Source: a virus. Taken from it: a stretch of 64,000 nt of DNA. The stretch is from IMG/VR virus record IMGVR_UViG_3300035193_000045; one strand, given 5' to 3'. Shown in pieces: positions 1 to 64,000 of this stretch (positions within the stretch are counted from its first letter, which is position 1; the number at the start of each line of letters is the position of its first letter). A program made the position numbers and the translations under genes. The notes below the pieces were generated by a model. It did no database searches and was not told where the DNA came from. It saw only the letters and a program-made list of their open reading frames with translations.

Positions 1-1
1 T

Positions 2-448
2 ACCAATAGTTTCAATATCACCATCATCATTTATCGTAACGTTACTATTTTGTATTAGTTTACCAGTAGTAGAATCAAATCTAACTATTGCATTGTCTGT
101 AGAAGAACTTGGTCCATTTACATCTCCTCCTGCAATAACAACTTCACTAAGAATATGCCATGAAAAATCTCCTATTCCCCAAGTATATAATCGGTATTCC
201 TTAAATTCTACATTACCTCCTAATAAATCTAAAGTTACACTAATAAGTAATTCATTAAAAGGTACAATTTCTACCCAATTAATACCATTATCATAATACA
301 AATAATTAAGAGTAAATCCCCCCCCTGAAGTTGTGCATACAAAAATTCGATCAATTGTGCCAGGAGTAGGAGGATTGGTACCGTCTATTTGACCAGTTAT
401 AACTTTATAACGATTATCCTTTATTGCATAAAATTGAGCAATAGGCAT
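2..448 (-). CDS. tail-fibre-like structural protein, N-terminal part (ORF runs off the left edge)
   Basis: ATG at 448 with GGAGGA 5 nt upstream (454-459 rc); open frame down to position 2; absent from the ORF track because it has no stop. Translation ends ...NAIVRFDSTTGKLIQNSNVTINDDGDIETIG, a motif I associate with phage fibre proteins. Confidence 0.5.
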   Translation of the reverse strand, partial: MPIAQFYAIKDNRYKVITGQIDGTNPPTPGTIDRIFVCTTSGGGFTLNYLYYDNGINWVEIVPFNELLISVTLDLLGGNVEFKEYRLYTWGIGDFSWHILSEVVIAGGDVNGPSSSTDNAIVRFDSTTGKLIQNSNVTINDDGDIETIG

Positions 449-485
449 ATAATCCTCCAAGAATTAAAAATAAAAGAACTATGCA

Positions 486-776
486 TTAATTTAAACGTAT
501 AGAAGCCACTAATGCCACATCAGAATCGCCACCACTACCTTTTATCCAAATCTTATTAATTTCTAAAGGGGCTTCAAAAGGAGTTGCGGTAGCCACAGTA
601 ATAAAATTAGTTCCAGAAGTAAAATCTTCTTCACTAAAATAAAGCAAACAAGGATTCGTAGCAGCAGTAACCCTTAACCACTTAGAATACCCTCGAAAAT
701 CATGTATTCTACCAGTTGTAGTAATTGTATCATTAAATATATGAGGCTTACCACTTCTTGTATACAGTAAACTCAT
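486..776 (-). CDS. hypothetical protein (structural-module neighbour)
   Basis: 96 aa ORF abutting the upstream gene at 776; no motif recognised; lies between the fibre-like and capsid genes. Confidence 0.55.
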   Translation of the reverse strand: MSLLYTRSGKPHIFNDTITTTGRIHDFRGYSKWLRVTAATNPCLLYFSEEDFTSGTNFITVATATPFEAPLEINKIWIKGSGGDSDVALVASIRLN

Positions 777-1096
777 TAACTAACCTTTTGTCCTGCAATT
801 TGACCAATAATGACAATGTCCAATACATCATCTACATCAGGCCCAGTAATTACAAAACCAGTAGTAGTTTTAGTTCCCACAGTAGAAGGATCAGCTATAT
901 CAGTTTGATTCTGAACAAGAACTTGATAGTTAGCTGAAGCCATATTAGCCAATCCTTGAGAAGCAAATACAATTGCGCCACCACTAACCATAGTATAAGT
1001 TAATCCCTGTACACCTACACCAGGTTTACCAGCAGCGCAAACATTATCAATACCATGTTTTGCAAAAACTGGATCGTAATCTTTAAATTTTTCCAT
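776..1096 (-). CDS. hypothetical protein, possible head accessory/decoration protein
   Basis: 106 aa, Gly/Thr/Val-rich; position just downstream of the capsid gene cluster is the only functional hint. Confidence 0.5.
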   Translation of the reverse strand: MEKFKDYDPVFAKHGIDNVCAAGKPGVGVQGLTYTMVSGGAIVFASQGLANMASANYQVLVQNQTDIADPSTVGTKTTTGFVITGPDVDDVLDIVIIGQIAGQKVS

Positions 1097-1101
1097 AATA
1101 T

Positions 1102-1422
1102 TTATTCTCCTAATGGCAATTGTTGAACTAACTGTATTAGCTCAGCTTTTTTAGCTTTTGGATCAAATTCAATGTTTTTATAATTAAGCAAAGCTATTAT
1201 TTCATCTTTATGCATTTTAGAGTAATCAATTAATGATTGATCATCTATGACAATAGGTTTACGTTCAAAAACCTTTATCCATACATCATTTTGGAGTAAA
1301 TAAGATATGGCTATACTGTCATCTATCTCTATTTCTCCTTCATTGTTTAAACTGTACGTTTTACCATTTACGCCTACTTTTGCATTTCGCATATGTACTA
1401 ATCTATTTTTCAACTTAACCAT
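1102..1422 (-). CDS. hypothetical protein with C-terminal HeH/SAP-like motif
   Basis: AAGGAGGA 4 nt upstream of the ATG at 1422; C-terminal KMHKDEIIALLNYKNIEFDPKAKKAELIQLVQQL resembles a helix-extension-helix (Rho-N/SAP-like) motif. Confidence 0.55.
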   Translation of the reverse strand: MVKLKNRLVHMRNAKVGVNGKTYSLNNEGEIEIDDSIAISYLLQNDVWIKVFERKPIVIDDQSLIDYSKMHKDEIIALLNYKNIEFDPKAKKAELIQLVQQLPLGE

Positions 1423-1453
1423 ATTGTCCTCCTTATTACATATAAATAATAAT

Positions 1454-1472
1454 GGGAATCCCCCTAATTCCC
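1454..1472. terminator. hairpin terminator candidate after the capsid gene
   Basis: GGGAAT-N7-ATTCCC stem; T-rich tract at 1473-1488 on plus and AU-rich tract on minus; 30 nt downstream of the capsid stop (1504). Confidence 0.45.
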
Positions 1473-1503
1473 TTTATTATTTTTTTTCAATGATCAAAAT
1501 CTA

Positions 1504-2928
1504 TTAATAATTATTCTTACCTACATTTTTAAATAAGAAATTCTTATTAGGAGCATAAAGCACAGGAACTCCATAAAGCACTTGGCACCATCGAACCGCT
1601 GTAGCAATAGTTGCTAACGGAATTTTAACCATTGGAGCTAATTGCTTGAAAGAAAGGCTCTCTATATTCTGCTGTAATAACAACGCATTTGTAGTGTCCG
1701 GCAAACTAGTATTACTATCAGTAATTGTCTGCTGTCCAGTACCTTGCGAATTAGCAACCCTTAAGATAAGTTTTTGCGTTCCAGAAGCACCGTTCTTTTT
1801 CGTTCGGTAAACTTCATACCACTCCGTAGCGCCCGCCCCCCCCGTAGTACTAGGGGTAACAGGAATAGGTACATGCTGTGTGGCCGCTATAGAGACCGCA
1901 GTAGGTGATCCATACGCAACCGAAATAGACCGACCATATCTATTACACGCAACCACAGAATAATAATAATCCCCGGCATCATCTGCCGTAAATAACGGCG
2001 CATCTGTTCCAGTAGGAGTAATAGTAGCAATTGCAGGAGTACCAGGAATTTTTGTGGCGTCTCCAATAGCAGCAGCATTTGGTGTCGAGGTATTACCAGT
2101 AAGAAAAGTATTACTTACAAATTGAACGACGCCTGATTCGGAAGTAAACCCAGTAATGTTATTGCCGATAATACCACTATTATCGGTAAAAGTATTATGG
2201 CGCTCTTTTGGGAAAAATGTCTTAGTTAATTCTGACTTAGTCTTATGATTTAAATGGAGATGAGTAGGGAACCCATAAGAAGTCCTGACAGTAGACACTG
2301 CCTCAGATAAAATATCCTCAGTAAGAGGGGCACCTCTTAAATCTAATACGTGATCAGAATCTGCATTGTCCGTAATTAGCTTATTGAAACCATCAAATTG
2401 AACAGCAGATAAAGAAGAATCAGCGTAATAAAGAGACTTTTCCAAAATACGAAGTAAATGCATCGTTCCATGAACTGTTTCATTGGCAATAACATTACCA
2501 TGAGCAGGCCGAACAAGACTCATTACATGAGTCACTGATCGAGTAGTACCCAAAAACTTTACCACTGCGTACTTTCGCGCATAAGTAGAATCATCACTTT
2601 CAGGAAGAGCACCTTCTGAAATAAACCCAGAATCCTCATTGGATCCATAACTCGAAATCTGATTGTGCTCCTCAACGGTATTGTATGCAGGGATTTTAGG
2701 AATAGCTTTCCAAAAAACAATTTCCTTTGCTGTATAGGTAACCGTTTTTAGGGTATTCTCTAAAGACTCAACTCGTAAAGGAAAGCCTTCTCCAGCGGCA
2801 ACAGTAGGAGCCGCAATATCTTGTCCAGCAGTTAAAGCCTTATTTAATTCATCTACTTCTTGTTGCTGAACACTTCCATATCCGTCAATACCATCATAAT
2901 CCGAAAAACTAACCATGTTCTCTAACAT
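1504..2928 (-). CDS. major capsid protein (HK97-fold type)
   Basis: 474 aa; directly follows protease and scaffold genes in canonical order; AAGGAG upstream; overall sequence feel of HK97-like coat proteins. Assignment is by synteny plus resemblance, with no search run. Confidence 0.75.
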   Translation of the reverse strand: MLENMVSFSDYDGIDGYGSVQQQEVDELNKALTAGQDIAAPTVAAGEGFPLRVESLENTLKTVTYTAKEIVFWKAIPKIPAYNTVEEHNQISSYGSNEDSGFISEGALPESDDSTYARKYAVVKFLGTTRSVTHVMSLVRPAHGNVIANETVHGTMHLLRILEKSLYYADSSLSAVQFDGFNKLITDNADSDHVLDLRGAPLTEDILSEAVSTVRTSYGFPTHLHLNHKTKSELTKTFFPKERHNTFTDNSGIIGNNITGFTSESGVVQFVSNTFLTGNTSTPNAAAIGDATKIPGTPAIATITPTGTDAPLFTADDAGDYYYSVVACNRYGRSISVAYGSPTAVSIAATQHVPIPVTPSTTGGAGATEWYEVYRTKKNGASGTQKLILRVANSQGTGQQTITDSNTSLPDTTNALLLQQNIESLSFKQLAPMVKIPLATIATAVRWCQVLYGVPVLYAPNKNFLFKNVGKNNY

Positions 2929-2949
2929 TTTTAACTCCTTTTAAAGCCC

Positions 2950-2988
2950 AATGAGGGCACAATTATATATAAGCTTTCTGCCCTCATT
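2950..2988 (-). promoter_or_regulatory. 10-bp-stem hairpin between scaffold and capsid genes
   Basis: AATGAGGGCA (2950-2959) / TGCCCTCATT (2979-2988), 19-nt loop, in the 61-nt scaffold-capsid gap; no clear U-run, so an attenuator or RNA-stability element is more likely than a full terminator. Confidence 0.35.
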
Positions 2989-2989
2989 A

Positions 2990-3811
2990 TTAAGCAGTAG
3001 CTCCTTGCCTAGCCTTTAAAGCACTAACTACTTGATTAGGTAATTGATTGCTACTTTCCAGTAAAGCAACCGCATGATTTACGCTAACTCCCCCAATATT
3101 ATCAACTCCTTGCTCTGCAAGATTAAGTAATTGCCCCATCATCTCAGACTTCTTTAACGTTTGCCCTTCGTTCTTTTGTCCAATAAAAGCCTTATTTAAA
3201 GGTTGAACCGATGTAGGCTTTCTAATAGGGGCCTCGCTATAATTGTCCATAGATTTTTTTAACTCAGAAATAACGCTCATTGCATCTTTTAACCCAGTAG
3301 CAACAGAAACCATACTTTTCGCAAGGGTAATATTAAACGTATGCTGGCGCATAGCATTGCTATTTAATTCCCCTTCTAACGTACTAAGCGATTTGACCAA
3401 TCCACTATGTAATTCTGTTAAATAATCAGAAACATCTAATGATTTTTGAATAGTATCAGATTCTAAGGAATTAAGGACAGAATCTGAAAAATCATCAACT
3501 CCTTCCGTATTCGCATTCTCAGAACCACTTAAAGATTTAAATAATTCATTCATCTCTTCAGAAGAAAGATCATCCGTCATTGCTTTCTTAAGTAAAACAT
3601 CTTTTCGAGAATTTGGATCAGACGTATTAACATAATCAGTTAATACATTGATAGCTTTACTAAGATCATCCTCTGTTAAATCCTGTGATTTCTTAGTACC
3701 ACAAGCTTTCTCCTCATCTTCCATTTGAGAATCTTCATTCTCTCCCATTTCATCCATCTGATCCTTCTTGTTCTTCATCTCGTCATCATTTTGCATCGGC
3801 TGTCGTTTCAT
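2990..3811 (-). CDS. capsid scaffolding protein
   Basis: 273 aa, highly acidic and helical-looking, low complexity (MNDDEMKNKKDQMDEMGENEDSQMEDEE...); sits between prohead protease and capsid genes. Confidence 0.65.
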   Translation of the reverse strand: MKRQPMQNDDEMKNKKDQMDEMGENEDSQMEDEEKACGTKKSQDLTEDDLSKAINVLTDYVNTSDPNSRKDVLLKKAMTDDLSSEEMNELFKSLSGSENANTEGVDDFSDSVLNSLESDTIQKSLDVSDYLTELHSGLVKSLSTLEGELNSNAMRQHTFNITLAKSMVSVATGLKDAMSVISELKKSMDNYSEAPIRKPTSVQPLNKAFIGQKNEGQTLKKSEMMGQLLNLAEQGVDNIGGVSVNHAVALLESSNQLPNQVVSALKARQGATA

Positions 3812-3827
3812 AACTAACTCCTTTTAA

Positions 3828-4619
3828 TTAATGCAATTTATTTTGCAATTTTAAATCTCGAGCCAACGAGATTATTCTCCCTTTTAATTCAGGAGATATA
3901 TTAGGTAAATGATTAGATAGCCAATCAAATGCTTGACTATCCGTTAAACCCTTTTTTAAATTCTTTTTCTTTTTCTTTTCTAAAGATTCCTGAACAAGAA
4001 CCTGTCCGGCACTTTCCCCAGTTCTATCTCCGTCAACAGAATTACCTGGAATAGGGCTACCCATAGAAAGGGCTTTTGCTAATATATTCAATTGAGTATC
4101 TGTATTAACAGGGGCTTTTGTAATTGCTACTTCTCTAACAATTGCCTTTGTAACAGTAGACTTATTTAATGGATCTCTTCGTTGAATTTTCCCTTCAACC
4201 GAAAAACCCAATCTACGAGGGGTCTTATTTAAAGCGCATGCAAGGTTCCACAATTCATCAGCAGGTGGATAACCTTCAAGCAAATACCCCTCAGCCCAAT
4301 GACAATCTGCTTTTGCAATTTTTCCATCAGGCAATACATCGCCTTTTCGAAAACGCTCGGTTAACTCAGGGTACCCTACTAGATTACATGTATGACTCAC
4401 TTTAGGATTAGAATGATTATCATTAAACCATCCATATTTTACAAATTCAGAAAAGTCTAAACCATTTTGAATAAGAGTTTCTTCTTGTCTATCTGGAGTT
4501 TCTGTAGAAACAACTCCACCTATTCGGCGTTGTTGTCCTTCTGGAGCTGATGCTTTTGTAAAAAAAGAAGCTTCCCCAACAGAAAGTCTAAAATCATTTG
4601 TAGGAATTTCTTGAGGCAT
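3828..4619 (-). CDS. prohead maturation protease (HK97/S78-U35 type)
   Basis: RRIGGVVSTETPDRQEETL...GWFNDNH...GFSVEGK...EVAITKAPVN follows the order of His/Ser motifs in prohead serine proteases; located upstream of scaffold and capsid. Confidence 0.8.
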   Translation of the reverse strand: MPQEIPTNDFRLSVGEASFFTKASAPEGQQRRIGGVVSTETPDRQEETLIQNGLDFSEFVKYGWFNDNHSNPKVSHTCNLVGYPELTERFRKGDVLPDGKIAKADCHWAEGYLLEGYPPADELWNLACALNKTPRRLGFSVEGKIQRRDPLNKSTVTKAIVREVAITKAPVNTDTQLNILAKALSMGSPIPGNSVDGDRTGESAGQVLVQESLEKKKKKNLKKGLTDSQAFDWLSNHLPNISPELKGRIISLARDLKLQNKLH

Positions 4620-4692
4620 TTAGCACCTTTATATGCTATTTGCCCCAATCGTGCTTTTCGCACAGGTAGGCTTATCGCGCTATCTACGTAAG

Positions 4693-4720
4693 AATGTAAT
4701 TAAATTTGAAATTTTGTCAA
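4693..4720 (-). promoter_or_regulatory. sigma70-like promoter candidate for the protease-scaffold-capsid unit
   Basis: Minus strand reads TTGACA (4720-4715), 16 nt, TACATT (4698-4693), about 70 nt upstream of the protease ATG. Confidence 0.45.
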
Positions 4721-4740
4721 TAGAATTTATGTATTACGGA

Positions 4741-4770
4741 TAAGTTATACCTTAATTAAGGTATAACTTA
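4741..4770. promoter_or_regulatory. perfect 30-bp palindrome (ATACCTT/AAGGTAT motif family)
   Basis: TAAGTTATACCTTAATTAAGGTATAACTTA is its own reverse complement; lies just upstream of the -35 candidate of the protease promoter. Confidence 0.6.
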
Positions 4771-4817
4771 CTAATAATAAAAGAAAAACTAAAAAGAATA
4801 TTAGATATTTATAAGGT

Positions 4818-5270
4818 CTACTTATTCCAATGCATTCCGTTATCAATAGCATATGCGCAAAATTCTAAGTCCTCAGCAACTCCTTCCCAAACAGATGCCC
4901 CTTCTATTTCACCGTCTTTTCTCTCTATACGAGCATTTTTTCTATAATCTTTTGCTCGTTTTCGTAAATAATCCCCTATTTTATACCATTCAGAATGAAT
5001 TAAGCCAATAGAAGCATGTGAAATAGCTTCTGTTAAGGCTATTTTATTTTCAATAATTTTCTTAATCAAGAACACTAATTCTAACCAAATTTCTGAATTC
5101 ACTGAAGCATTTTCTAATGCTTTTTGCAAATTAGGTAATTGATCTAGCTTTGCATACTGCTGAATAGCAATTGCTTCAGCAATAAACCTCTTATCGTGTA
5201 TTTCTGGATTAACCGTATATTTACAATAGACACAGTCACAGCTATCTGTTTTTATCGCTACTCTTTTCAC
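4818..5270 (-). CDS. hypothetical protein (N-terminal KRVAIK tag)
   Basis: GTG start with AAGGAGAG 5 nt upstream; begins MKRVAIKTDSCDCVYCKY; no other motif recognised. Confidence 0.6.
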   Translation of the reverse strand: MKRVAIKTDSCDCVYCKYTVNPEIHDKRFIAEAIAIQQYAKLDQLPNLQKALENASVNSEIWLELVFLIKKIIENKIALTEAISHASIGLIHSEWYKIGDYLRKRAKDYRKNARIERKDGEIEGASVWEGVAEDLEFCAYAIDNGMHWNK

Positions 5271-5583
5271 GTAATCTCTCCTTTTTTGCTTTTATCAATT
5301 GATCCCACGTATACCACCACTCATTTAATCTTTTCATTTCTTTTCTATATAAATACTTAGCTAACCGGCATATTCTATCACATTTTTCTTTTCTATTTTG
5401 TATTTGTTTTAATCTCTTATAAACCGGTAAGTCATTAATAGACTCATAATCTTTTACTGTAATATAGGATTCTTCGTAAACCTTACCAGTATAATCGTAT
5501 AACTTATACGTTATATATTGGTAAATTACAAATGGCGTACAAGTAACAGCTATTAGAAATATATAAAATAATTTAGACATCAA
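5242..5583 (-). CDS. single-pass membrane protein downstream of the sigma factor
   Basis: N-terminal hydrophobic helix LFYIFLIAVTCTPFVIYQYI; overlaps the sigma gene stop by 11 nt, suggesting co-translation. Confidence 0.55.
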   Translation of the reverse strand: MMSKLFYIFLIAVTCTPFVIYQYITYKLYDYTGKVYEESYITVKDYESINDLPVYKRLKQIQNRKEKCDRICRLAKYLYRKEMKRLNEWWYTWDQLIKAKKERLREKSSDKNR

Positions 5584-6358
5584 ATTCCTCCATAAAGTGT
5601 TTCATTTTTCTTAATGCCAATTTTTCTTTTTGACGAATCCACTCTCGTGTATACGTTTTTCCAGTTATCTCACTCCATAAATTTCTGATATCCTCTAAGG
5701 TATATTCTTCTAAGTATCTTTTTTCAATTATAAAACGTTCGAAGTGCGGTAATTTATATAAACACTTATTTAATTCAACTGATCTTTTTTTCACTAATTT
5801 ATCTTCGGCTGATTCCTGTGGAACCATTATACTTTCTAATAGAATTTCATTACCATAATCCGAAAAACATTGATCTAATTCCCCTGTTTTATTAATCAAT
5901 GATTTTTTAAACATTAATATATTATTGTAAACAATAGTAATATCTTTAGAAGTTATGGGCATATTTGTGTTTAAATCTTCTAAAGCATTAATAATGTTGT
6001 CTAATTCCGGATTTTCTCCATGTAAATTGTAATATTTACTCCAAAATTGAATAATTTTATTTCGAAGAATATTTTTTTTATTTGGCCATTTTAAAAAAGT
6101 AAATTTGGCCTGAGAACGAGTGATACTCGCTTTTATCCAATAATACGCCCAAGTAGAAAAAGCTACGTTTTTACTAGGATCAAAAGTTTTAGCAGCCAAA
6201 AATAATCCTAGTTTACCATCTTGCAAAACGTCTTCTTTCTCCAATTCTTCTGAAAAATAAGAATGCTTTTTAACGTAATGATATACTAATTTGATATTTG
6301 CATCAAATAATTCTTGGTACGAAGGGTTTAAATGTTTATCATCTAATGATAATTCCAT
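5573..6358 (-). CDS. sigma-70 family RNA polymerase sigma factor
   Basis: Region 2-like DGKLGLFLAAKTFDPSKNVAFSTWAYYWIKASITRS and region 4 HTH-like YTLEDIRNLWSEITGKTYTREWIRQKEKLALRKMK; GGAGG 6 nt upstream. Confidence 0.8.
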   Translation of the reverse strand: MELSLDDKHLNPSYQELFDANIKLVYHYVKKHSYFSEELEKEDVLQDGKLGLFLAAKTFDPSKNVAFSTWAYYWIKASITRSQAKFTFLKWPNKKNILRNKIIQFWSKYYNLHGENPELDNIINALEDLNTNMPITSKDITIVYNNILMFKKSLINKTGELDQCFSDYGNEILLESIMVPQESAEDKLVKKRSVELNKCLYKLPHFERFIIEKRYLEEYTLEDIRNLWSEITGKTYTREWIRQKEKLALRKMKHFMEEFDV

Positions 6359-6734
6359 TTATAGCCTCCATTAATTTTGATATATCATCACTTTTATCAA
6401 TAACCGGACAATATATCCCCATTTCATGATATTTATTATCTAAAACTCGTTTTGCTAATAAGGCATCTCCTGTATATACAATAACTGAAATACCAAATCT
6501 AAATTGAGCACATTCAACAATGTTCATTCCGAAATCTTTTTCCGGACAATCCCAATCTGTTATTACCAAACTATATTTGTCATGATACCTTTCTAAATTT
6601 GAAATGCCCATGCGAGCATTCAAAACATAAGACACTTTTACATCGTTATCCTGAAAATAAAAATCTATACAACGTTTAAGCATTTTACAAATTAATGGAT
6701 CATCATCCACTATTAAGATCCTTTTCTCATCCAT
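6339..6734 (-). CDS. stand-alone response-regulator receiver (REC, CheY-like) protein
   Basis: ILIVDDD acidic pocket, LVITDWDCP phospho-acceptor Asp context, VIVYTG and IDKS motifs. Start refined to MDEKR (ATG 6734, GGAGG 6 nt upstream); the track ORF extends to 6782. The 3' end overlaps the sigma gene by 20 nt. Confidence 0.75.
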   Translation of the reverse strand: MDEKRILIVDDDPLICKMLKRCIDFYFQDNDVKVSYVLNARMGISNLERYHDKYSLVITDWDCPEKDFGMNIVECAQFRFGISVIVYTGDALLAKRVLDNKYHEMGIYCPVIDKSDDISKLMEAINGIIIR

Positions 6735-6747
6735 GAAAACCTCCTTC

Positions 6748-6960
6748 CTATTCCTTTTCCATTTTCGCGTAAATGATGTCAACTACCTTTACCAAATCCT
6801 TTATTTTACGCGGATAAAGAACTTGTATTCGCTCGTAAAGAAGTAGATCACCCGACGTCTCGTACATCAATTCCCACTTCGTTTGTTGCTCTTCTGGCAA
6901 TTGCGTAATTTGCCATTTTATATCAAAATAAGGATCTTTAATCGCCACTCGTTTCATCAC
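6748..6960 (-). CDS. hypothetical protein (N-terminal KRVAIK tag)
   Basis: Begins (M)MKRVAIKDPYFD; AAGGAGG upstream; no other motif. Confidence 0.55.
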   Translation of the reverse strand: MMKRVAIKDPYFDIKWQITQLPEEQQTKWELMYETSGDLLLYERIQVLYPRKIKDLVKVVDIIYAKMEKE

Positions 6961-6966
6961 TCCTCC

Positions 6967-7224
6967 TTACTCTTCATCGTCGTAAATTTCTGCATTTAAA
7001 TTTTGTGCTATTTCACATAATAGAAGCGCCTTTTTAATGGCTTTAATTTTATTTTCTTGATTATGTAACATTCCTTTCAATGTTTCGATCCATAAAGCGT
7101 CCCCGCTAATTGATATAGCAGGAGAACCATCAACTAAATATACTAACTTCAATCTATTTTCTTCTACAGTCAGTAACTCTATACAAATAGTTTCCATTAA
7201 TTCGTTATCAAATTTTACCGGCAT
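6967..7224 (-). CDS. hypothetical protein
   Basis: 85 aa, first gene after the 7225-7479 intergenic region; AAGGAGG 6 nt upstream of the ATG at 7224. Confidence 0.6.
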   Translation of the reverse strand: MPVKFDNELMETICIELLTVEENRLKLVYLVDGSPAISISGDALWIETLKGMLHNQENKIKAIKKALLLCEIAQNLNAEIYDDEE

Positions 7225-7283
7225 TTTGACCTCCTTATTATATGCCCTACCACAAAAATTTAGAAAAGCAAAGAAAAAAACAA

Positions 7284-7307
7284 AGGTATTAAGGTATTTA
7301 AATACCT
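7284..7307. promoter_or_regulatory. AGGTATTAAGGTATTTAAATACCT operator-like motif
   Basis: Contains the perfect 16-bp palindrome AGGTATTTAAATACCT (7292-7307). The first 13 nt are identical to 29805-29817. Confidence 0.55.
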
Positions 7308-7479
7308 ATATAGCGCATTACTTTTATATTCCCCCATAAAATCTATAATAGACACGTGACCAGAAGTCATAGCTCTAATTAAATTGTCATTTATTGTATG
7401 AATGGTACGGAATGTTTTCAATTTTTAGAATGTGCCTTCGTCTATTAAATATATACGAATATTTTCTTTATTTTATATC

Positions 7480-7659
7480 TTAACTTACATTATTCCTCCT
7501 ACATCTACCAGGTTTAGGGTTTTTATTTCCAGAAATTTGTATTTGTTTTTTGCAAAAAATGCAAATCCAATAATCTACGCAATAGGGCTTATTAAAATCT
7601 CCAAAATAATATCGTTCTCCGTGACCACACCACTTCCAAATATGGGGTAATGCTTTCAT
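7480..7659 (-). CDS. small Cys-rich protein (59 aa, not in the ORF track)
   Basis: Hand translation: MKALPHIWKWCGHGERYYFGDFNKPYCVDYWICIFCKKQIQISGNKNPKPGRCRRNNVS. ATG lies 2 nt after the upstream stop; no clear SD. Preferred over the antisense plus-strand ORF 7432-7650. Confidence 0.35.
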   Translation of the reverse strand: MKALPHIWKWCGHGERYYFGDFNKPYCVDYWICIFCKKQIQISGNKNPKPGRCRRNNVS

Positions 7660-7661
7660 AA

Positions 7662-7868
7662 TTATTTTTTATTTTTCCTTTCCAATTCTATAATCGCTAA
7701 ATGTTCCATTACTGCATCATCACAAGATTCCCCATATATCTTAAACCAATTTTTTAATTGTCGATCTGTAGCTAATCCAGGTTTCCCATACCACGCATTA
7801 ACCGCTCTACGATACCTATTAGATATAGTAACTGTATAACTAATGTTTATTTTAGTCTCAATGCCCAT
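7662..7868 (-). CDS. hypothetical protein
   Basis: 68 aa ORF tiling with co-oriented neighbours; no motif recognised. Confidence 0.55.
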   Translation of the reverse strand: MGIETKINISYTVTISNRYRRAVNAWYGKPGLATDRQLKNWFKIYGESCDDAVMEHLAIIELERKNKK

Positions 7869-7879
7869 TAATTAATCTC

Positions 7880-8224
7880 CTACTTGTAATTATCCATCAA
7901 TAATTTGCGAGCATCTTTCACCGTCTCACATTTTTCTATTTGGTCAGCCAATTTGGCCCTGTCAGTAATTATTTGAACAAAATGATGTGGCCTAGATGCA
8001 TACAAAGATTCAAGAGAAATTACTTCTTGCATCGTGTACAATCGAAGCACTTGGGCAATAGCAAAAGGATCATCTTGCGTAATAATTGTATAAGGAACTT
8101 GGACTTTGTATTGGTACATACTGGCTTTCGTTTTAGCGCGTTGAAACGCCAAAACCCGCGCACTATTATCAACTTTGCCCTGTATTTCTTTGATTTTTTC
8201 TTCCAATGTCATTCTTTTCTTCAC
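7880..8224 (-). CDS. hypothetical protein
   Basis: 114 aa ORF tiling with neighbours; no motif recognised. Confidence 0.55.
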   Translation of the reverse strand: MKKRMTLEEKIKEIQGKVDNSARVLAFQRAKTKASMYQYKVQVPYTIITQDDPFAIAQVLRLYTMQEVISLESLYASRPHHFVQIITDRAKLADQIEKCETVKDARKLLMDNYK

Positions 8225-8244
8225 CTGATTCCCCCTTCTTCTTA

Positions 8245-8568
8245 CTACACCTCACTCGTTAGCCAGGTGTCGAAATCTTTTTGATACATCGTTCTGTAAT
8301 CTATTGGCACATTGTACTTAACCCCAAACACGTGCCATTTAGCTTGAATCCAAAGTATAAAGCCACACATCTTACCGCCTGGCCATTTCATACTATCTTC
8401 TTCTAGTTGTCTGCCAGGGTTCCCCTCATTCCCATGAGCCTTACAATAGAGTAAATACCTACTACTATATTCATTACCTATTGCTATTCTTTGCATTATT
8501 ATTCTCTGCCTTTCGACTGTCATCACCCACCACGAAGTGACGGAAGAGTAGAGGTCAATGTCATTCAT
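8245..8568 (-). CDS. hypothetical protein (GC-rich island)
   Basis: 107 aa; 8-nt overlap with the upstream gene; composition visibly GC-richer than the phage background. Confidence 0.55.
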   Translation of the reverse strand: MNDIDLYSSVTSWWVMTVERQRIIMQRIAIGNEYSSRYLLYCKAHGNEGNPGRQLEEDSMKWPGGKMCGFILWIQAKWHVFGVKYNVPIDYRTMYQKDFDTWLTSEV

Positions 8569-9166
8569 GGATCATAGTCCGCGTATGCTTCTTCAGCTTA
8601 ATTGGACCAATATAGCTGGGAGGCCCAGGCCTATATGAAATCTGCGTCCAACCCGAATCGTAATCACTGCCAGGCCAATCAGTGACTACTAGATTGTGGT
8701 TACTTTCCATCTCTACCTCGTACACGTCATCGTGCTTTTTGCACGTTCCTCCCGACCGTAGAATCTCTTCCACGGCTTTAGGATCAACCTGCTCGGCCCC
8801 CCATCTCCGATGGCGCTTCCATCGCGCCACAGTTTCTTCGGGGGCTTCAAGCCATTTTCTGACCCAATCCGCCACTGTGTTGTTTTGGCGGACTGCCACA
8901 GATAACAGGTAGTCCCCCCACTCGTATAGTTCCCTCGGGTGTTTGGCGTATTCGCCTGCACCACAGACTATTCCATCCTCGTACAGAATAAGCCCTCCGA
9001 GGTTTTTACCTTCCGTCACTACATCTACCCATATGGACGCGATACCGCAACCTTCTATCCACATGGACGCATATCCATTGCAATTATGGTCTACGTCAAA
9101 AGTTAAAAATTTCCTTTTCCAATCCGGGATTCCTCCGAAGCCATATGGTTCCATATTCATCTTCAT
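8561..9166 (-). CDS. hypothetical protein (GC-rich island)
   Basis: 201 aa, Trp-rich. Hand count gives 36/60 G+C at 8761-8820 versus 10/60 at 35041-35100. Confidence 0.6.
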   Translation of the reverse strand: MKMNMEPYGFGGIPDWKRKFLTFDVDHNCNGYASMWIEGCGIASIWVDVVTEGKNLGGLILYEDGIVCGAGEYAKHPRELYEWGDYLLSVAVRQNNTVADWVRKWLEAPEETVARWKRHRRWGAEQVDPKAVEEILRSGGTCKKHDDVYEVEMESNHNLVVTDWPGSDYDSGWTQISYRPGPPSYIGPIKLKKHTRTMIHE

Positions 9167-9240
9167 CTCTCCTTTTTGTACGAGCTTTTGTACTCGATCC
9201 TACACACAAATAATTTTGTGTGTAGTACCGAAAACAAAAA

Positions 9241-9996
9241 TTACTTTGTACGCATTTCCGCTTCTGATTTCGCGAGATAATAAATATTTTTACGAATCCA
9301 GTTACGCCCAACTTCTACGCGTTCAGTTGAGCAATGATAAACTGTACGCCAGCCATATGCCCCTGGATGATTCACAATAGTTTTTCCAGAGGGAGTTGTG
9401 TGATAGCCTGAATTGCCAACTAATTTCGGTTTTTGATTTTCGCGCTTTTTCGATCCTTCTACAACGACAACATAGACATGATTTGGAGCGCCAATTCGAC
9501 GCTTAATTGCGCGGCTAACCCAGTCAATCAATTCGTCATTGGCATCTATCCCAGTAACGCTCTCCCACAACAATGCATGGATTTTTGTTTTTATACGCTC
9601 TTTTCGACGACAAGCAAGTTCTTTTTGACCGATACGTATTTCGCGTGAAAATTTTTCTTTTGCTTGAGCGTTACCAATTTTAATTCCAGCATAGTATTTT
9701 TCAGTTTTTTCTGTAATCAAGAGACCTATTTCTTTTTTTGCTTCGTGCAATTCCGCGCGCAATCGTGCAATTTCAGCGTTAAATTTCTCACCACCTTTTT
9801 GTAGTTCATCGATTGCGGCCGCAATACGCAACTCACCGTCGGCTTTTTGCTCAGACAATTGTTTTTCCATCAACTCGCAACGCTCTCTCCATTTATTAGC
9901 ACGTGCTCGCTGCCTCTCAGCCCTAATGGCCAAATCTTCTTTTGATTTCGCTTCGAAATCTCCACACATTTCAACTACTTTGTCGTAAGGTGTCAT
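9241..9996 (-). CDS. hypothetical coiled-coil protein
   Basis: 251 aa; N-terminal two thirds are heptad-like and charged (ERQRARANKWRERCELMEKQLSEQK...); the C-terminal domain is unknown. Confidence 0.6.
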   Translation of the reverse strand: MTPYDKVVEMCGDFEAKSKEDLAIRAERQRARANKWRERCELMEKQLSEQKADGELRIAAAIDELQKGGEKFNAEIARLRAELHEAKKEIGLLITEKTEKYYAGIKIGNAQAKEKFSREIRIGQKELACRRKERIKTKIHALLWESVTGIDANDELIDWVSRAIKRRIGAPNHVYVVVVEGSKKRENQKPKLVGNSGYHTTPSGKTIVNHPGAYGWRTVYHCSTERVEVGRNWIRKNIYYLAKSEAEMRTK

Positions 9997-10060
9997 TTTT
10001 CGTTCCTTTCTTTTCCTATTATTTGTTATTTGTTATTTTCCCAATAATATCGTACAAAAC

Positions 10061-10079
10061 TAATGATTTAAAGTACTTA
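10061..10079. promoter_or_regulatory. TAATGATTTAAAGTACTTA motif (copy 1)
   Basis: 18/19 identical to 47859-47877; contains the GTACTTA core seen in other intergenic gaps; lies upstream of the gene starting at 9996. Confidence 0.45.
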
Positions 10080-10093
10080 GAATCTATACACTG

Positions 10094-10363
10094 CTAAATA
10101 AAACAGCTAAGCAAAATGGGTTGATCTAACTTGTTCCAAACACCAGTATTGAGCCACATTTTCGATAAAGTGACCCATCGATCAATAGCAAACTGGGCGT
10201 GGATTATTTTATCAGTTGGCAACTGTTGCACCCTTTTAAAAGATTCCAAATGTCTTTTCCTAATATTTTTTGGAAAAAGATGGATAATAGGCAATACATC
10301 CGATAATATAGAGGCTTTCCATTCGTCCATTTCCTTCTCCTTTTGTCGTGTTTCAGCGTTCAT
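10094..10363 (-). CDS. hypothetical protein, first gene after sigma54-like promoter A
   Basis: Track start is 10363. An in-frame ATG at 10330 has AAGGAG 6 nt upstream and is the more likely start (MDEWKAS...). The first 11 codons belong to the leader that is conserved with 47765-47798. Confidence 0.6.
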   Translation of the reverse strand: MNAETRQKEKEMDEWKASILSDVLPIIHLFPKNIRKRHLESFKRVQQLPTDKIIHAQFAIDRWVTLSKMWLNTGVWNKLDQPILLSCFI

Positions 10364-10376
10364 GCCTTTAAGTTAG

Positions 10377-10393
10377 TGCAAACGGTGTGCCAA
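10377..10393 (-). promoter_or_regulatory. sigma54-type -24/-12 promoter element A
   Basis: Minus strand reads TTGGCAC-ACCGT-TTGCA, an exact fit to TGGCAC-N5-TTGCW; predicted start is near 10366. Confidence 0.55.
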
Positions 10394-10548
10394 ATATTGA
10401 AATTTAATAAATTCAAATACTTACAAAATATAGGAATTAAAGGCTTTATGAAAACTTTGCGTAGTTAAACCATATTCTTAAGGTTTTATCACTAAAAACT
10501 TAAGTAAAACAACCATTTAGTAAACTATGCATATTTTATAAATACCTA

Positions 10549-10591
10549 TACCTTTTTGCATATATTCGATACTAATCTATGCAAAAAGGTA
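10549..10591. promoter_or_regulatory. 14-bp perfect inverted repeat in the divergent control region
   Basis: TACCTTTTTGCATA (10549-10562) / TATGCAAAAAGGTA (10578-10591) with a 15-nt spacer; about 150-215 bp upstream of both sigma54-like elements. Confidence 0.5.
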
Positions 10592-10726
10592 ATACTCTAT
10601 AAAAAAATTGCAAATATATAAAATCATTATCTTTATATAAAATTTTTAATTCAATAAACTTTTATCTACGCAAATTTTACTTTAAACGAAAATCTTAAAA
10701 CCTAAGCATATCAATACTTTTAATTT

Positions 10727-10743
10727 TTGGCATACTATTCGCA
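10727..10743 (+). promoter_or_regulatory. sigma54-type -24/-12 promoter element C
   Basis: TTGGCAT-ACTAT-TCGCA with GG-N10-GC spacing. Followed by GGCTTAAG, as in element A (AACTTAAAG), and then TAAGGAGG. Confidence 0.4.
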
Positions 10744-10763
10744 TAGGCTTAAGTAAGGAGGCA

Positions 10764-10994
10764 ATGAAAATGAATACAAAAGTATATTTAGTTTACAAAA
10801 TAGTAAAAACAAAAAAAACAGATAACCGATTCCATAGAATAGCCTACTACTTCAACGTAGAAAACGCATACGCGCATGCCACGCAAAACCCGGAATATTT
10901 TGTAATGAGCATCTTTCCTACTATTTCCGAATTATCTTGCTTACATGATAAATCCCAACAGGAAATACAAGAACTAATCAAAAAAGAAAGATAG
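10764..10994 (+). CDS. hypothetical protein, first gene of the plus-strand block
   Basis: TAAGGAGG at 10754-10761. The ATG at 10770 has better spacing than the one at 10764. Confidence 0.6.
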   Translation: MKMNTKVYLVYKIVKTKKTDNRFHRIAYYFNVENAYAHATQNPEYFVMSIFPTISELSCLHDKSQQEIQELIKKER

Positions 10995-10998
10995 TAAA

Positions 10999-11256
10999 AT
11001 GTCTAGAAGATCAATGAAAGATGTTTTATACGACGTATTACTGGCACCAGATATAGAAAGATATAGGTATACAGTGGTCTATAAAGATCAAATGGTCTTA
11101 TATAGTAACCGTAAACCAAAAAAAGGATCGTATCCCCATATAATAATTGACAACCTAATTACCAACAGAAAATGGAGCAATGGTTGTTTTCATTCATGGG
11201 GACAATACAGAAAACAAATTCAACATCGAATCAAAACATTTTTCAAGGAGAAATAG
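10999..11256 (+). CDS. hypothetical protein
   Basis: 85 aa, basic; tiles 4 nt after the previous stop. Confidence 0.55.
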   Translation: MSRRSMKDVLYDVLLAPDIERYRYTVVYKDQMVLYSNRKPKKGSYPHIIIDNLITNRKWSNGCFHSWGQYRKQIQHRIKTFFKEK

Positions 11257-11260
11257 ACAA

Positions 11261-11479
11261 ATGTTAAGACAAAAAACATTCTACGTAAATAATCAAAAAA
11301 TCACAATAAAAAGCAGGCCAAAATCATATATGTGTAATCCAAATGGTTTTTACGTTTGGATTAATAATATAAAATACTGGTCACCTTATCTAGAGCGAGA
11401 AAAAGCAGAAGATCATTGTTACGTTCGATGGGTAAAACAAAATGTAGAACAAATAATCAAAGGAGAAATAGACAAATGA
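11261..11479 (+). CDS. hypothetical protein
   Basis: Start refined to MLRQKTFYV. The ATG at 11261 follows AAGGAGAAATAGACAA, a 19-mer repeated at 11460-11478. Confidence 0.55.
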   Translation: MLRQKTFYVNNQKITIKSRPKSYMCNPNGFYVWINNIKYWSPYLEREKAEDHCYVRWVKQNVEQIIKGEIDK

Positions 11480-11823
11480 CTAAACTAAACGATTTAGAAG
11501 AAACAATAAAAGGAGCCAGAATTCTTTTTTTGGCCGGGGAATATGTGGAATGCATTGATGAAATCATTCGTGCATATAGACTAAGTGATAGCTGCTTACA
11601 TGGACATTGGGGGACACCCCCTTGTCGAGACAAAAAAGACAAAGCAGGAAAACAACAATTCTACGACTTTACCTATATCTATTCATTATGCGACGAAATA
11701 TCAGACATTAAATTATGTCTAAAAAACACCCTAAAAAATGGGGAGCAAAGACCTTTTGTGGATTTTTATATGCAAGGCGAAGAAGACGAATACTATTTTC
11801 CAAATTATAAGGAGAAATTATGA
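11476..11823 (+). CDS. hypothetical protein
   Basis: Start refined to MTKLNDLEE; ATGA overlap with the previous stop; same AAGGAGAAATAGACAAATG initiation region. Confidence 0.55.
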   Translation: MTKLNDLEETIKGARILFLAGEYVECIDEIIRAYRLSDSCLHGHWGTPPCRDKKDKAGKQQFYDFTYIYSLCDEISDIKLCLKNTLKNGEQRPFVDFYMQGEEDEYYFPNYKEKL

Positions 11824-12059
11824 AAAAAATAAATAAATGCCAATTCTGCCAAAGTAATCCAGTATTACATTATCAAATAATCAATCCAGCATGCACAAAT
11901 ATATTCGTAATGTGCCCATCATGCCTAATGCGTGGACCAGCTATTACAATTAAAGAATATTTCCAATACACAAATTATTCAGAAATATTTATTAATCACA
12001 AAGAAGATGTAAATCGTACTATATTTTTTTGGAATAGTATGAGCTATGAAACTGAATAA
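11820..12059 (+). CDS. Lar-like (restriction alleviation family) zinc-ribbon protein
   Basis: CQFC...CPSCLMRGPA...FFWNS layout resembles the Lar family pattern (CPFCG...C..CG..GP....WN.R); ATGA overlap with the upstream gene. Confidence 0.4.
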   Translation: MKKINKCQFCQSNPVLHYQIINPACTNIFVMCPSCLMRGPAITIKEYFQYTNYSEIFINHKEDVNRTIFFWNSMSYETE

Positions 12060-12279
12060 CTGTAAAACCCACAACAAATCCCCATTTTCATACCTATGGG
12101 CAAATCACAAAGATTTAACATGCAAATGGGTAATTCGGTGCCCCGCATGTATGGGGTTAAACGAATTTGAATCAAATAGTACCATTTTCAAAGTTATCTA
12201 TTCAGAAGAAATAGATAAAATGAGAAAGGAAACCGAAGAAAAGTGGAATGCGAACAATCCAAAAGAAAGGATCGAATAA
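12046..12279 (+). CDS. degenerate Lar-like paralog
   Basis: CKTH...CPACMGLNEF...EKWNAN, the same layout with a decayed first CxxC. Confidence 0.3.
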   Translation: MKLNNCKTHNKSPFSYLWANHKDLTCKWVIRCPACMGLNEFESNSTIFKVIYSEEIDKMRKETEEKWNANNPKERIE

Positions 12280-12527
12280 TGGATTTCAATCAAATTAAAC
12301 CATTGGATGATGTTGATGCAGTAGAAATTGATGATGCTCAAAAGTGTTGTTATATCTTCATCAGAGACAATGTAGGATCATCTACTGTTGTGCTTTTAAA
12401 GGTTTCACATAATGGAAATATTAAAGCAGTCAATTCTTCACATTTACCAGTGGTAGACTGGATACCTTTTGCAAAAGGATATGAAAGGGCTTTGCAATAC
12501 GAAAAAATGGTTCGCTTTCTAAAGTAA
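12279..12527 (+). CDS. hypothetical protein
   Basis: Start refined to MDFNQIKP (TAATG overlap with the upstream stop at 12279). Confidence 0.5.
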   Translation: MDFNQIKPLDDVDAVEIDDAQKCCYIFIRDNVGSSTVVLLKVSHNGNIKAVNSSHLPVVDWIPFAKGYERALQYEKMVRFLK

Positions 12528-12564
12528 AGCAATAAAGACAACCCAAAAAGAAAGGAAAAATAAA

Positions 12565-12864
12565 ATGACAAAAATCGAAAAAGCACGAAAACTCATGAAA
12601 GATTTAGAAGAAGGAATCTATCTGTCAAATGAAGATTTACTATATCTATTTTGTCTCCATACATTATACTTAGGTATCGGATATAGACTCCCACATACAT
12701 TCATTTCTTCATTTTACCACGAAAATAGTTTAATGGAGATTAAAAGCCAAATTGACGATCAAAATAGCGTTAAAGAACTATATAACCAATTCAATACTGA
12801 AGCCGCTGTACTACAATTCATTTTGCTGTATGAGATAGGAAACACTACACATCTGATCAATTAA
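12565..12864 (+). CDS. hypothetical protein, last gene of the plus-strand block
   Basis: 99 aa; AAAGGAAAAATAAA upstream; converges on the minus-strand gene at 12861 with a 4-nt overlap. Confidence 0.55.
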   Translation: MTKIEKARKLMKDLEEGIYLSNEDLLYLFCLHTLYLGIGYRLPHTFISSFYHENSLMEIKSQIDDQNSVKELYNQFNTEAAVLQFILLYEIGNTTHLIN

Positions 12865-13061
12865 CGCTTAATGACATAACGCTCCTTCCCCCTTATAACT
12901 TTCGATAAATCAACAGGAAGTACTACTTTAATAGGCTCGCCACACCAATAACATTTAGAAGTGCATATATCCCCGTTCCAAATAATCCTACCCTTTACAT
13001 GTAATTTAAAACCGTCATCAGTTCTTTGAATTATTTGATTACGGCAATTAGGGCACTTCAT
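12861..13061 (-). CDS. zinc-ribbon protein
   Basis: MKCPNCRNQ...CYWCGEP: two CxxC pairs in 66 aa. Confidence 0.55.
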   Translation of the reverse strand: MKCPNCRNQIIQRTDDGFKLHVKGRIIWNGDICTSKCYWCGEPIKVVLPVDLSKVIRGKERYVIKR

Positions 13062-15432
13062 TTATATTGCCTTTAGTCCATTGTAATCTTCTAGTTACTA
13101 CAAATCTATTAATACCTTTATTCTTTTTTCGTGCTTCTTTCTTAGATTCTTTTACTGTATCAGGAATTACCAATTCTTTAACCGGTATAACGTTTTCACC
13201 AAATTGATAATCTTCTATGTCTCCATAGATACCTTTATTATCTTTTTGCTTCTTACGTTTTTTTAATTCTTCTTTGCCTATATTAAAGATTTCCTTATAC
13301 CGTATAGTTCCTCCACTACCAGGTTTCTTCACTTCTGTACCATAAAAATAATTCAATCCTAATCCTGGACCAGGGGATAAATCATAATTAGATTTATAGA
13401 TATTGCTTTTTAAATCATCCCATAATCTATATAATCTTTTATCAAATTTTTTCTTATTAGCTTCTGTTAAACTATTCAAAAAAGTTTTATCCCAAAAAGA
13501 TTTTACTTTACTATTAAAGTACTTAAAATCAGGAGAATTTCCTACTATTCTTTCAAATATATGATGTTGATTTGTATCTTTAAAATTACGAATAAATCTT
13601 TCCAATTCCCCAGCACCTTCATTCCAAAATGCATCAAATTCGGCAGATTGATTATAATATTCTTTACTATGCTCAGTTACTATGTTATGAACTTTACCAT
13701 ATCCAGCATTAAGATAATGAGATATTTCGTGAATAATAACTTTACTAGTTATTCTAGTGTCTAAATAAGTAGTATCATATGGATTCCTTAAATTAGTTAA
13801 CACTAATACATCTTTCCCATCATTAGTTTTACCAATACCATTGCCTCTAAAAACTCCTTTAGGAGTAATCAATATATGTAAATGTGATAAATTTTTATCA
13901 TTTGTAAATTGATTTGCCTGTATATAAACATTTCCATTTGAATCAAATTGCAAATTATCTTTATTATCCTTTACCCAACTAATTAATTCATCATAAAAAT
14001 TACTAGCTTTATTTCTCATTGATAAATTAGGATCTTTATAAGGTATAGTATGCTCAGCATTTGCCCATTTACCACCTTTAGGTCCTATGAATAAGGCTTT
14101 ATTTATTTCCTCTCTGTCTATGCCTACCCCACACCATCTTTTAAAAGCTTCGACATCCATAGAACTACAATCATAAATAAAATCATCCGGATTATCGTAA
14201 TTCATTCTATAGACATTTAATGCATGTTCTTCATTCCTAAAACCAAGCATACATTTTTGTTCATCATATAATTCATTATCAGGATTCTTTTGATCAATTA
14301 TATAAACTACAGGTGAATCTTTAAATGGTCCAACAAATACATCTAACTCTTCTTCATCCATAGAAGTGGTTCGTTTTACAAAACCATAAGATGCGCCGTA
14401 CATAATGGTTTCCCCTATTGAACCATCTCCATTAATCCATTTACGCTTATCCCCTTTTGGAGTTTCGATAGCAATAGGAATTCCTTGAAAAACTATATTA
14501 GCCTTAGCCTTTAAGGATTTATAAAAAAGATTTTCTTCAATTAAAGCCTTTTCTAATTCTTCAGGCTCTTGATAGATTTCCCCCAATTTACCTCCTGGTA
14601 CTAAATCACCTTCTTCATTAAATCCCCATCCCTTTGGAACACTAATCATGCTGCATACACAATTAGGATGAATTGGACCAACTACAACTTGCCAATCATT
14701 TTGTTTACGTCCTACATTACTCCCATGTTCTTCTAATGTAGATAATTTAAATATCCTAGGCTGCCCATCTGGACCAATATGTAAACGAATACAATGTTTA
14801 CATGCCCCTGGATTAGGTATACGCGCAACATAAACATCTTCTCCATACTTTTTTCTAAGGTAATCTGCTTGCCCTTGCTGTGTTGAATACATTATCTCAG
14901 TTACAGCAATTCGTTTCATATCCCTAGCCCAATCCCCAGTAGACCAACCTAAATCACTTCTAAGCTTTTCGATACTCTCTCTTCTTGCAGCATTTAAAGC
15001 AGTAAGATTTTTTATCTTATCCTCATACGCAATTCGAAATCTTTGATCTGCTTCTATCAAAGTTCTTCCCGTATCTTTTTCAATTACATTTCCTAATCCC
15101 ATACAATATTGTCCCGCATTTACTTGCGCCATACGAACAGCTCTTTGTTGCATTTGCGTTAACGGTTGTGGATTTTTTTGAATATAATCTTCAAATCTAT
15201 TATATGACATCTGTGAAGCTTGAGGACTATTTAATTTACCAAGCACTTGTCCGTATTCATATATTTTCTTAATAAGGTCCTTTGACTCTTTATTCAATAA
15301 CCCTTTATCTCGTAATTCATCAATCACTTCATCAGGTAACGCGTCATGACCAATTGTATTAGCTATAAATGCATTATGATGTAATTCAATTATATCTTGG
15401 ATTTCTAATATTTGATCAGGAGTTAACGGCAT
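13048..15432 (-). CDS. polyvalent head-morphogenesis protein (MuF/SPP1 gp7 domain + PPase-like region + HExxH zincin)
   Basis: CKHCIRLHIGPDGQPRIFKL...IHPNCVCSM is the MuF/gp7 signature. YGFVKRTTSMDEEELDVFVGP resembles inorganic pyrophosphatase. ALFIGPKGGKWANAEHTIPYKD is a shared module. VIIHEISHYLN is an HExxH motif. Confidence 0.75.
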   Translation of the reverse strand: MPLTPDQILEIQDIIELHHNAFIANTIGHDALPDEVIDELRDKGLLNKESKDLIKKIYEYGQVLGKLNSPQASQMSYNRFEDYIQKNPQPLTQMQQRAVRMAQVNAGQYCMGLGNVIEKDTGRTLIEADQRFRIAYEDKIKNLTALNAARRESIEKLRSDLGWSTGDWARDMKRIAVTEIMYSTQQGQADYLRKKYGEDVYVARIPNPGACKHCIRLHIGPDGQPRIFKLSTLEEHGSNVGRKQNDWQVVVGPIHPNCVCSMISVPKGWGFNEEGDLVPGGKLGEIYQEPEELEKALIEENLFYKSLKAKANIVFQGIPIAIETPKGDKRKWINGDGSIGETIMYGASYGFVKRTTSMDEEELDVFVGPFKDSPVVYIIDQKNPDNELYDEQKCMLGFRNEEHALNVYRMNYDNPDDFIYDCSSMDVEAFKRWCGVGIDREEINKALFIGPKGGKWANAEHTIPYKDPNLSMRNKASNFYDELISWVKDNKDNLQFDSNGNVYIQANQFTNDKNLSHLHILITPKGVFRGNGIGKTNDGKDVLVLTNLRNPYDTTYLDTRITSKVIIHEISHYLNAGYGKVHNIVTEHSKEYYNQSAEFDAFWNEGAGELERFIRNFKDTNQHHIFERIVGNSPDFKYFNSKVKSFWDKTFLNSLTEANKKKFDKRLYRLWDDLKSNIYKSNYDLSPGPGLGLNYFYGTEVKKPGSGGTIRYKEIFNIGKEELKKRKKQKDNKGIYGDIEDYQFGENVIPVKELVIPDTVKESKKEARKKNKGINRFVVTRRLQWTKGNINEVP

Positions 15433-15437
15433 AATAA

Positions 15438-15995
15438 TTATCCCTTTAAAATAACTTGTTTATCAAAATGTTTAAACCGATGGGTATCTGTCCACATTCG
15501 TAAAACGCCAAGTCTTAGAAATTTTATAATAGTATCTTGTTTAGGATCAGTAAATAACCCTTTCCGTAATTTCGGTCTAGGTTTTCTAATTATATGAGTT
15601 GAATACTTTTGCCTTGAATATTGCTGATTAAATGGATATTCATTGTAATAAGTATTTACTTGAACTAATCCAGCATAATCAGGAATTTCACTTAAAACCT
15701 TATCCGTATCTAAAATATCTGGAACGGCAAACCATAGGTGTTTAACAAATCTAGCATAATGATTATGCCATTTCTCTTTATCTATTTTCAAATCAGCCAT
15801 AGTTACCTTAATCTCTACTTCATGAAATATCCCAGTTTTAGATAGACATAATAAATCAGGTTCATGATTAAGCCCTAAGCCCCAACCGACATTTGGAACA
15901 ACTGAATACCTTCCAAAGTCAAAAAGATTACTTTTCCTAGTTAATGCATATTGCATTCGAGATTCCGTCCATCGTTGTATAGGAATTCTATTCAT
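15438..15995 (-). CDS. PD-(D/E)xK nuclease-like protein (MmcB-like)
   Basis: EPDLLCLSKTGIFHEVEIKVTMADLKIDKEKWH fits a D...ExK nuclease core; begins MNRIPIQ. Confidence 0.5.
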   Translation of the reverse strand: MNRIPIQRWTESRMQYALTRKSNLFDFGRYSVVPNVGWGLGLNHEPDLLCLSKTGIFHEVEIKVTMADLKIDKEKWHNHYARFVKHLWFAVPDILDTDKVLSEIPDYAGLVQVNTYYNEYPFNQQYSRQKYSTHIIRKPRPKLRKGLFTDPKQDTIIKFLRLGVLRMWTDTHRFKHFDKQVILKG

Positions 15996-16968
15996 TGGGA
16001 TCTATGTCAATAATCAAATTTCCATTAAAATCTTCAAATTCTAATCCACTGCAAAGGAATCCAGCGGCCTTTTTATGTCCTCCCCCACCAAAAGTTTTTG
16101 CTATCTGTGATACATCTATTTCTTTTTCAGTATATAAGGAAATTTTATAAGATTCTTTATGCCTTACAAAAACCATTATTAAATCAATAGATTTATTATA
16201 TAGTACGCTATCTTTAACAATGGATGAATTGCTAAAACCTTTATTTACGCATAGTACATTGTACAGTTCATCTTCAAATTCTAAAACAGCTATAAATCCA
16301 TATGTGTTTGTATATTTATAATTCAAATTACTTTGATATTTTTCAATTATTTCACCATTATGAATTACCTGTTTGATTATACTATCAGAAATCAATGAAT
16401 TATCTAACAAATCCTTCCATTCAAAATTACAAGGTCCTATATCATATAATTTCATCCCATATTGAAAAGGTACTACTTCCTTATCACTATGATCCCATAC
16501 ATCATATCGCCCTAATAATCTAATAGCTTTAGGTATATCTTCATCTGATAGTGGAACAGGTACTCCATCAATATAAGCAATTCCTGTATAAAAATACATA
16601 TAAGTTAATTCACATGCAGCGTAGTTAATGTCTCTAATACCTTGAATATCTTTATTATCGACAATCACACTTGCATGATGATCTATCCAAATTAAATCAA
16701 CTAAATTATTTAATCTTTTCATATCTTCTTTAGATAAAGAAAAATCAACCATTACTACTTTATCATAAGGAACACAATCTTCTTCAGTCATTTCATCTTT
16801 ATCTACAAATGACCAAGGAAAATCATCTCCATAATTCATTCCATATAAAATAACATTTTCATCAATAGAAGCATCTTCTGCATCATAAAAATAATTATAA
16901 ACTATAGCAGCTGAGCAAATACCGTCTAAATCGGCATTGTGATAAATACATAATACTTTTTCACACAT
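15988..16968 (-). CDS. DHH/DHHA1 family phosphoesterase (NrnA/RecJ-like)
   Basis: HNADLDGICSAAI (motif I/II), WIDHHAS (DHH) and FGGGGHKKAAGF (DHHA1 GGGH) in canonical order. Confidence 0.8.
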   Translation of the reverse strand: MCEKVLCIYHNADLDGICSAAIVYNYFYDAEDASIDENVILYGMNYGDDFPWSFVDKDEMTEEDCVPYDKVVMVDFSLSKEDMKRLNNLVDLIWIDHHASVIVDNKDIQGIRDINYAACELTYMYFYTGIAYIDGVPVPLSDEDIPKAIRLLGRYDVWDHSDKEVVPFQYGMKLYDIGPCNFEWKDLLDNSLISDSIIKQVIHNGEIIEKYQSNLNYKYTNTYGFIAVLEFEDELYNVLCVNKGFSNSSIVKDSVLYNKSIDLIMVFVRHKESYKISLYTEKEIDVSQIAKTFGGGGHKKAAGFLCSGLEFEDFNGNLIIDIDPNE

Positions 16969-16970
16969 AA

Positions 16971-17195
16971 CTACTCCCTTTCATCTTCTTCTATTACTAC
17001 ATCTTCTTCAAAAGACTCTATAAATACATCAACTGGTTTGTCATTTTCGCCCCATAAATAAACTTGACCACTTTGAGGCAAGAAATCGAGTAATGCCCCA
17101 ATAGCTGGATCATCAGTAATAGTTCCGGCATCTTCTTTACCATCCGGTAATACTACTGACCAATTAATCTCTAATGTACCACAAACCTTACGCAT
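16971..17195 (-). CDS. hypothetical acidic protein
   Basis: 74 aa ORF tiling with neighbours; no motif recognised. Confidence 0.55.
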   Translation of the reverse strand: MRKVCGTLEINWSVVLPDGKEDAGTITDDPAIGALLDFLPQSGQVYLWGENDKPVDVFIESFEEDVVIEEDERE

Positions 17196-17332
17196 TATTG
17201 TTTACCTTTTCCTTCTTCTAAAATGATTTCATTCCAGGCTTCTCGCAATCCTTCAGGTATAGGATACCATTCAACGTCTAATTCTCCATCTTCATCAATA
17301 TCTTCATTTATTTCTTTATTAAATTCTTCCAT
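17195..17332 (-). CDS. small acidic protein (45 aa, not in the ORF track)
   Basis: Hand translation: MEEFNKEINEDIDEDGELDVEWYPIPEGLREAWNEIILEEGKGKQ. TAATG overlaps at both ends fill the 136-nt gap. Confidence 0.4.
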   Translation of the reverse strand: MEEFNKEINEDIDEDGELDVEWYPIPEGLREAWNEIILEEGKGKQ

Positions 17333-17568
17333 TACCGCGCTCTCCATGTCCTAGGTTGTTCTCCAAGTAATTCAACAACTTCATCCATGTAAAATCCCCC
17401 TCTTTCAGCAATCCTTTCCGCAGACTGGGTATTATTCCATTTTTTATGATATGCTTCCCATACCTTTAAATGTTCTCCCCAAGAAATAAACCCATCAGGT
17501 ATACGTAGTAATTTACTGCCAATAACCCTTACTATTCGTTCTTCATCCATCAACCTACCTCTTTCCAA
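17332..17568 (-). CDS. hypothetical protein
   Basis: 78 aa; overlaps the stop of the giant gene by 19 nt. Confidence 0.55.
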   Translation of the reverse strand: MERGRLMDEERIVRVIGSKLLRIPDGFISWGEHLKVWEAYHKKWNNTQSAERIAERGGFYMDEVVELLGEQPRTWRAR

Positions 17569-20500
17569 AGTTTTTCAGAAGCACCTACATTCTTTGCCCA
17601 TTGCTCAAATACCATTGGATGGATATAACTAGCCTTTGCAATACTAGGAGTATTGTTCAATATTGTAGCTACTTTTTTACTTGTTTCCAACAACGCTTTA
17701 GCTAATAATCGTTTATCCTTTTTACTATCCCCGGTTAATGGAGGAGGAGTGTCAACTTCTTTTAATAATCTTTCAGCTGATTCCGTAGCCTTAATTGTTC
17801 TAAGGTCTTTTACTTTCATTCCTTTAGGAAGTATATTTTTTCCAATATCTAAAGCATTAGGATTAAATATATTACTATCTTCAGTAGCATTCCTTACATA
17901 ATACTCTAAGGCTTTTAATGTTACAGGATTCTGAACCACTGTAACATTCTTCTTACCTTCTTTACCAATAAAGTTTAAAACAGCCATTTTATTATTTAAA
18001 GCAATGTGATCCTTTTTTAAAGTACTTATACCGTAGTGACCATGCTTTTTAACACTTTCCATACTACCTGGACGTAATCCTGTTTCTGCAATAATAGCTA
18101 ATATAGTATGGCCTTGATGATCAATGCTACCAGGTTTTTCCTTAATTAATTTTTCATTCAATGTATTCACAATTTCTTTTTTCTTACTTCTAAATTTATT
18201 AATTCTATCCCATTTTTTCTTAGCATTTATTTCATGAAATTTTGGAGTATACCCACTTTGAACTTTCCCCTTAGTGTCTTTCCAAGTAATAATTGCTTTA
18301 CTATTTATATCACCAGAAAAATCTACTCTTACATCTGAAGCCGGAATAGTGGCTTGTGGTAACTTATCCACTTTTAATTCTTTTAATTTAGCTTGTACTT
18401 TACCAGGCAATTGAGAACCCGGAGGTTCCCTCTTAATAGGTTTATTTTCTACTTCATCTTTATAAGGTATAGTATGCTCAGCATTTGCCCATTTACCACC
18501 TTTAGGTCCTATGAATAAGGCTTTACGTAAATCAGATTCATTGATCGTAAAACCTTTTCTTATTTTAACTATTCCTGGATCTCCTTCTAGTATTGTAGCG
18601 TTGATACCTTGCTCACGTAAATTATTCATAGCTATTTTAGCATCATCTACGTCTATAGAAAAATTAGTTTGGTAGACATCATGGATATCGTCAGAAGCAA
18701 CTTTTTTAAGTTTTATATTCTTAGCGGAAACATAAGCTAAACTAGATTCCGCTTCTTTTACATTTTGCGGTTTTGATGGCCTTCCCCTACCTTGCTTAAC
18801 AGGTTCCTCTTTTATAGCTTCTCGTTTAAATGTAAGAGGTGGCTCTTTAATAGCCACTCGAGTCATTTTGTTCTTAGAACCAGGAGGTCTCCCTCGTTTC
18901 TTCTTTTCAGGCTCTTGAATAACCATTGAAGGAATAGCAACTCTTTTAATGTTTTTTGATCCAGGAGGTCTTCCACGTTTCTTTTTTTCAGGTTCTTGTT
19001 CAATTACTTCCTTAATTGGTTCCCTTATAACAAAAGCTAGTTTTTGTTCTTCTTGTTTAGGAACCTCTATGGGAATAACAGGAACATCGGGTTTATCTTC
19101 TTTAATAGGTAATTCCTTATTTTCTTCTATAGGCGTTTTACCTCCATGAATTTTATTCAATATATCACTGACGGTTAAGGGCTTATTCATCCATGCAATT
19201 TCTTCCTGCGTCAGCTTCTTTCCCTGATTTACTTTTTTAGATAATTCATATTTCCTTTTAATTATCTCCGTAACTGAAGAATCAAATAAATTATTAGAAG
19301 CGGTAACCCAATAAACATTTACGTTATTCTTTTGTCCAATTCTGTGTGCTCTATCCTCTGCTTGGCGCAAATCAGCAGCAGTCCAAGGTAAATCATTAAA
19401 AATAACTTTATCAGCAGCAGTTAAAGTAGCTCCTACAGCCATTGATTGGCGAGTAGTTATAAATACTCGTTTAGGAGAAACAAAATCACCGTTACCATCT
19501 GTTTTTTGAAACTCTTCCTTTACTGCTTCCCTTTTATCATCACTCATTTGTCCATGATGCAATAAGGAAATATTACCTAATTCTTCATGAATCTTTTTAG
19601 CTGCATCAACTGAATCAGTAAATACTATTATTTTTGAATCAGATGAATCTAATATCTCTTTAGCCAAATCAATAGTAGCAGGAACCTTTCCGATCGCTAC
19701 AGCAGCTTTAATTTTAGCAATTTCACCAATATCTTTATTTGCACCATAATCGGGTAAATTAGGTATGTCTTGTTGAATAATAGAAGTAACTTTTTCAGGT
19801 AAATCTTTTAAAACCTCTTCCTTACTCCTCGCAATATAGAAATCCTTCATATCACGCCAAAGTCCGCCAATAGTAGCAAATTTTATTTGATTTTTAGACG
19901 TAAATTTACCAGGTGCAACAACTTCCAACTGAGTAAATAATTCTTCTTTTTTATTTTTAACCGCCGTTCCAGACAATAGAATATGATGCTTTACTAATGC
20001 CGATACCTTTTGAATTGCTTTTGTCTGTTTAGCTTTAGGATTCTTCATCCTATGCGATTCATCAACCACTACTGTATCAAAACCAGCATCCTTTAAATAA
20101 GGATAAAACTTATTCAAAGATTCATAATTAACAGTTACAAGGTTCTTATCTTTAAGGTTTGGAACTCTATTATTTCTTATATCAGAAGATACTAATTCAG
20201 TTCCTTTAAACTGTCCTGGAAAAAACTTATCCGCTTCTTGTAGCCAAGTACGCCTTACTACTTTCGGAACAACTAAAATTGTTTTCTTATTTCCTTTAGC
20301 TAACCAAGCCAAAGTTTCAAGCGTCTTTCCAAGACCCATAGAATCCCCAATCAAAGCATTTCCATTTGTTTTATCTAAAAAATGAACTGCTTCATTTTGA
20401 TAAGGAAATAATGAATATTTACTGTCTAATAATTTCTGTACTTCAGGAATTGGCTTTTGTAATTCAGCTTGGTATCTCGCTTTTTCATTTTGTGCTTCTT

Positions 20501-22115
20501 TTAAGCCTTCTTCATCTATATATAACTTATAATTAGGCAATTGCTTCTTTATCTGTTGCAATGCTTCTTCTACTAAATTCAGTTCATGCGTTTCTCTAGC
20601 CCAATTATTGTCTTTATTTGCATAAAAAATACCAGACAATCCACCAGTTTTATTGGAAAATAAATCATTAAACTCTGAAGAATAGGTAGACCAAAAAGCA
20701 AATTTATCTTTACCTATTTTCTTAAGAACAATTGCATCTTTAATTCTTCTATCTTTAATGCTTTGCAAAGCTTCATCTACAGTAAGGTCCTTTTCATCTT
20801 TTTCAGATACTTTTTGTTTTCGTTCCCCCTTAATTGGATGAACTTTTATACCTATTTCCCCCATATCCTTCCTATAAGATTCAAAATCAAAATCATCTAA
20901 ATATTGTTCTTTAATAAAGTTCTCGCCGTTACTAAACCATACGTTGTATTTTTTATTAATGTCTCGAAACTTGCTAAAAGTTTCTCTATCAACCCTTCCA
21001 TCTACTGGAAGAGTGAGGCTCCCCCAAGTTTTATTGTAATAAGGTTTAATATCCGCTTTATAACCCTTACCTTCTCTTGTATCTGCTAATCCTAATTTAT
21101 GGTATTCTTCAATGCTATAGGCACCAACTATTTGACGTTTATATTTTTGAAGTAATTGCCGCTTTGCATTTACACCAGTTACAGATCTCCATCTGTCCAT
21201 ATCTACATAACTAAATCCAGTGTCGTCTTTTTCACGAGGATTAATTGCTTGATGACTATATAAAGCTTCACCTATTCTATCTAAAATTTGTTCAGCTTCT
21301 TCGTCACTATACCGTTCTTTAGTTTCTGAATAACTATGTACTTCGTCTTTCCAAGGTATAGTGTGTTCTGGATCAGCCCATTTACCTCCACGTGGACCGA
21401 TAAATGGGCCTTTTTGTGCTTTATTTAAAGCTTCATTGTAGTCTTCAATATAGGAATCTGTATCTATATCATAATGAAAATATGATATACCTTCATCTTC
21501 CCCTTTATTTAATCCATCTACTCTAATACCCGTATTGGGTTTAATTTGAATAGCTCGGTCATCCCAAAGTTCAGCCATATGCAGATCTTTTTCGTATACT
21601 ACCGGTAATTCTTCTCCAATATATTTTTTGCACCATTTCTTTATAGCGGTAATAGATGCTCTAAAATCACTAGAATTTGGATTTGCTCTAGCAGTCATAA
21701 TTTTTACATTTTTATTATTGGCAATCCATTCCTTAACTCTATCAACCATTTTAGGAATTGGCTTACCAATAGAAGCAGAGCCTTTATATTCATGGTATTC
21801 CGCTAATGTCCCATCTAAATCAACGCCAATCCAAGAAGGATTGGAACCAAGACTCTTATTTAATTTTCCCTTATCTAATACTTTACTTATATCCGCAAGC
21901 ATCATATTAGTTTGGTCTTTATAACCTATTTCCCATTGCTTTAATACTTCTAATAGAACTGGATCAGTAAACAATTTATCTTTATCATCTATAGCTTTAA
22001 TTAAACGATTCTTTAAATCAAAATCTACTTCCCCAATGTAATCAGCAATAGATTTTACTAAAGAAACTCTTTTAGAAAAAAGTTCTTCCTTATTTGCTTC
22101 TATTTGTATACGCAT
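17550..22115 (-). CDS. giant polyvalent protein: HAD phosphatase-like + SNF2 helicase + AT-hooks + type IB topoisomerase-like domain
   Basis: HAD: GVDLDGTL / MTAR / LWDDRA. SNF2: GDSMGLGKT, VVVDESHRMKN, LLSGTAVKN, QAEDRAHRIGQ. AT-hooks: two KKKRGRPPGSKN plus GRGRPSKP. Topo IB: LNFIGKEGKKNVTVV, VKDLRTIKAT, LNNTPSIAKASYIHP (Tyr codon 17625-17627). Also two FIGP[RK]GGKWA modules. Confidence 0.85.
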   Translation of the reverse strand: MRIQIEANKEELFSKRVSLVKSIADYIGEVDFDLKNRLIKAIDDKDKLFTDPVLLEVLKQWEIGYKDQTNMMLADISKVLDKGKLNKSLGSNPSWIGVDLDGTLAEYHEYKGSASIGKPIPKMVDRVKEWIANNKNVKIMTARANPNSSDFRASITAIKKWCKKYIGEELPVVYEKDLHMAELWDDRAIQIKPNTGIRVDGLNKGEDEGISYFHYDIDTDSYIEDYNEALNKAQKGPFIGPRGGKWADPEHTIPWKDEVHSYSETKERYSDEEAEQILDRIGEALYSHQAINPREKDDTGFSYVDMDRWRSVTGVNAKRQLLQKYKRQIVGAYSIEEYHKLGLADTREGKGYKADIKPYYNKTWGSLTLPVDGRVDRETFSKFRDINKKYNVWFSNGENFIKEQYLDDFDFESYRKDMGEIGIKVHPIKGERKQKVSEKDEKDLTVDEALQSIKDRRIKDAIVLKKIGKDKFAFWSTYSSEFNDLFSNKTGGLSGIFYANKDNNWARETHELNLVEEALQQIKKQLPNYKLYIDEEGLKEAQNEKARYQAELQKPIPEVQKLLDSKYSLFPYQNEAVHFLDKTNGNALIGDSMGLGKTLETLAWLAKGNKKTILVVPKVVRRTWLQEADKFFPGQFKGTELVSSDIRNNRVPNLKDKNLVTVNYESLNKFYPYLKDAGFDTVVVDESHRMKNPKAKQTKAIQKVSALVKHHILLSGTAVKNKKEELFTQLEVVAPGKFTSKNQIKFATIGGLWRDMKDFYIARSKEEVLKDLPEKVTSIIQQDIPNLPDYGANKDIGEIAKIKAAVAIGKVPATIDLAKEILDSSDSKIIVFTDSVDAAKKIHEELGNISLLHHGQMSDDKREAVKEEFQKTDGNGDFVSPKRVFITTRQSMAVGATLTAADKVIFNDLPWTAADLRQAEDRAHRIGQKNNVNVYWVTASNNLFDSSVTEIIKRKYELSKKVNQGKKLTQEEIAWMNKPLTVSDILNKIHGGKTPIEENKELPIKEDKPDVPVIPIEVPKQEEQKLAFVIREPIKEVIEQEPEKKKRGRPPGSKNIKRVAIPSMVIQEPEKKKRGRPPGSKNKMTRVAIKEPPLTFKREAIKEEPVKQGRGRPSKPQNVKEAESSLAYVSAKNIKLKKVASDDIHDVYQTNFSIDVDDAKIAMNNLREQGINATILEGDPGIVKIRKGFTINESDLRKALFIGPKGGKWANAEHTIPYKDEVENKPIKREPPGSQLPGKVQAKLKELKVDKLPQATIPASDVRVDFSGDINSKAIITWKDTKGKVQSGYTPKFHEINAKKKWDRINKFRSKKKEIVNTLNEKLIKEKPGSIDHQGHTILAIIAETGLRPGSMESVKKHGHYGISTLKKDHIALNNKMAVLNFIGKEGKKNVTVVQNPVTLKALEYYVRNATEDSNIFNPNALDIGKNILPKGMKVKDLRTIKATESAERLLKEVDTPPPLTGDSKKDKRLLAKALLETSKKVATILNNTPSIAKASYIHPMVFEQWAKNVGASEKLWKEVG

Positions 22116-22116
22116 T

Positions 22117-22587
22117 TTACTTATGAATTGTTACTGCTTTATCAGTAACTGAAAAAGGTTCATTATACTTGCTTATACCAAACCATGCGGCAAGGGATAG
22201 AATTAAAAGAATAAGTGCTTCAATTAATCTAATTTTAAGATTAGTAGATAATGTAAATTTCTTTTTATTTGGCGGTTTAGAATCAAATAAAGAACCCAAT
22301 TTATTTCCTACTGATTCTTTTTCTTTTCTATCCCAAGCTTTATACAATGGACAAGTATTTTGAGCTAAGCTAATACCCTGCTCTATCAATCCAGGAATCT
22401 CTTTAATCACTGGAAGTACTTCTTGGGCTACGGTTCGTTCTAGTCTTTCAAAATTAACTGATTGCTTTCCAATTTGAATAGATTGTTCAATCACAATTTC
22501 ATTGAACCTAGTAATTTGGATATCCATTTGTTGCGTATAAAGTTGTAATACTTTTTCTATACTCTCAATCTCATCTTTCCTAGCCAT
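22117..22587 (-). CDS. hypothetical protein with C-terminal transmembrane helix
   Basis: LIEALILLILSLAAWFGI lies near the C-terminus; the N-terminal part looks coiled-coil. Confidence 0.55.
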   Translation of the reverse strand: MARKDEIESIEKVLQLYTQQMDIQITRFNEIVIEQSIQIGKQSVNFERLERTVAQEVLPVIKEIPGLIEQGISLAQNTCPLYKAWDRKEKESVGNKLGSLFDSKPPNKKKFTLSTNLKIRLIEALILLILSLAAWFGISKYNEPFSVTDKAVTIHK

Positions 22588-22968
22588 TTATTCCCCCCAA
22601 GCACAATAAAAACCAGATAAAGCTACAGTTAATGCCTTAATACTAAAATTACTAATCAAAGCGTTCATAAAAAAACTAGCTTTTGGGTAAGTAGTGTCTG
22701 TATGGCGTATCAATAAAATAGGAACATTACTGCTATTTATAGTTAGTTCACAATCATTATTAACTACTAATAGAATACCTTTAATTGTAGCAATATCTCC
22801 AAAAGAAAGAACTTCTGTTCCTCCTATATCAATATTAATAGTACCGGAACAATATTTATCATATTCAGAAACAGTAATCTTAGCTAGGTCATTACTTAAA
22901 CCAAAATATAAATCACTTAAATCTGATTCTTTTATAATTCTAGCGTTTACTATATGTTCCAATTTCAT
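22588..22968 (-). CDS. hypothetical protein
   Basis: 126 aa, abuts the next gene with no gap; no motif recognised. Confidence 0.55.
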   Translation of the reverse strand: MKLEHIVNARIIKESDLSDLYFGLSNDLAKITVSEYDKYCSGTINIDIGGTEVLSFGDIATIKGILLVVNNDCELTINSSNVPILLIRHTDTTYPKASFFMNALISNFSIKALTVALSGFYCAWGE

Positions 22969-22970
22969 AA

Positions 22971-23156
22971 TTATTTATCCTTATCTAAAATTCGCAACGG
23001 CTGAAAACCGTTCAATACGTCACATTCATTCGATGGTTTAACAACTGACGGTAATATTCCATGCATAATCTTAATTCTACATTTATAAATAGTTTTAGGT
23101 CTAGCACTTCTTCGCATAAAGGTACAATTACGACAAATATGTTTTATCTCAGACAT
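22971..23156 (-). CDS. small Cys-rich protein
   Basis: Start refined to MSEIKHICRNCTF (GGAGGG 3 nt upstream); the track ORF extends to 23216. Confidence 0.45.
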   Translation of the reverse strand: MSEIKHICRNCTFMRRSARPKTIYKCRIKIMHGILPSVVKPSNECDVLNGFQPLRILDKDK

Positions 23157-23361
23157 TATCCCTCCTATTATGGTAACCTTCTTCCCAATTAAGACACCTA
23201 TTATAAAAAGAATCATTCGTAGTATGTTTAGATGCTTCGTAAATTAATTGATTAGCATCTTTTAACAAAGATTCGTAATAACTAATTACTTCACCAGAAA
23301 TATGTAACCTAGACAATACATCCGCATAACGATCAACAAATTTCTTATCAATAGTACTCAT
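23149..23361 (-). CDS. hypothetical protein
   Basis: 70 aa directly downstream of the portal gene. Confidence 0.5.
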   Translation of the reverse strand: MSTIDKKFVDRYADVLSRLHISGEVISYYESLLKDANQLIYEASKHTTNDSFYNRCLNWEEGYHNRRDNV

Positions 23362-23376
23362 CGCAATTTCCTTATT

Positions 23377-24984
23377 TTACAAAACTACATCCAATATTAA
23401 ACTTTTTTTCACTTCATCATCTTCTTCATTTTGATCAACTAAATCATCCTCAGAATATTTAGACAATAAAGATCTTATATCTTGTTCCCCATTACCCCCT
23501 TTCTCATTATCATCTTGTGTCATTCCATTTTCATTTTGGTCACCTTCTTCTTGTTGCTGCATTGCTTGTGCTTGTTGTTTATTCTGGATATAAACCTGAT
23601 TGAGTATAATGTCTCCTTGGTCATCCGGTAATGGGGGTCTATCTTCTTCAGCCCTTAATTCATTTACAGTAATATAGGTTTGAACACGTTTCTGATTTCT
23701 TGTAGCTACTGCATCTTTTGTTTCTGCATCAAGCCCCATAAACTCAAAAGTAAAATCAGAATTAATAGGCTCTACTAAATGAATAGCAATTAATTCACCT
23801 ATGTCATTCAATAATGGACGTAAACCGCGCTCTTTACTTTCAATAATCTTTTCAGCAGATGAACTTTCAACCAAAGCTCTCGATTGACCGGTATTGCCAT
23901 AATTGAAATTAATCTCTGCTGGATCAGTTGCATATACAGCAGAAGCTTCTTTAATAAGAAAATCCATCCATGCAGAAAACTCCATATCCCTATGTGTCTG
24001 CTGCATATTAATCCATTCAATTCCATCGGTATTAGTTATAGGAGTTTTCCATGCATTATTCACTGAAGAAAGTAAGTTATACCAATGCCTTTTAAATTCA
24101 GCAAATTGCTTAGCATTCGCTGTTCCTTTAAAATTCAAAATACCTTTGGCACTAGAACCTTGTGTAAAAAACTTCTGATTATATTGATGGCCGTACAATA
24201 ACGAAGTAATTGTAGACACCAATAATTCTAATTCACTTACACCATATCCTTGAAGCCTGATATTAGTATTTGGGTGTCTTACACCAAATACCATTTCATA
24301 TTGGGTATATTCATTGATCACTACTCCATCGTATACTTGTACATATCTAATCTCTTTAGTTTTGTCTTCATCATTGAATACGTTCCCATTATCTGCAATA
24401 CGAATAGTAGCTGCGTCTGTTGCGTACCATTCAGCAGGTAAACCTTTTCTATTGGGGACTATTTCAAAACACATTTGATCATATATAAGAGTGTCAAATA
24501 CTAATTTTTTTAGAAATGTTTTAAAACTATCCCTCCCTCTAGGATTATTAGTCACTCCTGTATTTAATAAAATATTATTCATTTGTGCAATGAATTTCTG
24601 TTCTTGTTTTGTGGTATTCTTATCCTTGTCCTTTAATACCACTCTAAACCCCAATGAGAATTTATCTTGTTGTGGAGTTGCAAAAGCCGCTACTTGATTC
24701 ATTCTAAGAAATACAATTGCTTGAACAATTGGAAGTTTACAAAAAATATTCCACAAAGTAATATATGTAATAGAGGAAGGCCGATCCTTATATCCAAATT
24801 GTTCTACTATTGAATAAGGATCAAAGAAAATAGACTTAGGATCATTATCTGCCTTTTGCACTGGATTAGATAATTGCTGTGCTTGAACATTGATTGCTTG
24901 CCGTGACTGCTCAAGTTTAGCTTTTATCAAATCCGTAGCAATAGGCATCATTTCTTGAAAAGTACTAATAATGCCCATAATCAA
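23377..24984 (-). CDS. portal protein
   Basis: 535 aa with an acidic C-terminal tail. The central ...RDMEFSAWMDFLIKEASAVYATDPAEINF... resembles the portal wing/stem region. Lies within the head-assembly neighbourhood. Confidence 0.7.
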   Translation of the reverse strand: MIMGIISTFQEMMPIATDLIKAKLEQSRQAINVQAQQLSNPVQKADNDPKSIFFDPYSIVEQFGYKDRPSSITYITLWNIFCKLPIVQAIVFLRMNQVAAFATPQQDKFSLGFRVVLKDKDKNTTKQEQKFIAQMNNILLNTGVTNNPRGRDSFKTFLKKLVFDTLIYDQMCFEIVPNRKGLPAEWYATDAATIRIADNGNVFNDEDKTKEIRYVQVYDGVVINEYTQYEMVFGVRHPNTNIRLQGYGVSELELLVSTITSLLYGHQYNQKFFTQGSSAKGILNFKGTANAKQFAEFKRHWYNLLSSVNNAWKTPITNTDGIEWINMQQTHRDMEFSAWMDFLIKEASAVYATDPAEINFNYGNTGQSRALVESSSAEKIIESKERGLRPLLNDIGELIAIHLVEPINSDFTFEFMGLDAETKDAVATRNQKRVQTYITVNELRAEEDRPPLPDDQGDIILNQVYIQNKQQAQAMQQQEEGDQNENGMTQDDNEKGGNGEQDIRSLLSKYSEDDLVDQNEEDDEVKKSLILDVVL

Positions 24985-24996
24985 AAATCCTTTATA

Positions 24997-27297
24997 TTAC
25001 ATACGGCCGCAATTAGGACAAACTGTTATTGCTTTACTAAAAGTATTACTGCAATGTCTACACTTATTAACAGTACTTAAAGGAATACCAGATAAAGGAC
25101 GATTCATTAAATGGGCTTTGTAAAAAGATTCGTCTTGCATAGAACGAACAGCCATTTCATCAGATGTCATTCGTACATTCTCAATTGACTTCTGCACAGG
25201 CTCATCTGGTTCAATGTAAACCATATCATTTTTCATTAATTGAGTTTTTCGTAAAGCAACTTCTCTAGCCATATAGTCATGCGCCTGAGTAGAAATGTTA
25301 AGGCTTTTTCTTGCAGTGTTCTCAATAGGCTTCTTATGATCTTTCATATTTTTCTCGTCTACTTCATCATCTTCAGATAACTTCTTTACAGACGGCTTTG
25401 CTACACCTCTATCAAGGGTAGCGCTACCATTACCAGGAATACCAGAAGATTTTCCTTTACCATCTAATGATTGATCTCCTTGTTCTTTACCTTTCCCAAT
25501 AACAGGTAAAGACTCATCCTCAATTGTTGATTTCAAGAAAGTCTCTAAGATTTCAGTTTCCCTCATTCCTTTATTTAAACTTTTAACAAAATCACTCCAT
25601 GAATCTGAAATAGGTTTATGGGTAACAGCGTCATGCTTTACGTCTCTTAATAAATCCCCTTCTTTAAATGACCAATATTCTAAAGTAACATTTTTATCTC
25701 TACCTGGACTACTATGCTTAAATACTCCGCCAAGTTTATGTAAATCATCCATAGAATTTAATTTATTACGATTTAGTTTATGTAATAAATTTCTAATGGG
25801 TTTATAAGCATCTTCATAAATATATCGATAACCCCCTCCCGGTTTAGGTATTCGTTGTTTGTATTTACCACCTATAGGATTACCTTTTTCTAAATCAATT
25901 TCTTCATTTCCTAGTGATTTATTATACGTAGACGAATATTTCTGTTTTAAATATGTTAAAGCCGTCTGCTTATTTTCCGAATTCAAATCTTTACCAGAAT
26001 TTTTAACAGCCATTCCAGCAAGTTTGTTAAAAGCTTTATTCCTATCGTACGTCCCTAATTTTCGTAATTGCACAAGCCATTTCTTTCCGTCAGCTGACCC
26101 TAATGCCCTGTCAATATAACTAGTAATACCTTTTCTATCTTTCTTCCCACCAATTTCATATTTACCATTTTCATAAAAATAAACATAACCTCCTCCCTTT
26201 TTAGGAACTTTTCTAATATACTTTCCGCCTCGGTCTGCTTTAATTAATTCATCATCCGTAATACCTATACAAAACATTGCTTTTTCCATTTCCTTACCTC
26301 CTAAATATTTTCTAGCCCTATTCTGTAAGGCTACTTTTTGTTGTTCCGATAAACCACACTTAGACTGAGGAATGCGGGCAATTGCATTCCGTGTATGTGC
26401 TAAATCAATTTTACCGTCCATTCCTCTATAAGGAAAATGACGCAATGAACGAGGTATTGTCTTACCACTTTCATCTTTCTTTCCCCCTGATTCAATGTAA
26501 AGAAAAGCACTATCCGGTAAATCATTCATATGCGCATTTGACCAAACTGCCTTTTGTAAATTATTATGAAACATATATTTACCAATTGCTTTATTAAAAT
26601 TTTTAGGAGAAATCACCATAGTTATTTTAGACCCATTTTTATTTAATCCATATAATCCATTACTAATTAAATTATTCCAAGAAATATTATCATATTCCAG
26701 TTTATAATTAGAGATTAAAGAATTTGCCACATTAATAAAATCTTTATTACCAGAACTTTGTATAGAATCATAAGACATTCCTGTAATTTTTTTCCATATA
26801 GATAACGATACTTTAGAATTTAGTTCCCTATATCCTTTATCATCAAAATATTTCAACAAAGTGTCCGTTTGCGAACCACTTAAATCTTTAAGAGATTTTT
26901 TAACCCAAACCTCTTTTATAGAACCAAGATGACTTTGTTTGGGAACCTTTTGATTAAATCCTAAATAACTATCACTAATTGCATTAATGGGGTTACCTCT
27001 GTCATCTAATACAAACCTAATATTATATTTCTGGGCAATGTCGATAGGGTCAAAATATTTATTATCTCTGGCATAGTACCTATCATCATCAGTAGTTTCA
27101 ACATAAGCGTATTTTCCATCCCATTTAGATAAACTAAATCCCTTTTTATCCTTAATGGTTGTATCATTAGGCAATTTGTCTAATATAATTTTAGTAGAAA
27201 TACTTTCATTACCTTCTTTCCAAGGTATAGTGTGTTCTGGATCAGCCCATTTACCTCCACGTGGACCGATAAATGGGCCTTTTTGTGCTTTATTCAT
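24997..27297 (-). CDS. large polyvalent/virion-associated protein
   Basis: 766 aa. N-terminal QKGPFIGPRGGKWADPEHTIPWK module, two GGKYxxRxPKxGGGYxYxYE modules, LRHFPY...HTRNAIARIPQ motif and a C-terminal CRHC...CPNC zinc ribbon. Immediately upstream of the portal gene. Confidence 0.6.
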   Translation of the reverse strand: MNKAQKGPFIGPRGGKWADPEHTIPWKEGNESISTKIILDKLPNDTTIKDKKGFSLSKWDGKYAYVETTDDDRYYARDNKYFDPIDIAQKYNIRFVLDDRGNPINAISDSYLGFNQKVPKQSHLGSIKEVWVKKSLKDLSGSQTDTLLKYFDDKGYRELNSKVSLSIWKKITGMSYDSIQSSGNKDFINVANSLISNYKLEYDNISWNNLISNGLYGLNKNGSKITMVISPKNFNKAIGKYMFHNNLQKAVWSNAHMNDLPDSAFLYIESGGKKDESGKTIPRSLRHFPYRGMDGKIDLAHTRNAIARIPQSKCGLSEQQKVALQNRARKYLGGKEMEKAMFCIGITDDELIKADRGGKYIRKVPKKGGGYVYFYENGKYEIGGKKDRKGITSYIDRALGSADGKKWLVQLRKLGTYDRNKAFNKLAGMAVKNSGKDLNSENKQTALTYLKQKYSSTYNKSLGNEEIDLEKGNPIGGKYKQRIPKPGGGYRYIYEDAYKPIRNLLHKLNRNKLNSMDDLHKLGGVFKHSSPGRDKNVTLEYWSFKEGDLLRDVKHDAVTHKPISDSWSDFVKSLNKGMRETEILETFLKSTIEDESLPVIGKGKEQGDQSLDGKGKSSGIPGNGSATLDRGVAKPSVKKLSEDDEVDEKNMKDHKKPIENTARKSLNISTQAHDYMAREVALRKTQLMKNDMVYIEPDEPVQKSIENVRMTSDEMAVRSMQDESFYKAHLMNRPLSGIPLSTVNKCRHCSNTFSKAITVCPNCGRM

Positions 27298-27302
27298 TTA
27301 AG

Positions 27303-27500
27303 TTACTCCTTATTTGAAGAATACTCTTCTATGCCTTTTTCTAAGGCTTCATAATCCTTAATAGTCTTACCTAATTGACTAAAAAGCTCTTTAGCTTCTT
27401 GTATAGTAATATCTATAGACAATTCTTTATCTATAAATAAAATTGATATTCGATTACAATCCCAACGACAATGAGTAAATACTCTCGGGGATTCAGCCAT
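27303..27500 (-). CDS. hypothetical protein
   Basis: 65 aa ORF tiling with neighbours. Confidence 0.5.
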   Translation of the reverse strand: MAESPRVFTHCRWDCNRISILFIDKELSIDITIQEAKELFSQLGKTIKDYEALEKGIEEYSSNKE

Positions 27501-27706
27501 TAATTGGCCTTTTTATATTCTTGAAGATTCGGACGAATCCAAGAAGGCAAAGAGGCATTGTCCTTTAGATAATGCAATGATGCTCGTTCACAATGCCGAT
27601 TTGTACACGAATACACATTGCGCTCTAAATGACCAATTCGAAGGTATTCCCCCTTCACAGGAAATCCACATACTTTACAAAAAAGTTCCATTTCATTATC
27701 CCTCAC
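27500..27706 (-). CDS. zinc-ribbon protein
   Basis: CKVCGF...CTNRHC Cys pairs in 68 aa. Confidence 0.5.
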   Translation of the reverse strand: MRDNEMELFCKVCGFPVKGEYLRIGHLERNVYSCTNRHCERASLHYLKDNASLPSWIRPNLQEYKKAN

Positions 27707-28388
27707 TTTCTATCCAGTAAAATTTACCTTTACTGATTTTCAAATTTCCTTTCTTTTGTAACTCCTTCATCACACTTTCTATCTTATCCAAACCATGTTT
27801 TTTTACAAGGTTTTTAAATACTTCAGGATTTTGCACACCATTACTCAAAATATTTTTTATTTTATTTCCTAAATATCCTGAAACCGTATCTGGACCACCT
27901 AAATGTGCCCCTTTACTTCGCTCATATGTTTCTTGATTATAATAATAATTATAACCATTTCCACTTTTCTTGGGTACCCTTCTATAGTAAGAACCTCCTC
28001 GAGGAATTGCTTTTCGTAACGTAAAAATAGGTATACTTTTTTTCATAGTTCGAAAATATTTGATAGCACGTACACCAATTATGTTGCGTAAAAAAGGATC
28101 TAAATTATCAGAAATAGCCTTTAGAACTACTGATTTTCTAAATTCTAACTCATTTTTCTGGCCAGTAATCTGGGACTGAAGGAACGTTATCCACTCCTTT
28201 TCTTGAGAAATAGGAAACCCAAGCCCCTCTACTACCTCTTTGGCAGTAGACACAGGAGACTGTGTCCATTGATTAAATTTTTCAAAATCCGCTAATCTTT
28301 GCGGACCATAGCAAATAGGGTCTAATCTTTTCGGAACTTGCCCCGGCCAAGTTTGTTGCCTAGAAAAAATATGCGTTACAGGAAGCAT
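27696..28388 (-). CDS. hypothetical protein carrying the GGxYYRRVPKKSGNGYNYYY module
   Basis: 230 aa; AAGGAGGG upstream; shares a roughly 20-aa module with the 24997-27297 protein. Confidence 0.6.
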   Translation of the reverse strand: MLPVTHIFSRQQTWPGQVPKRLDPICYGPQRLADFEKFNQWTQSPVSTAKEVVEGLGFPISQEKEWITFLQSQITGQKNELEFRKSVVLKAISDNLDPFLRNIIGVRAIKYFRTMKKSIPIFTLRKAIPRGGSYYRRVPKKSGNGYNYYYNQETYERSKGAHLGGPDTVSGYLGNKIKNILSNGVQNPEVFKNLVKKHGLDKIESVMKELQKKGNLKISKGKFYWIESEG

Positions 28389-28622
28389 TTTTCCCTCCTT
28401 ACATCTACGTATATGAAGTATTTTTGAAAAAATTACAAGGTATAAGACATCAACGAGATAACGATATACTTTTAGTTATCAAAGATTCTCCAAAAAATTT
28501 AATTGATAAAGTAACTATATATGTATAAGAAAAAGTATCTACCTTAAAATCTATTTTCATATACTCCTTTAACACATCTCTTAACTCAATAATATCTATT
28601 CTTGACATAGGCATAATGATTC

Positions 28623-28895
28623 CTATAAACCCTTAATACTTTTTAATAAGGCAAGTTCCTCTTGCAATATTTCTTTTCTATTTTTATACCATATTTTGTC
28701 TACCTCTACGTAAACCTTATCAAGGTAACCAGATTCTTCTAAGTCGTAGGAATCCATCCATCCCCCAGCTTGTTTATTCAATACATCTTTGGTCAATCCA
28801 CAAAGTTCTACCTTATCTCCCTTTTTAAAGGCTTTATCCTTCGTACCTTTGGTAACTATGTAATGTATACCTGCCTTCATATCGCGCATCTTCAT
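28623..28895 (-). CDS. hypothetical protein
   Basis: Start refined to MKMRDMKAG (ATG 28895, AAAGGAGAA 5 nt upstream); the track ORF extends to 28958. Confidence 0.55.
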   Translation of the reverse strand: MKMRDMKAGIHYIVTKGTKDKAFKKGDKVELCGLTKDVLNKQAGGWMDSYDLEESGYLDKVYVEVDKIWYKNRKEILQEELALLKSIKGL

Positions 28896-28948
28896 GATGT
28901 TTCTCCTTTTACTCCTGAGTAACCAATTGCACATTAGACATAGTTTAT

Positions 28949-29149
28949 TTAAATACATTTAATTATACTATGATCTTTACACCACTGCACTCCAACACCA
29001 TTTTGCATTTTTATACTATGATCTTTACACCACCGCACACCGACCCCATTTTGCGTTTTTATACTTGTAAACGCATCTTTGTTGTCCAATGTGATCGTTA
29101 TGCGATCACATTCACGATCAATCAAAAAAGTGACATTTTTAATCAACAT
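28949..29149 (-). CDS. hypothetical protein with internal 16-aa tandem repeat
   Basis: Begins MLIKNVT, identical to the XRE gene start. Contains NGVGVRWCKDHSIKMQ / NGVGVQWCKDHSIIKC. Confidence 0.5.
   Translation of the reverse strand: MLIKNVTFLIDRECDRITITLDNKDAFTSIKTQNGVGVRWCKDHSIKMQNGVGVQWCKDHSIIKCI
28965..29060. repeat. 48-bp tandem direct repeat, 2 copies (43/48 identical)
   Basis: 28965-29012 and 29013-29060, followed by a 5-nt start of a third unit. Confidence 0.9.
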
Positions 29150-29220
29150 TTTATATTTCCTTTCATTTAGGTATTAAAGTACTTAATTATACCTTAATAC
29201 TATTCCTCTAAATATTTTAC
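29129..29220 (-). repeat. 92-bp promoter/5' cassette, copy A
   Basis: 89/92 identical to 29765-29856. Spans the first 7 codons, the RBS and the AGGTATTAAAGTACTTAATTATACCT motif (29169-29194). Confidence 0.9.
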
Positions 29221-29224
29221 ATAT

Positions 29225-29785
29225 CTAGTCTACCCACCCACAAGTACAAATAATAGAAATAGGAACATCTATAATGATAGGAGAGGATGTGTCCAATTTA
29301 CAATTAACCCATTTACCATTATTAGGATCATTCTTATTTGACCAATAATCTGCATTCTCACATATATAATCAGCTATTATTAAAACCTCTTGAATATCGT
29401 CTTCTTCATCTATATTTACGTAATGCCTATGTGCTTTCTCTAAAAGCTCAATATCTTTTTTTGTAGGATTTTTTATAAGACACAAAGTAGGTGAATTTTC
29501 AGAAGTAACCCAAACAAGTAAAACATTATAATCTGCTAAGGTAAACGCTCCTAGGCTTTCTGCTGCACGTATATTTAATTCCTCAACAGGAATTTGAAGA
29601 AATCTCGCAATGCTTTCATTTTGAGTATCACTAAATGGAAATTGTTTAGCTCGCTCAATATCTGATACAGATGTAACTGACACTTTCAATGTTCTTGCAA
29701 GATCTCCAAGAGTTTTACCTTTTTTCTTTCTTTCCTCACGAAGGTATTCTCCATACAATCTTTTAGTGACATTTTTAATCAACAT
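29225..29785 (-). CDS. XRE-family HTH transcriptional regulator with unknown C-terminal domain
   Basis: KKGKTLGDLARTLKVSVTSVSDIERAKQFP is a typical Cro/CI-type HTH; 186 aa. Confidence 0.75.
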   Translation of the reverse strand: MLIKNVTKRLYGEYLREERKKKGKTLGDLARTLKVSVTSVSDIERAKQFPFSDTQNESIARFLQIPVEELNIRAAESLGAFTLADYNVLLVWVTSENSPTLCLIKNPTKKDIELLEKAHRHYVNIDEEDDIQEVLIIADYICENADYWSNKNDPNNGKWVNCKLDTSSPIIIDVPISIICTCGWVD

Positions 29786-29856
29786 TTTCTATTTCCTTTC
29801 TTTTAGGTATTAAGGTACTTAATTATACCTTAATACTATTCCTCTAAATATTTTAC
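29765..29856 (-). repeat. 92-bp promoter/5' cassette, copy B
   Basis: See copy A. Contains TATAAT on the minus strand within AAGGTATAATTAAGTACCTT. Confidence 0.9.
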
Positions 29857-29879
29857 GGCAAAATGGAGGTATTGTCTAT

Positions 29880-29926
29880 AAAAAAGTGCCCTTGGTAGGA
29901 GGAAAGGAGACTCACTACCAAGGGCA
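29880..29926 (-). terminator. intrinsic terminator (12-bp stem + U6)
   Basis: TGCCCTTGGTAG / CTACCAAGGGCA (29887-29898 / 29915-29926). The minus strand continues CTTTTTTATAG. Confidence 0.6.
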
Positions 29927-29963
29927 ACCCCAACAAGGTATACAGGAGGTCCACGAAGTGGCT
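29880..29963 (-). ncRNA. candidate ~85-nt sRNA with CCUCC (anti-SD-like) motifs
   Basis: Minus-strand TTGTTA (29997-29992), 16 nt, TATATT (29975-29970), then CCAC-UUC-GUGG, ACCUCCU, and a terminator hairpin whose loop reads UCUCCUUUCC. No ORF of 60 aa or more. Confidence 0.3.
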
Positions 29964-30127
29964 ATCTATAATATAGCCCTTTTTTAAAAATTAACAACAC
30001 TGAGGAAGCAATTGTGCAATAGCAATAATTGCATCTACCTGAGTAGCAAGGTCAGTATGATTGTTAAAGTGGATTTAACCCATACACCACATCAACAATA
30101 ATTTCAATACAAATCTTTATTAAAGAT

Positions 30128-30182
30128 GAAAAATAGATAAACCACTCCCTAAATCAACCATGCCGATATAATTTAGGGAGTG
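30128..30182 (-). terminator. hairpin terminator candidate after gene 30275-30502
   Basis: CACTCCCTAAAT / ATTTAGGGAGTG (30143-30154 / 30171-30182), 16-nt loop. The minus strand continues GTTTATCTATTTTTC. Confidence 0.45.
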
Positions 30183-30274
30183 TAACCCAAGGAGAAGAAA
30201 AGGACATATGACATTAATTAATGTAACACCTATTGATAAATAAACAACTTAACTAATCATCTATTTACAATCCA

Positions 30275-30502
30275 TCACTTAGAAACATCACATGAAATCT
30301 TATCAAAATTGTTCATCATTTTCTTTTCATCATCAAATACGAAAATCTCAGCTCGTTTACCAGTAAAAATGAAATCTAAAAGCATTTTTGATGGAGAACT
30401 CTTAAGACATCCATCTTTTCTAAAAAGATCAGAAACATTCTCATATTCAACGATCGTAACAATCTCGTCATCCTTATCGTATTTCAAAAACTGAACTGTC
30501 AT
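30275..30502 (-). CDS. hypothetical protein
   Basis: 75 aa, last gene before the non-coding hairpin locus. Confidence 0.55.
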   Translation of the reverse strand: MTVQFLKYDKDDEIVTIVEYENVSDLFRKDGCLKSSPSKMLLDFIFTGKRAEIFVFDDEKKMMNNFDKISCDVSK

Positions 30503-30530
30503 TTTAATCCCTCATCTATTTATCACCCTT

Positions 30531-30884
30531 TTATTTATCCAAAAACCGATCTACCTTCCGTAAATTCAATCCAGTTATATCACTACGCCCAGTCCCCCAG
30601 CATTTATCGCAAACATCTTCGGTAATACTCTGTCCCCCTATTCCTCTTTTCCAAGTTGCAGTAGAAGAATACGCTTTCGTGCCTTCCCCTCCACAAGACG
30701 AACAAATAACTCCCGCCATTGCAAATACCTGAGACCGCATTCTATGTAATTCTTGTAATGCACTCATTACTCGTAATTCAGGATCAGTTCCAATTAAACA
30801 ATTTTTTGCCCTCTCACAAGCTTGCTTCCACTCCTCTAAAAGAAATGGTTTTCCGTAATCATTACTTTCATCCCAAACAGTCAT
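30531..30884 (-). CDS. DnaJ-type zinc-finger (CxxCxGxG x2) protein
   Basis: CSSCGGEG and CDKCWGTG motifs in 117 aa. Confidence 0.55.
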   Translation of the reverse strand: MTVWDESNDYGKPFLLEEWKQACERAKNCLIGTDPELRVMSALQELHRMRSQVFAMAGVICSSCGGEGTKAYSSTATWKRGIGGQSITEDVCDKCWGTGRSDITGLNLRKVDRFLDK

Positions 30885-31138
30885 CTAGGTATCCTTTGCC
30901 TTTCTAAAGAAATTACTGTCCTGTTAGTATAGTCAATCTCAATAGGAATATTTCTATATCTATTTTCTCCATTACTATCTTCATAAATTACCTGCATCCA
31001 ATTAGGTATACTATCCCGTAATACCGAAAAATAAATATCCCCTATTACGAAATACCATTTATTAGGACACTTTAAAATAGAATAGGTATTACGTAATTCA
31101 ATTAATTTATCCATTATTTCAAAAATATTAAACATCAT
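30881..31138 (-). CDS. hypothetical protein
   Basis: 85 aa, 4-nt overlap with the downstream gene. Confidence 0.5.
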   Translation of the reverse strand: MMFNIFEIMDKLIELRNTYSILKCPNKWYFVIGDIYFSVLRDSIPNWMQVIYEDSNGENRYRNIPIEIDYTNRTVISLERQRIPR

Positions 31139-31526
31139 CCCTTGTATCTAAATGACAAAAATCACCACATTCATTCATATATCGACGTTCCCCTATAGCC
31201 AATAATCGTTCATCTAAAAATTCATCCCGATTACACTCAATAAACTTATGACATAAAGATAACCCTATCCTAATTTTATCCGGGGGTGAATACTGTGTTG
31301 TAATCTCTCCAAAACATGCACAATCATGAGTACAGTATCTCCTTTCAGCACTACTATTTCCAGAATAAATGCATTTAACCTTAATCAATTTTCCTGCTCT
31401 ATTAATGTACAATAATCCACGCCAATCTATTTTTACCTTCGGCATTTTCCCATTTTCAAAATTCTTTAATACATCTGCTTTTACGTAGTTTGCTTGCTTA
31501 GACATTTTAATTCTCCTATTTTCCAA
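31128..31526 (-). CDS. Cys-rich hypothetical protein
   Basis: 132 aa with scattered Cys/His (CTHDCACFG...CHKFIEC...CGDFCH). Confidence 0.5.
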   Translation of the reverse strand: MENRRIKMSKQANYVKADVLKNFENGKMPKVKIDWRGLLYINRAGKLIKVKCIYSGNSSAERRYCTHDCACFGEITTQYSPPDKIRIGLSLCHKFIECNRDEFLDERLLAIGERRYMNECGDFCHLDTRDDV

Positions 31527-31773
31527 AACATAATTCTTTTACACCTTTATGCTTTAAACAAAGATATTCCTTATTAAATTTTACTACCTTATCCTCAGCT
31601 ATTGATAAATCAATGCTCATTGATTTTATAACAGAATCAATACATCTATATAATTTTTCATCAACTAAATCTTCTTTATAAATAACCCGTTTACAAATTT
31701 TACATAAACCTATAGCATGGTAAACATGATTAGAAGCCGTAGGCCCCCTACTCCATATCGTAGACTTGCGCAT
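31516..31773 (-). CDS. Cys-rich hypothetical protein
   Basis: CKICKR...CLKHKG in 85 aa. Confidence 0.5.
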   Translation of the reverse strand: MRKSTIWSRGPTASNHVYHAIGLCKICKRVIYKEDLVDEKLYRCIDSVIKSMSIDLSIAEDKVVKFNKEYLCLKHKGVKELCFGK

Positions 31774-31774
31774 A

Positions 31775-32152
31775 TTATTCTCCCTTCTTAAATTTCATTA
31801 AACGAAATCCTTTTTTAAAAAATAATAAGGATTTGTCTTTTACTAAAGCTAAATGCGAATATTTCCTTGACTCATTTATTAATTCTTTTAATCTGACAAA
31901 TTGCTTATCTAACCTTAGCAATTCATCCATACATTTATTTCTAAAAAATACAATAGAAGCATCTAAAGCCTCTTCCCTAGTTTCACAAATTGCCCAATGT
32001 GGGCAACTTCCTCTATGCCCATTAACATATTGAACCATAGTATACATATAATCTCTATAGAGCAATTCAACTTCTATTGGACCATTATTTGTTACTTCCC
32101 AAACCTTTTGTCCATTCCTAATCCATTTATCTATATCTCTTTTTTTAGACAT
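31775..32152 (-). CDS. hypothetical protein, distant member of the xEEEAL-helix paralog family
   Basis: ...WAICETREEALDASIVFF followed by a coiled-coil tail, as in the 34.3-39.6 kb array. Confidence 0.5.
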   Translation of the reverse strand: MSKKRDIDKWIRNGQKVWEVTNNGPIEVELLYRDYMYTMVQYVNGHRGSCPHWAICETREEALDASIVFFRNKCMDELLRLDKQFVRLKELINESRKYSHLALVKDKSLLFFKKGFRLMKFKKGE

Positions 32153-32184
32153 TTTGTCTCCTAACCTTATTTAAAAAAGCCTGT

Positions 32185-32304
32185 TCATATCCACTTATAA
32201 TATAATATAATATAATATATAATAAAATAACATATCCAAAAGATAAGCAACCCTAATAAAAAAATTGCTTTTAATATATCCATAATATGTTCCCATCTAC
32301 CCAT
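32185..32304 (-). CDS. small hydrophobic peptide (39 aa, not in the ORF track)
   Basis: AGGAGA 4 nt upstream of the ATG at 32304. Hand translation: MGRWEHIMDILKAIFLLGLLIFWICYFIIYYIILYYKWI. Contains the (TATAA)4 repeat. Confidence 0.35.
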   Translation of the reverse strand: MGRWEHIMDILKAIFLLGLLIFWICYFIIYYIILYYKWI

Positions 32305-32389
32305 TTTATCTCCTAACTTTGTCAACTACTTTACTTACGTGTTAAATCCTCTAACTTAGCTAACTCATCCCATTATATCTATTTTATTT

Positions 32390-32671
32390 TCAATGGACAT
32401 CATCAATACCTTTCATTTTTGATAAACCTATTCGACAAAATGTATCTATTGAAGATTCAATCTGAGTATATTGAAAACATGGGGTTTCTTTATACCATTC
32501 CTCATTATGGATAGCACACCTATATTTCCCTGGATAATTTCCTATCAAATGTTTACAGGGACCATTACCTACATGATGTATCAAATTTCCTTCTTGAATA
32601 CCTAATTTAGGATTATCTACGATAATAACAGACAAATGAGTACAACAATAGCCACAATGTAAACAAATCAT
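32390..32671 (-). CDS. YkgJ-like CxxCxxCC zinc/iron-chelating domain protein
   Basis: CLHCGYCC...CKHL...CAIHNEEWYKETPCFQY matches the layout of the CxxCxxCC family. Confidence 0.6.
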   Translation of the reverse strand: MICLHCGYCCTHLSVIIVDNPKLGIQEGNLIHHVGNGPCKHLIGNYPGKYRCAIHNEEWYKETPCFQYTQIESSIDTFCRIGLSKMKGIDDVH

Positions 32672-32785
32672 TTTATTTTATTTTTCAGAAATAAAACCTA
32701 AAGCCATTACATAACCAAGTTCTACTGCTAATGATCTATATTTTACTGAAACTAATTTACTCATTTTGATTCTCTGACCAATCTT

Positions 32786-32977
32786 TCAAAACCCTACATA
32801 GGGAATTGCCCAAAATTCCTGATATAATACCTTTGTTAGTTTAGCTCGACAATCACAACAAATAAATTTACCATTTATTTTTACTGTACTTAATATAAGA
32901 TTACAATAAGCACACATTCCTTCTTCCATATGAATAAAAGGAAGATCTTTTATATCTATTTTCTTTTTTTCAGACAT
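32786..32977 (-). CDS. zinc-ribbon protein (paralog of 32970-33269)
   Basis: CAYCN...ICCDCRAKL parallels CDFCN...ICATCRYDM in the neighbour. Confidence 0.5.
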   Translation of the reverse strand: MSEKKKIDIKDLPFIHMEEGMCAYCNLILSTVKINGKFICCDCRAKLTKVLYQEFWAIPYVGF

Positions 32978-33269
32978 AATAGATTATAACTAAACATATA
33001 CCAATAATAATTAAAGAAAATAAGAAAAGCACATTTAATCTATGCGCACAATGTATTCGCGCCAAATTACGTTCACATCCATCAATATTTTTATCTATAA
33101 TAACCTGAACGGCCTTATACAGCATATCATAACGACAAGTAGCGCAAATATAACTATCAACTTTAGCTTTTGCAACTTCCATATTACAAAAATCGCAATA
33201 CTTAAATAAATTAGGATCTATTTTTTCAATGTTAAACATATCTATGCATCCTTTTGATTTTCTGGCCAA
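32970..33269 (-). CDS. zinc-ribbon protein with C-terminal membrane anchor
   Basis: CDFCN...CATC plus C-terminal LFLFSLIIIGICLVIIYYV. Confidence 0.5.
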   Translation of the reverse strand: MARKSKGCIDMFNIEKIDPNLFKYCDFCNMEVAKAKVDSYICATCRYDMLYKAVQVIIDKNIDGCERNLARIHCAHRLNVLFLFSLIIIGICLVIIYYV

Positions 33270-33454
33270 GCTTTTATATTATTGCATTTGTCCACAGCGT
33301 CTTCCCATTTACATAAGAGGAAATCTAAATTCTTTTTACAAACCCTACATTTACACTTTTCATAATAATAACAATCAAATTTATTTACACCACTATTACC
33401 TTTATATCCACAAAAATGTTCTTCATCACAAGCCGTTACTATCTTTTCAGACAT
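33242..33454 (-). CDS. Cys-rich hypothetical protein
   Basis: 70 aa with 9 Cys. Confidence 0.45.
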   Translation of the reverse strand: MSEKIVTACDEEHFCGYKGNSGVNKFDCYYYEKCKCRVCKKNLDFLLCKWEDAVDKCNNIKAWPENQKDA

Positions 33455-34077
33455 AACCTATATGCCTCCTCCACTTGTTTAGAATTTTTAAATCCTTTAT
33501 ACCGTTCGCCTACTGGATAAGTTTCACACCATTCTTTTACAGTTCTATATTTAGCACCATAAACCCTATGATCCAAGGATTTACTAGGTAATAAAGTCTT
33601 TACTACTCCTTTGTTTACTTCATATTCTACTATAGGTTTTCGACCTACGTCATTGACATCTCTATCAAATAATTGACACCGCAGACTAAGGAATGGAAAA
33701 TAATAAGCAATTATTTTCCATTCATATTCTATCCATTCAACCGTTGCATTAGGCCCTATATTACCATAATGACAACCAATATTTCCTTCCCAATCACACC
33801 AGCCATGAGGACCTTTACTATATTCCGAAGTAATCCATTCATTGCATAAAAAAATCAAAGGTAAATATGTAATACCGCCTTGCCTAAAACCATGTTTATT
33901 TTCCCATATATTAAGGCTATCTGTTCTAATAATTATCTCAGAAGCTTGCTCTTTAGTAATTAATTTACCCAATACTACCATAGCTGAATATTCTGGTAAT
34001 TGAATAGCTTTTAAATCGAATCTAAATGGGATTCGTTGAAATATATTAGTTAAATGCTGAATTGATCTTCTTTCCAT
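33439..34077 (-). CDS. hypothetical protein
   Basis: 212 aa, Trp/Tyr-rich; no motif recognised. Confidence 0.6.
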   Translation of the reverse strand: MERRSIQHLTNIFQRIPFRFDLKAIQLPEYSAMVVLGKLITKEQASEIIIRTDSLNIWENKHGFRQGGITYLPLIFLCNEWITSEYSKGPHGWCDWEGNIGCHYGNIGPNATVEWIEYEWKIIAYYFPFLSLRCQLFDRDVNDVGRKPIVEYEVNKGVVKTLLPSKSLDHRVYGAKYRTVKEWCETYPVGERYKGFKNSKQVEEAYRLCLKR

Positions 34078-34325
34078 ATTACTAACCTTTTACTATGTTT
34101 ATATTGATGCCTTCTTACCTTTTTCCAAGTAGTTTTATTAGATATAACAGGATACCACATTACCTGCCACATACGATCTCCTGTCCATCCCTTTTTATTT
34201 CTATTTTCTAATCGATGATATCTACAATATGAACAAGCAATAAGATTTTGATTTTCTAAATACCTTTTTCTTAATCGTTTATAAAGTTGATTATTATTAG
34301 TGGTTTTATATTCACTTAATCGCAT
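34050..34325 (-). CDS. basic hypothetical protein
   Basis: 91 aa, Lys/Arg-rich, contains CSYCRYH. Confidence 0.5.
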   Translation of the reverse strand: MRLSEYKTTNNNQLYKRLRKRYLENQNLIACSYCRYHRLENRNKKGWTGDRMWQVMWYPVISNKTTWKKVRRHQYKHSKRLVIWKEDQFSI

Positions 34326-34326
34326 T

Positions 34327-34944
34327 TTATCCCTTCCACATTAAACTAATATAGTGTAAAGCATCTTCTTTTGTATAGAATAAACTTTCTCGTTCTCTTA
34401 TCGCATAAATGTATTCATCTAATTCACTACAAAATAAATAAGTAGTACGACAATTACATTCATCGTAGCTACCTTCTTGCAAAATACGTCCTTTTTGAAT
34501 TCGAATAGATGCGCTCTTAATAAATACATAATAAACAGGTAATTCTTTATCAATACATTCATGAAAATCTGAATTAGACCTAGGACCTATTTTTCTAACC
34601 AATTTTGCATCAGGTGAAAAAAGATATTCATAAAATTCTTCCTGCTTTTTATTTATAAATTCTATAGCTCTAGTTCTATCAGGTTCATTATCTATTAACA
34701 GAATAGTATATGTTTTAATACTTCCGTCAAACTTATGTATTGTATATTGACACCTTTTATATCTAACCAATCGAACCTTATTCATTCCAATAGAAGAACA
34801 ATCTTTATCAGTAAAAATTAAAGGTGTTTTATTATATAAAGGAATACTTATTACGTCATAGCCATTATCTACATCTACCCGCCTAACTTGATTATGCAGT
34901 GGCCCACCTATATAACGAATATTTTCATACACCATTATTTCCAA
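34327..34944 (-). CDS. paralog-array member (family unit in C-terminal half)
   Basis: IGPRSNSDFHECIDKELPVYYVFIK...LFYTKEDALHYISLMW. Confidence 0.6.
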   Translation of the reverse strand: MEIMVYENIRYIGGPLHNQVRRVDVDNGYDVISIPLYNKTPLIFTDKDCSSIGMNKVRLVRYKRCQYTIHKFDGSIKTYTILLIDNEPDRTRAIEFINKKQEEFYEYLFSPDAKLVRKIGPRSNSDFHECIDKELPVYYVFIKSASIRIQKGRILQEGSYDECNCRTTYLFCSELDEYIYAIRERESLFYTKEDALHYISLMWKG

Positions 34945-35471
34945 ATCCTTTCTATTTCGGATAACACTAATTTATTAGTATAAAAAATACTATCAATAGG
35001 TAAACTCCATCTTTGAGGAGGTACATCCATTGCTTCTTCTATTAATAAAAAATCATGACTCTTAATTAAAGGATCTATTTGATTAATTATACCTTTTATT
35101 ATTAATATCGTAGACAATGTTTTAACAAAACTATAAACAATAGTTTTATCTTTAATACACTTTTCTATTTCTTCCTTTGTTCTTGGACCAATGCTTATTT
35201 TATTAGAATTATTTTGTTTAATATCCCATAAATAATAAGCATGTGATTTACAGACCCCTACTGATTCACTATCAATAGGTTCTTCTACCACATCATCTCT
35301 ATCTAAATCCGTATATACGTAACACTTATTAATACTATCCCCCTTATCTATCATTATTCCATCTATTTTAAAATTAATATATTGACCATTGCTTCCATTA
35401 TACACAAAGCAAACTGTACCATTGTTCATTAGATCTATTAACTCATTTATCTTAAAAGGCTTCCACTCCAT
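34935..35471 (-). CDS. paralog-array member (two family units)
   Basis: INELIDLMNNGTVCFVYNG...CKSHAYYLW, then IGPRTKEEIEKCIKDKTIVYSFVK...IFYTNKLVLSEIERIW. Confidence 0.6.
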   Translation of the reverse strand: MEWKPFKINELIDLMNNGTVCFVYNGSNGQYINFKIDGIMIDKGDSINKCYVYTDLDRDDVVEEPIDSESVGVCKSHAYYLWDIKQNNSNKISIGPRTKEEIEKCIKDKTIVYSFVKTLSTILIIKGIINQIDPLIKSHDFLLIEEAMDVPPQRWSLPIDSIFYTNKLVLSEIERIWK

Positions 35472-35821
35472 TATACTCTATCCTCCTCTATATCTGCTTG
35501 TTTCCAATACTTATTTAAAGCCAATATAGCACTTTCTCTGTCATAAAATAAATAATTCATAGGTCTACTATATCCGCTAATATGCCAATGCGTTTCAACT
35601 ACTGGATAAACTAAACATAGAATCTTATTAGATTTTGGAAGCCATTTATCTACACAAATAGATTTACCGCTAAGCCGACTATAAGAATTCACAATAACCC
35701 TAAATACAAAACCTTCTTGTACATCTTCTCGTATATTAATAGTCCAAAGTTCAGTTTTATTTTTAATACATTCTCTTACTTCCTTTACCGTAGTTAAGAA
35801 ACTGGTCATATTATTCACCAT
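35471..35821 (-). CDS. paralog-array member
   Basis: VKEVRECIKNKTELWTINI...LFYDRESAILALNKYW. Confidence 0.6.
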   Translation of the reverse strand: MVNNMTSFLTTVKEVRECIKNKTELWTINIREDVQEGFVFRVIVNSYSRLSGKSICVDKWLPKSNKILCLVYPVVETHWHISGYSRPMNYLFYDRESAILALNKYWKQADIEEDRV

Positions 35822-36137
35822 TTATCTTTTTCACGAATTGTACTAATTTTTCCATTAGTTCCTTTTCCAATTCTTTTGCATCTTTAATAGTTTTCTGAAC
35901 CTTATCTAATTCACTAGAATATTGTAAAGCCCATGCATGATCTTCTGATAAGCCAATGCTAAATGGACTTACTTCTCCATGAAAATTTAATCCAGTACAA
36001 ACTACTTTACATCGAGCAGCAGTAAAAACTATCTTACGTATGATTACCTCATAAGGTATGTTCCTATCAATAACATAACAATGGGTTTCATTATCTAAGC
36101 AATCAATTAACTGATTAATAGTTAATGCATCATACAT
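35811..36137 (-). CDS. paralog-array member
   Basis: INQLIDCLDNETHCYVIDR...LSEDHAWALQY plus a coiled-coil tail. Confidence 0.6.
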   Translation of the reverse strand: MYDALTINQLIDCLDNETHCYVIDRNIPYEVIIRKIVFTAARCKVVCTGLNFHGEVSPFSIGLSEDHAWALQYSSELDKVQKTIKDAKELEKELMEKLVQFVKKINGE

Positions 36138-36501
36138 TTTCTTTTTTCTCCTGTTCTGCTTCTACACTCTCTAAATAATCTACCCACATATTTCTTTCCA
36201 ATTGTAAATCATATATTGAGGAAATAAGCTCAGATATTTTTTGAACAGCATACAATACTTTAGCATGCTCCCTACTTAATCCCACTAATGCTATAGATAT
36301 TTCTTTACATATGACAACACCACGTTCATTCTCCATAGAGACATATTCTTTTTCTTCATCACAAACAAACTGACAAATTTTACCAATAAAATAAGAATCA
36401 GTAATACTATCATAAACATAACACAAGGAATTCTTATCCTTTATCAAATCCCTAATTTTATCTAAAGTCAATACGTCATTCATATCCGTAACTCCTTTCA
36501 A
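36130..36501 (-). CDS. paralog-array member
   Basis: LDKIRDLIKDKNSLCYVYD...LSREHAKVLYAV plus a coiled-coil tail. Confidence 0.6.
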   Translation of the reverse strand: MKGVTDMNDVLTLDKIRDLIKDKNSLCYVYDSITDSYFIGKICQFVCDEEKEYVSMENERGVVICKEISIALVGLSREHAKVLYAVQKISELISSIYDLQLERNMWVDYLESVEAEQEKKENV

Positions 36502-36794
36502 TGCCTCACTGAATCATCAGTCATACTCATTAAAGCTATATTAGCCATTAATTCTTTTGCTTCATTTCCCAATTCTTCTATAATAACCTTTCTATCTACA
36601 TCTAATACCATTTTAAACTTATCAGGTAGTTCTAATTTTGGTCTATTGGTATTATATATCAAATTAAATGCTTGCAAAAGCCCATCTGCTATACCAAGCA
36701 TATAACTCGACGTATACGCATTATCAGGATTATTTGCTTCATTGGTAATAATCGCTAATTCTTCCATTCGCTCTTTAATTGATTTTGATTTCAT
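36498..36794 (-). CDS. hypothetical protein
   Basis: 98 aa, helical-looking; no family motif. Confidence 0.5.
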   Translation of the reverse strand: MKSKSIKERMEELAIITNEANNPDNAYTSSYMLGIADGLLQAFNLIYNTNRPKLELPDKFKMVLDVDRKVIIEELGNEAKELMANIALMSMTDDSVRH

Positions 36795-37005
36795 TTATAA
36801 TCCTTTTTTCTTCTTCCATAAGACCTTTCCAACCATCTACTTCAAAAATAGACTGTAACCGTTTTGAAAGAAGTGCTACTTCTCTTACATCAAAAAATAA
36901 TCCTTGTATAGTAAAGAAAAAGAAACCCGCTAATCTAAATGCACTAAAATCTTCTTTAGAAATTTCTATAATATCCCTGTACGTCGATACAATTGATTTT
37001 TCCAC
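36775..37005 (-). CDS. hypothetical protein
   Basis: 76 aa with a central hydrophobic stretch FRLAGFFFFTIQGLFF. Confidence 0.5.
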   Translation of the reverse strand: MEKSIVSTYRDIIEISKEDFSAFRLAGFFFFTIQGLFFDVREVALLSKRLQSIFEVDGWKGLMEEEKRIINEIKIN

Positions 37006-37190
37006 TATGTACCTCCAAAATACTTTATAAAGCCTTCTATTAAAGAATACAAGGCAATACCTATACCAAAAAATACCGTAAAGTAAAACAATACTTGTTG
37101 TAGTTTATTAGGTAATCGGACTGTAACTATTAAAAATACTAAGAAAAAAGTCCATACTATATACAATATTTTCACTTTAAAAAATATCAT
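37005..37190 (-). CDS. small two-helix membrane protein
   Basis: ILYIVWTFFLVFLIVTV and VLFYFTVFFGIGIALYSLI hydrophobic segments. Confidence 0.5.
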   Translation of the reverse strand: MIFFKVKILYIVWTFFLVFLIVTVRLPNKLQQVLFYFTVFFGIGIALYSLIEGFIKYFGGT

Positions 37191-37209
37191 TTATACTTTA
37201 CCCATATTT

Positions 37210-37398
37210 CTATCCCCTAATATTGAATATATAAAAACCATTAAATATTAATAAAGATATTTTGACTATAAAAGCAGAATGAGTACATATAGTAACTAAT
37301 CTTTTTCTCTTTATAACCAAAGCCATACTCAATAAAGTGTCGCTGACTAAAAGAAATAATATATTTAGATATATAATACCTATAAATGAATGATCCAT
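37210..37398 (-). CDS. small membrane protein
   Basis: 62 aa, mostly hydrophobic with a central KRKR loop. Confidence 0.45.
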   Translation of the reverse strand: MDHSFIGIIYLNILFLLVSDTLLSMALVIKRKRLVTICTHSAFIVKISLLIFNGFYIFNIRG

Positions 37399-37409
37399 TT
37401 TACTTCTCC

Positions 37410-37607
37410 TTATTTCCTTTTTAAAAGTTTCATTTGTTTATCCCACATAATACATGCTTCTTTACTAGAATCACAAGCAGAAGTCCTTAAGCAGCATTCA
37501 TCACATACTACGGCAAAATAAGGTAAACTAAATCTCAATTTACTACTTCCACAAATACACTTTTCCTCAATTAAAAAATCTTCTCCATTCTCGGATATCT
37601 TAAACAT
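37410..37607 (-). CDS. zinc-ribbon protein
   Basis: CICGS...CDECC Cys pairs in 65 aa. Confidence 0.5.
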   Translation of the reverse strand: MFKISENGEDFLIEEKCICGSSKLRFSLPYFAVVCDECCLRTSACDSSKEACIMWDKQMKLLKRK

Positions 37608-37610
37608 CTC

Positions 37611-38060
37611 TTAACCCACCTTTCTATTCTCTATAGGGTTTATCTTTTTACACTTCTTTAAACCAATTGCATTCATTCCACGAATAGCTTTATTTATAGA
37701 AGCTATTTGTTTATTCACTGAATAAAGACCTACAGTGAATATAAATTCAATTGCTTCTTCTTCGGCCTTAAACATAAAGATATGTTTATTATGACTCGAT
37801 ACCTTATATAATCCTGGAAGTATCTCAGCCACCCCATTATCTACAAAACAATAACTATAGAAAAACAAATCCTCTTTATAACCTCCTGAATAATTTGTAT
37901 GTGGCGCCATATCTTCTACAGAAACTATTAATACTTTATCATATTTAAGACTATTTAAATCGTCACTAGCAACTACCCTATATACTGGCTCTTTATTAAT
38001 AACAACCATTTCTAAATCAGTTCTGTTCATTGAGTGTTTTGGTTTATTGCCTCTATGCAT
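37611..38060 (-). CDS. paralog-array member
   Basis: Start refined to MHRGNKP (GAGGTG 4 nt upstream; ATG 2 nt after the upstream stop). ...IFMFKAEEEAIEFIF plus tail. Confidence 0.55.
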   Translation of the reverse strand: MHRGNKPKHSMNRTDLEMVVINKEPVYRVVASDDLNSLKYDKVLIVSVEDMAPHTNYSGGYKEDLFFYSYCFVDNGVAEILPGLYKVSSHNKHIFMFKAEEEAIEFIFTVGLYSVNKQIASINKAIRGMNAIGLKKCKKINPIENRKVG

Positions 38061-38061
38061 T

Positions 38062-38466
38062 TTACACCTCATAAATAGTACACGAAGTAGTTCTAGGCAT
38101 ATGTATTGTAGACAATAATATACCAAATTCTTCTCCGTACTTATTAAATTCACAAGCCATTTTATTAATATATTTTATCTTTTCTTCTATATCTAATGAT
38201 ATTCCAGCCATTAAAGCTTTAACTGCTAACTTTTTAGTTCTGCACAATGTAAAGGCATGATCCAATGAATCAATTATTCTATACTGCACACCCTTTTTTT
38301 CTGTAATGCAGTATTCATAGTAAAAACGAACAGACGTCTCTCCTATATATTCACTAGGTACTATCCTTTTAACTACGCCTAATGAAATACTCCTTGAATT
38401 TAAATCTACTAAATACACAATGACATTATCCTCTATTAATTTTACTACTGCATCCTTCGACAACAT
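38062..38466 (-). CDS. paralog-array member
   Basis: VVKLIEDNVIVYLVDLN...FTLCRTKKLAVKALM plus a coiled-coil tail. Confidence 0.6.
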   Translation of the reverse strand: MLSKDAVVKLIEDNVIVYLVDLNSRSISLGVVKRIVPSEYIGETSVRFYYEYCITEKKGVQYRIIDSLDHAFTLCRTKKLAVKALMAGISLDIEEKIKYINKMACEFNKYGEEFGILLSTIHMPRTTSCTIYEV

Positions 38467-38467
38467 C

Positions 38468-38830
38468 TCATTTACCTTCCTTTCTTAAAATTGATATATA
38501 CATCAATTTATCAGATAATTCACATATCTTTCTATCGACGTTAATCATAATACTTTTCAAACTACTTATCATATATTGTAAAGCTTCTTCCTCTGATTCA
38601 CATAAAGCAATGTATTTAGAATCATATGAATGCATAGTATAGAAATATTTATTTTCTATATAAGACATCCACCAAATATTATTATCATGTTCATTTACCG
38701 TAAAAGATTTAATAAGTATTACTTTGTATTCAACATCTATTCCTTTTTGTATTACTAAATACAAAGGTACCTTTTCTTTAATGTAGTACTTAATGCTTTG
38801 CCTATCACTATTTGTTTCTAATAAATTCAT
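38468..38830 (-). CDS. paralog-array member
   Basis: IKYYIKEKVPLYLVIQK...ALCESEEEALQYMI plus tail; GGAGG upstream. Confidence 0.6.
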   Translation of the reverse strand: MNLLETNSDRQSIKYYIKEKVPLYLVIQKGIDVEYKVILIKSFTVNEHDNNIWWMSYIENKYFYTMHSYDSKYIALCESEEEALQYMISSLKSIMINVDRKICELSDKLMYISILRKEGK

Positions 38831-38890
38831 TTATTACCTCCATATTATTTAAAATAAATTTATTAAGGACAGTCATTTATTATATAGCTA

Positions 38891-38921
38891 ATACCTAAAT
38901 GTATTTAGGTATTTAAGTACC
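38891..38921. promoter_or_regulatory. ATACCTAAAT-GT-ATTTAGGTAT palindrome plus AGGTATTTAAGTACC
   Basis: 10-bp arms with a 2-nt spacer (38891-38912), overlapping a GTAC-type half-site (38907-38921), in the 114-nt intergenic gap. Confidence 0.55.
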
Positions 38922-38944
38922 AAATTTATACGTTTTTTCTGGAA

Positions 38945-39220
38945 TTATATTTTTTCTATAGAAGTAATCTCTATTTTTACTTTATAAAGTCTTGGATTAT
39001 GCTTTAATTCATCACTTACTTCTTCAAAATTATACTCTATTAATGGAACTGGATCCATATCAGTAATAAATGAATCAAAAGAACAAAGACTACCTAACTT
39101 GTTATGCCACCCTTTTACCATTCTTGGTTTTTGTCTATATAAATAAATGCCAAAAGAATCTACACCTATCCATCGAAAATTTTGTAATACTAATTTTTTA
39201 AATTTATTCTCCACTTTCAT
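38945..39220 (-). CDS. hypothetical protein (paralog of 39645-39866)
   Basis: FRWIGVDSFGIYLYRQKPRMVKGW parallels CYAIDESGDVYYYEKKP...GMW. Confidence 0.5.
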   Translation of the reverse strand: MKVENKFKKLVLQNFRWIGVDSFGIYLYRQKPRMVKGWHNKLGSLCSFDSFITDMDPVPLIEYNFEEVSDELKHNPRLYKVKIEITSIEKI

Positions 39221-39593
39221 TTCCTACATTACGAGTAATTAAAGATAACTGCTTACCTGATTTAACAATTTTCTTATTAAAATCACTAATCGCTGAATTT
39301 AAATAAAATACTTTACTATCTATGTATTGTTTCATTTCTTTATACATATAGCTAAGAGCTTCTTTTTCTGTTTCAAACAAAAATTCATCTTTTGACCATG
39401 GATAACTTTCTCCTGTTTTAGAAAAATGCATATATTCAAAATTAACACGCATTTCATCATGGGAACCTTCAACTGAAGTAATAAGAATAGGCGTACAATA
39501 CATGCCACATTTATTAGAAGTATTTACTAAATACAAAGACACCTTTTCTTTCATCGCAGTCAATACTTTTTCTTTCTTCATACAAAATTTCAT
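39204..39593 (-). CDS. paralog-array member
   Basis: Start refined to MKFCMKKEK (GGAGGA 4 nt upstream). VLTAMKEKVSLYLVNT...FLFETEKEALSYMY plus tail. Confidence 0.55.
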   Translation of the reverse strand: MKFCMKKEKVLTAMKEKVSLYLVNTSNKCGMYCTPILITSVEGSHDEMRVNFEYMHFSKTGESYPWSKDEFLFETEKEALSYMYKEMKQYIDSKVFYLNSAISDFNKKIVKSGKQLSLITRNVGNESGE

Positions 39594-39644
39594 TTTGTCC
39601 TCCATAAAAATACCGGTCATTAAACCCAATTTTCATTAATAAAC

Positions 39645-39866
39645 CTATAAAATTTCGTGCAAAGTTTGGCGCCAATCACCAAATAAATGCTGGTAAAGTG
39701 TTATACCTGAGAATTCCATTCTACCCTTTGAGATCCACATTCCGCCGTCTTCTTCATCCTCTGCAACTGGTTTCTTTTCATAATAATATACGTCACCACT
39801 CTCATCAATTGCGTAACATGTTGCCCAATTAGGCACTTTAACTTTGATTAAAAATTCTCTTTTCAT
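39645..39866 (-). CDS. hypothetical protein
   Basis: 73 aa; see 38945-39220. Confidence 0.5.
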   Translation of the reverse strand: MKREFLIKVKVPNWATCYAIDESGDVYYYEKKPVAEDEEDGGMWISKGRMEFSGITLYQHLFGDWRQTLHEIL

Positions 39867-39910
39867 TTTTCACCTTTCTGTAGCTCCTATAAATCCAACG
39901 ATTCATTTAT

Positions 39911-40171
39911 TTAATCATTATCGTTTAACGTTTTAAAAATTGATACACAACTTTCTATAAACGATAACTCTACCTGCATTGCTTCTTTAAAAGCATTACT
40001 CACCATCTCTTGGTAACGAATTGCACTTTGACTTTGAACATAAGCTTTATCTAAATTATCTAAGTCACTATATTTACTTTCCCTAGATGCCTTAAAATCT
40101 TCAGCTATTTGTAATAATTGCCTATACAGATAATTAGCTTGAACAGATTTAAATTTAAAACTATTATCCAT
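39911..40171 (-). CDS. hypothetical protein
   Basis: 86 aa, helical-looking. Confidence 0.5.
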   Translation of the reverse strand: MDNSFKFKSVQANYLYRQLLQIAEDFKASRESKYSDLDNLDKAYVQSQSAIRYQEMVSNAFKEAMQVELSFIESCVSIFKTLNDND

Positions 40172-40175
40172 AAAA

Positions 40176-40475
40176 TTACTCCTTTAAAAACGTAATAACG
40201 GATGGAAGTAGGCTATCTCTCCACATAGAAATTGCTCCACCCCATTGATCTTTATCCGTTAATAATAAATTTCGATAATCAGAATCCCCCCAAACTTTAT
40301 ACATTAGAATATCTATCACTACAAAAGTTGGAAAATAAACTTTTTTATTACTTCTAAATCTAAACCAATACCACCCAGTTTTATTTGGCATTTCTTTTTC
40401 TATTTTTTCATCTAATTGTTCTATTGGTGCCCTAAACAAATTAATAATTTTATTATACATTTCTATTCTCCACAC
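40176..40475 (-). CDS. hypothetical protein
   Basis: 99 aa, Trp-rich. Confidence 0.5.
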   Translation of the reverse strand: MWRIEMYNKIINLFRAPIEQLDEKIEKEMPNKTGWYWFRFRSNKKVYFPTFVVIDILMYKVWGDSDYRNLLLTDKDQWGGAISMWRDSLLPSVITFLKE

Positions 40476-40966
40476 AATAATTGGTGCAATGAAGCAGTTT
40501 TTATATTTTTAGCCATAGCCAATATTTCATCTATCTCTTCATCAGTAAGTACCTCTTTCACTTCTTTATTCTTTTTATCAGAATAAAGATTATTGGCCTG
40601 AATAAACGCTGAATGAAAACTTTTTACTTGGCTACGCCATAGAGGTATCATTGTTTCTGCAGCACTTACAATTTTTTGAGCAGTACTTCTAGGTGTAATA
40701 AATCCTATTCGTCTAGTACCATATTGCCTATAGCGCACAGTAGACGTATTATTTATACAAGCATATATTTGACAAAGAATATCTCGTTCAAAAGTATTCT
40801 TGTACTTCAATTGAACAATAATTTCTTCATCTATATCATCTCTTAAAATATCTTCTACCGTTTTACCAACCTTATCTAAAATTCGTTGAGCACTTTCTCT
40901 TTCACCCCGAGTAGCGCCCCACATCGCTAATCGAGCAACCTTTCGCAATGTATTAGTATTCAACAT
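40463..40966 (-). CDS. hypothetical protein (N-terminus reminiscent of DUF2786)
   Basis: LRKVARLAMWGATRGERESAQRILDKV resembles the A..A......E.E.A motif of DUF2786; weak. Confidence 0.35.
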   Translation of the reverse strand: MLNTNTLRKVARLAMWGATRGERESAQRILDKVGKTVEDILRDDIDEEIIVQLKYKNTFERDILCQIYACINNTSTVRYRQYGTRRIGFITPRSTAQKIVSAAETMIPLWRSQVKSFHSAFIQANNLYSDKKNKEVKEVLTDEEIDEILAMAKNIKTASLHQLLCGE

Positions 40967-41004
40967 AATAAATTCCTTTCACAAAATAACCCCCCCCATA
41001 AAAA

Positions 41005-41481
41005 TCAAATATCGGGATAACCCGTACAAGACCCATTATCACTAAGCAAATATCCAGATGGTAATGGTATTAATTTATACCCAGTACTCGCAATAAGCAT
41101 CCTAGGAACAAAATAATCTGCACATAAACGTGGATTGCTAATAATGAATACCCCATCCCGTACGTATCGAAGCCTATCAAAACGTAAATCTTGTAAATCA
41201 TAATTATTTACAACGACTAATCGTCCATAAATCTTTACAAGACTAGGCATCCGTACAGAATACGCAGAAGCGTTAACAACCGTCAAATCACCCTGAATAC
41301 AATAAGTGGGTTTTTCCTCCCAATAATCGGCATCGTCTTGATTATCGATATCAATGGCATTCCTACATTTATGCCGAGTAACTACGGTAAGTCCTGCTTG
41401 ATCTTCTATAGTATCAATTTCAAAATCTTGGTTTTCACAAGCAAAAGAACAAAACAAAATCAATAATAGAAGGTACTTCAT
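41005..41481 (-). CDS. secreted/lipoprotein-like protein with receptor L-domain-like repeat
   Basis: MKYLLLLILFCSFAC signal/lipobox-like N-terminus. IYGRLVVVNNYDLQDLRFDRLRYVRDGVFIISNPRLC resembles receptor L-domain LRR-like turns. Confidence 0.4.
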   Translation of the reverse strand: MKYLLLLILFCSFACENQDFEIDTIEDQAGLTVVTRHKCRNAIDIDNQDDADYWEEKPTYCIQGDLTVVNASAYSVRMPSLVKIYGRLVVVNNYDLQDLRFDRLRYVRDGVFIISNPRLCADYFVPRMLIASTGYKLIPLPSGYLLSDNGSCTGYPDI

Positions 41482-41927
41482 TTAGTGTCTCCTTTTCGTA
41501 AATAGTTCAACAACTTTTCTCGATAATACCGTTCACCTTTTTCAAAAAAATCATAACCTATCCATAACAATTTTTCATCTGCTTCCTCCTTTCTTTCAAA
41601 CACCCAACTAATTGGTATATAGATAATATGGCCCCTATAATGTAGTATTACTTCCTGTTCCCCTGTACTCTTTAAAAAACTATCTGAAATTTCAAAACTA
41701 TTAGATCTAATAATTTTAAGAAATTTATAAGGATCAAATTCACCACCCATAAGTGCTATATTAACAATGTATTGGTAATCATCTAAAGCTTCTTCATTAT
41801 CATTATTATCACTAAAATCTAAATAAGGTACTACAAAATACAAATGAACCCCTCTATACAAATGAACCCCTCTAGCCTTAAGTTCATCATTAAATTTAAC
41901 TAATTCTTCTAATCGTTCTATTTTCAT
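41478..41927 (-). CDS. hypothetical protein (MKIERLEELVK start)
   Basis: Shares its first 11 codons with the upstream gene. Confidence 0.55.
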   Translation of the reverse strand: MKIERLEELVKFNDELKARGVHLYRGVHLYFVVPYLDFSDNNDNEEALDDYQYIVNIALMGGEFDPYKFLKIIRSNSFEISDSFLKSTGEQEVILHYRGHIIYIPISWVFERKEEADEKLLWIGYDFFEKGERYYREKLLNYLRKGDTK

Positions 41928-41928
41928 T

Positions 41929-42372
41929 TTATCTTCCTTTTAAAGTAAATCCAAAACCACTAAGTAACGTGATTAAGACAAAATCCCAATCTACCCCATG
42001 TTTAATATTAAAAGCCTTTATAGCGGATCTAATGCTCTCAAGTAAAGCTATAGATCCTTCAGCACTAGCCCAAATTGCGGCACTAGAAGCATAATAAAAT
42101 AAATCATCTCTATAAAACATAATATTAAAGTCATAAGATATTTGCCAAGATAATTCCTTAATACAATTATCTCCAGTCATTAAATATTGATACACCGTAT
42201 CATGACAATCCCATAAATCTGAAACTAATAAAGCAAATAATCGAGATATCCGCATTGCAGTATAAGGAGAAATAGTCCATAAAAGCTCTGACAGTATCCA
42301 CAACTTGTCATCCATAGGCATTCTACTCTTAATAATAGATTTAACTAATTCTTCAAGTCGTTCTATTTTCAT
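41929..42372 (-). CDS. hypothetical protein (MKIERLEELVK start)
   Basis: Same 5' end as 41478-41927; the rest is unrelated. Confidence 0.55.
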   Translation of the reverse strand: MKIERLEELVKSIIKSRMPMDDKLWILSELLWTISPYTAMRISRLFALLVSDLWDCHDTVYQYLMTGDNCIKELSWQISYDFNIMFYRDDLFYYASSAAIWASAEGSIALLESIRSAIKAFNIKHGVDWDFVLITLLSGFGFTLKGR

Positions 42373-42377
42373 TTTTC

Positions 42378-42608
42378 TTACCTTGTATCAACACTATTCA
42401 TATCTAATAATGTATTCATTGTTATTGGCATAATGCCAATATAACCAACTACAATTTCCCCGTTACGAACCTTTCTAAAATTTCCTTCAGTCAAAACCGA
42501 ACCGTTAGCAAAGTTTAGGTGGACATAGTATTTTTTAGAGGTCTTCTTGATGTAAATAGTTTCACCTACACTATTTGTATATGTCGCAACCAATATTTTC
42601 TTTTCCAT
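42378..42608 (-). CDS. hypothetical protein
   Basis: 76 aa, first gene after the 42609-42694 gap. Confidence 0.55.
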   Translation of the reverse strand: MEKKILVATYTNSVGETIYIKKTSKKYYVHLNFANGSVLTEGNFRKVRNGEIVVGYIGIMPITMNTLLDMNSVDTR

Positions 42609-42623
42609 AATATTTCCTTTCTT

Positions 42624-42649
42624 TATTTAGGTATTTAAATACCTAAATA
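42624..42649. promoter_or_regulatory. perfect 26-bp palindrome TATTTAGGTATTTAAATACCTAAATA
   Basis: Self-complementary; 16 nt upstream of the ATG at 42608; abutted on the minus strand by TATAAT (42654-42649). Confidence 0.6.
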
Positions 42650-42694
42650 TTATAAACCACCTCATTTACAGTATACGGCATTTTGCCGGTATAT

Positions 42695-42976
42695 TCAAGC
42701 ACTACTAAGAATTAAGGCTTCACAATGCTTAGCCACTCTATACGTAAAATCCGGATTGCCTCTAGCTCTTTGCATAATACTAATAATTTTATAAATAGAA
42801 ATACTAGATGTTCTGCCTAATTTTTTGTGTTCTAATTTTACAGCTTCGTAAACACGAATAGTTTCTAACAATTTCCATTCATCGGAAATTCTATTTTTCC
42901 GATACCTCATTTCGTCTGTTAAAACTAATTGAATACGTCTTGCAATACCCTCCTCAGTAATTTGAAATGATTGCAT
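42695..42976 (-). CDS. hypothetical protein
   Basis: 93 aa; no motif recognised. Confidence 0.5.
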   Translation of the reverse strand: MQSFQITEEGIARRIQLVLTDEMRYRKNRISDEWKLLETIRVYEAVKLEHKKLGRTSSISIYKIISIMQRARGNPDFTYRVAKHCEALILSSA

Positions 42977-42986
42977 GAAAACCTCA

Positions 42987-43307
42987 CTAGGTTATAGTAA
43001 GTTTCCGTAAATATTTAATTTCTCGCATATATTCCTTATTTTTATAATTAAATACAACACATTTAAATTGCCCGCGTACCCAAAAAGCTTTAGCCGTTAT
43101 TATTGTACCAATTGGTATAATAGTATCTTCATAGATAACAAATTTTTCTCCCCCCACCATGTCCCGTACACTAATATATTCTAATTCAATATGTTGTCTA
43201 ATATAAGAGATAATTCCCCATTCTAAGTCAGTACACCAAAAAGATTTTCTCTTTTTCCCTTCTTTTTTTCTATTTTGAATAAATCTTTGTTGTCTATCAT
43301 TCATCAT
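42987..43307 (-). CDS. hypothetical protein
   Basis: 106 aa with a basic N-terminus. Confidence 0.5.
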   Translation of the reverse strand: MMNDRQQRFIQNRKKEGKKRKSFWCTDLEWGIISYIRQHIELEYISVRDMVGGEKFVIYEDTIIPIGTIITAKAFWVRGQFKCVVFNYKNKEYMREIKYLRKLTIT

Positions 43308-43310
43308 TTC

Positions 43311-44135
43311 TTACCTATTTCCTTTCATAACCCCCCTTCTCAAAACTGGATTCCACAAATTCAATTTAACCTCCCCTAATCCTTTGCAATTATAACACGT
43401 ACTATAGTACGGTTTATCATCAGACCTAATTTCCACTTGGCCAGATCCTTGACAATTTTTGCATACTACCCCTATTTTGTTCTTTCCAGGGATTATACGC
43501 ATCCTATACAATTTTTTAATACGTAATTTATTATGAGATAAAAGCTCTGTAAAGGACATCCATTTCGTTTTATCTCTGCTCATTATATAAGATTCAATAT
43601 CTTGCATAGTGACATTTTCTTTAAAATTAATATCACAAAATTTATTAATAGGATAAAACCTCCCTGACCCATTGCAAACTTTACATTCAATTTCAGTATG
43701 ATGCTCTGATTTACGATATTTTCCCGTGCCGTTACAATACCGACAAGCATAGGAAAATAACCCTACACCATTACAAGTAGGACATTCTCCAGTACCCAAT
43801 ACTTGCCCTCTATCATGATATATATGATATCCTTTTCCTGAACAGACATCACAAGACCCGACATCTATCTCTGTAGTGGGGAAACCTTTCCCTAATGACA
43901 CAACTAAATCCCCCTCAATAGTCCTATCCGAGATAGATGTATTAATTCCCAATTCTTTTATTTTCTCAAACAAAAATTCATATGCCGATGTTAGCTCAAT
44001 AAAAGCTGTTTCACTCCCCCCACAATCCGGATGCCTTTGCATAGACAATTTGCGAAATACAGATTTCAATTCCGCATTATCCTGAAAAAAACCTTCTTTC
44101 TTTTCAAAAACCCTTAACGCGTGTGTTAGATCCAT
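43311..44135 (-). CDS. DnaJ-like co-chaperone (J domain + six CxxCxGxG zinc-finger motifs)
   Basis: J-domain with HPD (FRKLSMQRHPDCGG). CDVCSGKG, CPTCNGVG, CRYCNGTG, CKVCNGSG, CKNCQGSG, CYNCKGLG. Confidence 0.8.
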   Translation of the reverse strand: MDLTHALRVFEKKEGFFQDNAELKSVFRKLSMQRHPDCGGSETAFIELTSAYEFLFEKIKELGINTSISDRTIEGDLVVSLGKGFPTTEIDVGSCDVCSGKGYHIYHDRGQVLGTGECPTCNGVGLFSYACRYCNGTGKYRKSEHHTEIECKVCNGSGRFYPINKFCDINFKENVTMQDIESYIMSRDKTKWMSFTELLSHNKLRIKKLYRMRIIPGKNKIGVVCKNCQGSGQVEIRSDDKPYYSTCYNCKGLGEVKLNLWNPVLRRGVMKGNR

Positions 44136-44149
44136 AATTAGTCTCCTTT

Positions 44150-44446
44150 CTATTTTCTTTCCGCTCTATACCTCGGAACAACATGTCGACCAATCTCTGC
44201 TATAGCGCGCTCTTTACGACGTTGAATGGTATGCCTTCTTTGCCTTGATATTTTACGAACAACTACATAACCTATTGCTTTTTTATCTTTCTTTTTTCGC
44301 TGCTCCTCCTGAAAGGCAAAATACTTTTTTGCAACTCTAGCAGTATTCGCCTTTCTATTAATCATAATTCCACAGTTCTCCAATTCTCGAATCATCTCCA
44401 TCCTAGTCATTTTCTTTTCTTCTTGTTTTCGTTGATACCTATCCAT
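44150..44446 (-). CDS. highly basic hypothetical protein
   Basis: 98 aa, Arg/Lys-rich. Confidence 0.5.
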   Translation of the reverse strand: MDRYQRKQEEKKMTRMEMIRELENCGIMINRKANTARVAKKYFAFQEEQRKKKDKKAIGYVVVRKISRQRRHTIQRRKERAIAEIGRHVVPRYRAERK

Positions 44447-44639
44447 TGATGTTGTTCCTTTCCATATGTTCTTTGATTATGTAAATCGCATCAGAGATAC
44501 CACTAGCTACTCCCTGTGCATGAGCTTTATGCGGCACCGCCCAACTATAAATACCCTCCTCGCGCTCCAACCATTCTTTTTTACAGTGTTCTAATTCTGT
44601 AATAATTTCCATAATAATTTGTTGTGTCTTTTTACTCAT
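44439..44639 (-). CDS. hypothetical protein
   Basis: 66 aa, 8-nt overlaps at both ends. Confidence 0.5.
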   Translation of the reverse strand: MSKKTQQIIMEIITELEHCKKEWLEREEGIYSWAVPHKAHAQGVASGISDAIYIIKEHMERNNING

Positions 44640-45384
44640 TCATAATTCCTCTACTTTCTTTTAATGAATAATCACTAGCACCCGAAGGATGGTAGTAACT
44701 ATTTTCAATGGTAGCTAGGGCACTAGCATATTCGCTTTCACTATGCCATTGGCCTGATAAACCTAGACGTTTCTGTTGTCTTTTGGTTAATTTACGAAAA
44801 CCACGCACCTTGGCATGGTTATATAAAATCCGAGACGCGGCACGATTAATACTAGCCAATGTGCACTTATTTTCAGAGATGTACTCCTCCAATTGATACG
44901 TAGCACTTTTTATATCGTCATTATCTAAAAAACGATAGTAGCGATCAAAATGCCAACGTACAATTCCCTCAATATGATCAGGATTTTTTAACTCAAAATC
45001 TTTAAAACGAAAATAAGCGTACGACGTATTACCGATATGTACTATAGTTGTCTCCCCCTCAATTGTAAAGTACACATACGCACACTGAGTAGGTGCTTGA
45101 TCTGGGGGTACAAATCGAATGCATAGGTGGTCTCTTTTTTGATGATCGTATTTCCCTATTTTTTTAGATACTTCGACAACCATCAAATGATTATTTGGAA
45201 TTGTTGCGTTGTATAACCTATCCACAATATACAAATCAATTGCGCTAGTAGGCACTCCTTTCAATGCCCATCGCTGTGCTTTTTGCGTCTTTGAAATCCA
45301 ATGCCACTCCTCTAGTGGCTCTAGATTTTCTGTATCTAAATCTAAACAACGAAATATTTGTTTAACTTCAATGGGCTTTTTCAT
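44632..45384 (-). CDS. hypothetical protein
   Basis: 250 aa; no motif recognised. Confidence 0.6.
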   Translation of the reverse strand: MKKPIEVKQIFRCLDLDTENLEPLEEWHWISKTQKAQRWALKGVPTSAIDLYIVDRLYNATIPNNHLMVVEVSKKIGKYDHQKRDHLCIRFVPPDQAPTQCAYVYFTIEGETTIVHIGNTSYAYFRFKDFELKNPDHIEGIVRWHFDRYYRFLDNDDIKSATYQLEEYISENKCTLASINRAASRILYNHAKVRGFRKLTKRQQKRLGLSGQWHSESEYASALATIENSYYHPSGASDYSLKESRGIMNE

Positions 45385-45385
45385 C

Positions 45386-45706
45386 TTATTTTTTTCCTTT
45401 TCTACTCTCCCCTAATCTTCGACCTCGTTCCTTCAACGAGGCTATTTGCTCCTCAGTCATCTCTCGCTTACAATCCTCCCACGTAACTTTGCCTTTATGT
45501 TTAGGATTAAATTGACGCCACCAAAAATTAGGCTCCAATTTTCGGTAAGGCTGATACTGATAAAACGGACATTTTCTTGACCCACAATCTACCTTTCCGT
45601 CCGTCCAATGTCCCATACATTCCCAACACAAGGCTTCTCCGCATTCTTTCCTCGAAGGAGGTGTTTCGTAAATTACCTCTACTGATTTAATTGGTGTCCG
45701 TTTCAT
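45386..45706 (-). CDS. Cys-rich hypothetical protein (N-terminal KRTPIK tag)
   Basis: MKRTPIKSV...CWECMGHWTDGKVDCGSRKCPFYQY. Confidence 0.55.
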   Translation of the reverse strand: MKRTPIKSVEVIYETPPSRKECGEALCWECMGHWTDGKVDCGSRKCPFYQYQPYRKLEPNFWWRQFNPKHKGKVTWEDCKREMTEEQIASLKERGRRLGESRKGKK

Positions 45707-45720
45707 ACTGTTTATCCTTT

Positions 45721-45987
45721 CTATTTTATAGGAATTCTTCTAATAGATTTCCTAATCATTTCTATTGGCCTACTAAAATTCCATCTATAACAAAGCCATT
45801 CATCAAACAAATTATTCTGATCAACGGTCCATCGACCATTTTGTACTTGTCCAGTTTGAGCGCACCATACAATGCGCTCATCCTTTATCCACCGATTATA
45901 AGACTCATTATATAACTGTAAAATTAATTCAGGCGCTAAATTAACCAATTTTGCATATAAGACTAATCGAATATGGTATTCAGTCAT
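45721..45987 (-). CDS. hypothetical protein (C-terminal RRIPIK)
   Basis: 88 aa ending ...RKSIRRIPIK. Confidence 0.5.
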   Translation of the reverse strand: MTEYHIRLVLYAKLVNLAPELILQLYNESYNRWIKDERIVWCAQTGQVQNGRWTVDQNNLFDEWLCYRWNFSRPIEMIRKSIRRIPIK

Positions 45988-46492
45988 GACAACTCACATC
46001 CGAACAAAATTCTATTTTGTCCGCTTCAGTAAAAGTATTTCCGGTATTAATTGCATCCATAACCGCTCCAGGAGATACTATGTCATCCATACCAATATAA
46101 TGGCCTAATTCATGCAATACCGTAAGTGTAAATAATTCATCCGATAATAAATATCTAAATAGCCATACATCCCCATTTTGGTATGCGTGACCTAATAAAC
46201 CCGCCCATTCATCCATATGTGGATCGTCGTAAAAACATACAACAAAATCCCTTCCCCATTCTGGATCAGACCCAACAGTAAGCGCTTTTTTATGATCTAC
46301 TTTATCAGTACCCTCTATACTGATAAAGACTTTTCCGCTTAATTTTTTTGTCCATGAGTTCAAGTAATTAATAGATTGCTTAATAACTATTTGATCTGCA
46401 TCAGAGCATGTATCATCGATCCACAATTCATAAGGCGTTGCTTCGCAACCTACGCAATAACACTCTAATAGTATAAGAATCCCAATTTTCAT
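45980..46492 (-). CDS. secreted metzincin-like zinc metalloprotease
   Basis: HELGHYIGMDD (HExxHxxGxxD). Start refined to MKIGILILLECYCVGC (hydrophobic signal-like N-terminus), which avoids overlap with the upstream gene; the track ORF extends to 46537. Confidence 0.6.
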   Translation of the reverse strand: MKIGILILLECYCVGCEATPYELWIDDTCSDADQIVIKQSINYLNSWTKKLSGKVFISIEGTDKVDHKKALTVGSDPEWGRDFVVCFYDDPHMDEWAGLLGHAYQNGDVWLFRYLLSDELFTLTVLHELGHYIGMDDIVSPGAVMDAINTGNTFTEADKIEFCSDVSCHD

Positions 46493-46503
46493 TTTAGTAT
46501 CCC

Positions 46504-47031
46504 TTATAATGCGCTTTGCGGACAAGATGCCCCACAAGGCTTTCCATCTATGTGTACGCCTCCTCCTCGGGTATAGTATCTTCCACGCGGAAAGGATTCT
46601 AGCGCATCATGATCTGACTCGTTCACTCTTTCTGTGTCAGTCATTCTTAGATGTGTAATAGCATCATTAATGATTTCTATTGGTATATTCATCACGGACG
46701 CAATATTTCGAATCTCTATTACATCTAGTGCGGAAATATTCCAATTTCCGTCACTTAATACGTAATGAGATCCAGAACTAGAACGTGCTTGAGGCCCCAC
46801 GTAATCTTTTACGAGATCACATGCTACGTAGAACATGCGATCGTCGTCTATATTTAAATATACAAACCATCCCCCCTGTTCACGAGTTACAGAGTGACCA
46901 AATTGGTCAATCCATTTTTCGTCAATTTTTTCAGGAAGAATATCTCCCCATGTCGAATCTATTATGCAATCTTCGATGAAGATTGGCAGGGGACCAATTT
47001 TAATTTCGTGGGAGTTAACTTCTTTACACAT
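46504..47031 (-). CDS. hypothetical protein (GC-richer island)
   Basis: 175 aa; GAGGAG 5 nt upstream of the ATG at 47031. Confidence 0.55.
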   Translation of the reverse strand: MCKEVNSHEIKIGPLPIFIEDCIIDSTWGDILPEKIDEKWIDQFGHSVTREQGGWFVYLNIDDDRMFYVACDLVKDYVGPQARSSSGSHYVLSDGNWNISALDVIEIRNIASVMNIPIEIINDAITHLRMTDTERVNESDHDALESFPRGRYYTRGGGVHIDGKPCGASCPQSAL

Positions 47032-47474
47032 GACATCTCCTCTTTGAGTTGTTTATTCTCGTATGCTATGTTTGATAGCAAACATTCCCGCTCATATGAG
47101 AGGCGTACCGAATTACGAGCTAGTTGTTCTTCTTTATACGCAGCATGCCAATATGAACGAGCTTGGCTTAATTCTTTTTCAGCACGATCTTTACAGACCA
47201 TATACTCTCGTCTTACCCGAGAGTTTTCCTTTTTAAGTAATCTAATTTCATCTTCATTTTGTTGCTTGTTGTGAGATAATCGCGACAACGTCTCAGATAG
47301 TTTTTCTACATTCTCCTGAGAGGTCAAGAGATTGTCGTTAATGCTTTTAATGTCAATCACAAGATCATCTACGATTGACATTGCATCCTCAAGATGTTTT
47401 GATGCTTTATTTGTGGCGCCCAACTCAAGAAATTCTATTGCTAGAGCAAGAGAATTATGTAATTTGTTAATCAT
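46962..47474 (-). CDS. coiled-coil hypothetical protein
   Basis: 170 aa, heptad-rich; 70-nt overlap with the downstream gene. Confidence 0.55.
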   Translation of the reverse strand: MINKLHNSLALAIEFLELGATNKASKHLEDAMSIVDDLVIDIKSINDNLLTSQENVEKLSETLSRLSHNKQQNEDEIRLLKKENSRVRREYMVCKDRAEKELSQARSYWHAAYKEEQLARNSVRLSYERECLLSNIAYENKQLKEEMSCVKKLTPTKLKLVPCQSSSKIA

Positions 47475-47543
47475 CTCTATTTCCTTTACCTTCCGGCACC
47501 CTTCACCGCCCGCCTCAAGGGAGACAAGCGGGATGTGGGTCAG

Positions 47544-47798
47544 CTAGTCCGCCCACCCATCAAGCTCTCGCTGGATAGCCCCCTCGGACATCCCACCCAT
47601 GGTGAGAGCTAGTTCAGTTGCGTACCGCGCGGTGCAGGCATCATTGGTCATCCCGTCAACCGCTTCGAGACTGCCGACGTACCATGTGCCCTCGCAATAA
47701 TTCATCGCGCCGCCAAGTATCCGAAAATCTTCCAGTGCCTTGTCAAAGTCTTTGTACGCTTTCATTTTCCTTCTCCTTTGTTGTGTTTCAGTGTTCAT
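47544..47798 (-). CDS. hypothetical protein in a GC-rich island, behind sigma54-like promoter B
   Basis: The likely start is ATG 47765 (MKAYKDF; AAGGAG upstream). Hand count gives 37/60 G+C at 47521-47580. Confidence 0.55.
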   Translation of the reverse strand: MNTETQQRRRKMKAYKDFDKALEDFRILGGAMNYCEGTWYVGSLEAVDGMTNDACTARYATELALTMGGMSEGAIQRELDGWAD

Positions 47799-47811
47799 AC
47801 CCTTATGTTAG

Positions 47812-47828
47812 TGCAAACGGGATACCAA
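47812..47828 (-). promoter_or_regulatory. sigma54-type -24/-12 promoter element B
   Basis: Minus strand reads TTGGTAT-CCCGT-TTGCA. The downstream leader of about 50 nt is roughly 85% identical to that of element A. Confidence 0.5.
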
Positions 47829-47858
47829 AACAAGTAAATAAGGTTAAAAAATAAAAAC

Positions 47859-47911
47859 TAATGATTTAAGGTACTTAAAAATAGTATTTAGGTAAGTATA
47901 TACCTAAATAC
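47859..47911. promoter_or_regulatory. TAATGATTTAAGGTACTTA motif (copy 2) plus 11-bp-arm inverted repeat
   Basis: 47859-47877 matches 10061-10079. GTATTTAGGTA (47884-47894) / TACCTAAATAC (47901-47911) with a 6-nt spacer. Confidence 0.5.
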
Positions 47912-48025
47912 ACTACTTTTTACATAGTTAAGGTATGCAAAAAATACACAACTTATAAAAAAGTAATGATTTAGATATTTTACTAAATAGGTAAAAAGGT
48001 AATAGGTTATGAAAAATTTGCGTAC

Positions 48026-48472
48026 CTACCAAATATAGCCAACCCCTTTATAAATATAATCCTCTAATCTAAGATCTTCTTCGGAATCATCCCCTTGTCG
48101 CAGACATTTTCCACAATAATATTGAGACTTATATAGGTATAACGTAGTTTTTACATTACAATTATAGCAATAATCTATTTTATTCTTAGGTTTATATACT
48201 GGAGTCATTATTCCATTATTAATAAACTGACAACCTTTTTGCGTCAGAACATAATGATGACTTTTATTTGATTTTTCTGATTTTTTTAAACGGTCTAGCA
48301 ATCCTTCATTTACGAGTATACGTAGCCAATTACCCATTTGTTTTTTAGGTATACCTAATATGACAGATGCTTTATGATATAAAAAAGGAGTAGGTATAGG
48401 TTTATCTCTTACTTCTCTATAGATATATTTAAGGATATATAATTTTACACTTTTTTCTTTTACATTATTCAT
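48026..48472 (-). CDS. winged-helix-like DNA-binding protein with C-terminal zinc ribbon
   Basis: IPKKQMGNWLRILVNEGLLDRLKK (wHTH-like) and CYNC...CGKC. Directly downstream of the terminase; a role in packaging or regulation is a guess. Confidence 0.4.
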   Translation of the reverse strand: MNNVKEKSVKLYILKYIYREVRDKPIPTPFLYHKASVILGIPKKQMGNWLRILVNEGLLDRLKKSEKSNKSHHYVLTQKGCQFINNGIMTPVYKPKNKIDYCYNCNVKTTLYLYKSQYYCGKCLRQGDDSEEDLRLEDYIYKGVGYIW

Positions 48473-48642
48473 TTATTCCGCCGTTTTCTAAAAATGAATA
48501 ATTGACGATCTTCTTCAATACAATTAATAACCTTTCTCCTATTATGGTCACAACACAACACTTCCTTATCATCCTTTATAAACTTATACCTACATAAACC
48601 ATCTAATTCCCGTTTTTTACAATCGCATTTCTCATCAAACAT
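48469..48642 (-). CDS. small Cys-rich protein (57 aa, not in the ORF track)
   Basis: Hand translation: MFDEKCDCKKRELDGLCRYKFIKDDKEVLCCDHNRRKVINCIEEDRQLFIFRKRRNK. TAATG overlap with the terminase stop and ATGA overlap with the next start; GGAGG at 48649-48653 (rc). Confidence 0.5.
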   Translation of the reverse strand: MFDEKCDCKKRELDGLCRYKFIKDDKEVLCCDHNRRKVINCIEEDRQLFIFRKRRNK

Positions 48643-50570
48643 TAAAAACCTCCTATTCCAAAATTATATTGATCATCCAATCGCTTCATTTCTTGTAAAG
48701 CAATAATGCTATGTATCTCAGAACATCCATCAATACCTTCTCCAGCTATTTCTTGTAAAATATCTCTGTATATAGGATAATCGTATTCATTGCAAATAAT
48801 ACCATTTCCTTTCTTAATATTATTAATAACATATTTTTTCTTTTCTTCTAAGTCTGTATTAGATATCTTAGAATCAGTTACTATGGTATCATCAACTAAA
48901 TTATGTCTACGAGGTTCAATCTCAACATCATCTCCAAAACTAAAGCCAAAAGCACCTCGTTTAATTGCTTGATTACACAACCAAGTGGACATTACGGTGT
49001 CATCATGCTGACCTACTGATTGAACTTTACCGTCTAAAAAAGTCATTGATCTAAATTCATCAATCAATATATCCGTTAATTCAATACTATGGGCATCTCC
49101 TCTAGGAATTCTAAATTTACCATTTTCAAACAATACACGTAATTCAGGAACACCAAATTCTAATGAATTTTTATTCTGTGCAGTAGTTACAAATTTATAA
49201 ATAGGTAAATCAGTTTCTCTTATTAATTCATCTCCAAAAATTCGTTGCATTTGATTTGCTTCTAAAGTCATTAATCCGGGATCATATATACGTCCCATTC
49301 TATTAATTTCAGATTGCTGTTCTCTATAAGGTAATCCTTTCTTTCGAAACATATCAATCAACCACCTATTCCCAAAGTTATCTAAACCTAAAATAATAAT
49401 AACTGTATAATCTGCCTGAACAGTAGACGAAATGGCAAAGTCAACCCCGGCATAGGGAACAATCCCTTTATCTAACCAAAATTGTAAAGGCATACCTAAT
49501 TTTAAATTAAATTGTTCAACTGGACTACCTTTAAATAGACTAATTGGGAATAAACTCATTTCGTCGCTAATCGGTGAAACTAAAAATTCCCTACCATATC
49601 TAATAAGTCCTATTTCGTCCTTTTTAGTAAGTAAACGCTCCAATGGATATCTATCTGACCAAAGAACATTATTAATAATTTCTCCTGGATTAGATTCAGC
49701 TGGATAATGTTTAAATATATATTGTTTATTTTTTCGTAATTCTCCATACAAATCATTTATATGAAATGGAGTACCTACTACAATTATTTGCCCTGAAGGA
49801 GTGACCATGTTTGAAATAGCATTGAAGAAATAATCATTTTGTTTATTTCTAACTGTCTCACTCCAAGCAGTTTCGTCATTAAGCCCGTCATCTACTACAA
49901 TCCATCTAGGATGAGCACCTCGAACACGAACACCAAAACCCCTAGCATATATTCTATGTCCATTTGCTAATGTAATTTTTTTAGAACCCCATGAAGATTT
50001 CTTTTTAGGAACTAAGTATTGTAATTGAGGATTAGTCTCAATCTCAATCTTAATCATTTCTAAAAATTCAGATGCCTGAGATTGTGTAGCTGAAAAAATA
50101 AACCCGCATTCCCCAGGATATTTAATTGCTTGTCTAATTGGGTAAGCAAAATCAAAAAAATAAGATTTGCCATGATCTCGCGCGCTCAATATACAAATTC
50201 GATTATTATACGCTATTAACTCATCCCATTCAAGGTGATGGTCTCCAATTAAAAATTTACCGTTATAAGGAGGTTCAATAGGTCCAGTTAAAATAGAATC
50301 TGCAAAATAAGCAACAGATTCAAGGATCATTTGTTTATCTAATTCATTTAATCTTATCTCACATTCAGGATTAATATCTTCTAAATCAAAATTAGATTCT
50401 TCCTCAGTTAAATCTTCTTCAACTATTTCATAATCAAAATTAGATTCAAGTGAGGCTAATAGTAATTCATATGAATTAGCAATAGTGGTATTTCTATCTA
50501 TAAAGGGAATAGCTGTCCGTTTAAAAGGACTAATTAAAGGAGTAGAATTTATTATAGGAATACGCTGCAT
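48642..50570 (-). CDS. terL: terminase large subunit
   Basis: Walker A-like ILSARDHGKSYF, Walker B HPRWIVVDDGLND, and a C-terminal RNase H-like nuclease region GVDFAISSTVQADYTVIIILG. 642 aa. Confidence 0.85.
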   Translation of the reverse strand: MQRIPIINSTPLISPFKRTAIPFIDRNTTIANSYELLLASLESNFDYEIVEEDLTEEESNFDLEDINPECEIRLNELDKQMILESVAYFADSILTGPIEPPYNGKFLIGDHHLEWDELIAYNNRICILSARDHGKSYFFDFAYPIRQAIKYPGECGFIFSATQSQASEFLEMIKIEIETNPQLQYLVPKKKSSWGSKKITLANGHRIYARGFGVRVRGAHPRWIVVDDGLNDETAWSETVRNKQNDYFFNAISNMVTPSGQIIVVGTPFHINDLYGELRKNKQYIFKHYPAESNPGEIINNVLWSDRYPLERLLTKKDEIGLIRYGREFLVSPISDEMSLFPISLFKGSPVEQFNLKLGMPLQFWLDKGIVPYAGVDFAISSTVQADYTVIIILGLDNFGNRWLIDMFRKKGLPYREQQSEINRMGRIYDPGLMTLEANQMQRIFGDELIRETDLPIYKFVTTAQNKNSLEFGVPELRVLFENGKFRIPRGDAHSIELTDILIDEFRSMTFLDGKVQSVGQHDDTVMSTWLCNQAIKRGAFGFSFGDDVEIEPRRHNLVDDTIVTDSKISNTDLEEKKKYVINNIKKGNGIICNEYDYPIYRDILQEIAGEGIDGCSEIHSIIALQEMKRLDDQYNFGIGGF

Positions 50571-50746
50571 TATTTTTCATGAAAAGTAACCTTTTCATAA
50601 TTATTGATAATCTTAGTAATATAAATAGGTTTATCCGATAAATCTATTCCTACAAATACACTAGTTACCAACCTATTTCTAAAGGCTACCGAATCATCTA
50701 CAAAATGAAAATAGTCAGTATACAATATACCAGTAGAAATTTTCAT
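50570..50746 (-). CDS. small hypothetical protein (58 aa, not in the ORF track)
   Basis: Hand translation: MKISTGILYTDYFHFVDDSVAFRNRLVTSVFVGIDLSDKPIYITKIINNYEKVTFHEK. TAATG overlap with the terL start; no SD. Confidence 0.35.
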   Translation of the reverse strand: MKISTGILYTDYFHFVDDSVAFRNRLVTSVFVGIDLSDKPIYITKIINNYEKVTFHEK

Positions 50747-50749
50747 AAT

Positions 50750-51034
50750 TTATTTTAATTGTACGTTTCTGTTATTGATAGCATCATTAATATGCTCAAA
50801 AACATAATCCGTTGCATCAGTACACTGAATCATACAATTAGAAAAACGCACCCCTGCTTCCGTCAATAACTTTCTATCCATTACCTCATTTAGCGCATCA
50901 ATGTTTTTTAGATAAGATAGAGTACAATCTTCGGCACACTGATTCACTTTTTCACGGTCAATACCTTGAAAAAATGCACAAGCATTCACTACACAAAGTA
51001 CAATTACTAAGCAAATAATGACATTTCGTTTCAT
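50750..51034 (-). CDS. secreted/lipoprotein-like small protein
   Basis: MKRNVIICLVIVLCVVNAC signal/lipobox-like N-terminus; 4 further Cys. Confidence 0.5.
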   Translation of the reverse strand: MKRNVIICLVIVLCVVNACAFFQGIDREKVNQCAEDCTLSYLKNIDALNEVMDRKLLTEAGVRFSNCMIQCTDATDYVFEHINDAINNRNVQLK

Positions 51035-51046
51035 TGGCTTACCTCC

Positions 51047-51247
51047 TTATAGTTTTGAAAGCCATGATTCTTTTATTTTTAACTCACCTTCAAATCCTAA
51101 CATACATTTTTCATGTAAATCAGAATCATCATGAATAACCTGATTTGGAACCCATTTATAACCAAAATCAGGAGTATCTACATAAACCGCTTTACCTGAT
51201 TTTTTAAGCAAAGTACAGTTACCCATTGAAACAGCTGATTCTTTCAT
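51047..51247 (-). CDS. hypothetical protein
   Basis: 66 aa ORF tiling with neighbours. Confidence 0.5.
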   Translation of the reverse strand: MKESAVSMGNCTLLKKSGKAVYVDTPDFGYKWVPNQVIHDDSDLHEKCMLGFEGELKIKESWLSKL

Positions 51248-51415
51248 CTATTTGCCTAAACCCTTTCCAAATAAAAAAACTGAAAAATCCTCTTTTATTG
51301 GAACCCTATTTGTCTTTTTTCCGCAATTGCATTTCCATGCATGTATTTCATATACATGAATTACTATACCACGTTTTTCGTCAAAATAACAATCCTTTTT
51401 AGGTTTCTTGTCCAT
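51248..51415 (-). CDS. small protein (55 aa, not in the ORF track) with internal NRVPIKED
   Basis: Hand translation: MDKKPKKDCYFDEKRGIVIHVYEIHAWKCNCGKKTNRVPIKEDFSVFLFGKGLGK. TAATG overlap with the dnaN stop. Confidence 0.4.
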   Translation of the reverse strand: MDKKPKKDCYFDEKRGIVIHVYEIHAWKCNCGKKTNRVPIKEDFSVFLFGKGLGK

Positions 51416-52431
51416 TATTCATTAATTAATGGCCAAATATACATAGTAACATTATCACCTTTAATTACTAAAGGAGATGGATATTTATTATATACTAAGT
51501 CAACTACATCAGATTTAATATGCGATAGACATTGGTATATCATTACCCCATTAATTCCTACATTAAATGGAACATCAGTAGATCCATCAATAATACCTAC
51601 ATTACCAATATAAGAATCTGAAATAGTATCAATTCCCAAAGCTTTTATTTCTATTTTTCTATCAATAATATTAAAAGAAATCCCATTTATATCTGAAACA
51701 TTAGAAGCTTGCTTAACTACATCTAATAATTGCTTTCTATTTATAATAGTATGGTAATCATATTTATATTTTATAGCTATATCTGTATTAGGATATTTCC
51801 TGTCACCTAAAGCAACTATACGAATAATACTATCTAACATAAAATATAAAAAGTAATCATCTTTGTATACTGCGCTACATTTCACTTTTTTAGGCCATTT
51901 ATTAAACAATTCAATAGGAATAACTATGTCTCCATAAGGAAAATTCATTTCCTCTAACCTAACTAATCTGTTGCCATCAGTTGCTTCAATATAGTCTTTA
52001 GTAAAATGCAAATAAGGAAACCCATTTGCTTTAGAAGATTTAGAAGCACTAAAAATAACACTATTCAACTTACATATATCCATACTAATAAATTGATAAT
52101 CACTTTTAGGATAAATAGGCAATGGGTATACATCTGACAAGCAATCTAAATAGTAATAATTGGCTTTACCTATAAGGCATACACGATTAGTTCCATCAAA
52201 TGTTGTATTAAATTCTAAAGCCCCTTTATCCTTTACTGCTTCAGACACTATTGAAGCATCTACTAAACAATCTAATAAAGGAGAATCTACGTAAGCAAAA
52301 GAAGAACATATTCCATCAGTAACAAATACCCCAGATGGATTTGATACAAACCTAATTTTATTAAAGACAGATTTATTACTATCCTTCGTTAAAAGCGATA
52401 GCATGCCTTTCAAAGCAGGCTTTAATTCCAT
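51415..52431 (-). CDS. dnaN: DNA polymerase III beta sliding clamp homolog
   Basis: 338 aa. SVFNKIRFVSNPSGVFVTDG and YIEATDGNRLVRLE match the repeated (v)ATDGhRLa-type clamp motifs; three-domain length. Confidence 0.75.
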   Translation of the reverse strand: MELKPALKGMLSLLTKDSNKSVFNKIRFVSNPSGVFVTDGICSSFAYVDSPLLDCLVDASIVSEAVKDKGALEFNTTFDGTNRVCLIGKANYYYLDCLSDVYPLPIYPKSDYQFISMDICKLNSVIFSASKSSKANGFPYLHFTKDYIEATDGNRLVRLEEMNFPYGDIVIPIELFNKWPKKVKCSAVYKDDYFLYFMLDSIIRIVALGDRKYPNTDIAIKYKYDYHTIINRKQLLDVVKQASNVSDINGISFNIIDRKIEIKALGIDTISDSYIGNVGIIDGSTDVPFNVGINGVMIYQCLSHIKSDVVDLVYNKYPSPLVIKGDNVTMYIWPLINE

Positions 52432-53044
52432 GACATTCCCTCAATTGTTTTAGCCCAATACACTTCAATAATAATTCTTTCGGTATCGCCCTACCTTTAT
52501 CTAGAAATCCAGTAACAATATCTATATCTTGTAAAGGAAAATATAAAGAAACCATACAATATCTAAGGTGTTCAAAATTATATTTACGTAACCCTAACAT
52601 ATATAATAATCTATGATATTCATTATAACAATCCATACACAAACCCAAACCATAATGATTATTTTTTTGTGTATTACACCACATACATCTATATAATTTA
52701 TGGCGTTTACTCCAAAAATCTTTACCAAGCCAAGTACATAATTCATCCATTTGATCTTCAGTAATTACAAAACTTCCTTTAGTAGAAGTCCTACGCCATT
52801 TTTGAAGAAGAGCTTTAGCGGCTCGCCTTAACTGCGATTCACTATATCCAGTTAATTCCATCAATTGCCTTAGAGTATAAGAACCCCTAGTAAATCCCCC
52901 ATTATACCCAATTCTAGATAATTTACGATATAAAGAAGAAATACTCCTATTACCGCTTTTTCTACAAAGCCATTTAATACTGTTTGCTCCAATACCTTGA
53001 AGCAAATTCAATTCTTCTTTTTTAGTCCAAGGTCTCTTTTTCAT
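52379..53044 (-). CDS. hypothetical protein (Myb/SANT-like N-terminus, CxxC...CxxC)
   Basis: RPWTKKEELNLLQGIG... and CMWCN...CMDC; weak. Confidence 0.35.
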   Translation of the reverse strand: MKKRPWTKKEELNLLQGIGANSIKWLCRKSGNRSISSLYRKLSRIGYNGGFTRGSYTLRQLMELTGYSESQLRRAAKALLQKWRRTSTKGSFVITEDQMDELCTWLGKDFWSKRHKLYRCMWCNTQKNNHYGLGLCMDCYNEYHRLLYMLGLRKYNFEHLRYCMVSLYFPLQDIDIVTGFLDKGRAIPKELLLKCIGLKQLRECHGIKACFERHAIAFNEG

Positions 53045-53696
53045 TTTTCTTTTTATTTAATTCCCTATTCGCTTTTATAATAGCAAAAGCCGCTTGCCTT
53101 AGAGCTTCCTTAGAATGAGTTATTTTAGGAACAGAAACCCCCTGCCTACTGTCAACTTTTTCAGATTCTTTATCAGTTAATACTCCTCTAGTTATATCAG
53201 CAATTTCTTTCCTAGCATCAAATCTAAATTTCTCTAATCGCATTAAAGCATTTAATAAACCTTCATAAGAATTAACAGTAGCTATGCTCATGTCTTCGAG
53301 CATTAAAAACACTTTTTCTGATATAGCGTCAGCGTTTTTTAATTGCTTAGTAATGGCTTGAACATGGGCCTGCCCAAGCTTCTCTAATACTTTTGTTTCT
53401 AATGCAATCCTATAATTTTCACGTTCTTCTACCCAATTATCCACCTTACTCCATTTAGTCAATGTAGAAAACGCTACTTTATCAAATGGATAAACTTTAG
53501 ATAAATCATTCAAAGAGATACCAGTTTGAGAAGTTACATATTTTATTTTTGCAAGACTTCTCAAACTTTTATTGTTTAATTCTTCTATTGGAGATCCAAA
53601 TTCAATAGAAGAAACTTTAGAACCAGGTAAAACCTTTATATTTACACCTGGATCATCAAAAGAAATCCTTGAATCTTTAATTGGCACCCTTTTCAA
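53022..53696 (-). CDS. hypothetical DNA-binding protein, possible small terminase (N-terminal KRVPIK tag)
   Basis: TTG start. SLNDLSKVYPFDKVAFSTLTKWSKVDNWVEERENY resembles HTH plus small-terminase N-termini; low confidence. Confidence 0.3.
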   Translation of the reverse strand: MKRVPIKDSRISFDDPGVNIKVLPGSKVSSIEFGSPIEELNNKSLRSLAKIKYVTSQTGISLNDLSKVYPFDKVAFSTLTKWSKVDNWVEERENYRIALETKVLEKLGQAHVQAITKQLKNADAISEKVFLMLEDMSIATVNSYEGLLNALMRLEKFRFDARKEIADITRGVLTDKESEKVDSRQGVSVPKITHSKEALRQAAFAIIKANRELNKKKNEKETLD

Positions 53697-53955
53697 AACT
53701 ACCCAACCTGTCTTTAATAACTACTAAAGTTTGACTCCATGCATCCTTCACAATCATTTCTAAATCATCCAATTTAGACAAAGGAACTTTCTGCTTATCT
53801 ATAGTAAAATTAGGAACTAGTTCTCCGTCATCAATCTTAAAATCCCCTTCTACAATATTTTCAGATAAACCCAACCGTTTAGAAATTCGTAATTTAGCTA
53901 ATTGTAATCCTTCCATTACAATTCGCTCTCTATTATAAAGAAATATAGTAATCAT
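53677..53955 (-). CDS. hypothetical protein
   Basis: 92 aa ORF tiling with neighbours. Confidence 0.5.
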   Translation of the reverse strand: MITIFLYNRERIVMEGLQLAKLRISKRLGLSENIVEGDFKIDDGELVPNFTIDKQKVPLSKLDDLEMIVKDAWSQTLVVIKDRLGSFEKGAN

Positions 53956-54278
53956 AAATTCAAATCCTCAATAGCTTGTTTAAATCTACAATTAGGTAAT
54001 ACTGCGTACATTCCATCCACTATAGATTTAAATGTATTAGATGCAAGATCTTCTAATACACCGATTATACGCATATTTTCAATCTCTATCGGAACCACAA
54101 ATCGTGAATGATGTATAATATCATCCTCCGCAATACATACCTCAATAGAAAAAGCATCCCAATCCCCGCAATATTTAAAAAAGATAGCATTTAGACAACA
54201 TATTTTATCATTATTACTATAATTAAAAACCGTTAATAATTTACTAAATAATAATTCTTGAAATTTAATTAAATTCAT
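53952..54278 (-). CDS. hypothetical protein
   Basis: 108 aa ORF tiling with neighbours. Confidence 0.5.
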   Translation of the reverse strand: MNLIKFQELLFSKLLTVFNYSNNDKICCLNAIFFKYCGDWDAFSIEVCIAEDDIIHHSRFVVPIEIENMRIIGVLEDLASNTFKSIVDGMYAVLPNCRFKQAIEDLNL

Positions 54279-54280
54279 AG

Positions 54281-54901
54281 CTATTCAACTCCTATATGAC
54301 ATTGATTCGCTAATTTTTTCACTTGTTTGATACGATGCTTTGCTAATCTGCGACCTTTAGGTGTTCCCCGGCAGCTACCTCCTTTAGAAGTATATGCTCG
54401 GATAGCTCCCTCTAATCCACCACATTTTTTAGATAAATAATTTATCCAATAAGAAAAACAAACTATTTGATCATATCGTTCATTTAAATTAAGTTGTAAT
54501 TGCCTACGACAAACCATTCTAATGGTACTATGAAACTGCATTATACCATGAGCCTTTGCTTTACCATTAGAAATATCCCCTCTAGCAAATTCATTAAAAG
54601 AAGATTCTTTATAGGCAAAAAATACAGCTAAAAAAGGCATAAAAGGTCTTTTATCATATATTGTAGATCCATTTATAAGATCTTGTACTAATTGCTTACG
54701 AATAATTGAATTCTTTCTAAACTTACTATTAGGGGTATCCTCTGTTTTATGTAAAATCCAATCATTTAAAACAATAAAAACACAAGCATTATTTAATTCT
54801 TCAGATCTAACAATTCTAATAAAACAAAGCAGCAAAATCAATGCTATAAAAAAACCACCTATTATAATTAAGAAATCTCTATAGTTATTATGTAGTCTCA
54901 T
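54281..54901 (-). CDS. membrane-anchored lytic transglycosylase (SLT domain)
   Basis: N-terminal helix FLIIIGGFFIALILLLCFI. AYKESSFNEF...AHGIMQF carries the SLT catalytic Glu-Ser and GxMQ motifs. Start refined to ATG 54901 (GGAGGA 4 nt upstream). Confidence 0.7.
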   Translation of the reverse strand: MRLHNNYRDFLIIIGGFFIALILLLCFIRIVRSEELNNACVFIVLNDWILHKTEDTPNSKFRKNSIIRKQLVQDLINGSTIYDKRPFMPFLAVFFAYKESSFNEFARGDISNGKAKAHGIMQFHSTIRMVCRRQLQLNLNERYDQIVCFSYWINYLSKKCGGLEGAIRAYTSKGGSCRGTPKGRRLAKHRIKQVKKLANQCHIGVE

Positions 54902-55535
54902 TGATTCCTCCAATAAATACTCTATTTTTTTGTATTTCCTCTATTAATAAAACTGCATGTGCAGTAGCATCTGATACATGCTCACGTTTTGTTTTAGAAT
55001 ACTTATGAATTTCTTCATAAAAATTTGATACCTCACTCTCAACCGCTAATTGAATACCTTCTTTACTTTTATCTTTTTTACCAAATCGTTTTTTAATGTC
55101 ATTTGGAAAAAAAGGAGCAACATATAATTGGCGAGAAAGTGCCCAAAACAAAACACCACCATAAACTACAGCAGATTTCCAAGCATTATTCCCAATAATA
55201 ATTTCACTTTTTTGATTTTTATAACGCATAACAGTATAAGATTCTATAGCAACCGCTGAAATAATCTGGCCTAATCTAGCATTATGAGAAAGGTATAAAT
55301 GTTCTAATTCTTCATACACCTCTCTATACCTTCTAAAATCATCTATATTAGTTCTTAATTGATTAATAGATTTTTTATCTTGCTTTTTAGTTTCAATATA
55401 TTGACTACCTAAACAACAATATTGACCAGCATTATCTAAACCCACTATAGATAATCCAGTAGTTCTAATTCCTGGATCTACACCAAGCACTACTAAAGAA
55501 TAATTCCTACCATATTTAATAGGTGTCCTAATCAT
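54888..55535 (-). CDS. ruvC: RuvC-like Holliday junction resolvase (N-terminal IRTPIK tag)
   Basis: VVLGVDPGIRTTGLSIVG is the RuvC N-terminal DPG motif; later ...VSDATAHAVLL. Confidence 0.7.
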   Translation of the reverse strand: MIRTPIKYGRNYSLVVLGVDPGIRTTGLSIVGLDNAGQYCCLGSQYIETKKQDKKSINQLRTNIDDFRRYREVYEELEHLYLSHNARLGQIISAVAIESYTVMRYKNQKSEIIIGNNAWKSAVVYGGVLFWALSRQLYVAPFFPNDIKKRFGKKDKSKEGIQLAVESEVSNFYEEIHKYSKTKREHVSDATAHAVLLIEEIQKNRVFIGGINETT

Positions 55536-55836
55536 TTTTATACAACTTTACATAGTCTTTTGTACGAATTCTTTTACATCTAAAAAACTTTATATTATCA
55601 GTTATAATCATAACCGGCCTATCTTTCCATTCTATGGGAAATTTTGATATTAATTCTTGTACACTATTGTGTGTCATACTAGAAGAAACACTAACAACAA
55701 TAACATTGTCTAATTCTTGTTTAACTATTTGATGCTTTATATTTGTATCAAATGGTATTTCTAATTGCCCTTCGCTTGAAATAGGCTCTACTTGATATAA
55801 GACTGTTTGTTTCTTCTGTATATCTTTTGTCTTCAT
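55528..55836 (-). CDS. hypothetical protein
   Basis: Start refined to MKTKDIQKK (GGAGGA 8 nt upstream); overlaps the sbcC 3' end by 89 nt in another frame. Confidence 0.45.
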   Translation of the reverse strand: MKTKDIQKKQTVLYQVEPISSEGQLEIPFDTNIKHQIVKQELDNVIVVSVSSSMTHNSVQELISKFPIEWKDRPVMIITDNIKFFRCKRIRTKDYVKLYKND

Positions 55837-57754
55837 TGAAAGTATCCTCCACAAGATTACTTTGTCCATTTTCTTTTATAACAGTAATTCTATTCTCAAA
55901 CAAGGATTGAAAATCTGGATCATGATCTATTACGAATACAGAATCCTTATCCTTAGCCAATAACTGAAGCATATCCATTACTGCATGCTTGCCATCGCTG
56001 TCTAAGTGTCTAAATATTTCATCTAAAATAAGTAAGTTATACTGCTTAGTAGAACGTCTAGAGATTATAGACGAAAGTCCTAAGTCAATGGCTATTGAAA
56101 TACGTTGTTTTTCTCCGCCACTCCAACTTCTATAATTTCTAGAAATTATGGAACCATCAGGTGCCCATCTACAAATATTAACCTCGGGACTATTTATTAT
56201 TTTTTTACCTCTACCTTTTTTATAAGAACCCAATTCTACCCAAATAGTGCCGTCTGTAAGAAGTTTTACCCAATAATTAATTGATGCATTAAGCTCACTC
56301 AATTTTGTATCAAGTATATAAGATTTTAGTCCTTTCGGTCCTAGTGCTTTAATCCAAAAAACATAGCACTCTTTTAAAGTCGTAATACTATCCAATTGTT
56401 GGTTTATCTGTAATAAATCATTATTGCATCTAGTTAATTTAAGGTTATCTTCTTGCTGTATAGATATCCACGGATTTATCTTATCGGATTCTTCTTTAAT
56501 ACGATTTTGAATAAAAATAATATCATCCTGAATAGAATTTTTTAGCTTATTATTTTTGTCTATATCCGATATAGCATTTAATTGTTCTTGTATTTCTGCC
56601 TTTAACTTAACAGAATTATCTAAAAACAAAGCTTTTTCTCTCTCTATTTTACTTAACTCTGTTCGAATAGATCCATCGATTGTATCCAACCTATTTTTTA
56701 TATTATGAAATTCTAACGTTTTTACAGAAAATAAATCCTCTAATTTACTATATTCCTTTTGTAAATGCTCTATAGTAACTAACTGTCCACAACTATCACA
56801 ATGATAATTACCATTATTCATAGTATAGTTCAAATACTGTTGTTTATTAATAATATCAGACAATTCTTTATCTACAACAGCTAACTGTTTATTAATATCT
56901 AACTGCTGCGCTAAATAAGATTTATATATAGATTCATCTGGTTTACTTAAATTGGATACTTGAGTCTGTAATTCTTGTATCCTGATTTCGCATCCAACCT
57001 TATCTAATAGTTGAATTGCATCATTTTTAATTTGTAATTCATTTTCCTTAATACGCAAAGATTCAATAGACCTACTCTTACTATTTTCCCAATCTTGTAT
57101 ATTAACAATATAATTTTTACCTTTTAAACTTGTTATAATTTGATCAATGGTTTGTTTATTTCCTAATATACGTTGCTCTGATAACAATAATTCATTTTGT
57201 TTGCACTTAACTTTCTCTAAAAGATTATCTATGAATTCAAGTTGAGATAATTTAGTTAATATTTCCATGCGCTTAGCATCAGTACTATCCGCATAATGCA
57301 CTAAATTTGTTTGAGCAAATAAAATAGTAGAATGAAAAATTTCTCCATCAATACCTAATAAATCATAAATGACTTTCTGTGTTTCTTTTATATCTAATTT
57401 AGTTAATTGATTATCGTCATTTATTAATAATTGTAAAACAGTGTTTCCTTTTCTAGACCTCTCCCTTCGAATCAAAATCATATCACCAGTATCTGACTCT
57501 ACCTGCACCTCTACATAACAATTTGTACAATTATCATTGATAATACTGTCTATATGATCTCCTCGAGGTATTTTTCCATTAATACACCAGTCTAAACTAT
57601 CAGGAATACAAGATTTACCTGCTCCATTAGAATCCATTTTAGGTTCATCTTTATTTATTCCTTGAATTAATACTAATCCTCTATCAATTAATGAAATAAA
57701 ATGTTCACCTACATAAGAACCATAATTACACAATTTGATATTGAGTATCTTCAT
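55748..57754 (-). CDS. sbcC: SbcC/Rad50-like ATPase (T4 gp46 analog)
   Basis: Walker A NGAGKSCIPDSL, long coiled coil with central CDSC zinc hook, signature SGGEKQRISIAIDLGL, Walker B LLILDEIF. Confidence 0.85.
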   Translation of the reverse strand: MKILNIKLCNYGSYVGEHFISLIDRGLVLIQGINKDEPKMDSNGAGKSCIPDSLDWCINGKIPRGDHIDSIINDNCTNCYVEVQVESDTGDMILIRRERSRKGNTVLQLLINDDNQLTKLDIKETQKVIYDLLGIDGEIFHSTILFAQTNLVHYADSTDAKRMEILTKLSQLEFIDNLLEKVKCKQNELLLSEQRILGNKQTIDQIITSLKGKNYIVNIQDWENSKSRSIESLRIKENELQIKNDAIQLLDKVGCEIRIQELQTQVSNLSKPDESIYKSYLAQQLDINKQLAVVDKELSDIINKQQYLNYTMNNGNYHCDSCGQLVTIEHLQKEYSKLEDLFSVKTLEFHNIKNRLDTIDGSIRTELSKIEREKALFLDNSVKLKAEIQEQLNAISDIDKNNKLKNSIQDDIIFIQNRIKEESDKINPWISIQQEDNLKLTRCNNDLLQINQQLDSITTLKECYVFWIKALGPKGLKSYILDTKLSELNASINYWVKLLTDGTIWVELGSYKKGRGKKIINSPEVNICRWAPDGSIISRNYRSWSGGEKQRISIAIDLGLSSIISRRSTKQYNLLILDEIFRHLDSDGKHAVMDMLQLLAKDKDSVFVIDHDPDFQSLFENRITVIKENGQSNLVEDTFNEDKRYTEETNSLISSRAYFKRRAIRNTI

Positions 57755-58722
57755 AGTTCATTCACTAATTGATTAAATACTTGTAATAATAATTCTTTAT
57801 CAATTTCACCTGCAAAATTATCAATATAAGATTTTACGTAGTCCATTGAATCGTTACTACATACATTCAATCTATTATTTAACGAACTGTCATTTGAGGA
57901 TTCTACAATACATCTGACTCCTTCAGGAACAACAATGCTTTTCCTAAATTTTTCTAAATCCACTCCTTGAGGAGCTTTCAATTTAACGATATCTCCTTTT
58001 TCAACACCATTAATACAAGTACCTTGTGGTACTACATCAAATATGTAATGTTTAGTTCCCCAATTCATGGTCTCGTAAATAGGAACAAAATGTTCTTGAA
58101 TATTTTTAGTAAAAACCATATAACCTTTTTCTTGATTTGCTTCACTTACATCAATTTGATAAGGAGACCCTACATAAAATATATTACGTATATTCTGCCT
58201 TTTATGGTAATGCCCAGAAATGATAATAAAATATCTAGATAATTCATTAGTAGACATACCATCATTGTCTAATACATTGTTAGAAATCTCAAAACCCTGA
58301 ACACCTTGATGCATAAAAACAATTCCAGAAGGAATTTTGCTTAAATAATCCAATAATATTTGTTTATTTTTTCTATAAGGTAACCAAATAAAATTTTTAT
58401 AAATACAAGGCTGTTCAATCACTTCTACATTATTTAATTCCGAAAAAGGTTTTAACGCATTATCTCCTTTTTCATTTATTTGATCATGATTGCCCACTAA
58501 TAAAATAACTTCAATTCCGCAATCATTTAGATCATGAAAATAATCAAGCACCTTATTCTGTATCTCTACATCTACTTTATACCTTAAATGATAAAAATCG
58601 CCTAAACAAACAAGTAATTTATCCGCTTGCTGAAGTACTGCGTTTTTTAAACCAGGAAGTACTTCATTGAATACTATTTCCGAAGTACGTTCATGTAGAT
58701 GTAAATCAGAAAAAATAATCAT
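57751..58722 (-). CDS. sbcD: SbcD/Mre11-like nuclease (T4 gp47 analog)
   Basis: FSDLHLH, CLGDFYH, GNHD and GHYH metallophosphoesterase motifs. Start refined to MIIFSD (GGAGGA 9 nt upstream; TAATG overlap). Confidence 0.85.
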   Translation of the reverse strand: MIIFSDLHLHERTSEIVFNEVLPGLKNAVLQQADKLLVCLGDFYHLRYKVDVEIQNKVLDYFHDLNDCGIEVILLVGNHDQINEKGDNALKPFSELNNVEVIEQPCIYKNFIWLPYRKNKQILLDYLSKIPSGIVFMHQGVQGFEISNNVLDNDGMSTNELSRYFIIISGHYHKRQNIRNIFYVGSPYQIDVSEANQEKGYMVFTKNIQEHFVPIYETMNWGTKHYIFDVVPQGTCINGVEKGDIVKLKAPQGVDLEKFRKSIVVPEGVRCIVESSNDSSLNNRLNVCSNDSMDYVKSYIDNFAGEIDKELLLQVFNQLVNEL

Positions 58723-59339
58723 TACGAACGTTCCTCCATACAATTAACAGAATTCCAAGTAATAGAACATAGAATGTTATCCTCAATAATTATTTCTTTG
58801 GGCTTTTCACAAATAATAACTGGAGTATGCGGGCATACCCATACTGAAAAACAGGATTGTATGAGTTTATCGTACAACGATATTATTTCTTTAGATCTAT
58901 TTCCGCAAGGAACATCTAGTACTTCAATTAAATACATATACAAAGCTACAAATTTATAATCTAAAAAAGAATCAAAAAGAGTCTCCTCTGTATACTTACA
59001 AATACTAGGGGGATAATTCAAATTAAGAAAATGAGTATCAAGATATCTTTTAACATCCTCACTTAAATAAGCATTAAACACGTAATTAAATAAAAAATCT
59101 TTAAGGACATAACTAACCGACGCAAAAGAAAAATAAAACATACGTTGTAAATATCCTTCGCGCAAAGTATTTACCCAATTAAAACCTTTAATAGTCACTC
59201 CATTTAATTGAGATATTTTACTAATAGATTTTTCTGCCTGTAATTTATCTGTACAATTTACATCCGTTGCATATTCTAAATATTTAGTTTTATATTTATC
59301 TATCATCATCCTTTGATCACTATTTAATATATTTATCAT
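58722..59339 (-). CDS. hypothetical protein
   Basis: 205 aa; no motif recognised. Confidence 0.55.
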   Translation of the reverse strand: MINILNSDQRMMIDKYKTKYLEYATDVNCTDKLQAEKSISKISQLNGVTIKGFNWVNTLREGYLQRMFYFSFASVSYVLKDFLFNYVFNAYLSEDVKRYLDTHFLNLNYPPSICKYTEETLFDSFLDYKFVALYMYLIEVLDVPCGNRSKEIISLYDKLIQSCFSVWVCPHTPVIICEKPKEIIIEDNILCSITWNSVNCMEERS

Positions 59340-59551
59340 TTTTCAAATTTTCCTTTTATAATAGCCCCATCATCTGCAACTAAACAAGTTTGATGCTTAG
59401 GCTTTCCTAAAAAGGGGGAACTATACATACGAATTAATTGCCCACCACATTCACAAATAGAACCATCAAAATTATAAGCTTCTTCAAAAGTATCTAGTAA
59501 TTGCTCAGTGATATTATCACATTTGTTACATTTAAATTCGTAAATAGGCAT
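59336..59551 (-). CDS. FmdB-type zinc-ribbon protein
   Basis: MPIYEFKCNKCDN...CECGG matches the MPxYEYxCxxC family start. Confidence 0.6.
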   Translation of the reverse strand: MPIYEFKCNKCDNITEQLLDTFEEAYNFDGSICECGGQLIRMYSSPFLGKPKHQTCLVADDGAIIKGKFEK

Positions 59552-59556
59552 ATTTT

Positions 59557-59793
59557 TTACTCTTTTCTAAATTTACACGGAAATATTATCCAACTATCCT
59601 TATCCACTACATGCTTTTTACCAGGGAAACAATGCGCCATTGTACATCTATCACACCAACATCCTAAATTATCTAAGTCACAACAACAATCCATTTCACA
59701 AGGTTCTACTACATTACTTAACCCATCTAAATTATTTTCTTTTAAAAACAATAAAACCAATTCATATAAATTTTTATGATATAGATCATCCAT
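59557..59793 (-). CDS. Cys-rich hypothetical protein
   Basis: 78 aa with 9 Cys (CEMDCCCDLDNLGCWCDRC). Confidence 0.5.
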   Translation of the reverse strand: MDDLYHKNLYELVLLFLKENNLDGLSNVVEPCEMDCCCDLDNLGCWCDRCTMAHCFPGKKHVVDKDSWIIFPCKFRKE

Positions 59794-59804
59794 AAAAATA
59801 CTCC

Positions 59805-60890
59805 TTATTTATTGTTAGACATTACTGTATAATAAACCGATAGCAACTTATTAAACAATAAAGGATTTTCTCTACATTTATCTGCCAAACCATTCCAACC
59901 TTGAAATTTTATCACTTCACCATCGATATTAATCGCGCCCCAACTACCATCCACTACAATAATTTTTGCATTTTTTAATGTTTCATAAATAGACCAAGTA
60001 TTATCTATACCAATTCCAGAAATAAGTGCAAAATCAGTTTTTTTATAAGGATTTCCTAATCTATTTTTATCCAAAAATGCACCAACTTGTCTACCAATGT
60101 GTTCCCCTTTATAATTAATATATCCAAGATTAAATAAATTAATTCTAATAGTGGCTAAATGCCTAACTGCTGAACCTCCATACGTTTCTTTTTTTGTCAC
60201 GTTCCCAAAGCCACCTTTGTTCTTACCAAACGCCTCATATTGGTGATTTGCAATTACAATAGCTACATTAGTTCTTCCTAATTTAGAAGGTAGTAAACGA
60301 CAAGCTTCCTTTAATACCTTCGCCGCTCCCGCAGGTTTACCTTCAGCTTCTAATCGCTTTTTTACTTCATCCCTAGTTGCAGTCCCGCCTAACGCATCCC
60401 ATCCAATTACTACAGGAACATCTGGAGCATTAATTGCCCACCATTCTACAGTATTATACATTTGAATCATTACATTTTCTATATGTAATTCATCTCTTTT
60501 AAATTCTACACATTGCAGTTTATTAATATCCACCCCTATCTTACTCGTGTATCTAAAATCCCTTGCGGATTCCGAATCAAATAAAATAGGTACTCCACCT
60601 ATAGATTGAACAGAAGCAAATAGATGATCTATAATGGTAGATTTTCCGATATGTTGTGGCCCGTAAATTTCCGTCACTCTACCTGTTGGAATACCTACAC
60701 CATTTAATAAAGAATCTAAAGCAATACTTTGTGTAGATATGTATTGCTTAACATTAGCTAAGCAATCATCATTAGAAAAATCTAATACCTCAACAATCCC
60801 ATTACCTTTTTTCTTTATATAAGTCTGGTATTCAGCAATTGGATCTTTTTTAATAGGTTTAGGTTTCTTTCCAATCGAAATCCGCTTCAT
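59805..60890 (-). CDS. RecA-family recombinase (UvsX/RecA-like)
   Basis: GIPTGRVTEIYGPQHIGKSTIIDHL (Walker A in RecA context); 361 aa; begins MKRISIGKKPKPIKK. Confidence 0.75.
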   Translation of the reverse strand: MKRISIGKKPKPIKKDPIAEYQTYIKKKGNGIVEVLDFSNDDCLANVKQYISTQSIALDSLLNGVGIPTGRVTEIYGPQHIGKSTIIDHLFASVQSIGGVPILFDSESARDFRYTSKIGVDINKLQCVEFKRDELHIENVMIQMYNTVEWWAINAPDVPVVIGWDALGGTATRDEVKKRLEAEGKPAGAAKVLKEACRLLPSKLGRTNVAIVIANHQYEAFGKNKGGFGNVTKKETYGGSAVRHLATIRINLFNLGYINYKGEHIGRQVGAFLDKNRLGNPYKKTDFALISGIGIDNTWSIYETLKNAKIIVVDGSWGAINIDGEVIKFQGWNGLADKCRENPLLFNKLLSVYYTVMSNNK

Positions 60891-62281
60891 TACTGATTAC
60901 CATTATTTCCTCGAATAGAATCCTGAAGTTGCTGTAAAGTCACAGGTTGTTGTTGTACTAAAGGTGCCCGCGTATTCATTTGGTTCGCATTTTGAGCTTC
61001 ATTTTTAATAGGACTACGATTAAATGGTACGTTAGGAGTAATAGGTTGCTGTGGTAAAGTATTCTGCTGAGAAGGCTGTGGGTAGTACGGAGGTCCATTA
61101 TAATTTCCACTTGAGACAGGAGGAGGATTAATATTCTGTTGGGGTTGTGTTACTAAATTAGGAGTATTAGGTTGAGGAATAGGATTAGGCATCATTGGAG
61201 GAATTGTATTTTGCATTGAATAAGGCTGCTGTACTCCAGCATTAGGATATTGCATCGATGAAGATCCACCAATATTTCCAAGTCCCATATCTATAATTGC
61301 ATTTTGCATTTCTTCTTCACTTGGATGCTTAAATACAGATTCAAGGTCTATCAAATTAGACAATAATCCCCAAAATTGTTGCGGTAAAGGCTGTGGATCT
61401 TCATCAATGCAGCTATACTCTACATCAAACTTCCCTGGGCCAGTTTTTGTTTTCTTTATTCTAATAGGTCTACCTAATTGTGGATCACAAATATTAACAG
61501 ATCTTTCCTCTAATAAATTACCAATTGCTTTATGCAATGTAGCACCTGCTCGTAAAACAGCCGGTTGGGCTTGCCCATTATTAAGATGAATTTGTGGTGT
61601 ATCTAATAACGCTACTTGATATAGAAAATTAGTATTAACGCTCCCCCAATCTTTCGCCCTTTTCTGTGTACTAGGGTCAGAGCTTTCAATAGCTAATCTA
61701 GCTACTTGGCATATTTTACAACTATCAGCTCCCGGACAGCCTAATGACGCACCTTGAGGTTTACTGACTGATTTCCAAAAATGGCTTAAAGCAATCGCAA
61801 ATATATATTTACCAGGCGCCCATGGAGGTAAAATAAAAACCCTAATAACTGATTGATGTCCGATAGGGACAGATGCACTTTCCCATTTAGACTCATTATT
61901 TGGGCCTAAAAATTTAACAAAAGTATATTGAGATCCACCACGCCCCATAGACATTTTATGCTCTTGATATGCGCTCATCATCTGATGGGCATCAGGCATA
62001 TTATAAACAGGCATTTGTCCAGTAAATTGCTGTGGCATATTTTGTGAGGGCATTTGTCCTTGCATAGGATACGGCGATTGGATGGGATATCCTTGCTGTG
62101 GAAATCCTTGTGGCTGCTGATACACATTATTAGGGTACTGAGGAGCATTATTAGGGTACTGGGGCTGATTATAACTTTGTTGATTATTAGGTTGGGCCTG
62201 TAAAGGATAATATTGAGGGGGCATATTTACGTTTGATGAATTACTCATTTTTTTCTCCTTAGATGGATAAAGGGGCACCAT
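60890..62281 (-). CDS. gp32-like ssDNA-binding protein flanked by Q/P/N-rich low-complexity tails
   Basis: The core SVIRVFILPP...FAIALSHFW...LGCPGADSCKICQ parallels T4 gp32 AVIRFLPS...FAILVNHGF...CSSTHGDYDSCPVCQ (His/Cys3 zinc site). The N- and C-terminal regions of about 90-120 aa are PQ-rich. Confidence 0.6.
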   Translation of the reverse strand: MVPLYPSKEKKMSNSSNVNMPPQYYPLQAQPNNQQSYNQPQYPNNAPQYPNNVYQQPQGFPQQGYPIQSPYPMQGQMPSQNMPQQFTGQMPVYNMPDAHQMMSAYQEHKMSMGRGGSQYTFVKFLGPNNESKWESASVPIGHQSVIRVFILPPWAPGKYIFAIALSHFWKSVSKPQGASLGCPGADSCKICQVARLAIESSDPSTQKRAKDWGSVNTNFLYQVALLDTPQIHLNNGQAQPAVLRAGATLHKAIGNLLEERSVNICDPQLGRPIRIKKTKTGPGKFDVEYSCIDEDPQPLPQQFWGLLSNLIDLESVFKHPSEEEMQNAIIDMGLGNIGGSSSMQYPNAGVQQPYSMQNTIPPMMPNPIPQPNTPNLVTQPQQNINPPPVSSGNYNGPPYYPQPSQQNTLPQQPITPNVPFNRSPIKNEAQNANQMNTRAPLVQQQPVTLQQLQDSIRGNNGNQ

Positions 62282-62750
62282 CTTCTGTATTGCGCCTATA
62301 AACCATAGACTTAATTATTTCTTTTTTAGATAACAATGCCTGTACAATGTACATTACGGTATTGTATGCTTCTTCAGCTCTTTCTACCTCTAGATAATAA
62401 TTAGAATAAAAAGGATCTACTCTAATAAGTGAATCTATTTCTTTTTCAGTATGCTTTTCCCCAGTATTTCTATACTTTAAATATTGTTGTGCTTTCCATA
62501 TACGGTATTCTCTCGCCTTTATATCCCATACTCTTTTACATTGTGCACAGTACCTCCCCCAATGTCCAATTTTTGCCGATATTGTCTGGACTTCTTCTTG
62601 TAAGTTGCTTTCATCTATAAAAACTTCTTTAATGATATGCGCACCAGTTACTTCCCACCATGGGGAAGTAGTTCCATCCGGATTGATAGTATATATATTA
62701 AAATTAGATATATTTTGTAAACGTTGAACAAGGGCATTGTACATAGACAT
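62259..62750 (-). CDS. hypothetical protein
   Basis: 163 aa between the polymerase and SSB genes; no motif recognised. Confidence 0.55.
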   Translation of the reverse strand: MSMYNALVQRLQNISNFNIYTINPDGTTSPWWEVTGAHIIKEVFIDESNLQEEVQTISAKIGHWGRYCAQCKRVWDIKAREYRIWKAQQYLKYRNTGEKHTEKEIDSLIRVDPFYSNYYLEVERAEEAYNTVMYIVQALLSKKEIIKSMVYRRNTEDGAPLSI

Positions 62751-62762
62751 TGTTTATTCCTT

Positions 62763-64000
62763 TCATGCAGCTAATCGCAATCCACGTTTTTCAGACCAAT
62801 TGGTTAATGTATATTCCGAGTCTACTATTATAGGAATAGGTTTAAATTCTTCATAGTCTTCCATTACTGTTTTAACTATTTTACAAAATTTAGGCAACAC
62901 ATCTATACAACAATCGTATTGTACTTCATCATGAATCGTACAAACTGGAAAAACTAAACCTTGTAATCCTTCAGCTATAATTGCTTTATGAATCCGAACA
63001 AGAGATTCTTTTGTTAGTTCTCCCGCACTACCTTGTATAATTGTAGCAATAGATTGCCGTTCAGCCCTACTTCGATCTTTTATATTATAACTATTAATAT
63101 TAGGAATTCTTCTTGGTCGCCCAAATACATTAGTAAAATAACCGCTATTATTTCGAATGTATTCCCAAAGATTCTCTCTAAATAATTTGACACCATGATA
63201 TCTTTCAAAAAATTTATTAAGAAATTCCCTGGCTTCCTCAACTGTTATATTTGCTGCTGAAGCGAAATGAAATTCGGTCATTCCATAAGATAAACCAAAG
63301 TTAATTACTTTGGCTAATCTGCGAAAAGCCTTATCCTTATTTCCAAATACTTCTAAAGAAGTCCTGGAATGAATATCCTCACCATTTAAATAAGCTTGCA
63401 CCATTACTGGGTCTTGTGAATAGTACGCTAATATACGCAATTCTATTTGCGAATAATCCCAATATATACGTGGCCAAGACTTATCTCTTACTATATAAGA
63501 CCTTCTAATAGACCAAGGATCTATTCCATTATGCTCTAAGTCAACACCACTGTGCTCAATTGCTCTGTCATCGTCATCAGTAGGTTGATTTTGTAAATTA
63601 GGATTTCTGCAACTCAATCTAGACGCAATTGTTCCTATTTGCTGAAAATCACAATGCACTAGATTTTTAGAATCCATACAATGAACAATAGAATCAGTAT
63701 ATGTATTGGATAATTTATCAGCTTCTTTCCATTTAGATATAAGGGGTAAAGCAGGATGGTAACTTGAAAATGTTTTTAAAACGTCATTATCCACCGATAA
63801 TTGAAATTTTTTTGTTTGTTTAGTTAAAGGTAAAGCTAAATCATTTAATAAAAAATTACGTAATTCATCATCAGAAGCTATATTAAAATTACGTATTCGC
63901 ATATTATGGAATAAATTTTCTTCTATTTGCGACTTAACTATTTGTAGTTTACTCTTTAAATCAAAAAGATAATCCGTATCAATAGGCATGCCATTTTCTT
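62763..64000 (-). CDS. polA: family A DNA polymerase, polymerase domain (probably continues beyond the right edge)
   Basis: Motif A DYSQIELRILAYYSQD, motif B RRLAKVINFGLSYGM, motif C VCTIHDEVQYD. The frame stays open upstream of the ATG at 63989 to the window end. Confidence 0.85.
   Translation of the reverse strand, partial: ENGMPIDTDYLFDLKSKLQIVKSQIEENLFHNMRIRNFNIASDDELRNFLLNDLALPLTKQTKKFQLSVDNDVLKTFSSYHPALPLISKWKEADKLSNTYTDSIVHCMDSKNLVHCDFQQIGTIASRLSCRNPNLQNQPTDDDDRAIEHSGVDLEHNGIDPWSIRRSYIVRDKSWPRIYWDYSQIELRILAYYSQDPVMVQAYLNGEDIHSRTSLEVFGNKDKAFRRLAKVINFGLSYGMTEFHFASAANITVEEAREFLNKFFERYHGVKLFRENLWEYIRNNSGYFTNVFGRPRRIPNINSYNIKDRSRAERQSIATIIQGSAGELTKESLVRIHKAIIAEGLQGLVFPVCTIHDEVQYDCCIDVLPKFCKIVKTVMEDYEEFKPIPIIVDSEYTLTNWSEKRGLRLAA

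What the first reader, a model, noticed from the sequence alone, without database searches (positions are those of the whole stretch)
17550..22115. 1521-aa fusion of HAD phosphatase-like, SNF2 helicase, AT-hooks and a type IB topoisomerase-like domain
The domain order is read directly from the motifs: DLDGT HAD; DESH-box SNF2 motifs I-VI; an 81-bp tandem repeat (about 18880-19040) encoding two KKKRGRPPGSKN AT-hooks plus GRGRPSKP; and a C-terminal LNFIGKEGK...KDLRTIKAT...LNNTPSIAKASYIHP region matching the poxvirus/bacterial Topo IB catalytic signature, including the Tyr at 17625-17627. A chromatin-remodeller-type motor joined to a Topo IB in one probably virion-delivered protein could remodel or relax host or phage DNA on entry, or counter DNA-targeting defences. 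I do not recall this combination being described.
Basis: partly seen in the sequence, partly recalled or inferred. Interest (0 to 1): 0.65.

Follow-up and report, generated by a model that had tools for sequence, protein, structure and literature searches.

The report
Phage cargo polyprotein with topoisomerase IB
This is a real 1521-residue phage gene in the capsid-assembly block that strings a SNF2 DNA motor, DNA-binding hooks and a complete poxvirus/bacterial-type topoisomerase IB into one 'polyvalent' protein, with each movable module preceded by a previously undescribed 25-residue tag, which suggests (but does not prove) enzymes loaded into the virus head and injected with the DNA.

Summary
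ORF 17550-22115 (-) is intact. It contains a SNF2 ATPase (motifs I-VI), three AT-hooks and a two-domain Topo IB with an invariant R1348/K1385/R1439/N1488/Y1497 set. Pfam scores Topoisom_I at 66 bits, and the predicted fold matches variola TopIB at E 8e-12. The HAD call is only sub-threshold.

The protein is not an isolated oddity. It belongs to the phage "polyvalent proteins" of Iyer et al. 2017. The gene lies between the portal and the prohead protease and capsid genes, next to DHH, MmcB-like and InPase genes, in a roughly 100-kb uncultured phage distantly related to SPO1.

Seven related protein clusters keep the SNF2-Topo IB fusion. In other phages the two are adjacent genes separated by a single stop codon (L008), or sit in the same head cluster, or Topo IB is joined to other modules.

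The junction is a conserved, predicted-disordered motif of about 25 aa, GP[FY]IGPRGGKWADPxHTIPW. It precedes each movable module, occurs in about 800 protein clusters, and shows gene conversion between its copies within a genome. I found no description of it.

Best reading: capsid-loaded, co-injected DNA enzymes, paralleling the Topo IB that vaccinia packages in its virion. Packaging and enzyme activities are untested.

The parts
17550..22115 (-). Whole ORF, 1521 aa plus stop: phage polyvalent protein
21861..22115 (-). aa 1-85: family-specific N-terminal helical region, conserved at the N-terminus of most SNF2-type homologues (P0002-P0013, P0016-P0024)
   Evidence: alignment A2; helices in the AF2 model; sequences
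21546..21842 (-). aa ~92-190: HAD-IIIA-like phosphatase module (DLDGT 99-103, MTAR 140-143, WDD 184-186). It is a mobile module: absent from P0009-P0024 and C-terminal in P0013
   Evidence: PHROG 1238/415; Pfam HAD_PNKP at 13 bits; NCBIfam HAD-IIIA at 18 bits; A5; no PDB sequence hit
21342..21425 (-). Leader motif copy A2 (aa 231-258, NKAQKGPFIGPRGGKWADPEHTIPWKDE). The DNA is 100% identical over 80 nt to the copy at 27215-27294
   Evidence: pLDDT below 50
20436..21329 (-). aa 263-560: accessory region always found with this SNF2 subfamily. It is modelled at pLDDT 75-89 and has no match to a known fold
   Evidence: (phrog_62 covers 362-977)
19176..20423 (-). aa 565-980: SNF2/SWI2 ATPase core with motifs I-VI intact
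18768..18986 (-). aa 1044-1116: Lys/Pro-rich linker with three AT-hooks. It includes the 81-nt-spaced duplication 18869-18917 / 18950-18998
   Evidence: AT_hook at 16.4 bits against a cut-off of 17.4, 3 stretches
18531..18710 (-). aa 1136-1195: small alpha/beta domain (VSAKNIKLKK...VKIRKGF) that ends the SNF2 module in homologues with and without Topo IB
18453..18527 (-). Leader motif copy B1 (aa 1197-1221, RKALFIGPKGGKWANAEHTIPYKDE). The DNA is identical over 69 nt to the copy at 14033-14101. It marks the fusion/fission point with Topo IB
   Evidence: pLDDT below 50
17553..18425 (-). aa 1231-1521: two-domain type IB topoisomerase with catalytic R1348, K1385, (K1436) R1439, N1488 and Y1497. 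The Tyr codon is at 17625-17627
24997..27297 (-). 766-aa ORF upstream of the portal gene. Its first residues are leader motif copy A1 (27215-27294). Its size varies in relatives (407-766 aa)
23377..24984 (-). Portal protein gene, conserved upstream neighbour
13048..15432 (-). 794-aa InPase polyvalent protein with leader motif copy B2 (14033-14101) before an extra C-terminal module. That module and the motif are both missing in the 559-aa variants
15438..16968 (-). MmcB-like nuclease gene and DHH/DHHA1 phosphoesterase gene, conserved downstream neighbours
1504..4619 (-). Prohead protease (3828-4619), a 273-aa ORF (2990-3811; no family hit, assumed to be the scaffold from its position) and the major head protein (1504-2928). 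These close the head-morphogenesis block
   Evidence: major head protein 38% identical to SPO1-like phages

Best explanation
The ORF encodes a phage polyvalent protein: a chain of separable effector modules encoded inside the head-morphogenesis block.

Module order:
- N-terminal family-specific helices
- a HAD-IIIA-like phosphatase
- leader motif
- a SNF2 dsDNA translocase with its accessory region, three AT-hooks and a small alpha/beta domain
- leader motif
- a complete poxvirus/bacterial-type Topo IB

Shown: the SNF2 and Topo IB modules have every catalytic residue and are predicted to be active. The modules are exchangeable between phages. The fusion point coincides with a conserved leader motif of about 25 aa that is predicted to be disordered and that precedes modules but never ends proteins.

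Inferred: the protein, whole or cut at the leaders, is loaded into the procapsid and enters the cell with the DNA. The AT-hooks then hold the SNF2 motor on the AT-rich (31% GC) incoming genome, where it displaces or outruns DNA-targeting host proteins. Topo IB, which needs no ATP, removes the torsional stress created by ejection, by translocation and by the first rounds of transcription. This would parallel the encapsidated vaccinia Topo IB, which promotes early transcription. HAD and the neighbouring DHH, MmcB and InPase proteins would be further co-delivered nucleic-acid or nucleotide enzymes.

The leader motif is most likely a loading and/or processing tag. Its coding DNA also acts as a recombination joint for swapping modules.
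For: Domain identity:
- Pfam, PHROG and PDB hits.
- The Topo IB catalytic set is invariant in 22 sequences.
- The AF2 model has pLDDT above 90, and Foldseek matches variola TopIB at E 7.8e-12 and TM 0.64 over 286/313 columns. Deinococcus TopIB scores 1.6e-10 and tyrosine recombinases only about 1e-3.

Class membership:
- Homologues shuffle SNF2, Topo IB, HAD, ddrB-ParB, InPase, Zeta and RelA/SpoT modules.
- Of 64 motif-bearing representatives, 15 have InPase, 4 Zeta, 4 Topoisom_I, and others have ART-PolyVal or LPD1.

Head-module context:
- Window gene order is terminase, 766-aa ORF, portal, this ORF, DHH, MmcB, InPase, protease, 273-aa ORF, capsid.
- The same order holds in L003-L006.
- Topo IB also lies in the structural block in L001, L002, L007, L008 and L009, next to MuF in L009.

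Separable modules:
- In L008 the order is portal, SNF2, stop codon plus RBS, Topo IB gene.

Leader motif:
- 4 copies in the window; their coding DNA is the top direct-repeat family.
- 797 cluster representatives, with 2-5 copies in the best 150.
- 38 of 119 proteins have a copy in the first 25 aa (7.4 expected), and 1 instance lies in the last 60 aa (17.7 expected).
- pLDDT is below 50.
- Gene conversion: 78/78 and 77/78 nt identical within a genome against 69-70/78 between genomes.

Poxvirus precedent: vaccinia encapsidates its Topo I, which acts in early transcription (PMC12188299, refs 72 and 73).
Against: There is no direct evidence of virion incorporation, cleavage, ATPase activity or relaxation activity. 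Everything functional is inferred from sequence, a structure model and gene neighbourhood.

The phage and all motif-bearing relatives are uncultured, so no proteomics can be consulted.

HAD is below curated thresholds, and its AF2 model is poor.

SNF2 is a very common polyvalent module, so its co-occurrence with Topo IB (4 of 7 contexts) may not be specific. L009 and L007 have Topo IB without SNF2 within 10 kb, and L009 has no leader motif at all.

The motif's 21 conserved residues are too many for a simple protease site, and no binding partner has been identified.
Confidence: 0.6

Rival explanations
1. An integrated helicase-topoisomerase machine. The uncleaved polypeptide works as a unit. 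The AT-hooks anchor it, SNF2 translocation generates twin supercoil domains, and the tethered Topo IB relaxes only one of them. ATP hydrolysis would therefore produce net supercoiling or directed relaxation, analogous to reverse gyrase, to condition the phage or host DNA.
For: Eight clusters keep the two modules in one frame. Even when split, the two genes stay adjacent and in the same order and frame. In L001 and L002 they are in the same cluster. AT-hooks always lie between the motor and Topo IB.
Against: The fusion is not obligate (L008). Topo IB also occurs alone or with InPase, ParB or NUDIX neighbours, and without SNF2 nearby. A disordered leader motif separates the two modules, the same motif that heads unrelated modules. 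Topo IB relaxes both signs of supercoil, so a net effect would need special geometry, for which there is no evidence.
Confidence: 0.12
2. A non-packaged intracellular enzyme. The protein is simply expressed in the infected cell and serves phage replication, recombination or transcription topology, like the Topo I noted in some jumbo phages. Its location near the portal gene would be incidental.
For: There is no direct packaging evidence. The neighbouring DHH and MmcB-like genes are nucleic-acid enzymes. Jumbo phages encode a Topo I with a tyrosine-recombinase-type catalytic domain as part of their DNA-manipulation gene set (PMC7824862).
Against: The replication genes (DNA polymerase, SSB, UvsX, SbcCD, clamp) lie more than 25 kb away in a separate block. 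Topo IB is in the structural block in all seven contexts examined, including next to MuF. Its partners are hallmark polyvalent-protein domains.
Confidence: 0.2
3. The C-terminal domain is a tyrosine recombinase, integrase or telomere resolvase, not a topoisomerase.
For: Topo IB and tyrosine recombinases share a catalytic fold. NCBIfam gives a weak XerA hit at 5e-4 and 19.6 bits against a cut-off of 220. Foldseek lists XerH at about 1e-3.
Against: Pfam Topoisom_I is well above its cut-off. The best sequence and fold matches are Topo IB enzymes, by 8-9 orders of magnitude, and they include the Topo IB-specific N-terminal domain. The active-site pattern R-K-R-N-Y matches bacterial TopIB. Its size of about 290 aa lacks the extra domains of a resolvase.
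Confidence: 0.03
4. Assembly or frameshift artefact joining two genes.
For: A split version exists in another phage (L008).
Against: The frame is uninterrupted here and in P0002-P0008. Four of those were traced to independent JGI and ENA contigs of about 88-104 kb. Conservation runs through the junction.
Confidence: 0.01

Closest known systems
Phage/plasmid polyvalent proteins (Iyer, Burroughs, Anand, de Souza, Aravind 2017; archetype P1 DarB)
   Same: One large polypeptide holds several unrelated enzymatic modules, including a SWI2/SNF2 ATPase. Domains are extensively shuffled between relatives. The genes are linked to portal, MuF and head genes. The proposed role is in proteins injected with the DNA to counter host defences (PMC5512222).
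   Different: The SNF2 module here is not paired with an adenine methylase in the same protein. Topo IB is not mentioned as a module in the main text of that paper. Neither that paper (term search) nor the searchable library (motif strings) turned up a repeated leader motif between modules.
Poxvirus (vaccinia/variola) type IB topoisomerase
   Same: It is the best structural match (variola TopIB, E 7.8e-12, both domains). It is the same small two-domain enzyme. The catalytic Arg, Lys, Arg and Tyr are conserved. The vaccinia enzyme is encapsidated and acts in early transcription.
   Different: The phage domain has Asn where poxviruses have His265. Identity is about 22%. The phage domain is part of a polyprotein or preceded by a leader motif. 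Its packaging is inferred, not shown, and its sequence specificity is unknown.
Bacterial TopIB (Deinococcus radiodurans, PDB 2f4q/3m4a)
   Same: It is the top sequence hit in the PDB (5e-12). It shares the R-K-R-N-Y active site, with Asn in the His position.
   Different: The bacterial enzyme is a free-standing cellular protein. The phage clade was not found in about 186,000 species-representative genomes with clade-specific patterns. Its phylogenetic position relative to bacterial TopIB was not resolved here.
Reverse gyrase (SF2 helicase-like domain fused to a topoisomerase)
   Same: An SF2 ATPase and a type I topoisomerase are in one polypeptide.
   Different: Reverse gyrase uses a type IA topoisomerase and the fusion is obligate. 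Here the topoisomerase is type IB, a disordered tag separates the modules, and the fusion is facultative (L008).
Capsid-targeting sequences of T4 internal proteins (own knowledge: short N-terminal peptides that direct IPI-III and Alt into the prohead and are removed by the prohead protease)
   Same: It is a short peptide placed N-terminal to cargo proteins encoded by a tailed phage. The leader motif here is strongly biased to N-termini and to the front of modules.
   Different: There is no sequence similarity. The motif here is about 25 aa, is repeated inside polyproteins, and neither targeting nor cleavage has been shown.
Topo I with a tyrosine-recombinase-type catalytic domain in jumbo phages (phiRSL1, Lu11, PaBG; Iyer et al. 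2021)
   Same: [quoted passage not shown]
   Different: They were not detected by tblastn with this module at E of 1e-3 or better, so they are a different, distant clade. They are described among DNA-manipulation genes, not as head-module cargo.

Membership tests
Type IB topoisomerase (poxvirus/bacterial type) | Match to the curated family profile above threshold | tested here: met
   Pfam PF01028 Topoisom_I scores 66.3 bits against a cut-off of 23.7 on aa 1293-1515. PDB phmmer: D. radiodurans TopIB 5.2e-12, variola TopIB 2.3e-11.
Type IB topoisomerase (poxvirus/bacterial type) | Catalytic Arg-Lys-Arg-His/Asn-Tyr set | tested here: met
   R1348, K1385, R1439, N1488 and Y1497 align to the catalytic residues of variola and Deinococcus TopIB. 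They are invariant in a 22-sequence alignment.
Type IB topoisomerase (poxvirus/bacterial type) | Two-domain Topo IB fold, closer to Topo IB than to tyrosine recombinases | tested here: met
   AF2 pLDDT is above 90. Foldseek matches variola TopIB at E 7.8e-12 and TM 0.64 over 286 columns, against XerH at about 1e-3.
Type IB topoisomerase (poxvirus/bacterial type) | ATP- and Mg-independent relaxation through a 3'-phosphotyrosyl intermediate | not testable with these tools
   Needs a relaxation assay with a Y1497F control.
SNF2/SWI2 ATPases | SNF2-related N-lobe and Helicase_C profiles above threshold, motifs I-VI intact | tested here: met
   PF00176 scores 85 bits and PF00271 scores 53 bits. GLGKT, DESH, SGT and QAEDRAHRIGQ are present. 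The top PDB hit is SsoRad54-like 1z63 at 7.7e-26.
Named bacterial SNF2 subfamilies (RapA, DISARM DrmD, Zorya ZorD, DpdE, pilus-regulating Snf2) | Score above the NCBIfam equivalog cut-off | tested here: not met
   The best score is 124 bits against a cut-off of 1100. All others are far below their cut-offs.
Phage polyvalent proteins (Iyer 2017) | Two or more unrelated effector domains in one phage polypeptide, with domain shuffling among relatives | tested here: met
   HAD-like, SNF2 and Topo IB modules are present here. Homologues swap in ddrB-ParB, InPase, Zeta, RelA/SpoT and inteins.
Phage polyvalent proteins (Iyer 2017) | Gene-neighbourhood link to portal, MuF or head-morphogenesis genes | tested here: met
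   Window, L001-L009.
Phage polyvalent proteins (Iyer 2017) | Physical presence in the virion and delivery with the DNA | not testable with these tools
   All relatives are uncultured. Needs virion proteomics.
HAD-superfamily phosphatase (subfamily IIIA / PNKP-like) | Profile match above the curated threshold | tested here: not met
   Pfam HAD_PNKP scores 13.4 bits against 27.6. NCBIfam HAD-SF-IIIA scores 18 bits against 44.6. A PDB profile search finds nothing.
HAD-superfamily phosphatase (subfamily IIIA / PNKP-like) | Motif I DxDxT plus downstream Thr and acidic motifs; Rossmannoid fold | tested here: inconclusive
   DLDGT, MTAR and WDD are invariant in 7 modules. PHROG 1238 scores 2.5e-8 and PHROG 415 (polynucleotide kinase) 1.7e-5. 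The AF2 model of this part has pLDDT 41-66.
AT-hook | R-G-R-P core flanked by basic residues | tested here: inconclusive
   Three cores are visible in the sequence. Pfam AT_hook scores 16.4 bits against a cut-off of 17.4, with three stretches.
Reverse-gyrase-like helicase-topoisomerase machines | Obligate fusion of the ATPase and the topoisomerase | tested here: not met
   In L008 the two are separate genes. Topo IB also occurs with other partners.

The most novel reading that the evidence does not exclude
The roughly 25-aa leader GP[FY]IGPRGGKWADPxHTIPW would be a portable address tag, a capsid-loading and/or maturation-cleavage signal that is repeated inside polyproteins. On this reading the ORF is a string of individually addressed cargo enzymes, and it would deliver the first virion-borne Topo IB known outside poxviruses. 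The tag's coding DNA, kept identical within a genome by gene conversion, would double as the recombination joint that lets about 800 families of phage effector modules be swapped like cassettes. A corollary is that these head-module Topo IBs could represent the unknown viral Topo IB group that Forterre and Gadelle (2009) proposed as the source of bacterial TopIB.
Probability: 0.3. Interest if true: 0.8.

Novelty: new variant of a known kind. Interest (0 to 1): 0.55.

Why it matters
If the reading is right, tailed phages, like poxviruses, carry a Topo IB in the particle and deliver it with the genome, together with a SNF2 motor. That points to DNA topology and protein clearance as an early battleground of infection.

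The conserved leader motif gives a concrete, testable handle on an open question: how large multi-enzyme cargo is addressed to capsids, and how it is processed. It could also be useful as a tag for loading foreign proteins into phage heads.

The gene-conversion signature suggests a simple mechanism for the rapid domain shuffling that defines polyvalent proteins.

The phage Topo IB clade is also relevant to the unresolved origin of the patchily distributed bacterial TopIB.

Tried and rejected
- Tandem Repeats Finder on the ORF did not report the claimed 81-bp repeat. A direct-repeat search did find it.
- A look-up of the window's own protein in the assembly index found it not on record.
- A profile of the HAD modules against PDB sequences gave no HAD hit.
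- The AF2 model of aa 1-565 was mediocre (mean pLDDT 65), and Foldseek gave nothing better than E 0.08. The folds of aa 1-85 and 263-560 therefore remain unknown.
- A scan of about 186,000 representative genomes for the Topo IB clade returned 31 pattern matches, none confirmed. No host or prophage was identified.
- tblastn of the leader motif against cultured phages and plasmids gave no match.
- tblastn of the Topo IB module against cultured phages gave one weak hit, Bacteroides phage BS162P1 'top1E' at 25% identity.
It then returned only three tiny ORFs, so it was useless as a census. The exhaustive representative search and a Pfam scan were used instead.
- A literature search for the motif strings found no papers.
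- No supplementary files of Iyer 2017 are held, so I cannot exclude that Topo IB appears in their supplementary architecture lists.
- Rejected: frameshift artefact, tyrosine recombinase or resolvase, and membership in the DrmD, ZorD, DpdE or RapA families.


Full report

Yes. ORF 17550..22115 on the minus strand is one open frame of 1521 aa.

Pfam reports SNF2-rel_dom (aa 572-781, 5.5e-24), Helicase_C (818-927, 4.4e-14) and Topoisom_I (1293-1515, 3.3e-18, 66 bits against a gathering score of 23.7).

The claimed 81-bp repeat is a duplication of a 49-nt core with 86% identity, spaced 81 nt apart (18869-18917 and 18950-18998). It encodes the two KKKRGRPPGSKN AT-hooks. Tandem Repeats Finder does not call it. 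Pfam's AT_hook model scores 16.4 bits against a cut-off of 17.4, with three stretches.

HAD is the weakest element. DLDGT, MTAR and WDD are invariant in seven copies of the module, and two PHROG families match (2.5e-8, and 1.7e-5 for 'polynucleotide kinase'). However, Pfam HAD_PNKP (13 bits) and NCBIfam HAD-IIIA (18 bits) are below their cut-offs. A profile search of PDB sequences finds nothing, and the AF2 model of this part is poor.

**2. Is the Topo IB call sound?**

Yes.

- The C-terminal 322 aa hit Deinococcus radiodurans TopIB (5.2e-12) and variola TopIB (2.3e-11) by sequence. The alignments place R1348, K1385, K1436/R1439 and Y1497 on the catalytic residues. N1488 sits where poxviruses have His and where the bacterial enzyme also has Asn.
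- These positions are invariant in a 22-sequence alignment of the clade.
- An AlphaFold2 model of aa 1100-1521 has pLDDT above 90 across aa ~1230-1521.
- Foldseek returns variola TopIB first (E 7.8e-12, TM 0.64 over 286 of 313 residues, so both domains match). Deinococcus TopIB and human Topo I follow, and tyrosine recombinases appear only at about 1e-3.

The other criterion, two genes joined by a frameshift, is also not met. The same uninterrupted architecture occurs in seven further protein clusters with 75-93% identity, and four of them were traced to independent JGI and ENA contigs of about 88-104 kb.

**3. What kind of genome and neighbourhood is this?**

Most genes in the window, and all ORFs of 150 aa or more, read on the minus strand. 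In the direction of transcription the order is:

- DNA polymerase, SSB, UvsX, SbcCD, clamp
- large terminase (48642-50570)
- a 766-aa ORF
- portal (23377-24984)
- small ORFs
- this ORF
- DHH phosphoesterase
- MmcB-like nuclease
- a 794-aa InPase protein
- a sigma factor
- prohead protease (3828-4619)
- a 273-aa ORF with no family hit, assumed from its position to be the scaffold
- major head protein (1504-2928)

.

The head protein is 38% identical to those of SPO1-like Herelleviridae. No cultured phage is close. The ORF therefore sits inside the head-morphogenesis block of a roughly 100-kb uncultured phage with 31% GC.

**4. The protein is a polyvalent protein.**

The homologue list and the sequences show free shuffling of modules:

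- SNF2 with Topo IB (P0001-P0008)
- the same SNF2 family with ddrB-ParB, Zeta toxin, RelA/SpoT or intein insertions but without Topo IB (P0009-P0028)
- Topo IB with InPase and ddrB-ParB (P0029), or with other modules (P0030-P0036, P0105)
- free-standing Topo IB of about 350 aa (P0120-P0140)

The HAD module is absent from P0009-P0024 and is C-terminal in P0013.

This matches the class defined by Iyer et al. 2017 (PMC5512222). That paper describes SWI2/SNF2 modules, links to portal and MuF genes, and injection with the DNA. Its main text mentions topoisomerase only in a reference title, and its supplements are not held. A later review from the same group notes a phage-specific Topo I with a tyrosine-recombinase-type catalytic domain in a few jumbo phages (PMC7824862). 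That clade is not detectable with this module by tblastn.

**5. How tight is the SNF2-Topo IB link?**

I examined seven genomic contexts of this Topo IB clade. All lie in the structural block.

- Window type (L003-L006): SNF2 and Topo IB are fused.
- L008: portal, a 2187-aa SNF2 protein, a 355-aa Topo IB gene, InPase, sigma factor. This is the same synteny as the window, but as two genes. The SNF2 protein ends ...AT-hooks...VSAKNIELSK...IKIRKED*. Five codons later, in the same frame and behind an AAGAGG ribosome-binding site, the Topo IB gene starts.
- L001: portal, a 2256-aa InPase-ParB-Topo IB protein, a methylase, a 1025-aa SNF2 protein, an S78 protease.
- L002: terminase, a Topo IB polyvalent protein, portal, a 2691-aa SNF2 protein.
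- L009: portal, a NUDIX protein, Topo IB, DUF5661, MuF, capsid. There is no SNF2 within 10 kb.
- L007: Topo IB lies between the capsid gene and the tail tube gene.

The fusion is therefore one of several linkage states of two separable modules. The association with SNF2 is frequent but not obligatory.

**6. A conserved leader motif marks the joints.**

The junction between the SNF2 part and Topo IB (aa 1197-1221), and the junction after HAD (aa 231-258), carry the same motif of about 25 aa: (L)xK[AG]GP[FY]IGP[RK]GGKWAD[PA]xHTIP[WY].

*Copies in the window.* Two more copies exist. One forms the very N-terminus of the 766-aa ORF upstream of the portal (MNKAQKGPFIGPRGGKW...). The other lies in the middle of the InPase protein, before a C-terminal module. 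The 559-aa variants of that protein in relatives lack both the motif and that module. The motif's coding DNA is the top direct-repeat family of the 64-kb window.

*Positional bias.* In the first set of retrieved proteins there are 201 instances in 98 of 141 proteins, 18 in the first 60 aa and none in the last 60 aa. An exhaustive profile search of 1.84 billion representatives finds 797 proteins at E of 1e-3 or better (483 at 1e-10 or better), and the best 150 carry 2-5 copies each. In 119 of those independent proteins, 38 have a copy within the first 25 aa (7.4 expected if placement were uniform). Only 1 of 270 instances lies in the last 60 aa (17.7 expected). The median spacing between copies is 265 aa, about one domain.

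*Partner domains.* These are polyvalent hallmarks. Of 64 proteins scanned, 15 have InPase, 4 Zeta toxin, 4 Topoisom_I, 3 DUF5661, 2 SAM lyase, and others have ART-PolyVal, LPD1, GGDEF or dual-specificity phosphatases. The closest free-standing Topo IBs also carry the motif just upstream of the enzyme.

*Structure and prior description.* AlphaFold gives both copies pLDDT below 50. That fits a short linear motif that folds only on a partner. I found no paper containing the motif strings. tblastn finds no copy in cultured phages or plasmids.

**7. Gene conversion at the motif.**

The two A-type copies in the window are 5.9 kb apart, on either side of the portal gene. They are identical at 78 of 78 core nucleotides, while their flanks are unrelated.

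In relative L004 the corresponding copies match at 77 of 78, but they differ from the window copies at 8-9 positions. Both L004 copies share the same eight derived substitutions, which change KAQKGP to KSQAGP. The B-type pair behaves the same way, with one shared substitution.

Paralogous copies are thus homogenised within each genome. This shows ongoing recombination between the motif-coding repeats. It also offers a mechanism for swapping modules, which fits the size variation of the flanking proteins among close relatives.

**8. Mechanism: what is shown and what is inferred.**

Shown:
- intact catalytic equipment of SNF2 and Topo IB
- AT-hook cores in the sequence
- modularity
- location in the head block
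- the properties of the leader motif

Inferred:
- The protein is loaded into procapsids and delivered with the DNA, as proposed for polyvalent proteins and as known for P1 DarB.
- The AT-hooks keep the SNF2 translocase on the AT-rich genome, where it clears or outruns DNA-targeting host proteins.
- Topo IB dissipates torsional stress from ejection, translocation and first transcription. The closest functional precedent is vaccinia Topo IB, which is encapsidated and acts mainly in early transcription (PMC12188299, citing Shaffer & Traktman 1987 and Da Fonseca & Moss 2003).

For the leader motif I favour a loading and/or processing tag. Its bias to the front of modules, including at true protein N-termini, argues against a passive linker. 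Its length argues against a bare protease site. No partner has been identified.

**9. Rivals.**

- An integrated, reverse-gyrase-like machine is possible but is weakened by the facultative fusion.
- A purely intracellular replication or transcription enzyme cannot be excluded without proteomics, but it fits the gene neighbourhood poorly.
- A recombinase or resolvase function, and an assembly artefact, are rejected.

**10. Novelty and score.**

The ORF is a new variant within a known class. New elements, as far as the searchable literature shows, are:

- Topo IB as head-module or polyvalent cargo, recurring in about 6% of motif-bearing proteins
- the SNF2-Topo IB fusion/fission series
- the leader motif, with its concerted evolution

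[quoted passage not shown] This phage clade shares the bacterial Asn variant and is a candidate, but I could not run the phylogeny. All function remains inferred, and the phages are uncultured. I set interest at 0.55.

Noticed in passing
window 10377-10392 (-) and 47812-47827 (-), inside the 83-nt repeat 10312-10394 / 47747-47829: Two sigma-54-type promoter-like elements (TGGCAC-N5-TTGCA and TGGTAT-N5-TTGCA) lie on the coding strand. That is 2 matches against 0.09 expected. Each is followed by an RBS and a start codon, and each sits just upstream of one of the window's two GC-rich islands (8-10 kb at 43% GC; 44-48 kb at 38-39% GC, against about 31% elsewhere). This suggests a distinct, possibly sigma-54-dependent, transcription class.
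   Followed up: partly
window 29129-29220 and 29765-29856: A 92-nt direct repeat with 97% identity flanks the 186-aa HTH (Xre-like) regulator ORF 29225-29785. It may be a duplicated regulatory or promoter region.
   Followed up: no
window 28963-29058: A 48-nt tandem duplication (2 copies, 90% identity) lies just downstream of the repeat above.
   Followed up: no
window 24997-27297 (-): The 766-aa ORF upstream of the portal starts with the leader motif at residue 2. It has no family match apart from weak zinc-ribbon-like hits at its C-terminus. Its orthologous position holds proteins of 407, 451 or 652 aa in close relatives, so it is a variable cargo slot.
   Followed up: partly
homologues P0017, P0024, P0029, P0031, P0036, P0127 and P0030-P0032, P0105: Other short motifs recur in front of modules: 'GGKYIRRVPxxxGxxxYRYxY' and 'GSGYEYWYPGQG'. 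One instance is a hybrid with the leader motif (GPRGGKYHRRVPKADGKGYTYYY). The motifs may therefore form a family of related tags.
   Followed up: no
homologues P0020, P0022, P0023: Intein or homing-endonuclease domains (Hint, Hom_end) are listed for the SNF2 homologues P0020, P0022 and P0023. In P0022 the insertion lies directly after the Walker A GLGK (GDEMGLGKAASVDERILTPQG...).
   Followed up: no
L008 9983-10003: The SNF2 and Topo IB genes of this relative are in the same frame, separated only by TAG plus five codons with an RBS. I did not test whether the TAG is ever read through or recoded.
   Followed up: partly
window 13048-15432 (-) versus L003/L006 orthologues: The InPase protein is 794 aa here and in L004 but 559 aa in L003 and L006. 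The extra C-terminal module begins right after a leader motif. That module has only weak DUF6273 and WLM-like hits.
   Followed up: partly

Follow-up and report, generated by a model that had tools for sequence, protein, structure and literature searches.

A previously undescribed family of small predicted barrel proteins encoded by ten genes of an uncultivated phage

Results

Eleven units in ten genes form two blocks and a distant outlier

We analyzed a 64,000-nucleotide stretch of DNA (the window; IMG/VR record IMGVR_UViG_3300035193_000045) from the ~103 kb genome of an uncultivated phage. An earlier note on this DNA, made from the sequence alone, had described a tandem array of at least nine paralogs with 11 domain copies, and had pointed to 31775–32152 as a distant member. 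The ORFs and motifs that it listed are present in the translations, all on the (–) strand, and the nine genes and 31775–32152 each carry a unit of one family. The count of eleven also stands, 34935–35471 holding two units. The ten genes are related, but "tandem array" describes them only in part: the family sits in two blocks (39593–37611 and 36501–34327), with six non-family genes interspersed, one of them within the upstream block and the other five separating the two. Family DNA amounts to ~4 kb, roughly 4% of the genome.

The four genes of the upstream block all belong to what we call subfamily C: 39204..39593 (129 aa from an ATG, within an ORF that reaches to a TTG at 39629), 38468..38830 (120 aa), 38062..38466 (134 aa), and 37611..38060 (149 aa with the ATG at 38060 as start, as in the orthologs P0003, P0011, and P0013–15). 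Between the first two lies 38945..39220, which encodes a 91-aa protein without a family HMM or hhalign match. The array is then split by five non-family genes (36498..37607), again without family HMM matches, whose products are 98 aa, 76 aa, two 2-TM proteins (61 and 62 aa, hydropathy maxima 2.2–2.5), and a Cys-rich protein of 65 aa.

The downstream block begins with two subfamily B genes, 36130..36501 (123 aa from a TTG or 117 aa from an ATG at 36483; its helical tail is acidic) and 35811..36137 (108 aa, with a helical tail), followed by 35471..35821 (116 aa), the single member of subfamily D in the window. Next is a 178-aa fusion, in which residues 1–92 (35196..35471) are of B type and residues 93–178 (34935..35195) of A type. 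The last gene encodes a 205-aa protein whose C-terminal domain (residues 117–205, 34327..34596) is also of A type. Its N-terminal 116 residues (34597..34944) are a dispensable, non-family insert, which the relative L007 has deleted (giving a 112-aa version) and the 98-aa A-type gene of L011 lacks; it has no profile link to any subfamily (P of 0.03 or worse). The proposal that the listed ORFs share one architecture thus holds for a unit in each of the nine but not for these 116 residues. The only subfamily E member in the window, 31775..32152 (125 aa), lies 2.2 kb downstream of the array.

The locus is densely packed with small genes, mostly unannotated, which run on one strand and overlap at their starts and stops. 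The block lies between the large terminase (48642–50570) and portal (23377–24984) genes, on the same strand and outside any recognisable early region; the terminase–portal interval holds ~20 kb of small genes, including those for a DnaJ-like protein, an HTH regulator, and small membrane proteins. This position speaks against reading the block as a host-takeover or counter-defence toolkit.

The subfamilies are linked by profile comparison

Within-subfamily homology was assessed by hhalign of ortholog profiles (2300 pairs). For subfamily B, 36130 matched 35811 (P = 3.5e-7) and two further paralogs found in relatives, c40 (1e-8) and c45 (5e-9), and 35811 matched c45 at 2.6e-10. Against 39204 of subfamily C, 38468 gave P = 3e-7, 37611 gave 4.4e-5, and 38062 gave 7e-4. 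The two A-type domains, 34935C and 34327C, matched at 1.8e-5, and the D-type protein 35471 matched a 135-aa paralog from relatives at 1e-5. Each of the five subfamilies A–E is solid.

The earlier note had called for an all-against-all comparison. It returned significant relationships within subfamilies, but between them only after members from a divergent relative, L011, were added; with close orthologs only, P values were no better than those of the best controls. With L011 included, profile–profile comparison linked A to D (P = 6.7e-6, 82 columns), C to E (5.4e-6, 84 columns), A to C (6.5e-5), and A to E (3.5e-4), and a merged A+C+D+E profile matched B at 4.1e-5 over 115 columns. The best control P values were 1.9e-3 among 425 comparisons and 8.4e-3 among 85. 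HMMs built with one subfamily left out recovered A, C, and D at E values of 1e-6 to 1e-8 (for individual members: 38062, 3e-7; 35471, 8e-7; 34935C, 4e-5), while recovery of B and E was marginal (for E, 1.7e-3 to 0.03). When subfamily HMMs were run against all 230 window ORFs and reversed decoys, cross-matches were confined to family members: besides 35196..35471, which matched its own B HMM at E = 1.8e-32, we noted 35471 with the A HMM (6.5e-6), 34327C with the C HMM (1.9e-4), and 38468 with both the B (1.6e-3) and E (1.4e-3) HMMs.

We considered whether two or more unrelated small alpha/beta families might merely share a secondary-structure order and a helix-capping motif, with B as the main candidate for a separate origin. 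The lack of cross-subfamily signal among close orthologs is what such a mixture would produce, as is the direct B–C comparison (P = 0.048), and the leave-B-out HMM found B only at E = 4e-3 to 0.3, where decoys appeared from 0.11. However, the match of B to the merged profile compares with a best P of 8.4e-3 among 85 controls, and the B HMM match to 38468 is full-length, no decoy appearing before E = 0.68. Moreover, the A, B, and C models have an identical predicted topology, one protein joins a B unit to an A unit, and all 30 representatives align in the N-terminal motif. Separate origins are therefore very unlikely. Since between-subfamily profile and HMM similarity exceeds the empirical controls (~500), we conclude that the 11 units in ten genes share common ancestry, despite a paralog identity of 7–30%. 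The distant member 31775–32152 is included, its place resting on the C–E link with marginal recovery when E was left out.

Each unit is predicted to be a small barrel between two helices

A unit spans ~85–110 residues and is predicted to consist of an N-terminal amphipathic helix, a four-stranded SH3/Tudor-like barrel, and a C-terminal helix. Two signatures mark it, an N-terminal xxx[ILV]xxx[ILMF][KDE]x[KNEG]xxx[YWF]x[VI] and a C-terminal [LI][FC]x[TSD]xx[ED]A[LI]xx[LIM]. AlphaFold models built from separate alignments of 39204 (C) and 34935 (B+A), and so covering subfamilies A, B, and C, showed the H-E-E-E-E-H order three times, with elements of the same lengths. In 39204 (pLDDT 79.5) the elements were H7–16, E19–24, E32–42, E49–54, E70–73, and the long C-terminal helix H76–108. 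Those of the 34935 protein were H8–17, E20–25, E30–43, E48–54, and H75–89 in the B-type domain, and H99–108, E111–117, E122–132, E140–144, E154–158, and H166–177 in the A-type domain. The last helix runs on into a 30–45-residue tail in subfamilies B and C only, and a coiled coil was assumed from the predicted long helix.

The fold weakly resembles Tudor/chromo-barrel (SH3-like) folds, as far as the models indicate. With a single-domain model, the best Foldseek E value was 0.32, and a target-normalised TM of 0.52 was obtained to the MRG701 chromodomain; the chromo-barrel, WYL, and Hfq hints all had E values of 0.3 or worse. The two-domain 34935 model matched tandem Tudor/SAWADEE proteins across both domains (~156 aligned columns, E = 1.6e-3, probability 1.0), with a whole-model TM of only 0.28–0.36. 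Likeness to this "Royal family" (examples being SHH1 SAWADEE, 4IUR; the tandem Tudors of SETDB1 and 53BP1; and the MRG701/MSL3 chromo-barrels) lies in a small antiparallel beta-barrel followed by a helix. The phage units differ in that an additional helix precedes the barrel and no more than four strands are clear, and they show no sequence relationship to these proteins, which are eukaryotic chromatin readers. WYL and Sm/Hfq-like barrels (of the bacterial defence regulators BrxR, CapW, and PafBC and of RNA chaperones) are of similar size and have an N-terminal helix. The BrxR WYL domain reached a Foldseek probability of 0.5–0.7, but at an E value of 0.5 or worse. A WYL identity was rejected, as there was no Pfam WYL match and the units are single barrels without a wHTH/HTH domain; they likewise lack a Pfam LSM match and the Sm1/Sm2 motifs.

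Conservation is concentrated in strands b1 and b4, in contrast to variable loops and tail. The conserved Y/W/F of b1 looks like a core position, and the conserved positions probably make up the hydrophobic core. No conserved polar or catalytic constellation was found among family members, whose pI ranges from 4.5 to 9.5, with 31775 (9.5) and the 37611 tail (10.5) as basic examples and 36130 (4.6) and 34935N (4.5) as acidic ones. The proteins are soluble, with no membrane segments, and share no N-terminal cleavage or targeting motif.

The family is old, plastic in content, and under purifying selection

Relatives carry 8–11 family genes each, drawn from 14 ortholog groups. Whole genes have been deleted among them, in one case leaving a fusion of the 38062 start to 37611 (P0008); P0043 has an internal duplication, and L009 carries frameshifted or truncated copies. 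Nevertheless, a distant relative, whose homolog of 33439–34077 is only 61% identical, retains the subfamily order C-C-B-D-A...E. This order, together with a copy identity of 7–30%, indicates that the expansion is ancient and that sequence, charge, and tails have come to differ among the copies. It favors sub-functionalised copies of long standing over rapid churn. The family arose through tandem duplications that are old, and deletion, fusion, and insertion have continued since. The description of the family as rapidly diverging is not supported.

Gene-wide dN/dS among family orthologs was 0.18–0.59 (3–9 orthologs), only mildly above the conserved upstream block (0.12–0.25). The constraint shows that the genes are real and under purifying selection, and no gene-wide diversifying selection was detected in this comparison. 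Over the same 11 kb, non-family neighbors match the family genes in their rates of divergence and turnover. Gene-wide dN/dS below 1, and divergence no faster than that of these neighbors, speak against a conflict role. Of the proposed arms-race locus, plastic gene content remains, but neither dN/dS above 1 nor accelerated divergence.

The family is confined to one phage clade in the searches performed

Thirty members gave no Pfam match at E values up to 1 (Sm, WYL, LSM, and KOW included). A PDB sequence search returned nothing below E = 0.05, PHROGs gave no match, to structural families or otherwise, and 34935, 31775, and 35471 had no significant match in INPHARED. Nothing significant in PHROGs, Pfam, PDB, or BFVD pointed to anti-defence proteins; Tad2/DUF2829 (Thoeris anti-defence) was rejected, with no Pfam match and the sole so-named BFVD entry ranking 35th (probability 0.13). 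When the subfamily C profile was run with HMMER over the full library of 1.84 billion representatives, it matched only about nine clusters (50% identity), and as far as these were traced they all belong to this phage clade. Word-indexed searches with B and A found few proteins, and those traced belong to the same clade. The family is also absent beside at least 70 distant homologs of the neighboring gene 33439–34077. It is previously undescribed and, as far as tested, restricted to one phage clade.

Discussion

Because conservation lies in the hydrophobic core, there is no catalytic constellation, and pI spans 4.5–9.5, we tentatively read the units as non-enzymatic binding modules that may form an accessory host-takeover or counter-defence toolkit, a reading to which we give slightly less than an even chance. 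During infection, the paralogs would each bind a different macromolecule of host or phage through their variable loops and tails, and the helical tails would mediate oligomerisation. Presence/absence, fusion, truncation, and pseudogenes among relatives argue for the accessory character. The lack of membrane segments disfavors a membrane-based exclusion role, and the conserved subfamily order fits stable, housekeeping-like roles as well as a role in conflict.

Nucleic-acid-binding regulators, in which Sm/Hfq-, WYL-, or Tudor-like barrels tune phage or host expression and paralogs are specialized by target, would account for the Foldseek hints to Hfq, chromo-barrels, and the WYL domains of BrxR, CapW, and PafBC, and for the basic members and tails. 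We consider this unlikely, given that every single-domain structural match was non-significant, other members are strongly acidic, the alignment shows no conserved basic patch, and Pfam returned no Sm, WYL, or KOW match. Still less probable is a place in the virion or in its assembly (as packaged internal proteins, decoration proteins, or chaperones), with diversity driven by capsid or ejection conflicts, as with T4 internal proteins. Such a role would suit a block between large terminase and portal on the same strand, in a phage whose very large proteins include one of 794 aa (13048–15432), which has a DarB-like/minor-head-like segment, and a helicase-like one of 1521 aa. Yet with ~20 kb of small genes in that interval, position says little; no PHROG structural family was matched, and the N-termini lack a common cleavage or targeting motif. 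A more elaborate form of the binding-module reading, in which combinatorial Tudor/Sm-like "reader" or decoy modules build mixed oligomers through their tails and neutralize several host immune or regulatory factors, is a long shot; it would make the family a new multi-target counter-defence class of old, ordered paralogs, each tracking a different host system.

Purifying selection, and gene order kept across divergent relatives, indicate that the family very probably has an important role in this phage group. Each genome offers a compact set of ten or eleven related small proteins, for which relatives provide natural knock-outs and fusions, and the set is suited to screens for host partners or defence inhibition. 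If it proves to be a conflict toolkit, the anti-defence catalogue would gain a new fold family; otherwise, this would be one more lineage-specific ORFan expansion of the sort common in large phages.

Poxvirus K3L accordions are one example of tandem amplification. For phage counter-defence genes the precedent is T4 tifA (PMC9391042), whose "accordion" resembles this locus in its adjacent copies of a small accessory gene and its recombination-driven gain and loss. Such amplifications are recent and near-identical, however, whereas the copies described here are strongly diverged and keep their order in a distant relative. T4-type "hyperplastic regions", the accessory regions of large lytic phages, are similar in their dense, mostly unannotated small same-strand genes and in presence/absence variation between close relatives; here, by contrast, about a third of the genes in the 30.5–41.6 kb stretch (10/32) come from one family.

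Array membership and grouping

The ORFs and motifs that an earlier note had read as a single tandem array of at least nine divergent paralogs (11 domain copies) were found in the window as described. Profile links confirmed that the genes are paralogs, but they lie in two blocks, not one. The family comprises eleven units of ~85-110 residues in ten minus-strand genes (31775-39593), named here by their start coordinates. Window-internal BLASTP and iterative HMM searches, which recruited no plus-strand ORFs, yielded group A (the C-terminal halves of 34327 and 34935), group B (the N-terminal half of 34935, 35811 and 36130) and group C (37611, 38062, 38468 and 39204). Left as singletons were 35471 (hereafter D), 31775 (E) and the N-terminal half of 34327. 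The first jackhmmer-like iteration was omitted from the evidence since it drifted and pulled in reversed decoys.

Not all of the listed ORFs consist of family units: the remaining units were linked, but the N-terminal half of 34327-34944, a 205-aa protein, is foreign, with no link to any subfamily. That it might be a degenerate unit was ruled out, as it gave no signal. Its 116 residues are deleted in the related locus L007 and missing from the 98-aa A-type gene of L011, a divergent relative. The long helical tail ascribed to the members is present in B and C and confined to them. Two further candidates, 31128-31526 and 41478-41927, were rejected because they showed short motif-level similarity only, with profile P of 0.016-0.04, within the control range. 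The former has a family-like N-terminal 'KADVLKNFENGK' and the latter a family-like C-terminal 'VFERKEEADEKL'; we also noted a perfect 18-nt tandem duplication (41838-41873) within 41478-41927, which yields RGVHLYRGVHLY.

Homology within and between subfamilies

Independent profiles were built from collected homologs and eleven related loci; all ORFs were clustered into 101 ortholog groups and compared by hhalign over 2300 cluster pairs, the low-P tail of which consisted mostly of array-array pairs. Within subfamilies, the B members, together with two extra B paralogs known only from relatives, gave P of 3.5e-7 to 2.6e-10, 38468-39204 and 37611-39204 (all C) gave 3e-7 and 4e-5, and the two A units gave 1.8e-5. 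D matched a 135-aa gene that adjoins the 37611 ortholog in relatives (P 1e-5).

Merged subfamily profiles made from close orthologs only gave P of 0.004 (A-B), 0.005 (A-C), 8e-4 (C-31775) and 0.9 (B-C). The A-B and A-C values were only marginally better than the best control among 87 for each profile (0.006-0.016), and that for C-31775 was clearer, though still not decisive. When the full library was searched with the C profile (HMMER), two more distant proteins came up, P0047 and P0051; they are neighbours in L011, where ten family-like genes follow the window's order. Once the L011 members were added, the links between subfamilies strengthened: A-D P 6.7e-6 over 82 columns, C-E 5.4e-6 over 84, A-C 6.5e-5 over 70, A-E 3.5e-4 over 64 and A-B 2e-3 over 34. 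Across 425 control comparisons, the minimum P was 1.9e-3 and only 3.8% were <0.05. A lack of relationship in profile-profile comparison, which the earlier note had named as the result that would count against it, was half seen with close orthologs only, and the outcome shifted with the L011 members.

In leave-one-subfamily-out HMM tests, E values of 5e-7 to 2e-3 for A, 4e-8 to 1e-3 for C and 8e-7 for D placed these units well in front of reversed decoys, while recovery was only marginal for subfamily E (1.7e-3 to 0.03) and for B (4e-3 to 0.3). With the C-E profile match, 31775-32152 stands as the distant member that it had been taken for. For B, the marginal recovery would suit a separate family, split off from the rest; against the merged A+C+D+E profile, B gave P 4.1e-5 over 115 columns, and the best of 85 controls reached 8.4e-3. 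Searches of all 230 ORFs of the window, and of decoys, with the subfamily HMMs gave cross-matches to family members only.

Evolution and gene content

The arms-race interpretation found partial support. The family genes show accessory behaviour, with fusions and losses in relatives: each genome carries 8-11 of them, drawn from 14 ortholog groups; a deletion in P0008 joins the start of 38062 (its first ten codons) to 37611; the 34935 ortholog P0043 has an 18-residue internal duplication; L007 has lost the 34327 N-domain; and 38062 and 38468 are split or shortened in L009. However, the rapid diversification that had been claimed was not borne out, as orthologs are under purifying selection (dN/dS 0.18-0.59, compared with 0.12-0.25 in the conserved upstream block and up to 0.75 in other neighbours). 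Values below 1, together with conserved orthologs, also rule out non-coding or spurious ORFs. Loss and divergence proceed at a similar rate in non-family genes of the same 11-kb stretch, hence plasticity is a property of the whole region. Moreover, the order C-C-(membrane protein)-(36498-like)-B-D-A-(33439-like)...E is retained in L011. Given this conserved order and an identity among paralogs of only 7-30%, the expansion is an old one whose copies look to be maintained individually.

Some content is specific to relatives. L011 has four more family-like genes without a window ortholog (2610-2972, 7039-7305, 8522-8953 and 9449-9856), two of which are E-type paralogs of 31775. Extra cassettes lie between family genes in L004 (7073-9886) and L003 (11832-12191); those of L004 and L005 include genes of YggL-like and DUF1643 type, and that of L003 an RyR-domain gene. 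A 302-aa gene, also in the L004 and L005 cassettes, encodes at its start ~10 residues that match the N-terminal extension in the long, TTG-initiated form of the 39204 ORF. Within the window, a 31-nt patch encoding KEKV(P/S)LYLV is 90% identical between 38468 (38752-38782) and 39204 (39524-39554), proteins that are elsewhere ~29% identical; this patch could reflect gene conversion, or microhomology that serves recombination between paralogs.

Genomic setting and distribution

The window comes from a large tailed phage; it has a GC of ~31%, and almost all of its ORFs of at least 120 aa lie on the minus strand. PHROG matches include the major head protein (1504-2928), portal (23377-24984) and large terminase (48642-50570), and also an SbcC-like protein, UvsX, SSB and DNA polymerase. 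The terminase shares 35% identity with those of Bacteroides phages DAC19-23 and SJC03. Megablast found no nucleotide-level match to the window among INPHARED phages, and the metagenome-derived relatives are contigs of 102.6-104.4 kb. A terminase scan of GTDB genomes found no relative, and so gave no clue to the host.

The array lies inside ~20 kb (28000-48600) of small same-strand genes, most of them unannotated, that separate terminase from portal. This stretch also encodes a DnaJ-like protein with a J-domain and CXXCXGXG zinc finger (43311-44135), a second CXXCXGXG-like protein (30531-30884), an HTH regulator (29225-29785) and several Cys-rich, zinc-ribbon-like mini-proteins (32390-33454, 37410-37607). 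Scans for sigma-70 promoters, terminators and Bacteroidetes-type promoters showed no enrichment. Near the head genes are two very large proteins, 13048-15432 (794 aa), a segment of which matches minor-head, DarB-like antirestriction and endolysin PHROGs, and 17550-22115 (1521 aa), which is helicase- and methyltransferase-like; packaging of both as anti-restriction proteins is possible.

Databases lack this family, yet the phenomenon is familiar, as small accessory genes of a large phage have expanded within one lineage. The ten proteins and 30 representatives gave no recurrent family in Pfam and PHROG scans even at E <=1, and the PDB, searched with sequence profiles from the C and whole-family alignments, gave chance coiled-coil matches only. 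Nothing real was found in GTDB genomes or, by megablast and tblastn, in INPHARED phages, where MT836248 (E 2e-3) was dismissed as a chance match to a 72% GC bacterial-type contig. With 38468 as the query, IMG/VR likewise gave nothing. Against 1.84 billion 50%-identity representatives, the C profile (HMMER) returned ten proteins at E <=1e-3, one of them a junk repeat; word-indexed searches returned 18 proteins for B and one for A, and those traced belong to the phage clade of the window.

Adjoining the array, 33439-34077 encodes a 212-aa protein with invariant PHGWCDW and EW[IV]EYEW motifs and no Pfam or PHROG match. Its homologs (27-45% identity) occur on >70 contigs, some as long as 328 kb, from metagenomes of very different kinds, and it represents a widespread uncharacterised phage family. 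Among 76 metagenome loci with such homologs, the array family was present in three close relatives only.

Predicted structure and possible role

AlphaFold2 modelled 39204 (C) from 23 C-type sequences (pLDDT 79.5, pTM 0.69) with elements H7-16, E19-24, E32-42, E49-54, E70-73 and H76-108. The two-domain 34935, modelled with a separate alignment of B- and A-type sequences (pLDDT 76.7), has H8-17, E20-25, E30-43, E48-54 and H75-89 in its N-domain (B), and H99-108, E111-117, E122-132, E140-144, E154-158 and H166-177 in its C-domain (A). The order helix, four strands, helix was thus seen three times, as three domains modelled from independent inputs agree. Foldseek found nothing significant in the PDB for the single-domain model (best E 0.32; chromo-barrels of MRG701/MSL3, WYL domains of BrxR/CapW, and Hfq). 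The tandem 34935 model matched SAWADEE and tandem Tudor domains at E 1.6e-3 with probability 1.0 over both domains, at a TM of just 0.28-0.36. In BFVD the best match (E 0.03) was to uncharacterised proteins only, and a literature search for Tudor-like phage proteins turned up nothing relevant. We read the predicted unit as an SH3/Tudor-like small barrel between flanking helices, a resemblance to Tudor and chromo-barrel domains and not membership of their family.

Alignment columns that are conserved correspond to positions of the hydrophobic core, in helix 1, in strands b1 and b4 and where helix 2 begins; variation is greatest in loops and tails, and pI ranges from 4.5 to 9.5. We found no invariant polar constellation across the family alignment and no membrane segments. 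Core-only conservation, variable loops, tails and pI, and the missing polar constellation fit a non-enzymatic scaffold, whose variable surfaces would make the units binding modules with different partners. In B and C members, the long helix at the end could plausibly serve oligomerisation. Less probably, the units would act as nucleic-acid-binding regulators, a reading for which the chromo-barrel and Hfq likenesses would speak at their non-significant scores, or as virion-associated proteins, the array lying between terminase and portal among mostly unannotated genes. We infer that such binding modules would most likely act in host takeover or counter-defence, on account of the accessory behaviour and the precedent of T4, in which tandemly amplified counter-defence genes are known (PMC9391042).

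Mid-array, 37005-37190 and 37210-37398 encode two adjacent, well conserved (80-95% identity) proteins of 61-62 aa. Each has, as read from its sequence, two apparent hydrophobic TM-like segments (19-aa hydropathy maxima 2.2-2.5), and holin-like or exclusion-like roles are possible.

Follow-up and report, generated by a model that had tools for sequence, protein, structure and literature searches.

Two homologous promoter-leader segments, hereafter heads A and B, were identified in the 64-kb stretch of viral DNA analysed here (the window), and each stands at the start of an ORFan island of raised GC content (0.37-0.56 against ~0.30 for the phage). We consider it probable, at roughly 60%, that a head combines a sigma-54-type promoter with a generic cassette 5' untranslated region and serves as both the expression head and the recombination patch of a mobile gene-cassette array. 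The sequence anatomy of the heads, their conservation pattern, the gene-content breakpoints and the absence of RNA structure were observed directly. Sigma-54 dependence, the position of the transcription start, the requirement of the heads for an activator and recombination as the mechanism are what we infer. The window comes from a tailed phage of ~100 kb whose capsid protein is of the SU10 type, and which is therefore not T4-like. The locations of the features are given in Table 1.

Table 1. Features at the two heads and their islands (window positions).
Feature	Position	Strand	Details
Copy A -24/-12 element TTGGCACACCGTTTGCA	10377..10393	-	full consensus TGGCAC-N5-TTGCA
Copy B -24/-12 element TTGGTATCCCGTTTGCA	47812..47828	-	GG 47826-47825, GC 47814-47813
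Divergent sigma-54-like element TGGCATACTATTCGCA	10728..10743	+	divergent from copy A
Copy A leader	10331..10366	-	SD AAAAGGAG; ATG 10330-10328
Copy B leader	47766..47801	-	purine-rich, unstructured; SD AAAGGAG 47779-47773; ATG 47765-47763
Palindrome GTATTTAGGTA-N6-TACCTAAATAC	47884..47911		perfect 11-bp, then T-run
Segment TTTTTAAGTACCTTAAATCATTAGTTT	47854..47880	-	just upstream of promoter B; homologous to 10056-10082
Segment copy CTAAGTACTTTAAATCATTAGTTTT	10056..10082	-	downstream of island A gene 1; 27 nt, 92.6%
Inverted repeat TTTTTGCATA-N7-TATGTAAAAA	47917..47943		~105 nt upstream of B -24 box
Inverted repeat TACCTTTTTGCATA-N15-TATGCAAAAAGGTA	10549..10591		perfect 14-nt; midway between divergent promoters
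Box TACGCAAATTTTTCATAA	48007..48024	-	directly past stop codon of 148-aa winged-helix gene
Box TACGCAAAGTTTTCATAA	10446..10463	-	partner of 48007-48024 box
Island A first cassette gene	10094..10330	-	78-aa ORFan
Island A two-gene block	8245..9166	-	201 aa (GC 0.49) + 107 aa
Island B first cassette gene	47544..47765	-	73-aa ORFan, GC 0.56, GC3 0.64
Island B remainder	44150..47474	-	GC 0.37-0.42; ORFans including a zincin-like 185-aa protein

The first-pass annotation had described a promoter and leader unit at head B that recurs at head A, and a global alignment with two 1-nt indels confirmed the repeat: the minus strand at 47829-47763 matched 10394-10328 in 58 of 68 columns (85%). The blastn E value of the pair was 5e-17 (5e-11 against the whole window), and no third place in the 64-kb window matched the ~67-nt unit by blastn. 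The -24/-12 element and the Shine-Dalgarno (SD)-led ATG of head B were found as described. Rather than being confined to the SD region, the identity starts with the -24 box, continues as far as the ATG and ends there, and the 73-aa and 78-aa proteins encoded downstream are indeed unrelated, with no similarity. The upstream TACGCAAA-N-TTTTCATAA box also recurs (minus strand, 48024-48007 against 10463-10446; 17 of 18 positions identical), and its distance to the -24 box differs (~196 nt at head B, 71 nt at head A). Variants of the head B box are present in four relatives (L120, L144, L148 and L123).

Sigma-54 (RpoN) promoters carry the consensus TGGCAC-N5-TTGCW, with GG at -24 and GC at -12, and they remain silent without an activated enhancer-binding protein. 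This is the canonical bacterial consensus. With GG and GC held exactly 10 nt apart, TGGCACACCGTTTGCA at head A was a full match and TGGTATCCCGTTTGCA at head B read TGGTAT-N5-TTGCA. The pattern TGGYAY-N5-TTGCW had two exact matches in the window, which were the two heads; the mean in shuffled sequences was 0.13, and at least two matches occurred in 1 of 100 shuffles. The element divergent from copy A is located 21 nt before ATG 10764 of the sole plus-strand gene block, and the sigma-54-like sites in the 64 kb number three.

Conservation was followed through related loci and relatives, designated L120, L123, L134, L137, L144, L145, L148, L151 and L153. The anchored comparison covered 15 homologous or partner sites from nine lineages, which are few and partly related, and took in the window (A-, B- and the divergent A+), L123, L120, L144, L137, two sites each from L148, L145 and L151, and L153. 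GG was retained at 13 of the 15 sites, the fourth-position A and the GCA at all 15, and the dinucleotide before GCA was TT at 13 sites and TC at two. The GG-to-GC spacing was invariant, while the 5-nt spacers varied (ACCGT, CCCGT, CTTGT, GAGAA, GGCAA, ACGCA, ACTAT, ACAGA and GGGCA) and the flanks differed. Apart from the two sites without GG, GG-YAY-N5-T(T/C)GCA alone stayed constant among the heads, at fixed spacing, which lends support to the sigma-54-like reading of the first-pass annotation. The copy B element is identical or near-identical in L120, L144 and L134. At locus A, the intergenic regions of the window and L123 are 75% identical, with the A- element matching at 17 of 17 positions and the A+ element at 15 of 16. 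Divergent element pairs ~300-335 nt apart were found in three phages (the window phage, L145 and L151), and on the 102-kb contig of one relative two heads matched the search pattern. The -24 GG was lost in two locus-B copies, namely L137 (TA) and the second copy of L148 (AG); of these two, L148 alone carries another, intact head close by.

Among the 119 matches listed for the 14-mer CCGTTTGCACTAAC in IMG/VR, the best local score against the 76-nt query was 25, which corresponds to chance. The longer head pattern TTTGGNANNCCGTTTGCAYTA retrieved only the two heads of one close relative, its seven other matches being chance, and a search with TTGCACTGNTTAGGGGYATGA gave nothing beyond L151, L153 and L164. 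The pattern for the 3' part of the junction repeat described below, GCGCGAYAGGCGCAN{1,2}GGAG, returned chance matches in coding sequence and loci already known; one of its matches, L224, was checked and rejected. Genome contigs scanned with GGGCGGCGATGGRCGCCGAA gave 47 matches, all of them chance and without a clue to the host; these were all in high-GC genomes except L175, which on inspection was a chance coding match.

The heads could instead be the promoter or operator of another factor, with the GG/GC match incidental. The candidates for such a factor are the phage sigma-70-family factor (5573..6358), the 148-aa winged-helix protein and a phage RNA polymerase whose gene would lie outside the window. 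Several observations point in this direction: the most invariant block at locus B is CCGTTTGCACTAAC(A)TAA and not the GG, which L137 and the second L148 copy have lost; island A is followed downstream by the sigma-70-family gene and a REC-only gene; and the winged-helix gene always adjoins head B. The activator gene expected for sigma-54 was not found in the window or related loci either. Signatures of bacterial enhancer-binding proteins (GAFTGA and their Walker A) and the RpoN box were absent from six-frame translations of the window and related loci, and the Sigma54_activat domain was absent from the scanned window proteins of at least 210 aa. We nevertheless regard another factor as unlikely. 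The conserved blocks are 10 nt apart, which is unfit for the 16-18 nt between the -35 and -10 boxes of the sigma-70 family. A sigma-70 promoter at the heads was rejected, as the scan was without a match at either head and no -10-like hexamer occurs at the right distance. Phages of unrelated backbone also retain the GG-N10-GC pattern, the large window proteins showed no RNA polymerase domain, and three copies per 64 kb are unlike the promoters of phage RNA polymerases.

Transcription would begin near G 47801 at head B and near G 10366 at head A, 12 nt past the -12 C, and a G run is common to the heads at this expected +1 position. The part of the first-pass interpretation that was not supported concerns the leader that follows, whose conservation had been taken to imply shared post-initiation control. 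Consensus folding predicted 0 pairs in the leader, single-sequence energies (-0.7 to -4.3 kcal/mol) were no better than those of shuffles, and no Rfam family matched; a structured leader or riboswitch was rejected on these grounds. In favour of such control, through the RNA or through a regulatory upstream peptide (MN-T/A-ET...), most heads have a further ATG ~33 nt before the SD-led one, and the leaders of A and B are 85% identical. This ATG is in frame in three of the five first copies examined (both window copies and L120), but it is out of frame or opens a separate mini-ORF in L137 and L123 and is absent from two of 11 island heads (L123-A and L145). The indel pair between A and B shifts the frame and so preserves nucleotides, not the peptide. 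The upstream ATG was accordingly rejected as the true N-terminus, and that of copy B (47798-47796) is probably not used. Taken as a cis-regulatory RNA or a regulatory peptide, the leader is thus a highly improbable explanation of the repeat.

The leaders fall into two interchangeable sequence types, which also speaks against a regulatory role. The A-type, or type 1, leader is found in copy A, in window copy B and in the first copy of L148; locus B in the closest relatives has the other type. Cassette replacement or recombination therefore accounts for the A/B leader identity better than a regulatory constraint common to both copies. In GC-richer phages, a ~115-nt junction repeat separates the island genes, and the leader is similar to its 3' half.

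Comparison of the islands among relatives illustrated how far the genes behind the heads have changed. The 73-aa gene has 51% identity to the L120 gene at the same place, against 86-95% for the flanking genes, and the gene content of island B differs among relatives. In L123, a different 97-aa gene occupies the place of the first gene of island A, and the two-gene block of this island is absent from its locus A. The 201-aa gene of that block belongs to island A in the window and to island B in four relatives (L120, L137, L144 and L148). The gene directly after the head varies between window A, L123-A, window B with L120, L137, L144 and L148, and in L148 two tandem heads 123 nt apart enclose a 13-codon gene remnant. 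The island proteins had no match in Pfam or PHROG apart from the weak zincin-like motif; a DnaJ-like Zn-finger protein is encoded at the island edge. Indel and replacement breakpoints between close relatives coincide with the heads in the ORFan islands, which are foreign and plastic.

The sequence around the heads bears on how the islands are delimited and transcribed. The palindrome with its T-run, ~55 nt upstream of head B, is terminator-like on both strands and is one of a five-copy palindrome family; head B would therefore start a new transcription unit. Head A has no associated terminator-like stem-loop, and the GC-richer relatives have a 13-bp GC hairpin, without a T-run, after each gene. 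The segment just upstream of promoter B has its copy at locus A followed, at ~10016-10045, by the 3' remnant of an L123-type gene, and the two together point to a replacement event at this locus. The inverted repeat upstream of head B, a candidate regulator or enhancer site, is kept in L120, L144 and L148; the one between the divergent promoters has lost an arm in L123. The candidate activator sites upstream of the heads lack conservation across lineages.

The breakpoints at the heads could also be read as a sign that the repeat is a recombination scar or hitch-hiking flank without any function in expression, the islands being transcribed by read-through or from other promoters. Gene replacements do break at the head, two copies have lost the GG and kept their downstream genes, and the leader resembles a junction repeat that has no promoter. 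We consider this explanation improbable, more so than recognition by another factor. GG-YAY-N5-T(T/C)GCA is retained at fixed spacing across 30-58% GC with diverged spacers and flanks, which is unexpected under neutrality; the near-complete identity of the A- and A+ elements within a region of only 75% identity is likewise at odds with a scar, and the terminator-like hairpin before head B argues against simple read-through.

Beyond the close relatives, which carry homologous heads at the same two loci, heads were found before related arrays in phages of unrelated backbone (48-58% GC), which supports the portable expression module proposed by the first-pass annotation. L145 and L151 (GC 0.48-0.50) have ERF and DUF3799 backbones, and they have only island genes (80-86% amino-acid identity) and the head in common with the window. 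No backbone protein was common to the window and the unrelated-backbone phages in the 11-14 kb sampled from each, and tRNA and tmRNA scans of a non-coding stretch of L145 and L151 were negative. A megablast search with 8 kb of the window found no match among GenBank phages; the nearest GenBank phages have Bacteroides hosts, with a TerL identity of 35%. The genome of the window phage is virulent-looking.

For the preferred reading, a sigma-54-type head on a mobile array, the following sequence of events can be proposed. Host RNA polymerase with sigma-54 would bind GG at -24 and GC at -12 of the head, and an ATP-dependent enhancer-binding activator, presumably a host protein as none is encoded in the window, would open the complex. 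Transcription would start at the conserved G run ~12 nt downstream, and the short purine-rich leader with its strong SD would deliver ribosomes to whichever gene comes next. The head, together with the ~115-nt junction repeat in the GC-richer relatives, is the sole conserved sequence among unrelated ORFans, which suggests a homology patch for recombination. Through it, genes may be replaced, may move from one island to the other and may pass between phages that are otherwise unrelated. Such an exchange could itself have produced the 85% identity of A and B, with copy B composed of a B-type promoter, an A-type leader and a divergent gene allele. Recombination between the heads, of which there are two to three per genome, is deduced from such comparisons.

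Promoter-early stem-loops (PeSLs) are mobile regulatory cassettes in the hyperplastic regions of T4-type phages (Arbiol et al., 2010, PMC2839356; Comeau et al., 2014, PMC4122927). The heads resemble them as short conserved cassettes, with a promoter and, near head B, a terminator-like stem-loop, among non-essential ORFan genes; as the sites where insertion, deletion and replacement breakpoints of close relatives fall; and as the sole homology between otherwise unrelated genes. They differ in their -24/-12 promoter, that of PeSLs being a strong sigma-70-like early promoter, in numbering two to three per genome instead of dozens, and in a conserved unit that runs through the 5' untranslated region to the start codon. 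The phage with its SU10-type capsid is also not T4-like, and neither mini-circles nor recombination events were observed. With canonical sigma-54 promoters, the heads share the consensus, the rigid GG-GC spacing, a G-rich start that follows after ~12 nt, 100-200 nt of AT-rich sequence upstream with inverted repeats, and divergent pairs. They depart from them by residing on mobile cassettes in a virulent-looking phage genome, by lacking an identified activator gene or conserved enhancer, and by two homologous copies without GG.

Morons of lambdoid prophages are autonomous promoter-gene-terminator units inserted between phage genes. The islands likewise contain accessory genes of deviant GC with their own promoter and, at head B, an adjoining terminator-like hairpin; however, a head leads a multi-gene array whose members are exchanged singly, and it is repeated and common to several phages. 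In integrons, one promoter heads promoter-less cassettes separated by hairpin-forming attC sites. Here too one promoter heads an array, gene order is shuffled between genomes, and in the GC-richer relatives a conserved hairpin-forming repeat separates the genes, but the phage repeats include the SD and start codon context. Scanned window proteins of at least 210 aa contained no integrase or tyrosine recombinase domain, and no integrase was found among the called genes of L144-L148. The homologous-recombination genes of the window phage (RecA, SbcCD and RuvC), and ERF in L145, suggest that exchange is driven by homology and is not site-specific. The SAS/ESAS of Cluster K mycobacteriophages are conserved motifs directly before the start codons of some genes, sometimes with an upstream inverted repeat. 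They resemble the heads in preceding a subset of start codons but differ in sequence and in phage group, and we know of no link between SAS and a sigma-54-type promoter or gene shuffling.

To our knowledge, nearly all phage promoters belong to the sigma-70 type or depend specifically on a polymerase or sigma factor of the phage, and a literature search for sigma-54-type promoters serving phage operons found no description. As a sigma-54 promoter needs an activated enhancer-binding protein to be active at all, expression of the islands would depend on the signalling state of the host, if the heads are real sigma-54 promoters. This dependence might reach the downstream phage sigma factor at locus A, and would be a novel means by which a phage senses the state of its host. 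A broader proposal, which we hold as tentative and rather doubtful, is that activator-gated sigma-54 heads and their ORFan cassette arrays travel between unrelated phages (30-58% GC), wiring accessory genes to a host enhancer-binding protein, and that the heads and the ~115-nt hairpin junction repeats are substrates of an undescribed phage cassette-exchange system. Under that proposal, the enhancer-binding protein would sense a physiological or infection-stress signal, the exchangeable accessory genes might serve host takeover or counter-defence, and the same wiring would apply at locus A to the phage sigma factor and the early-looking divergent block. Whatever the sigma factor, a compact regulatory unit marks the sites of gene swapping, both inside one genome and among unrelated phages. 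The PeSL principle of T4 is thereby extended to another group of phages and another class of promoter, and the head sequence provides a handle for finding exchangeable ORFan genes in metagenomes.

The two heads of the window, each a ~67-nt minus-strand unit running from a -24/-12 element to the SD-led ATG, were compared by global alignment. Copy B (47829-47763) and copy A (10394-10328) were identical in 58 of 68 columns (85%), with two 1-base indels; blastn also recovered the pair (E = 5e-17) and found no third place in the window resembling them. The first-pass annotation had described a duplicated promoter and leader ahead of unrelated coding sequences, and the alignment bore this out: the similarity reached beyond the SD, extending from the -24 box to the start codon, and stopped there, the first proteins after copies B and A (73 and 78 aa) being unrelated. 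The recurring box reported there was likewise real, with 17 of 18 positions identical at the two loci. Exact matches to TGGYAY-N5-TTGCW were confined to copies A and B (two in 64 kb, against 0.13 expected), and a third site lay divergent from copy A. A GG-N10-GC candidate match (TGGTATAGGTATTGCC) was also noted elsewhere, inside a 600-nt stretch without long ORFs.

Close relatives were available for both loci. A 102.6-kb IMG/VR contig, with a backbone 90-95% identical to that of the window, holds locus A (L123) and locus B (L120), and locus B was further covered by metagenome and ENA/JGI contigs (L137, L144 and L148). At locus A in L123, the -24/-12 element was identical at 17 of 17 positions, against 75% for the intergenic region, and the divergent plus-strand element at 15 of 16. 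At locus B, TTTGGTATACCGTTTGCA was kept in L120 and L144.

Fifteen sites were then compared, anchored on the GG. A at position 4 and GCA were present in all 15, the dinucleotide before GCA was TT in 13 and TC in two, and the GG-to-GC distance showed no indels, while the 5-nt spacer and the flanking bases varied freely between lineages. Conserved GG and GCA blocks at a fixed spacing around a free spacer are the pattern expected of sigma-54 promoters. Against a strict reading of this kind stands the loss of the GG in two of the 15 sites (13 keep it), both at locus B: L137 (TTTTATAT...) and, in the tandem pair of L148, the second head (TTTAGTAT...). No signature of an enhancer-binding protein was detected, either in the window or in related loci. 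Inverted repeats were located upstream of both heads; neither was conserved across lineages, one arm being absent in L123. The window has 13 TTTGCRTA half-sites, six of them within the two intergenic regions. A sigma-70 promoter was rejected, as the spacing of the conserved blocks misfits that family and a scan gave no match at the heads. No phage RNA polymerase was found among the large window proteins.

The conserved leader had been taken to imply shared post-initiation control, which the analysis did not support. RNAalifold predicted no consensus pairs, single-sequence folding energies (-0.7 to -4.3 kcal/mol) were no better than those of shuffles, and Rfam gave no match. An upstream ATG was in frame in three copies, opened a separate mini-ORF in two and was missing from two heads, and the A/B indels keep nucleotides rather than a peptide. 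Two leader types were distinguished: type 1 (ATGAACRCTGAAACACRACAAAAGGAG) in window copies A and B and L148 head 1, and type 2 (ATGAGCTGCGAGGCAACAACAAAGGAG) in L120, L137 and L148 head 2. In window copy B a B-type promoter is joined to a type-1 leader, and the A/B identity is better explained by this mosaic than by any special constraint. The leader appears to be an open ribosome-loading region rich in purines. As judged by eye, it resembles the GGCGATGGRCGCCGAAAGGCAA part of a junction repeat from other phages (~17 of 23 positions), which gives it the look of a generic cassette 5'UTR.

The islands behind the heads proved variable. The first gene differs among window A, L123, window B/L120, L137, L144 and L148, and even the first genes of window B and L120 are only 51% identical, against 86-95% in the flanks. 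Island B of L120 holds 2.36 kb missing from the window, and a gene for a 201-aa protein lies in island A in the window and in island B in L120, L137, L144 and L148. In L148, 123 nt separate the tandem heads, and a remnant of 13 codons lies between them. At window locus A, gene 1 is followed by another copy of a 27-nt segment whose usual place is directly ahead of head B, and then by what remains of the 3' end of the L123 gene for this position; this arrangement is a replacement scar.

The 201-aa protein had only four homologous clusters among 5.8 billion proteins, one of them from a phage of 48% GC with an ERF/DUF3799 backbone (contigs L145-L147). Between the island genes of this phage we observed a ~115-nt junction repeat, ordered as stop codon, 13-bp GC hairpin (CCACyCCGCCCGCC-loop-GGCGGGCGGCGATGG, with two compensatory pairs), CGCCGAAAGGCAA, two small hairpins and SD-ATG. 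Rfam gave no match to it; it may serve in recombination, in the stabilisation or processing of mRNA, or in both. An IMG/VR search with it gave two or three more phages: L151 (50% GC), and L153 and L164 (57-58% GC), separate 41- and 53-kb contigs identical across 6.9 kb. The window shares two island-B genes with L151 (80-86% amino-acid identity) and the 201-aa gene with L145, and no backbone genes with either in the 11-14 kb sampled from each. In the array heads of L145 (GGCATGAGAATTGCA), L151 (GGCATGGCAATTGCA) and L153 (GGCATACGCATTGCA), the same kind of element precedes a G run, and the leader is homologous to the window leaders. A second, divergent element ~300 nt away in L145 (GGCACACAGATTGCA) and L151 (GGCACGGGCATTGCA) forms pairs that mirror window locus A. 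Downstream of this divergent element, both carry a ~650-700-nt GC-rich stretch without a clean ORF and with conserved blocks GGGGAGAGCTGCGGCG, TCACCGGGnGGCGCGCG and GCGTCnTGGGTTCGAATCCC, of which GCGTCnTGGGTTCGAATCCC is similar to a tRNA T-arm. Neither ARAGORN nor Rfam gave a match, and the fold z-scores were -1.7 and -0.3; the stretch may be an undescribed non-coding RNA.

The window belongs to a large tailed phage with almost every gene on the minus strand, preceded by strong SD sites. Besides the terminase, it encodes a portal, an SU10-type capsid protein, a family-A DNA polymerase, RecA, SbcCD and RuvC; its nearest GenBank relatives are Bacteroides phages, with a TerL identity of only 35%. 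GC is ~0.30 phage-wide and rises directly downstream of both cassette copies (0.41-0.45 at 8-10 kb; 0.38-0.40 at 44-48 kb), reaching 0.56 in the first gene after copy B and 0.49 in the 201-aa gene. Apart from a faint zincin motif, the island proteins had no Pfam or PHROGs match. Head B is preceded by a perfect 11-bp palindrome and T-run that score as a terminator; a separate transcription unit therefore appears to begin at head B. Island A is followed, in the same orientation, by genes for a sigma-70-family factor and a receiver-only protein, so that the phage's own sigma factor might be under the control of head A.

Several further features were recorded. A candidate local regulator is the 148-aa protein encoded immediately upstream of head B in all relatives (61-95% identity), which gave a weak winged-helix match and has a CxxC...CxxC motif in its C-terminal part. 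A family of five intergenic AT-rich palindromes (TATTTAGGTAnnTAnnTACCTAAATA), several only 10-20 nt ahead of an SD-ATG and one followed by a T-run, may represent operators, terminators or RNA hairpins. The 1521-aa protein fuses an SNF2-family helicase (residues ~570-930) to a eukaryotic-type topoisomerase IB catalytic core (~1293-1515), which is unusual in a phage. An 80-nt coding block, located 5'-terminally in the 766-aa gene and internally in the 794- and 1521-aa genes (two copies in the latter), points to either a common module or a recent gene conversion. A 92-nt segment of promoter-like region, leader and first codons (MLIKNV...), duplicated 636 nt apart (97% identical) beside a 48-nt tandem duplication, is a further case of duplicated regulatory heads in this genome.

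Coordinates of the features (window unless a contig is named)
Feature	Position	Strand	Remark
Copy B element TTGGTATCCCGTTTGCA	47828-47812	minus	
Copy B SD AAAGGAG	47779-47773	minus	ATG 47765-47763
Copy A element TTGGCACACCGTTTGCA	10393-10377	minus	ATG 10330-10328
Third site TGGCATACTATTCGCA	10728-10743	plus	1 mismatch from motif; 21 nt before ATG 10764
Box TACGCAAA-N-TTTTCATAA	48024-48007; 10463-10446		
Inverted repeat TACCTTTTTGCATA-N15-TATGCAAAAAGGTA			midway between divergent promoters, locus A
Inverted repeat TTTTTGCATA-N7-TATGTAAAAA			~105 nt upstream of head B
GG-N10-GC candidate	37053-37068	minus	
Junction repeat, L145	6520-6645; 6965-7085; 8270-8335		
Junction repeat, L151	1330-1500; 1880-2040; 3700-3850; 4020-4190	minus	
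Junction repeat, L148	1965-2075; 2500-2600		
Junction repeat, L137	2320-2440		
Junction repeat, window	47475-47545		decayed
GC-rich stretch, L145	5290-5960	minus	
GC-rich stretch, L151	4815-5490	plus	
Terminase large subunit	48642-50570		
Sigma-70-family factor	5573-6358	minus	regions 2 and 4
Receiver-only response regulator	6339-6782	minus	
148-aa protein	48026-48472	minus	
1521-aa protein	17550-22115	minus	
AT-rich palindromes	7287-7312; 29164-29189; 38902-38927; 42624-42649; 47885-47910		T-run after 47885 member
80-nt block	14033-14112; 18457-18536; 21346-21425; 27215-27294		21346 and 27215 copies 100% identical, other two ~67%
92-nt duplication	29129-29220; 29765-29856		
48-nt tandem duplication	28963-29058		

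The closest described system is that of the PeSL cassettes of T4-type phages (PMC2839356, PMC4122927), from which the heads depart in their class of promoter, their number of copies and the phage group that carries them; the literature searches turned up no account of phage operons served by sigma-54-type promoters. We infer sigma-54 dependence, the start site, an activator and the recombination mechanism. With a probability of about 0.6, these comparisons point to a sigma-54-type promoter fused to a cassette 5'UTR, which heads mobile arrays of ORFan genes and provides a homology patch for exchange. The head would therewith play a double role, allowing genes to be exchanged within and between phages.
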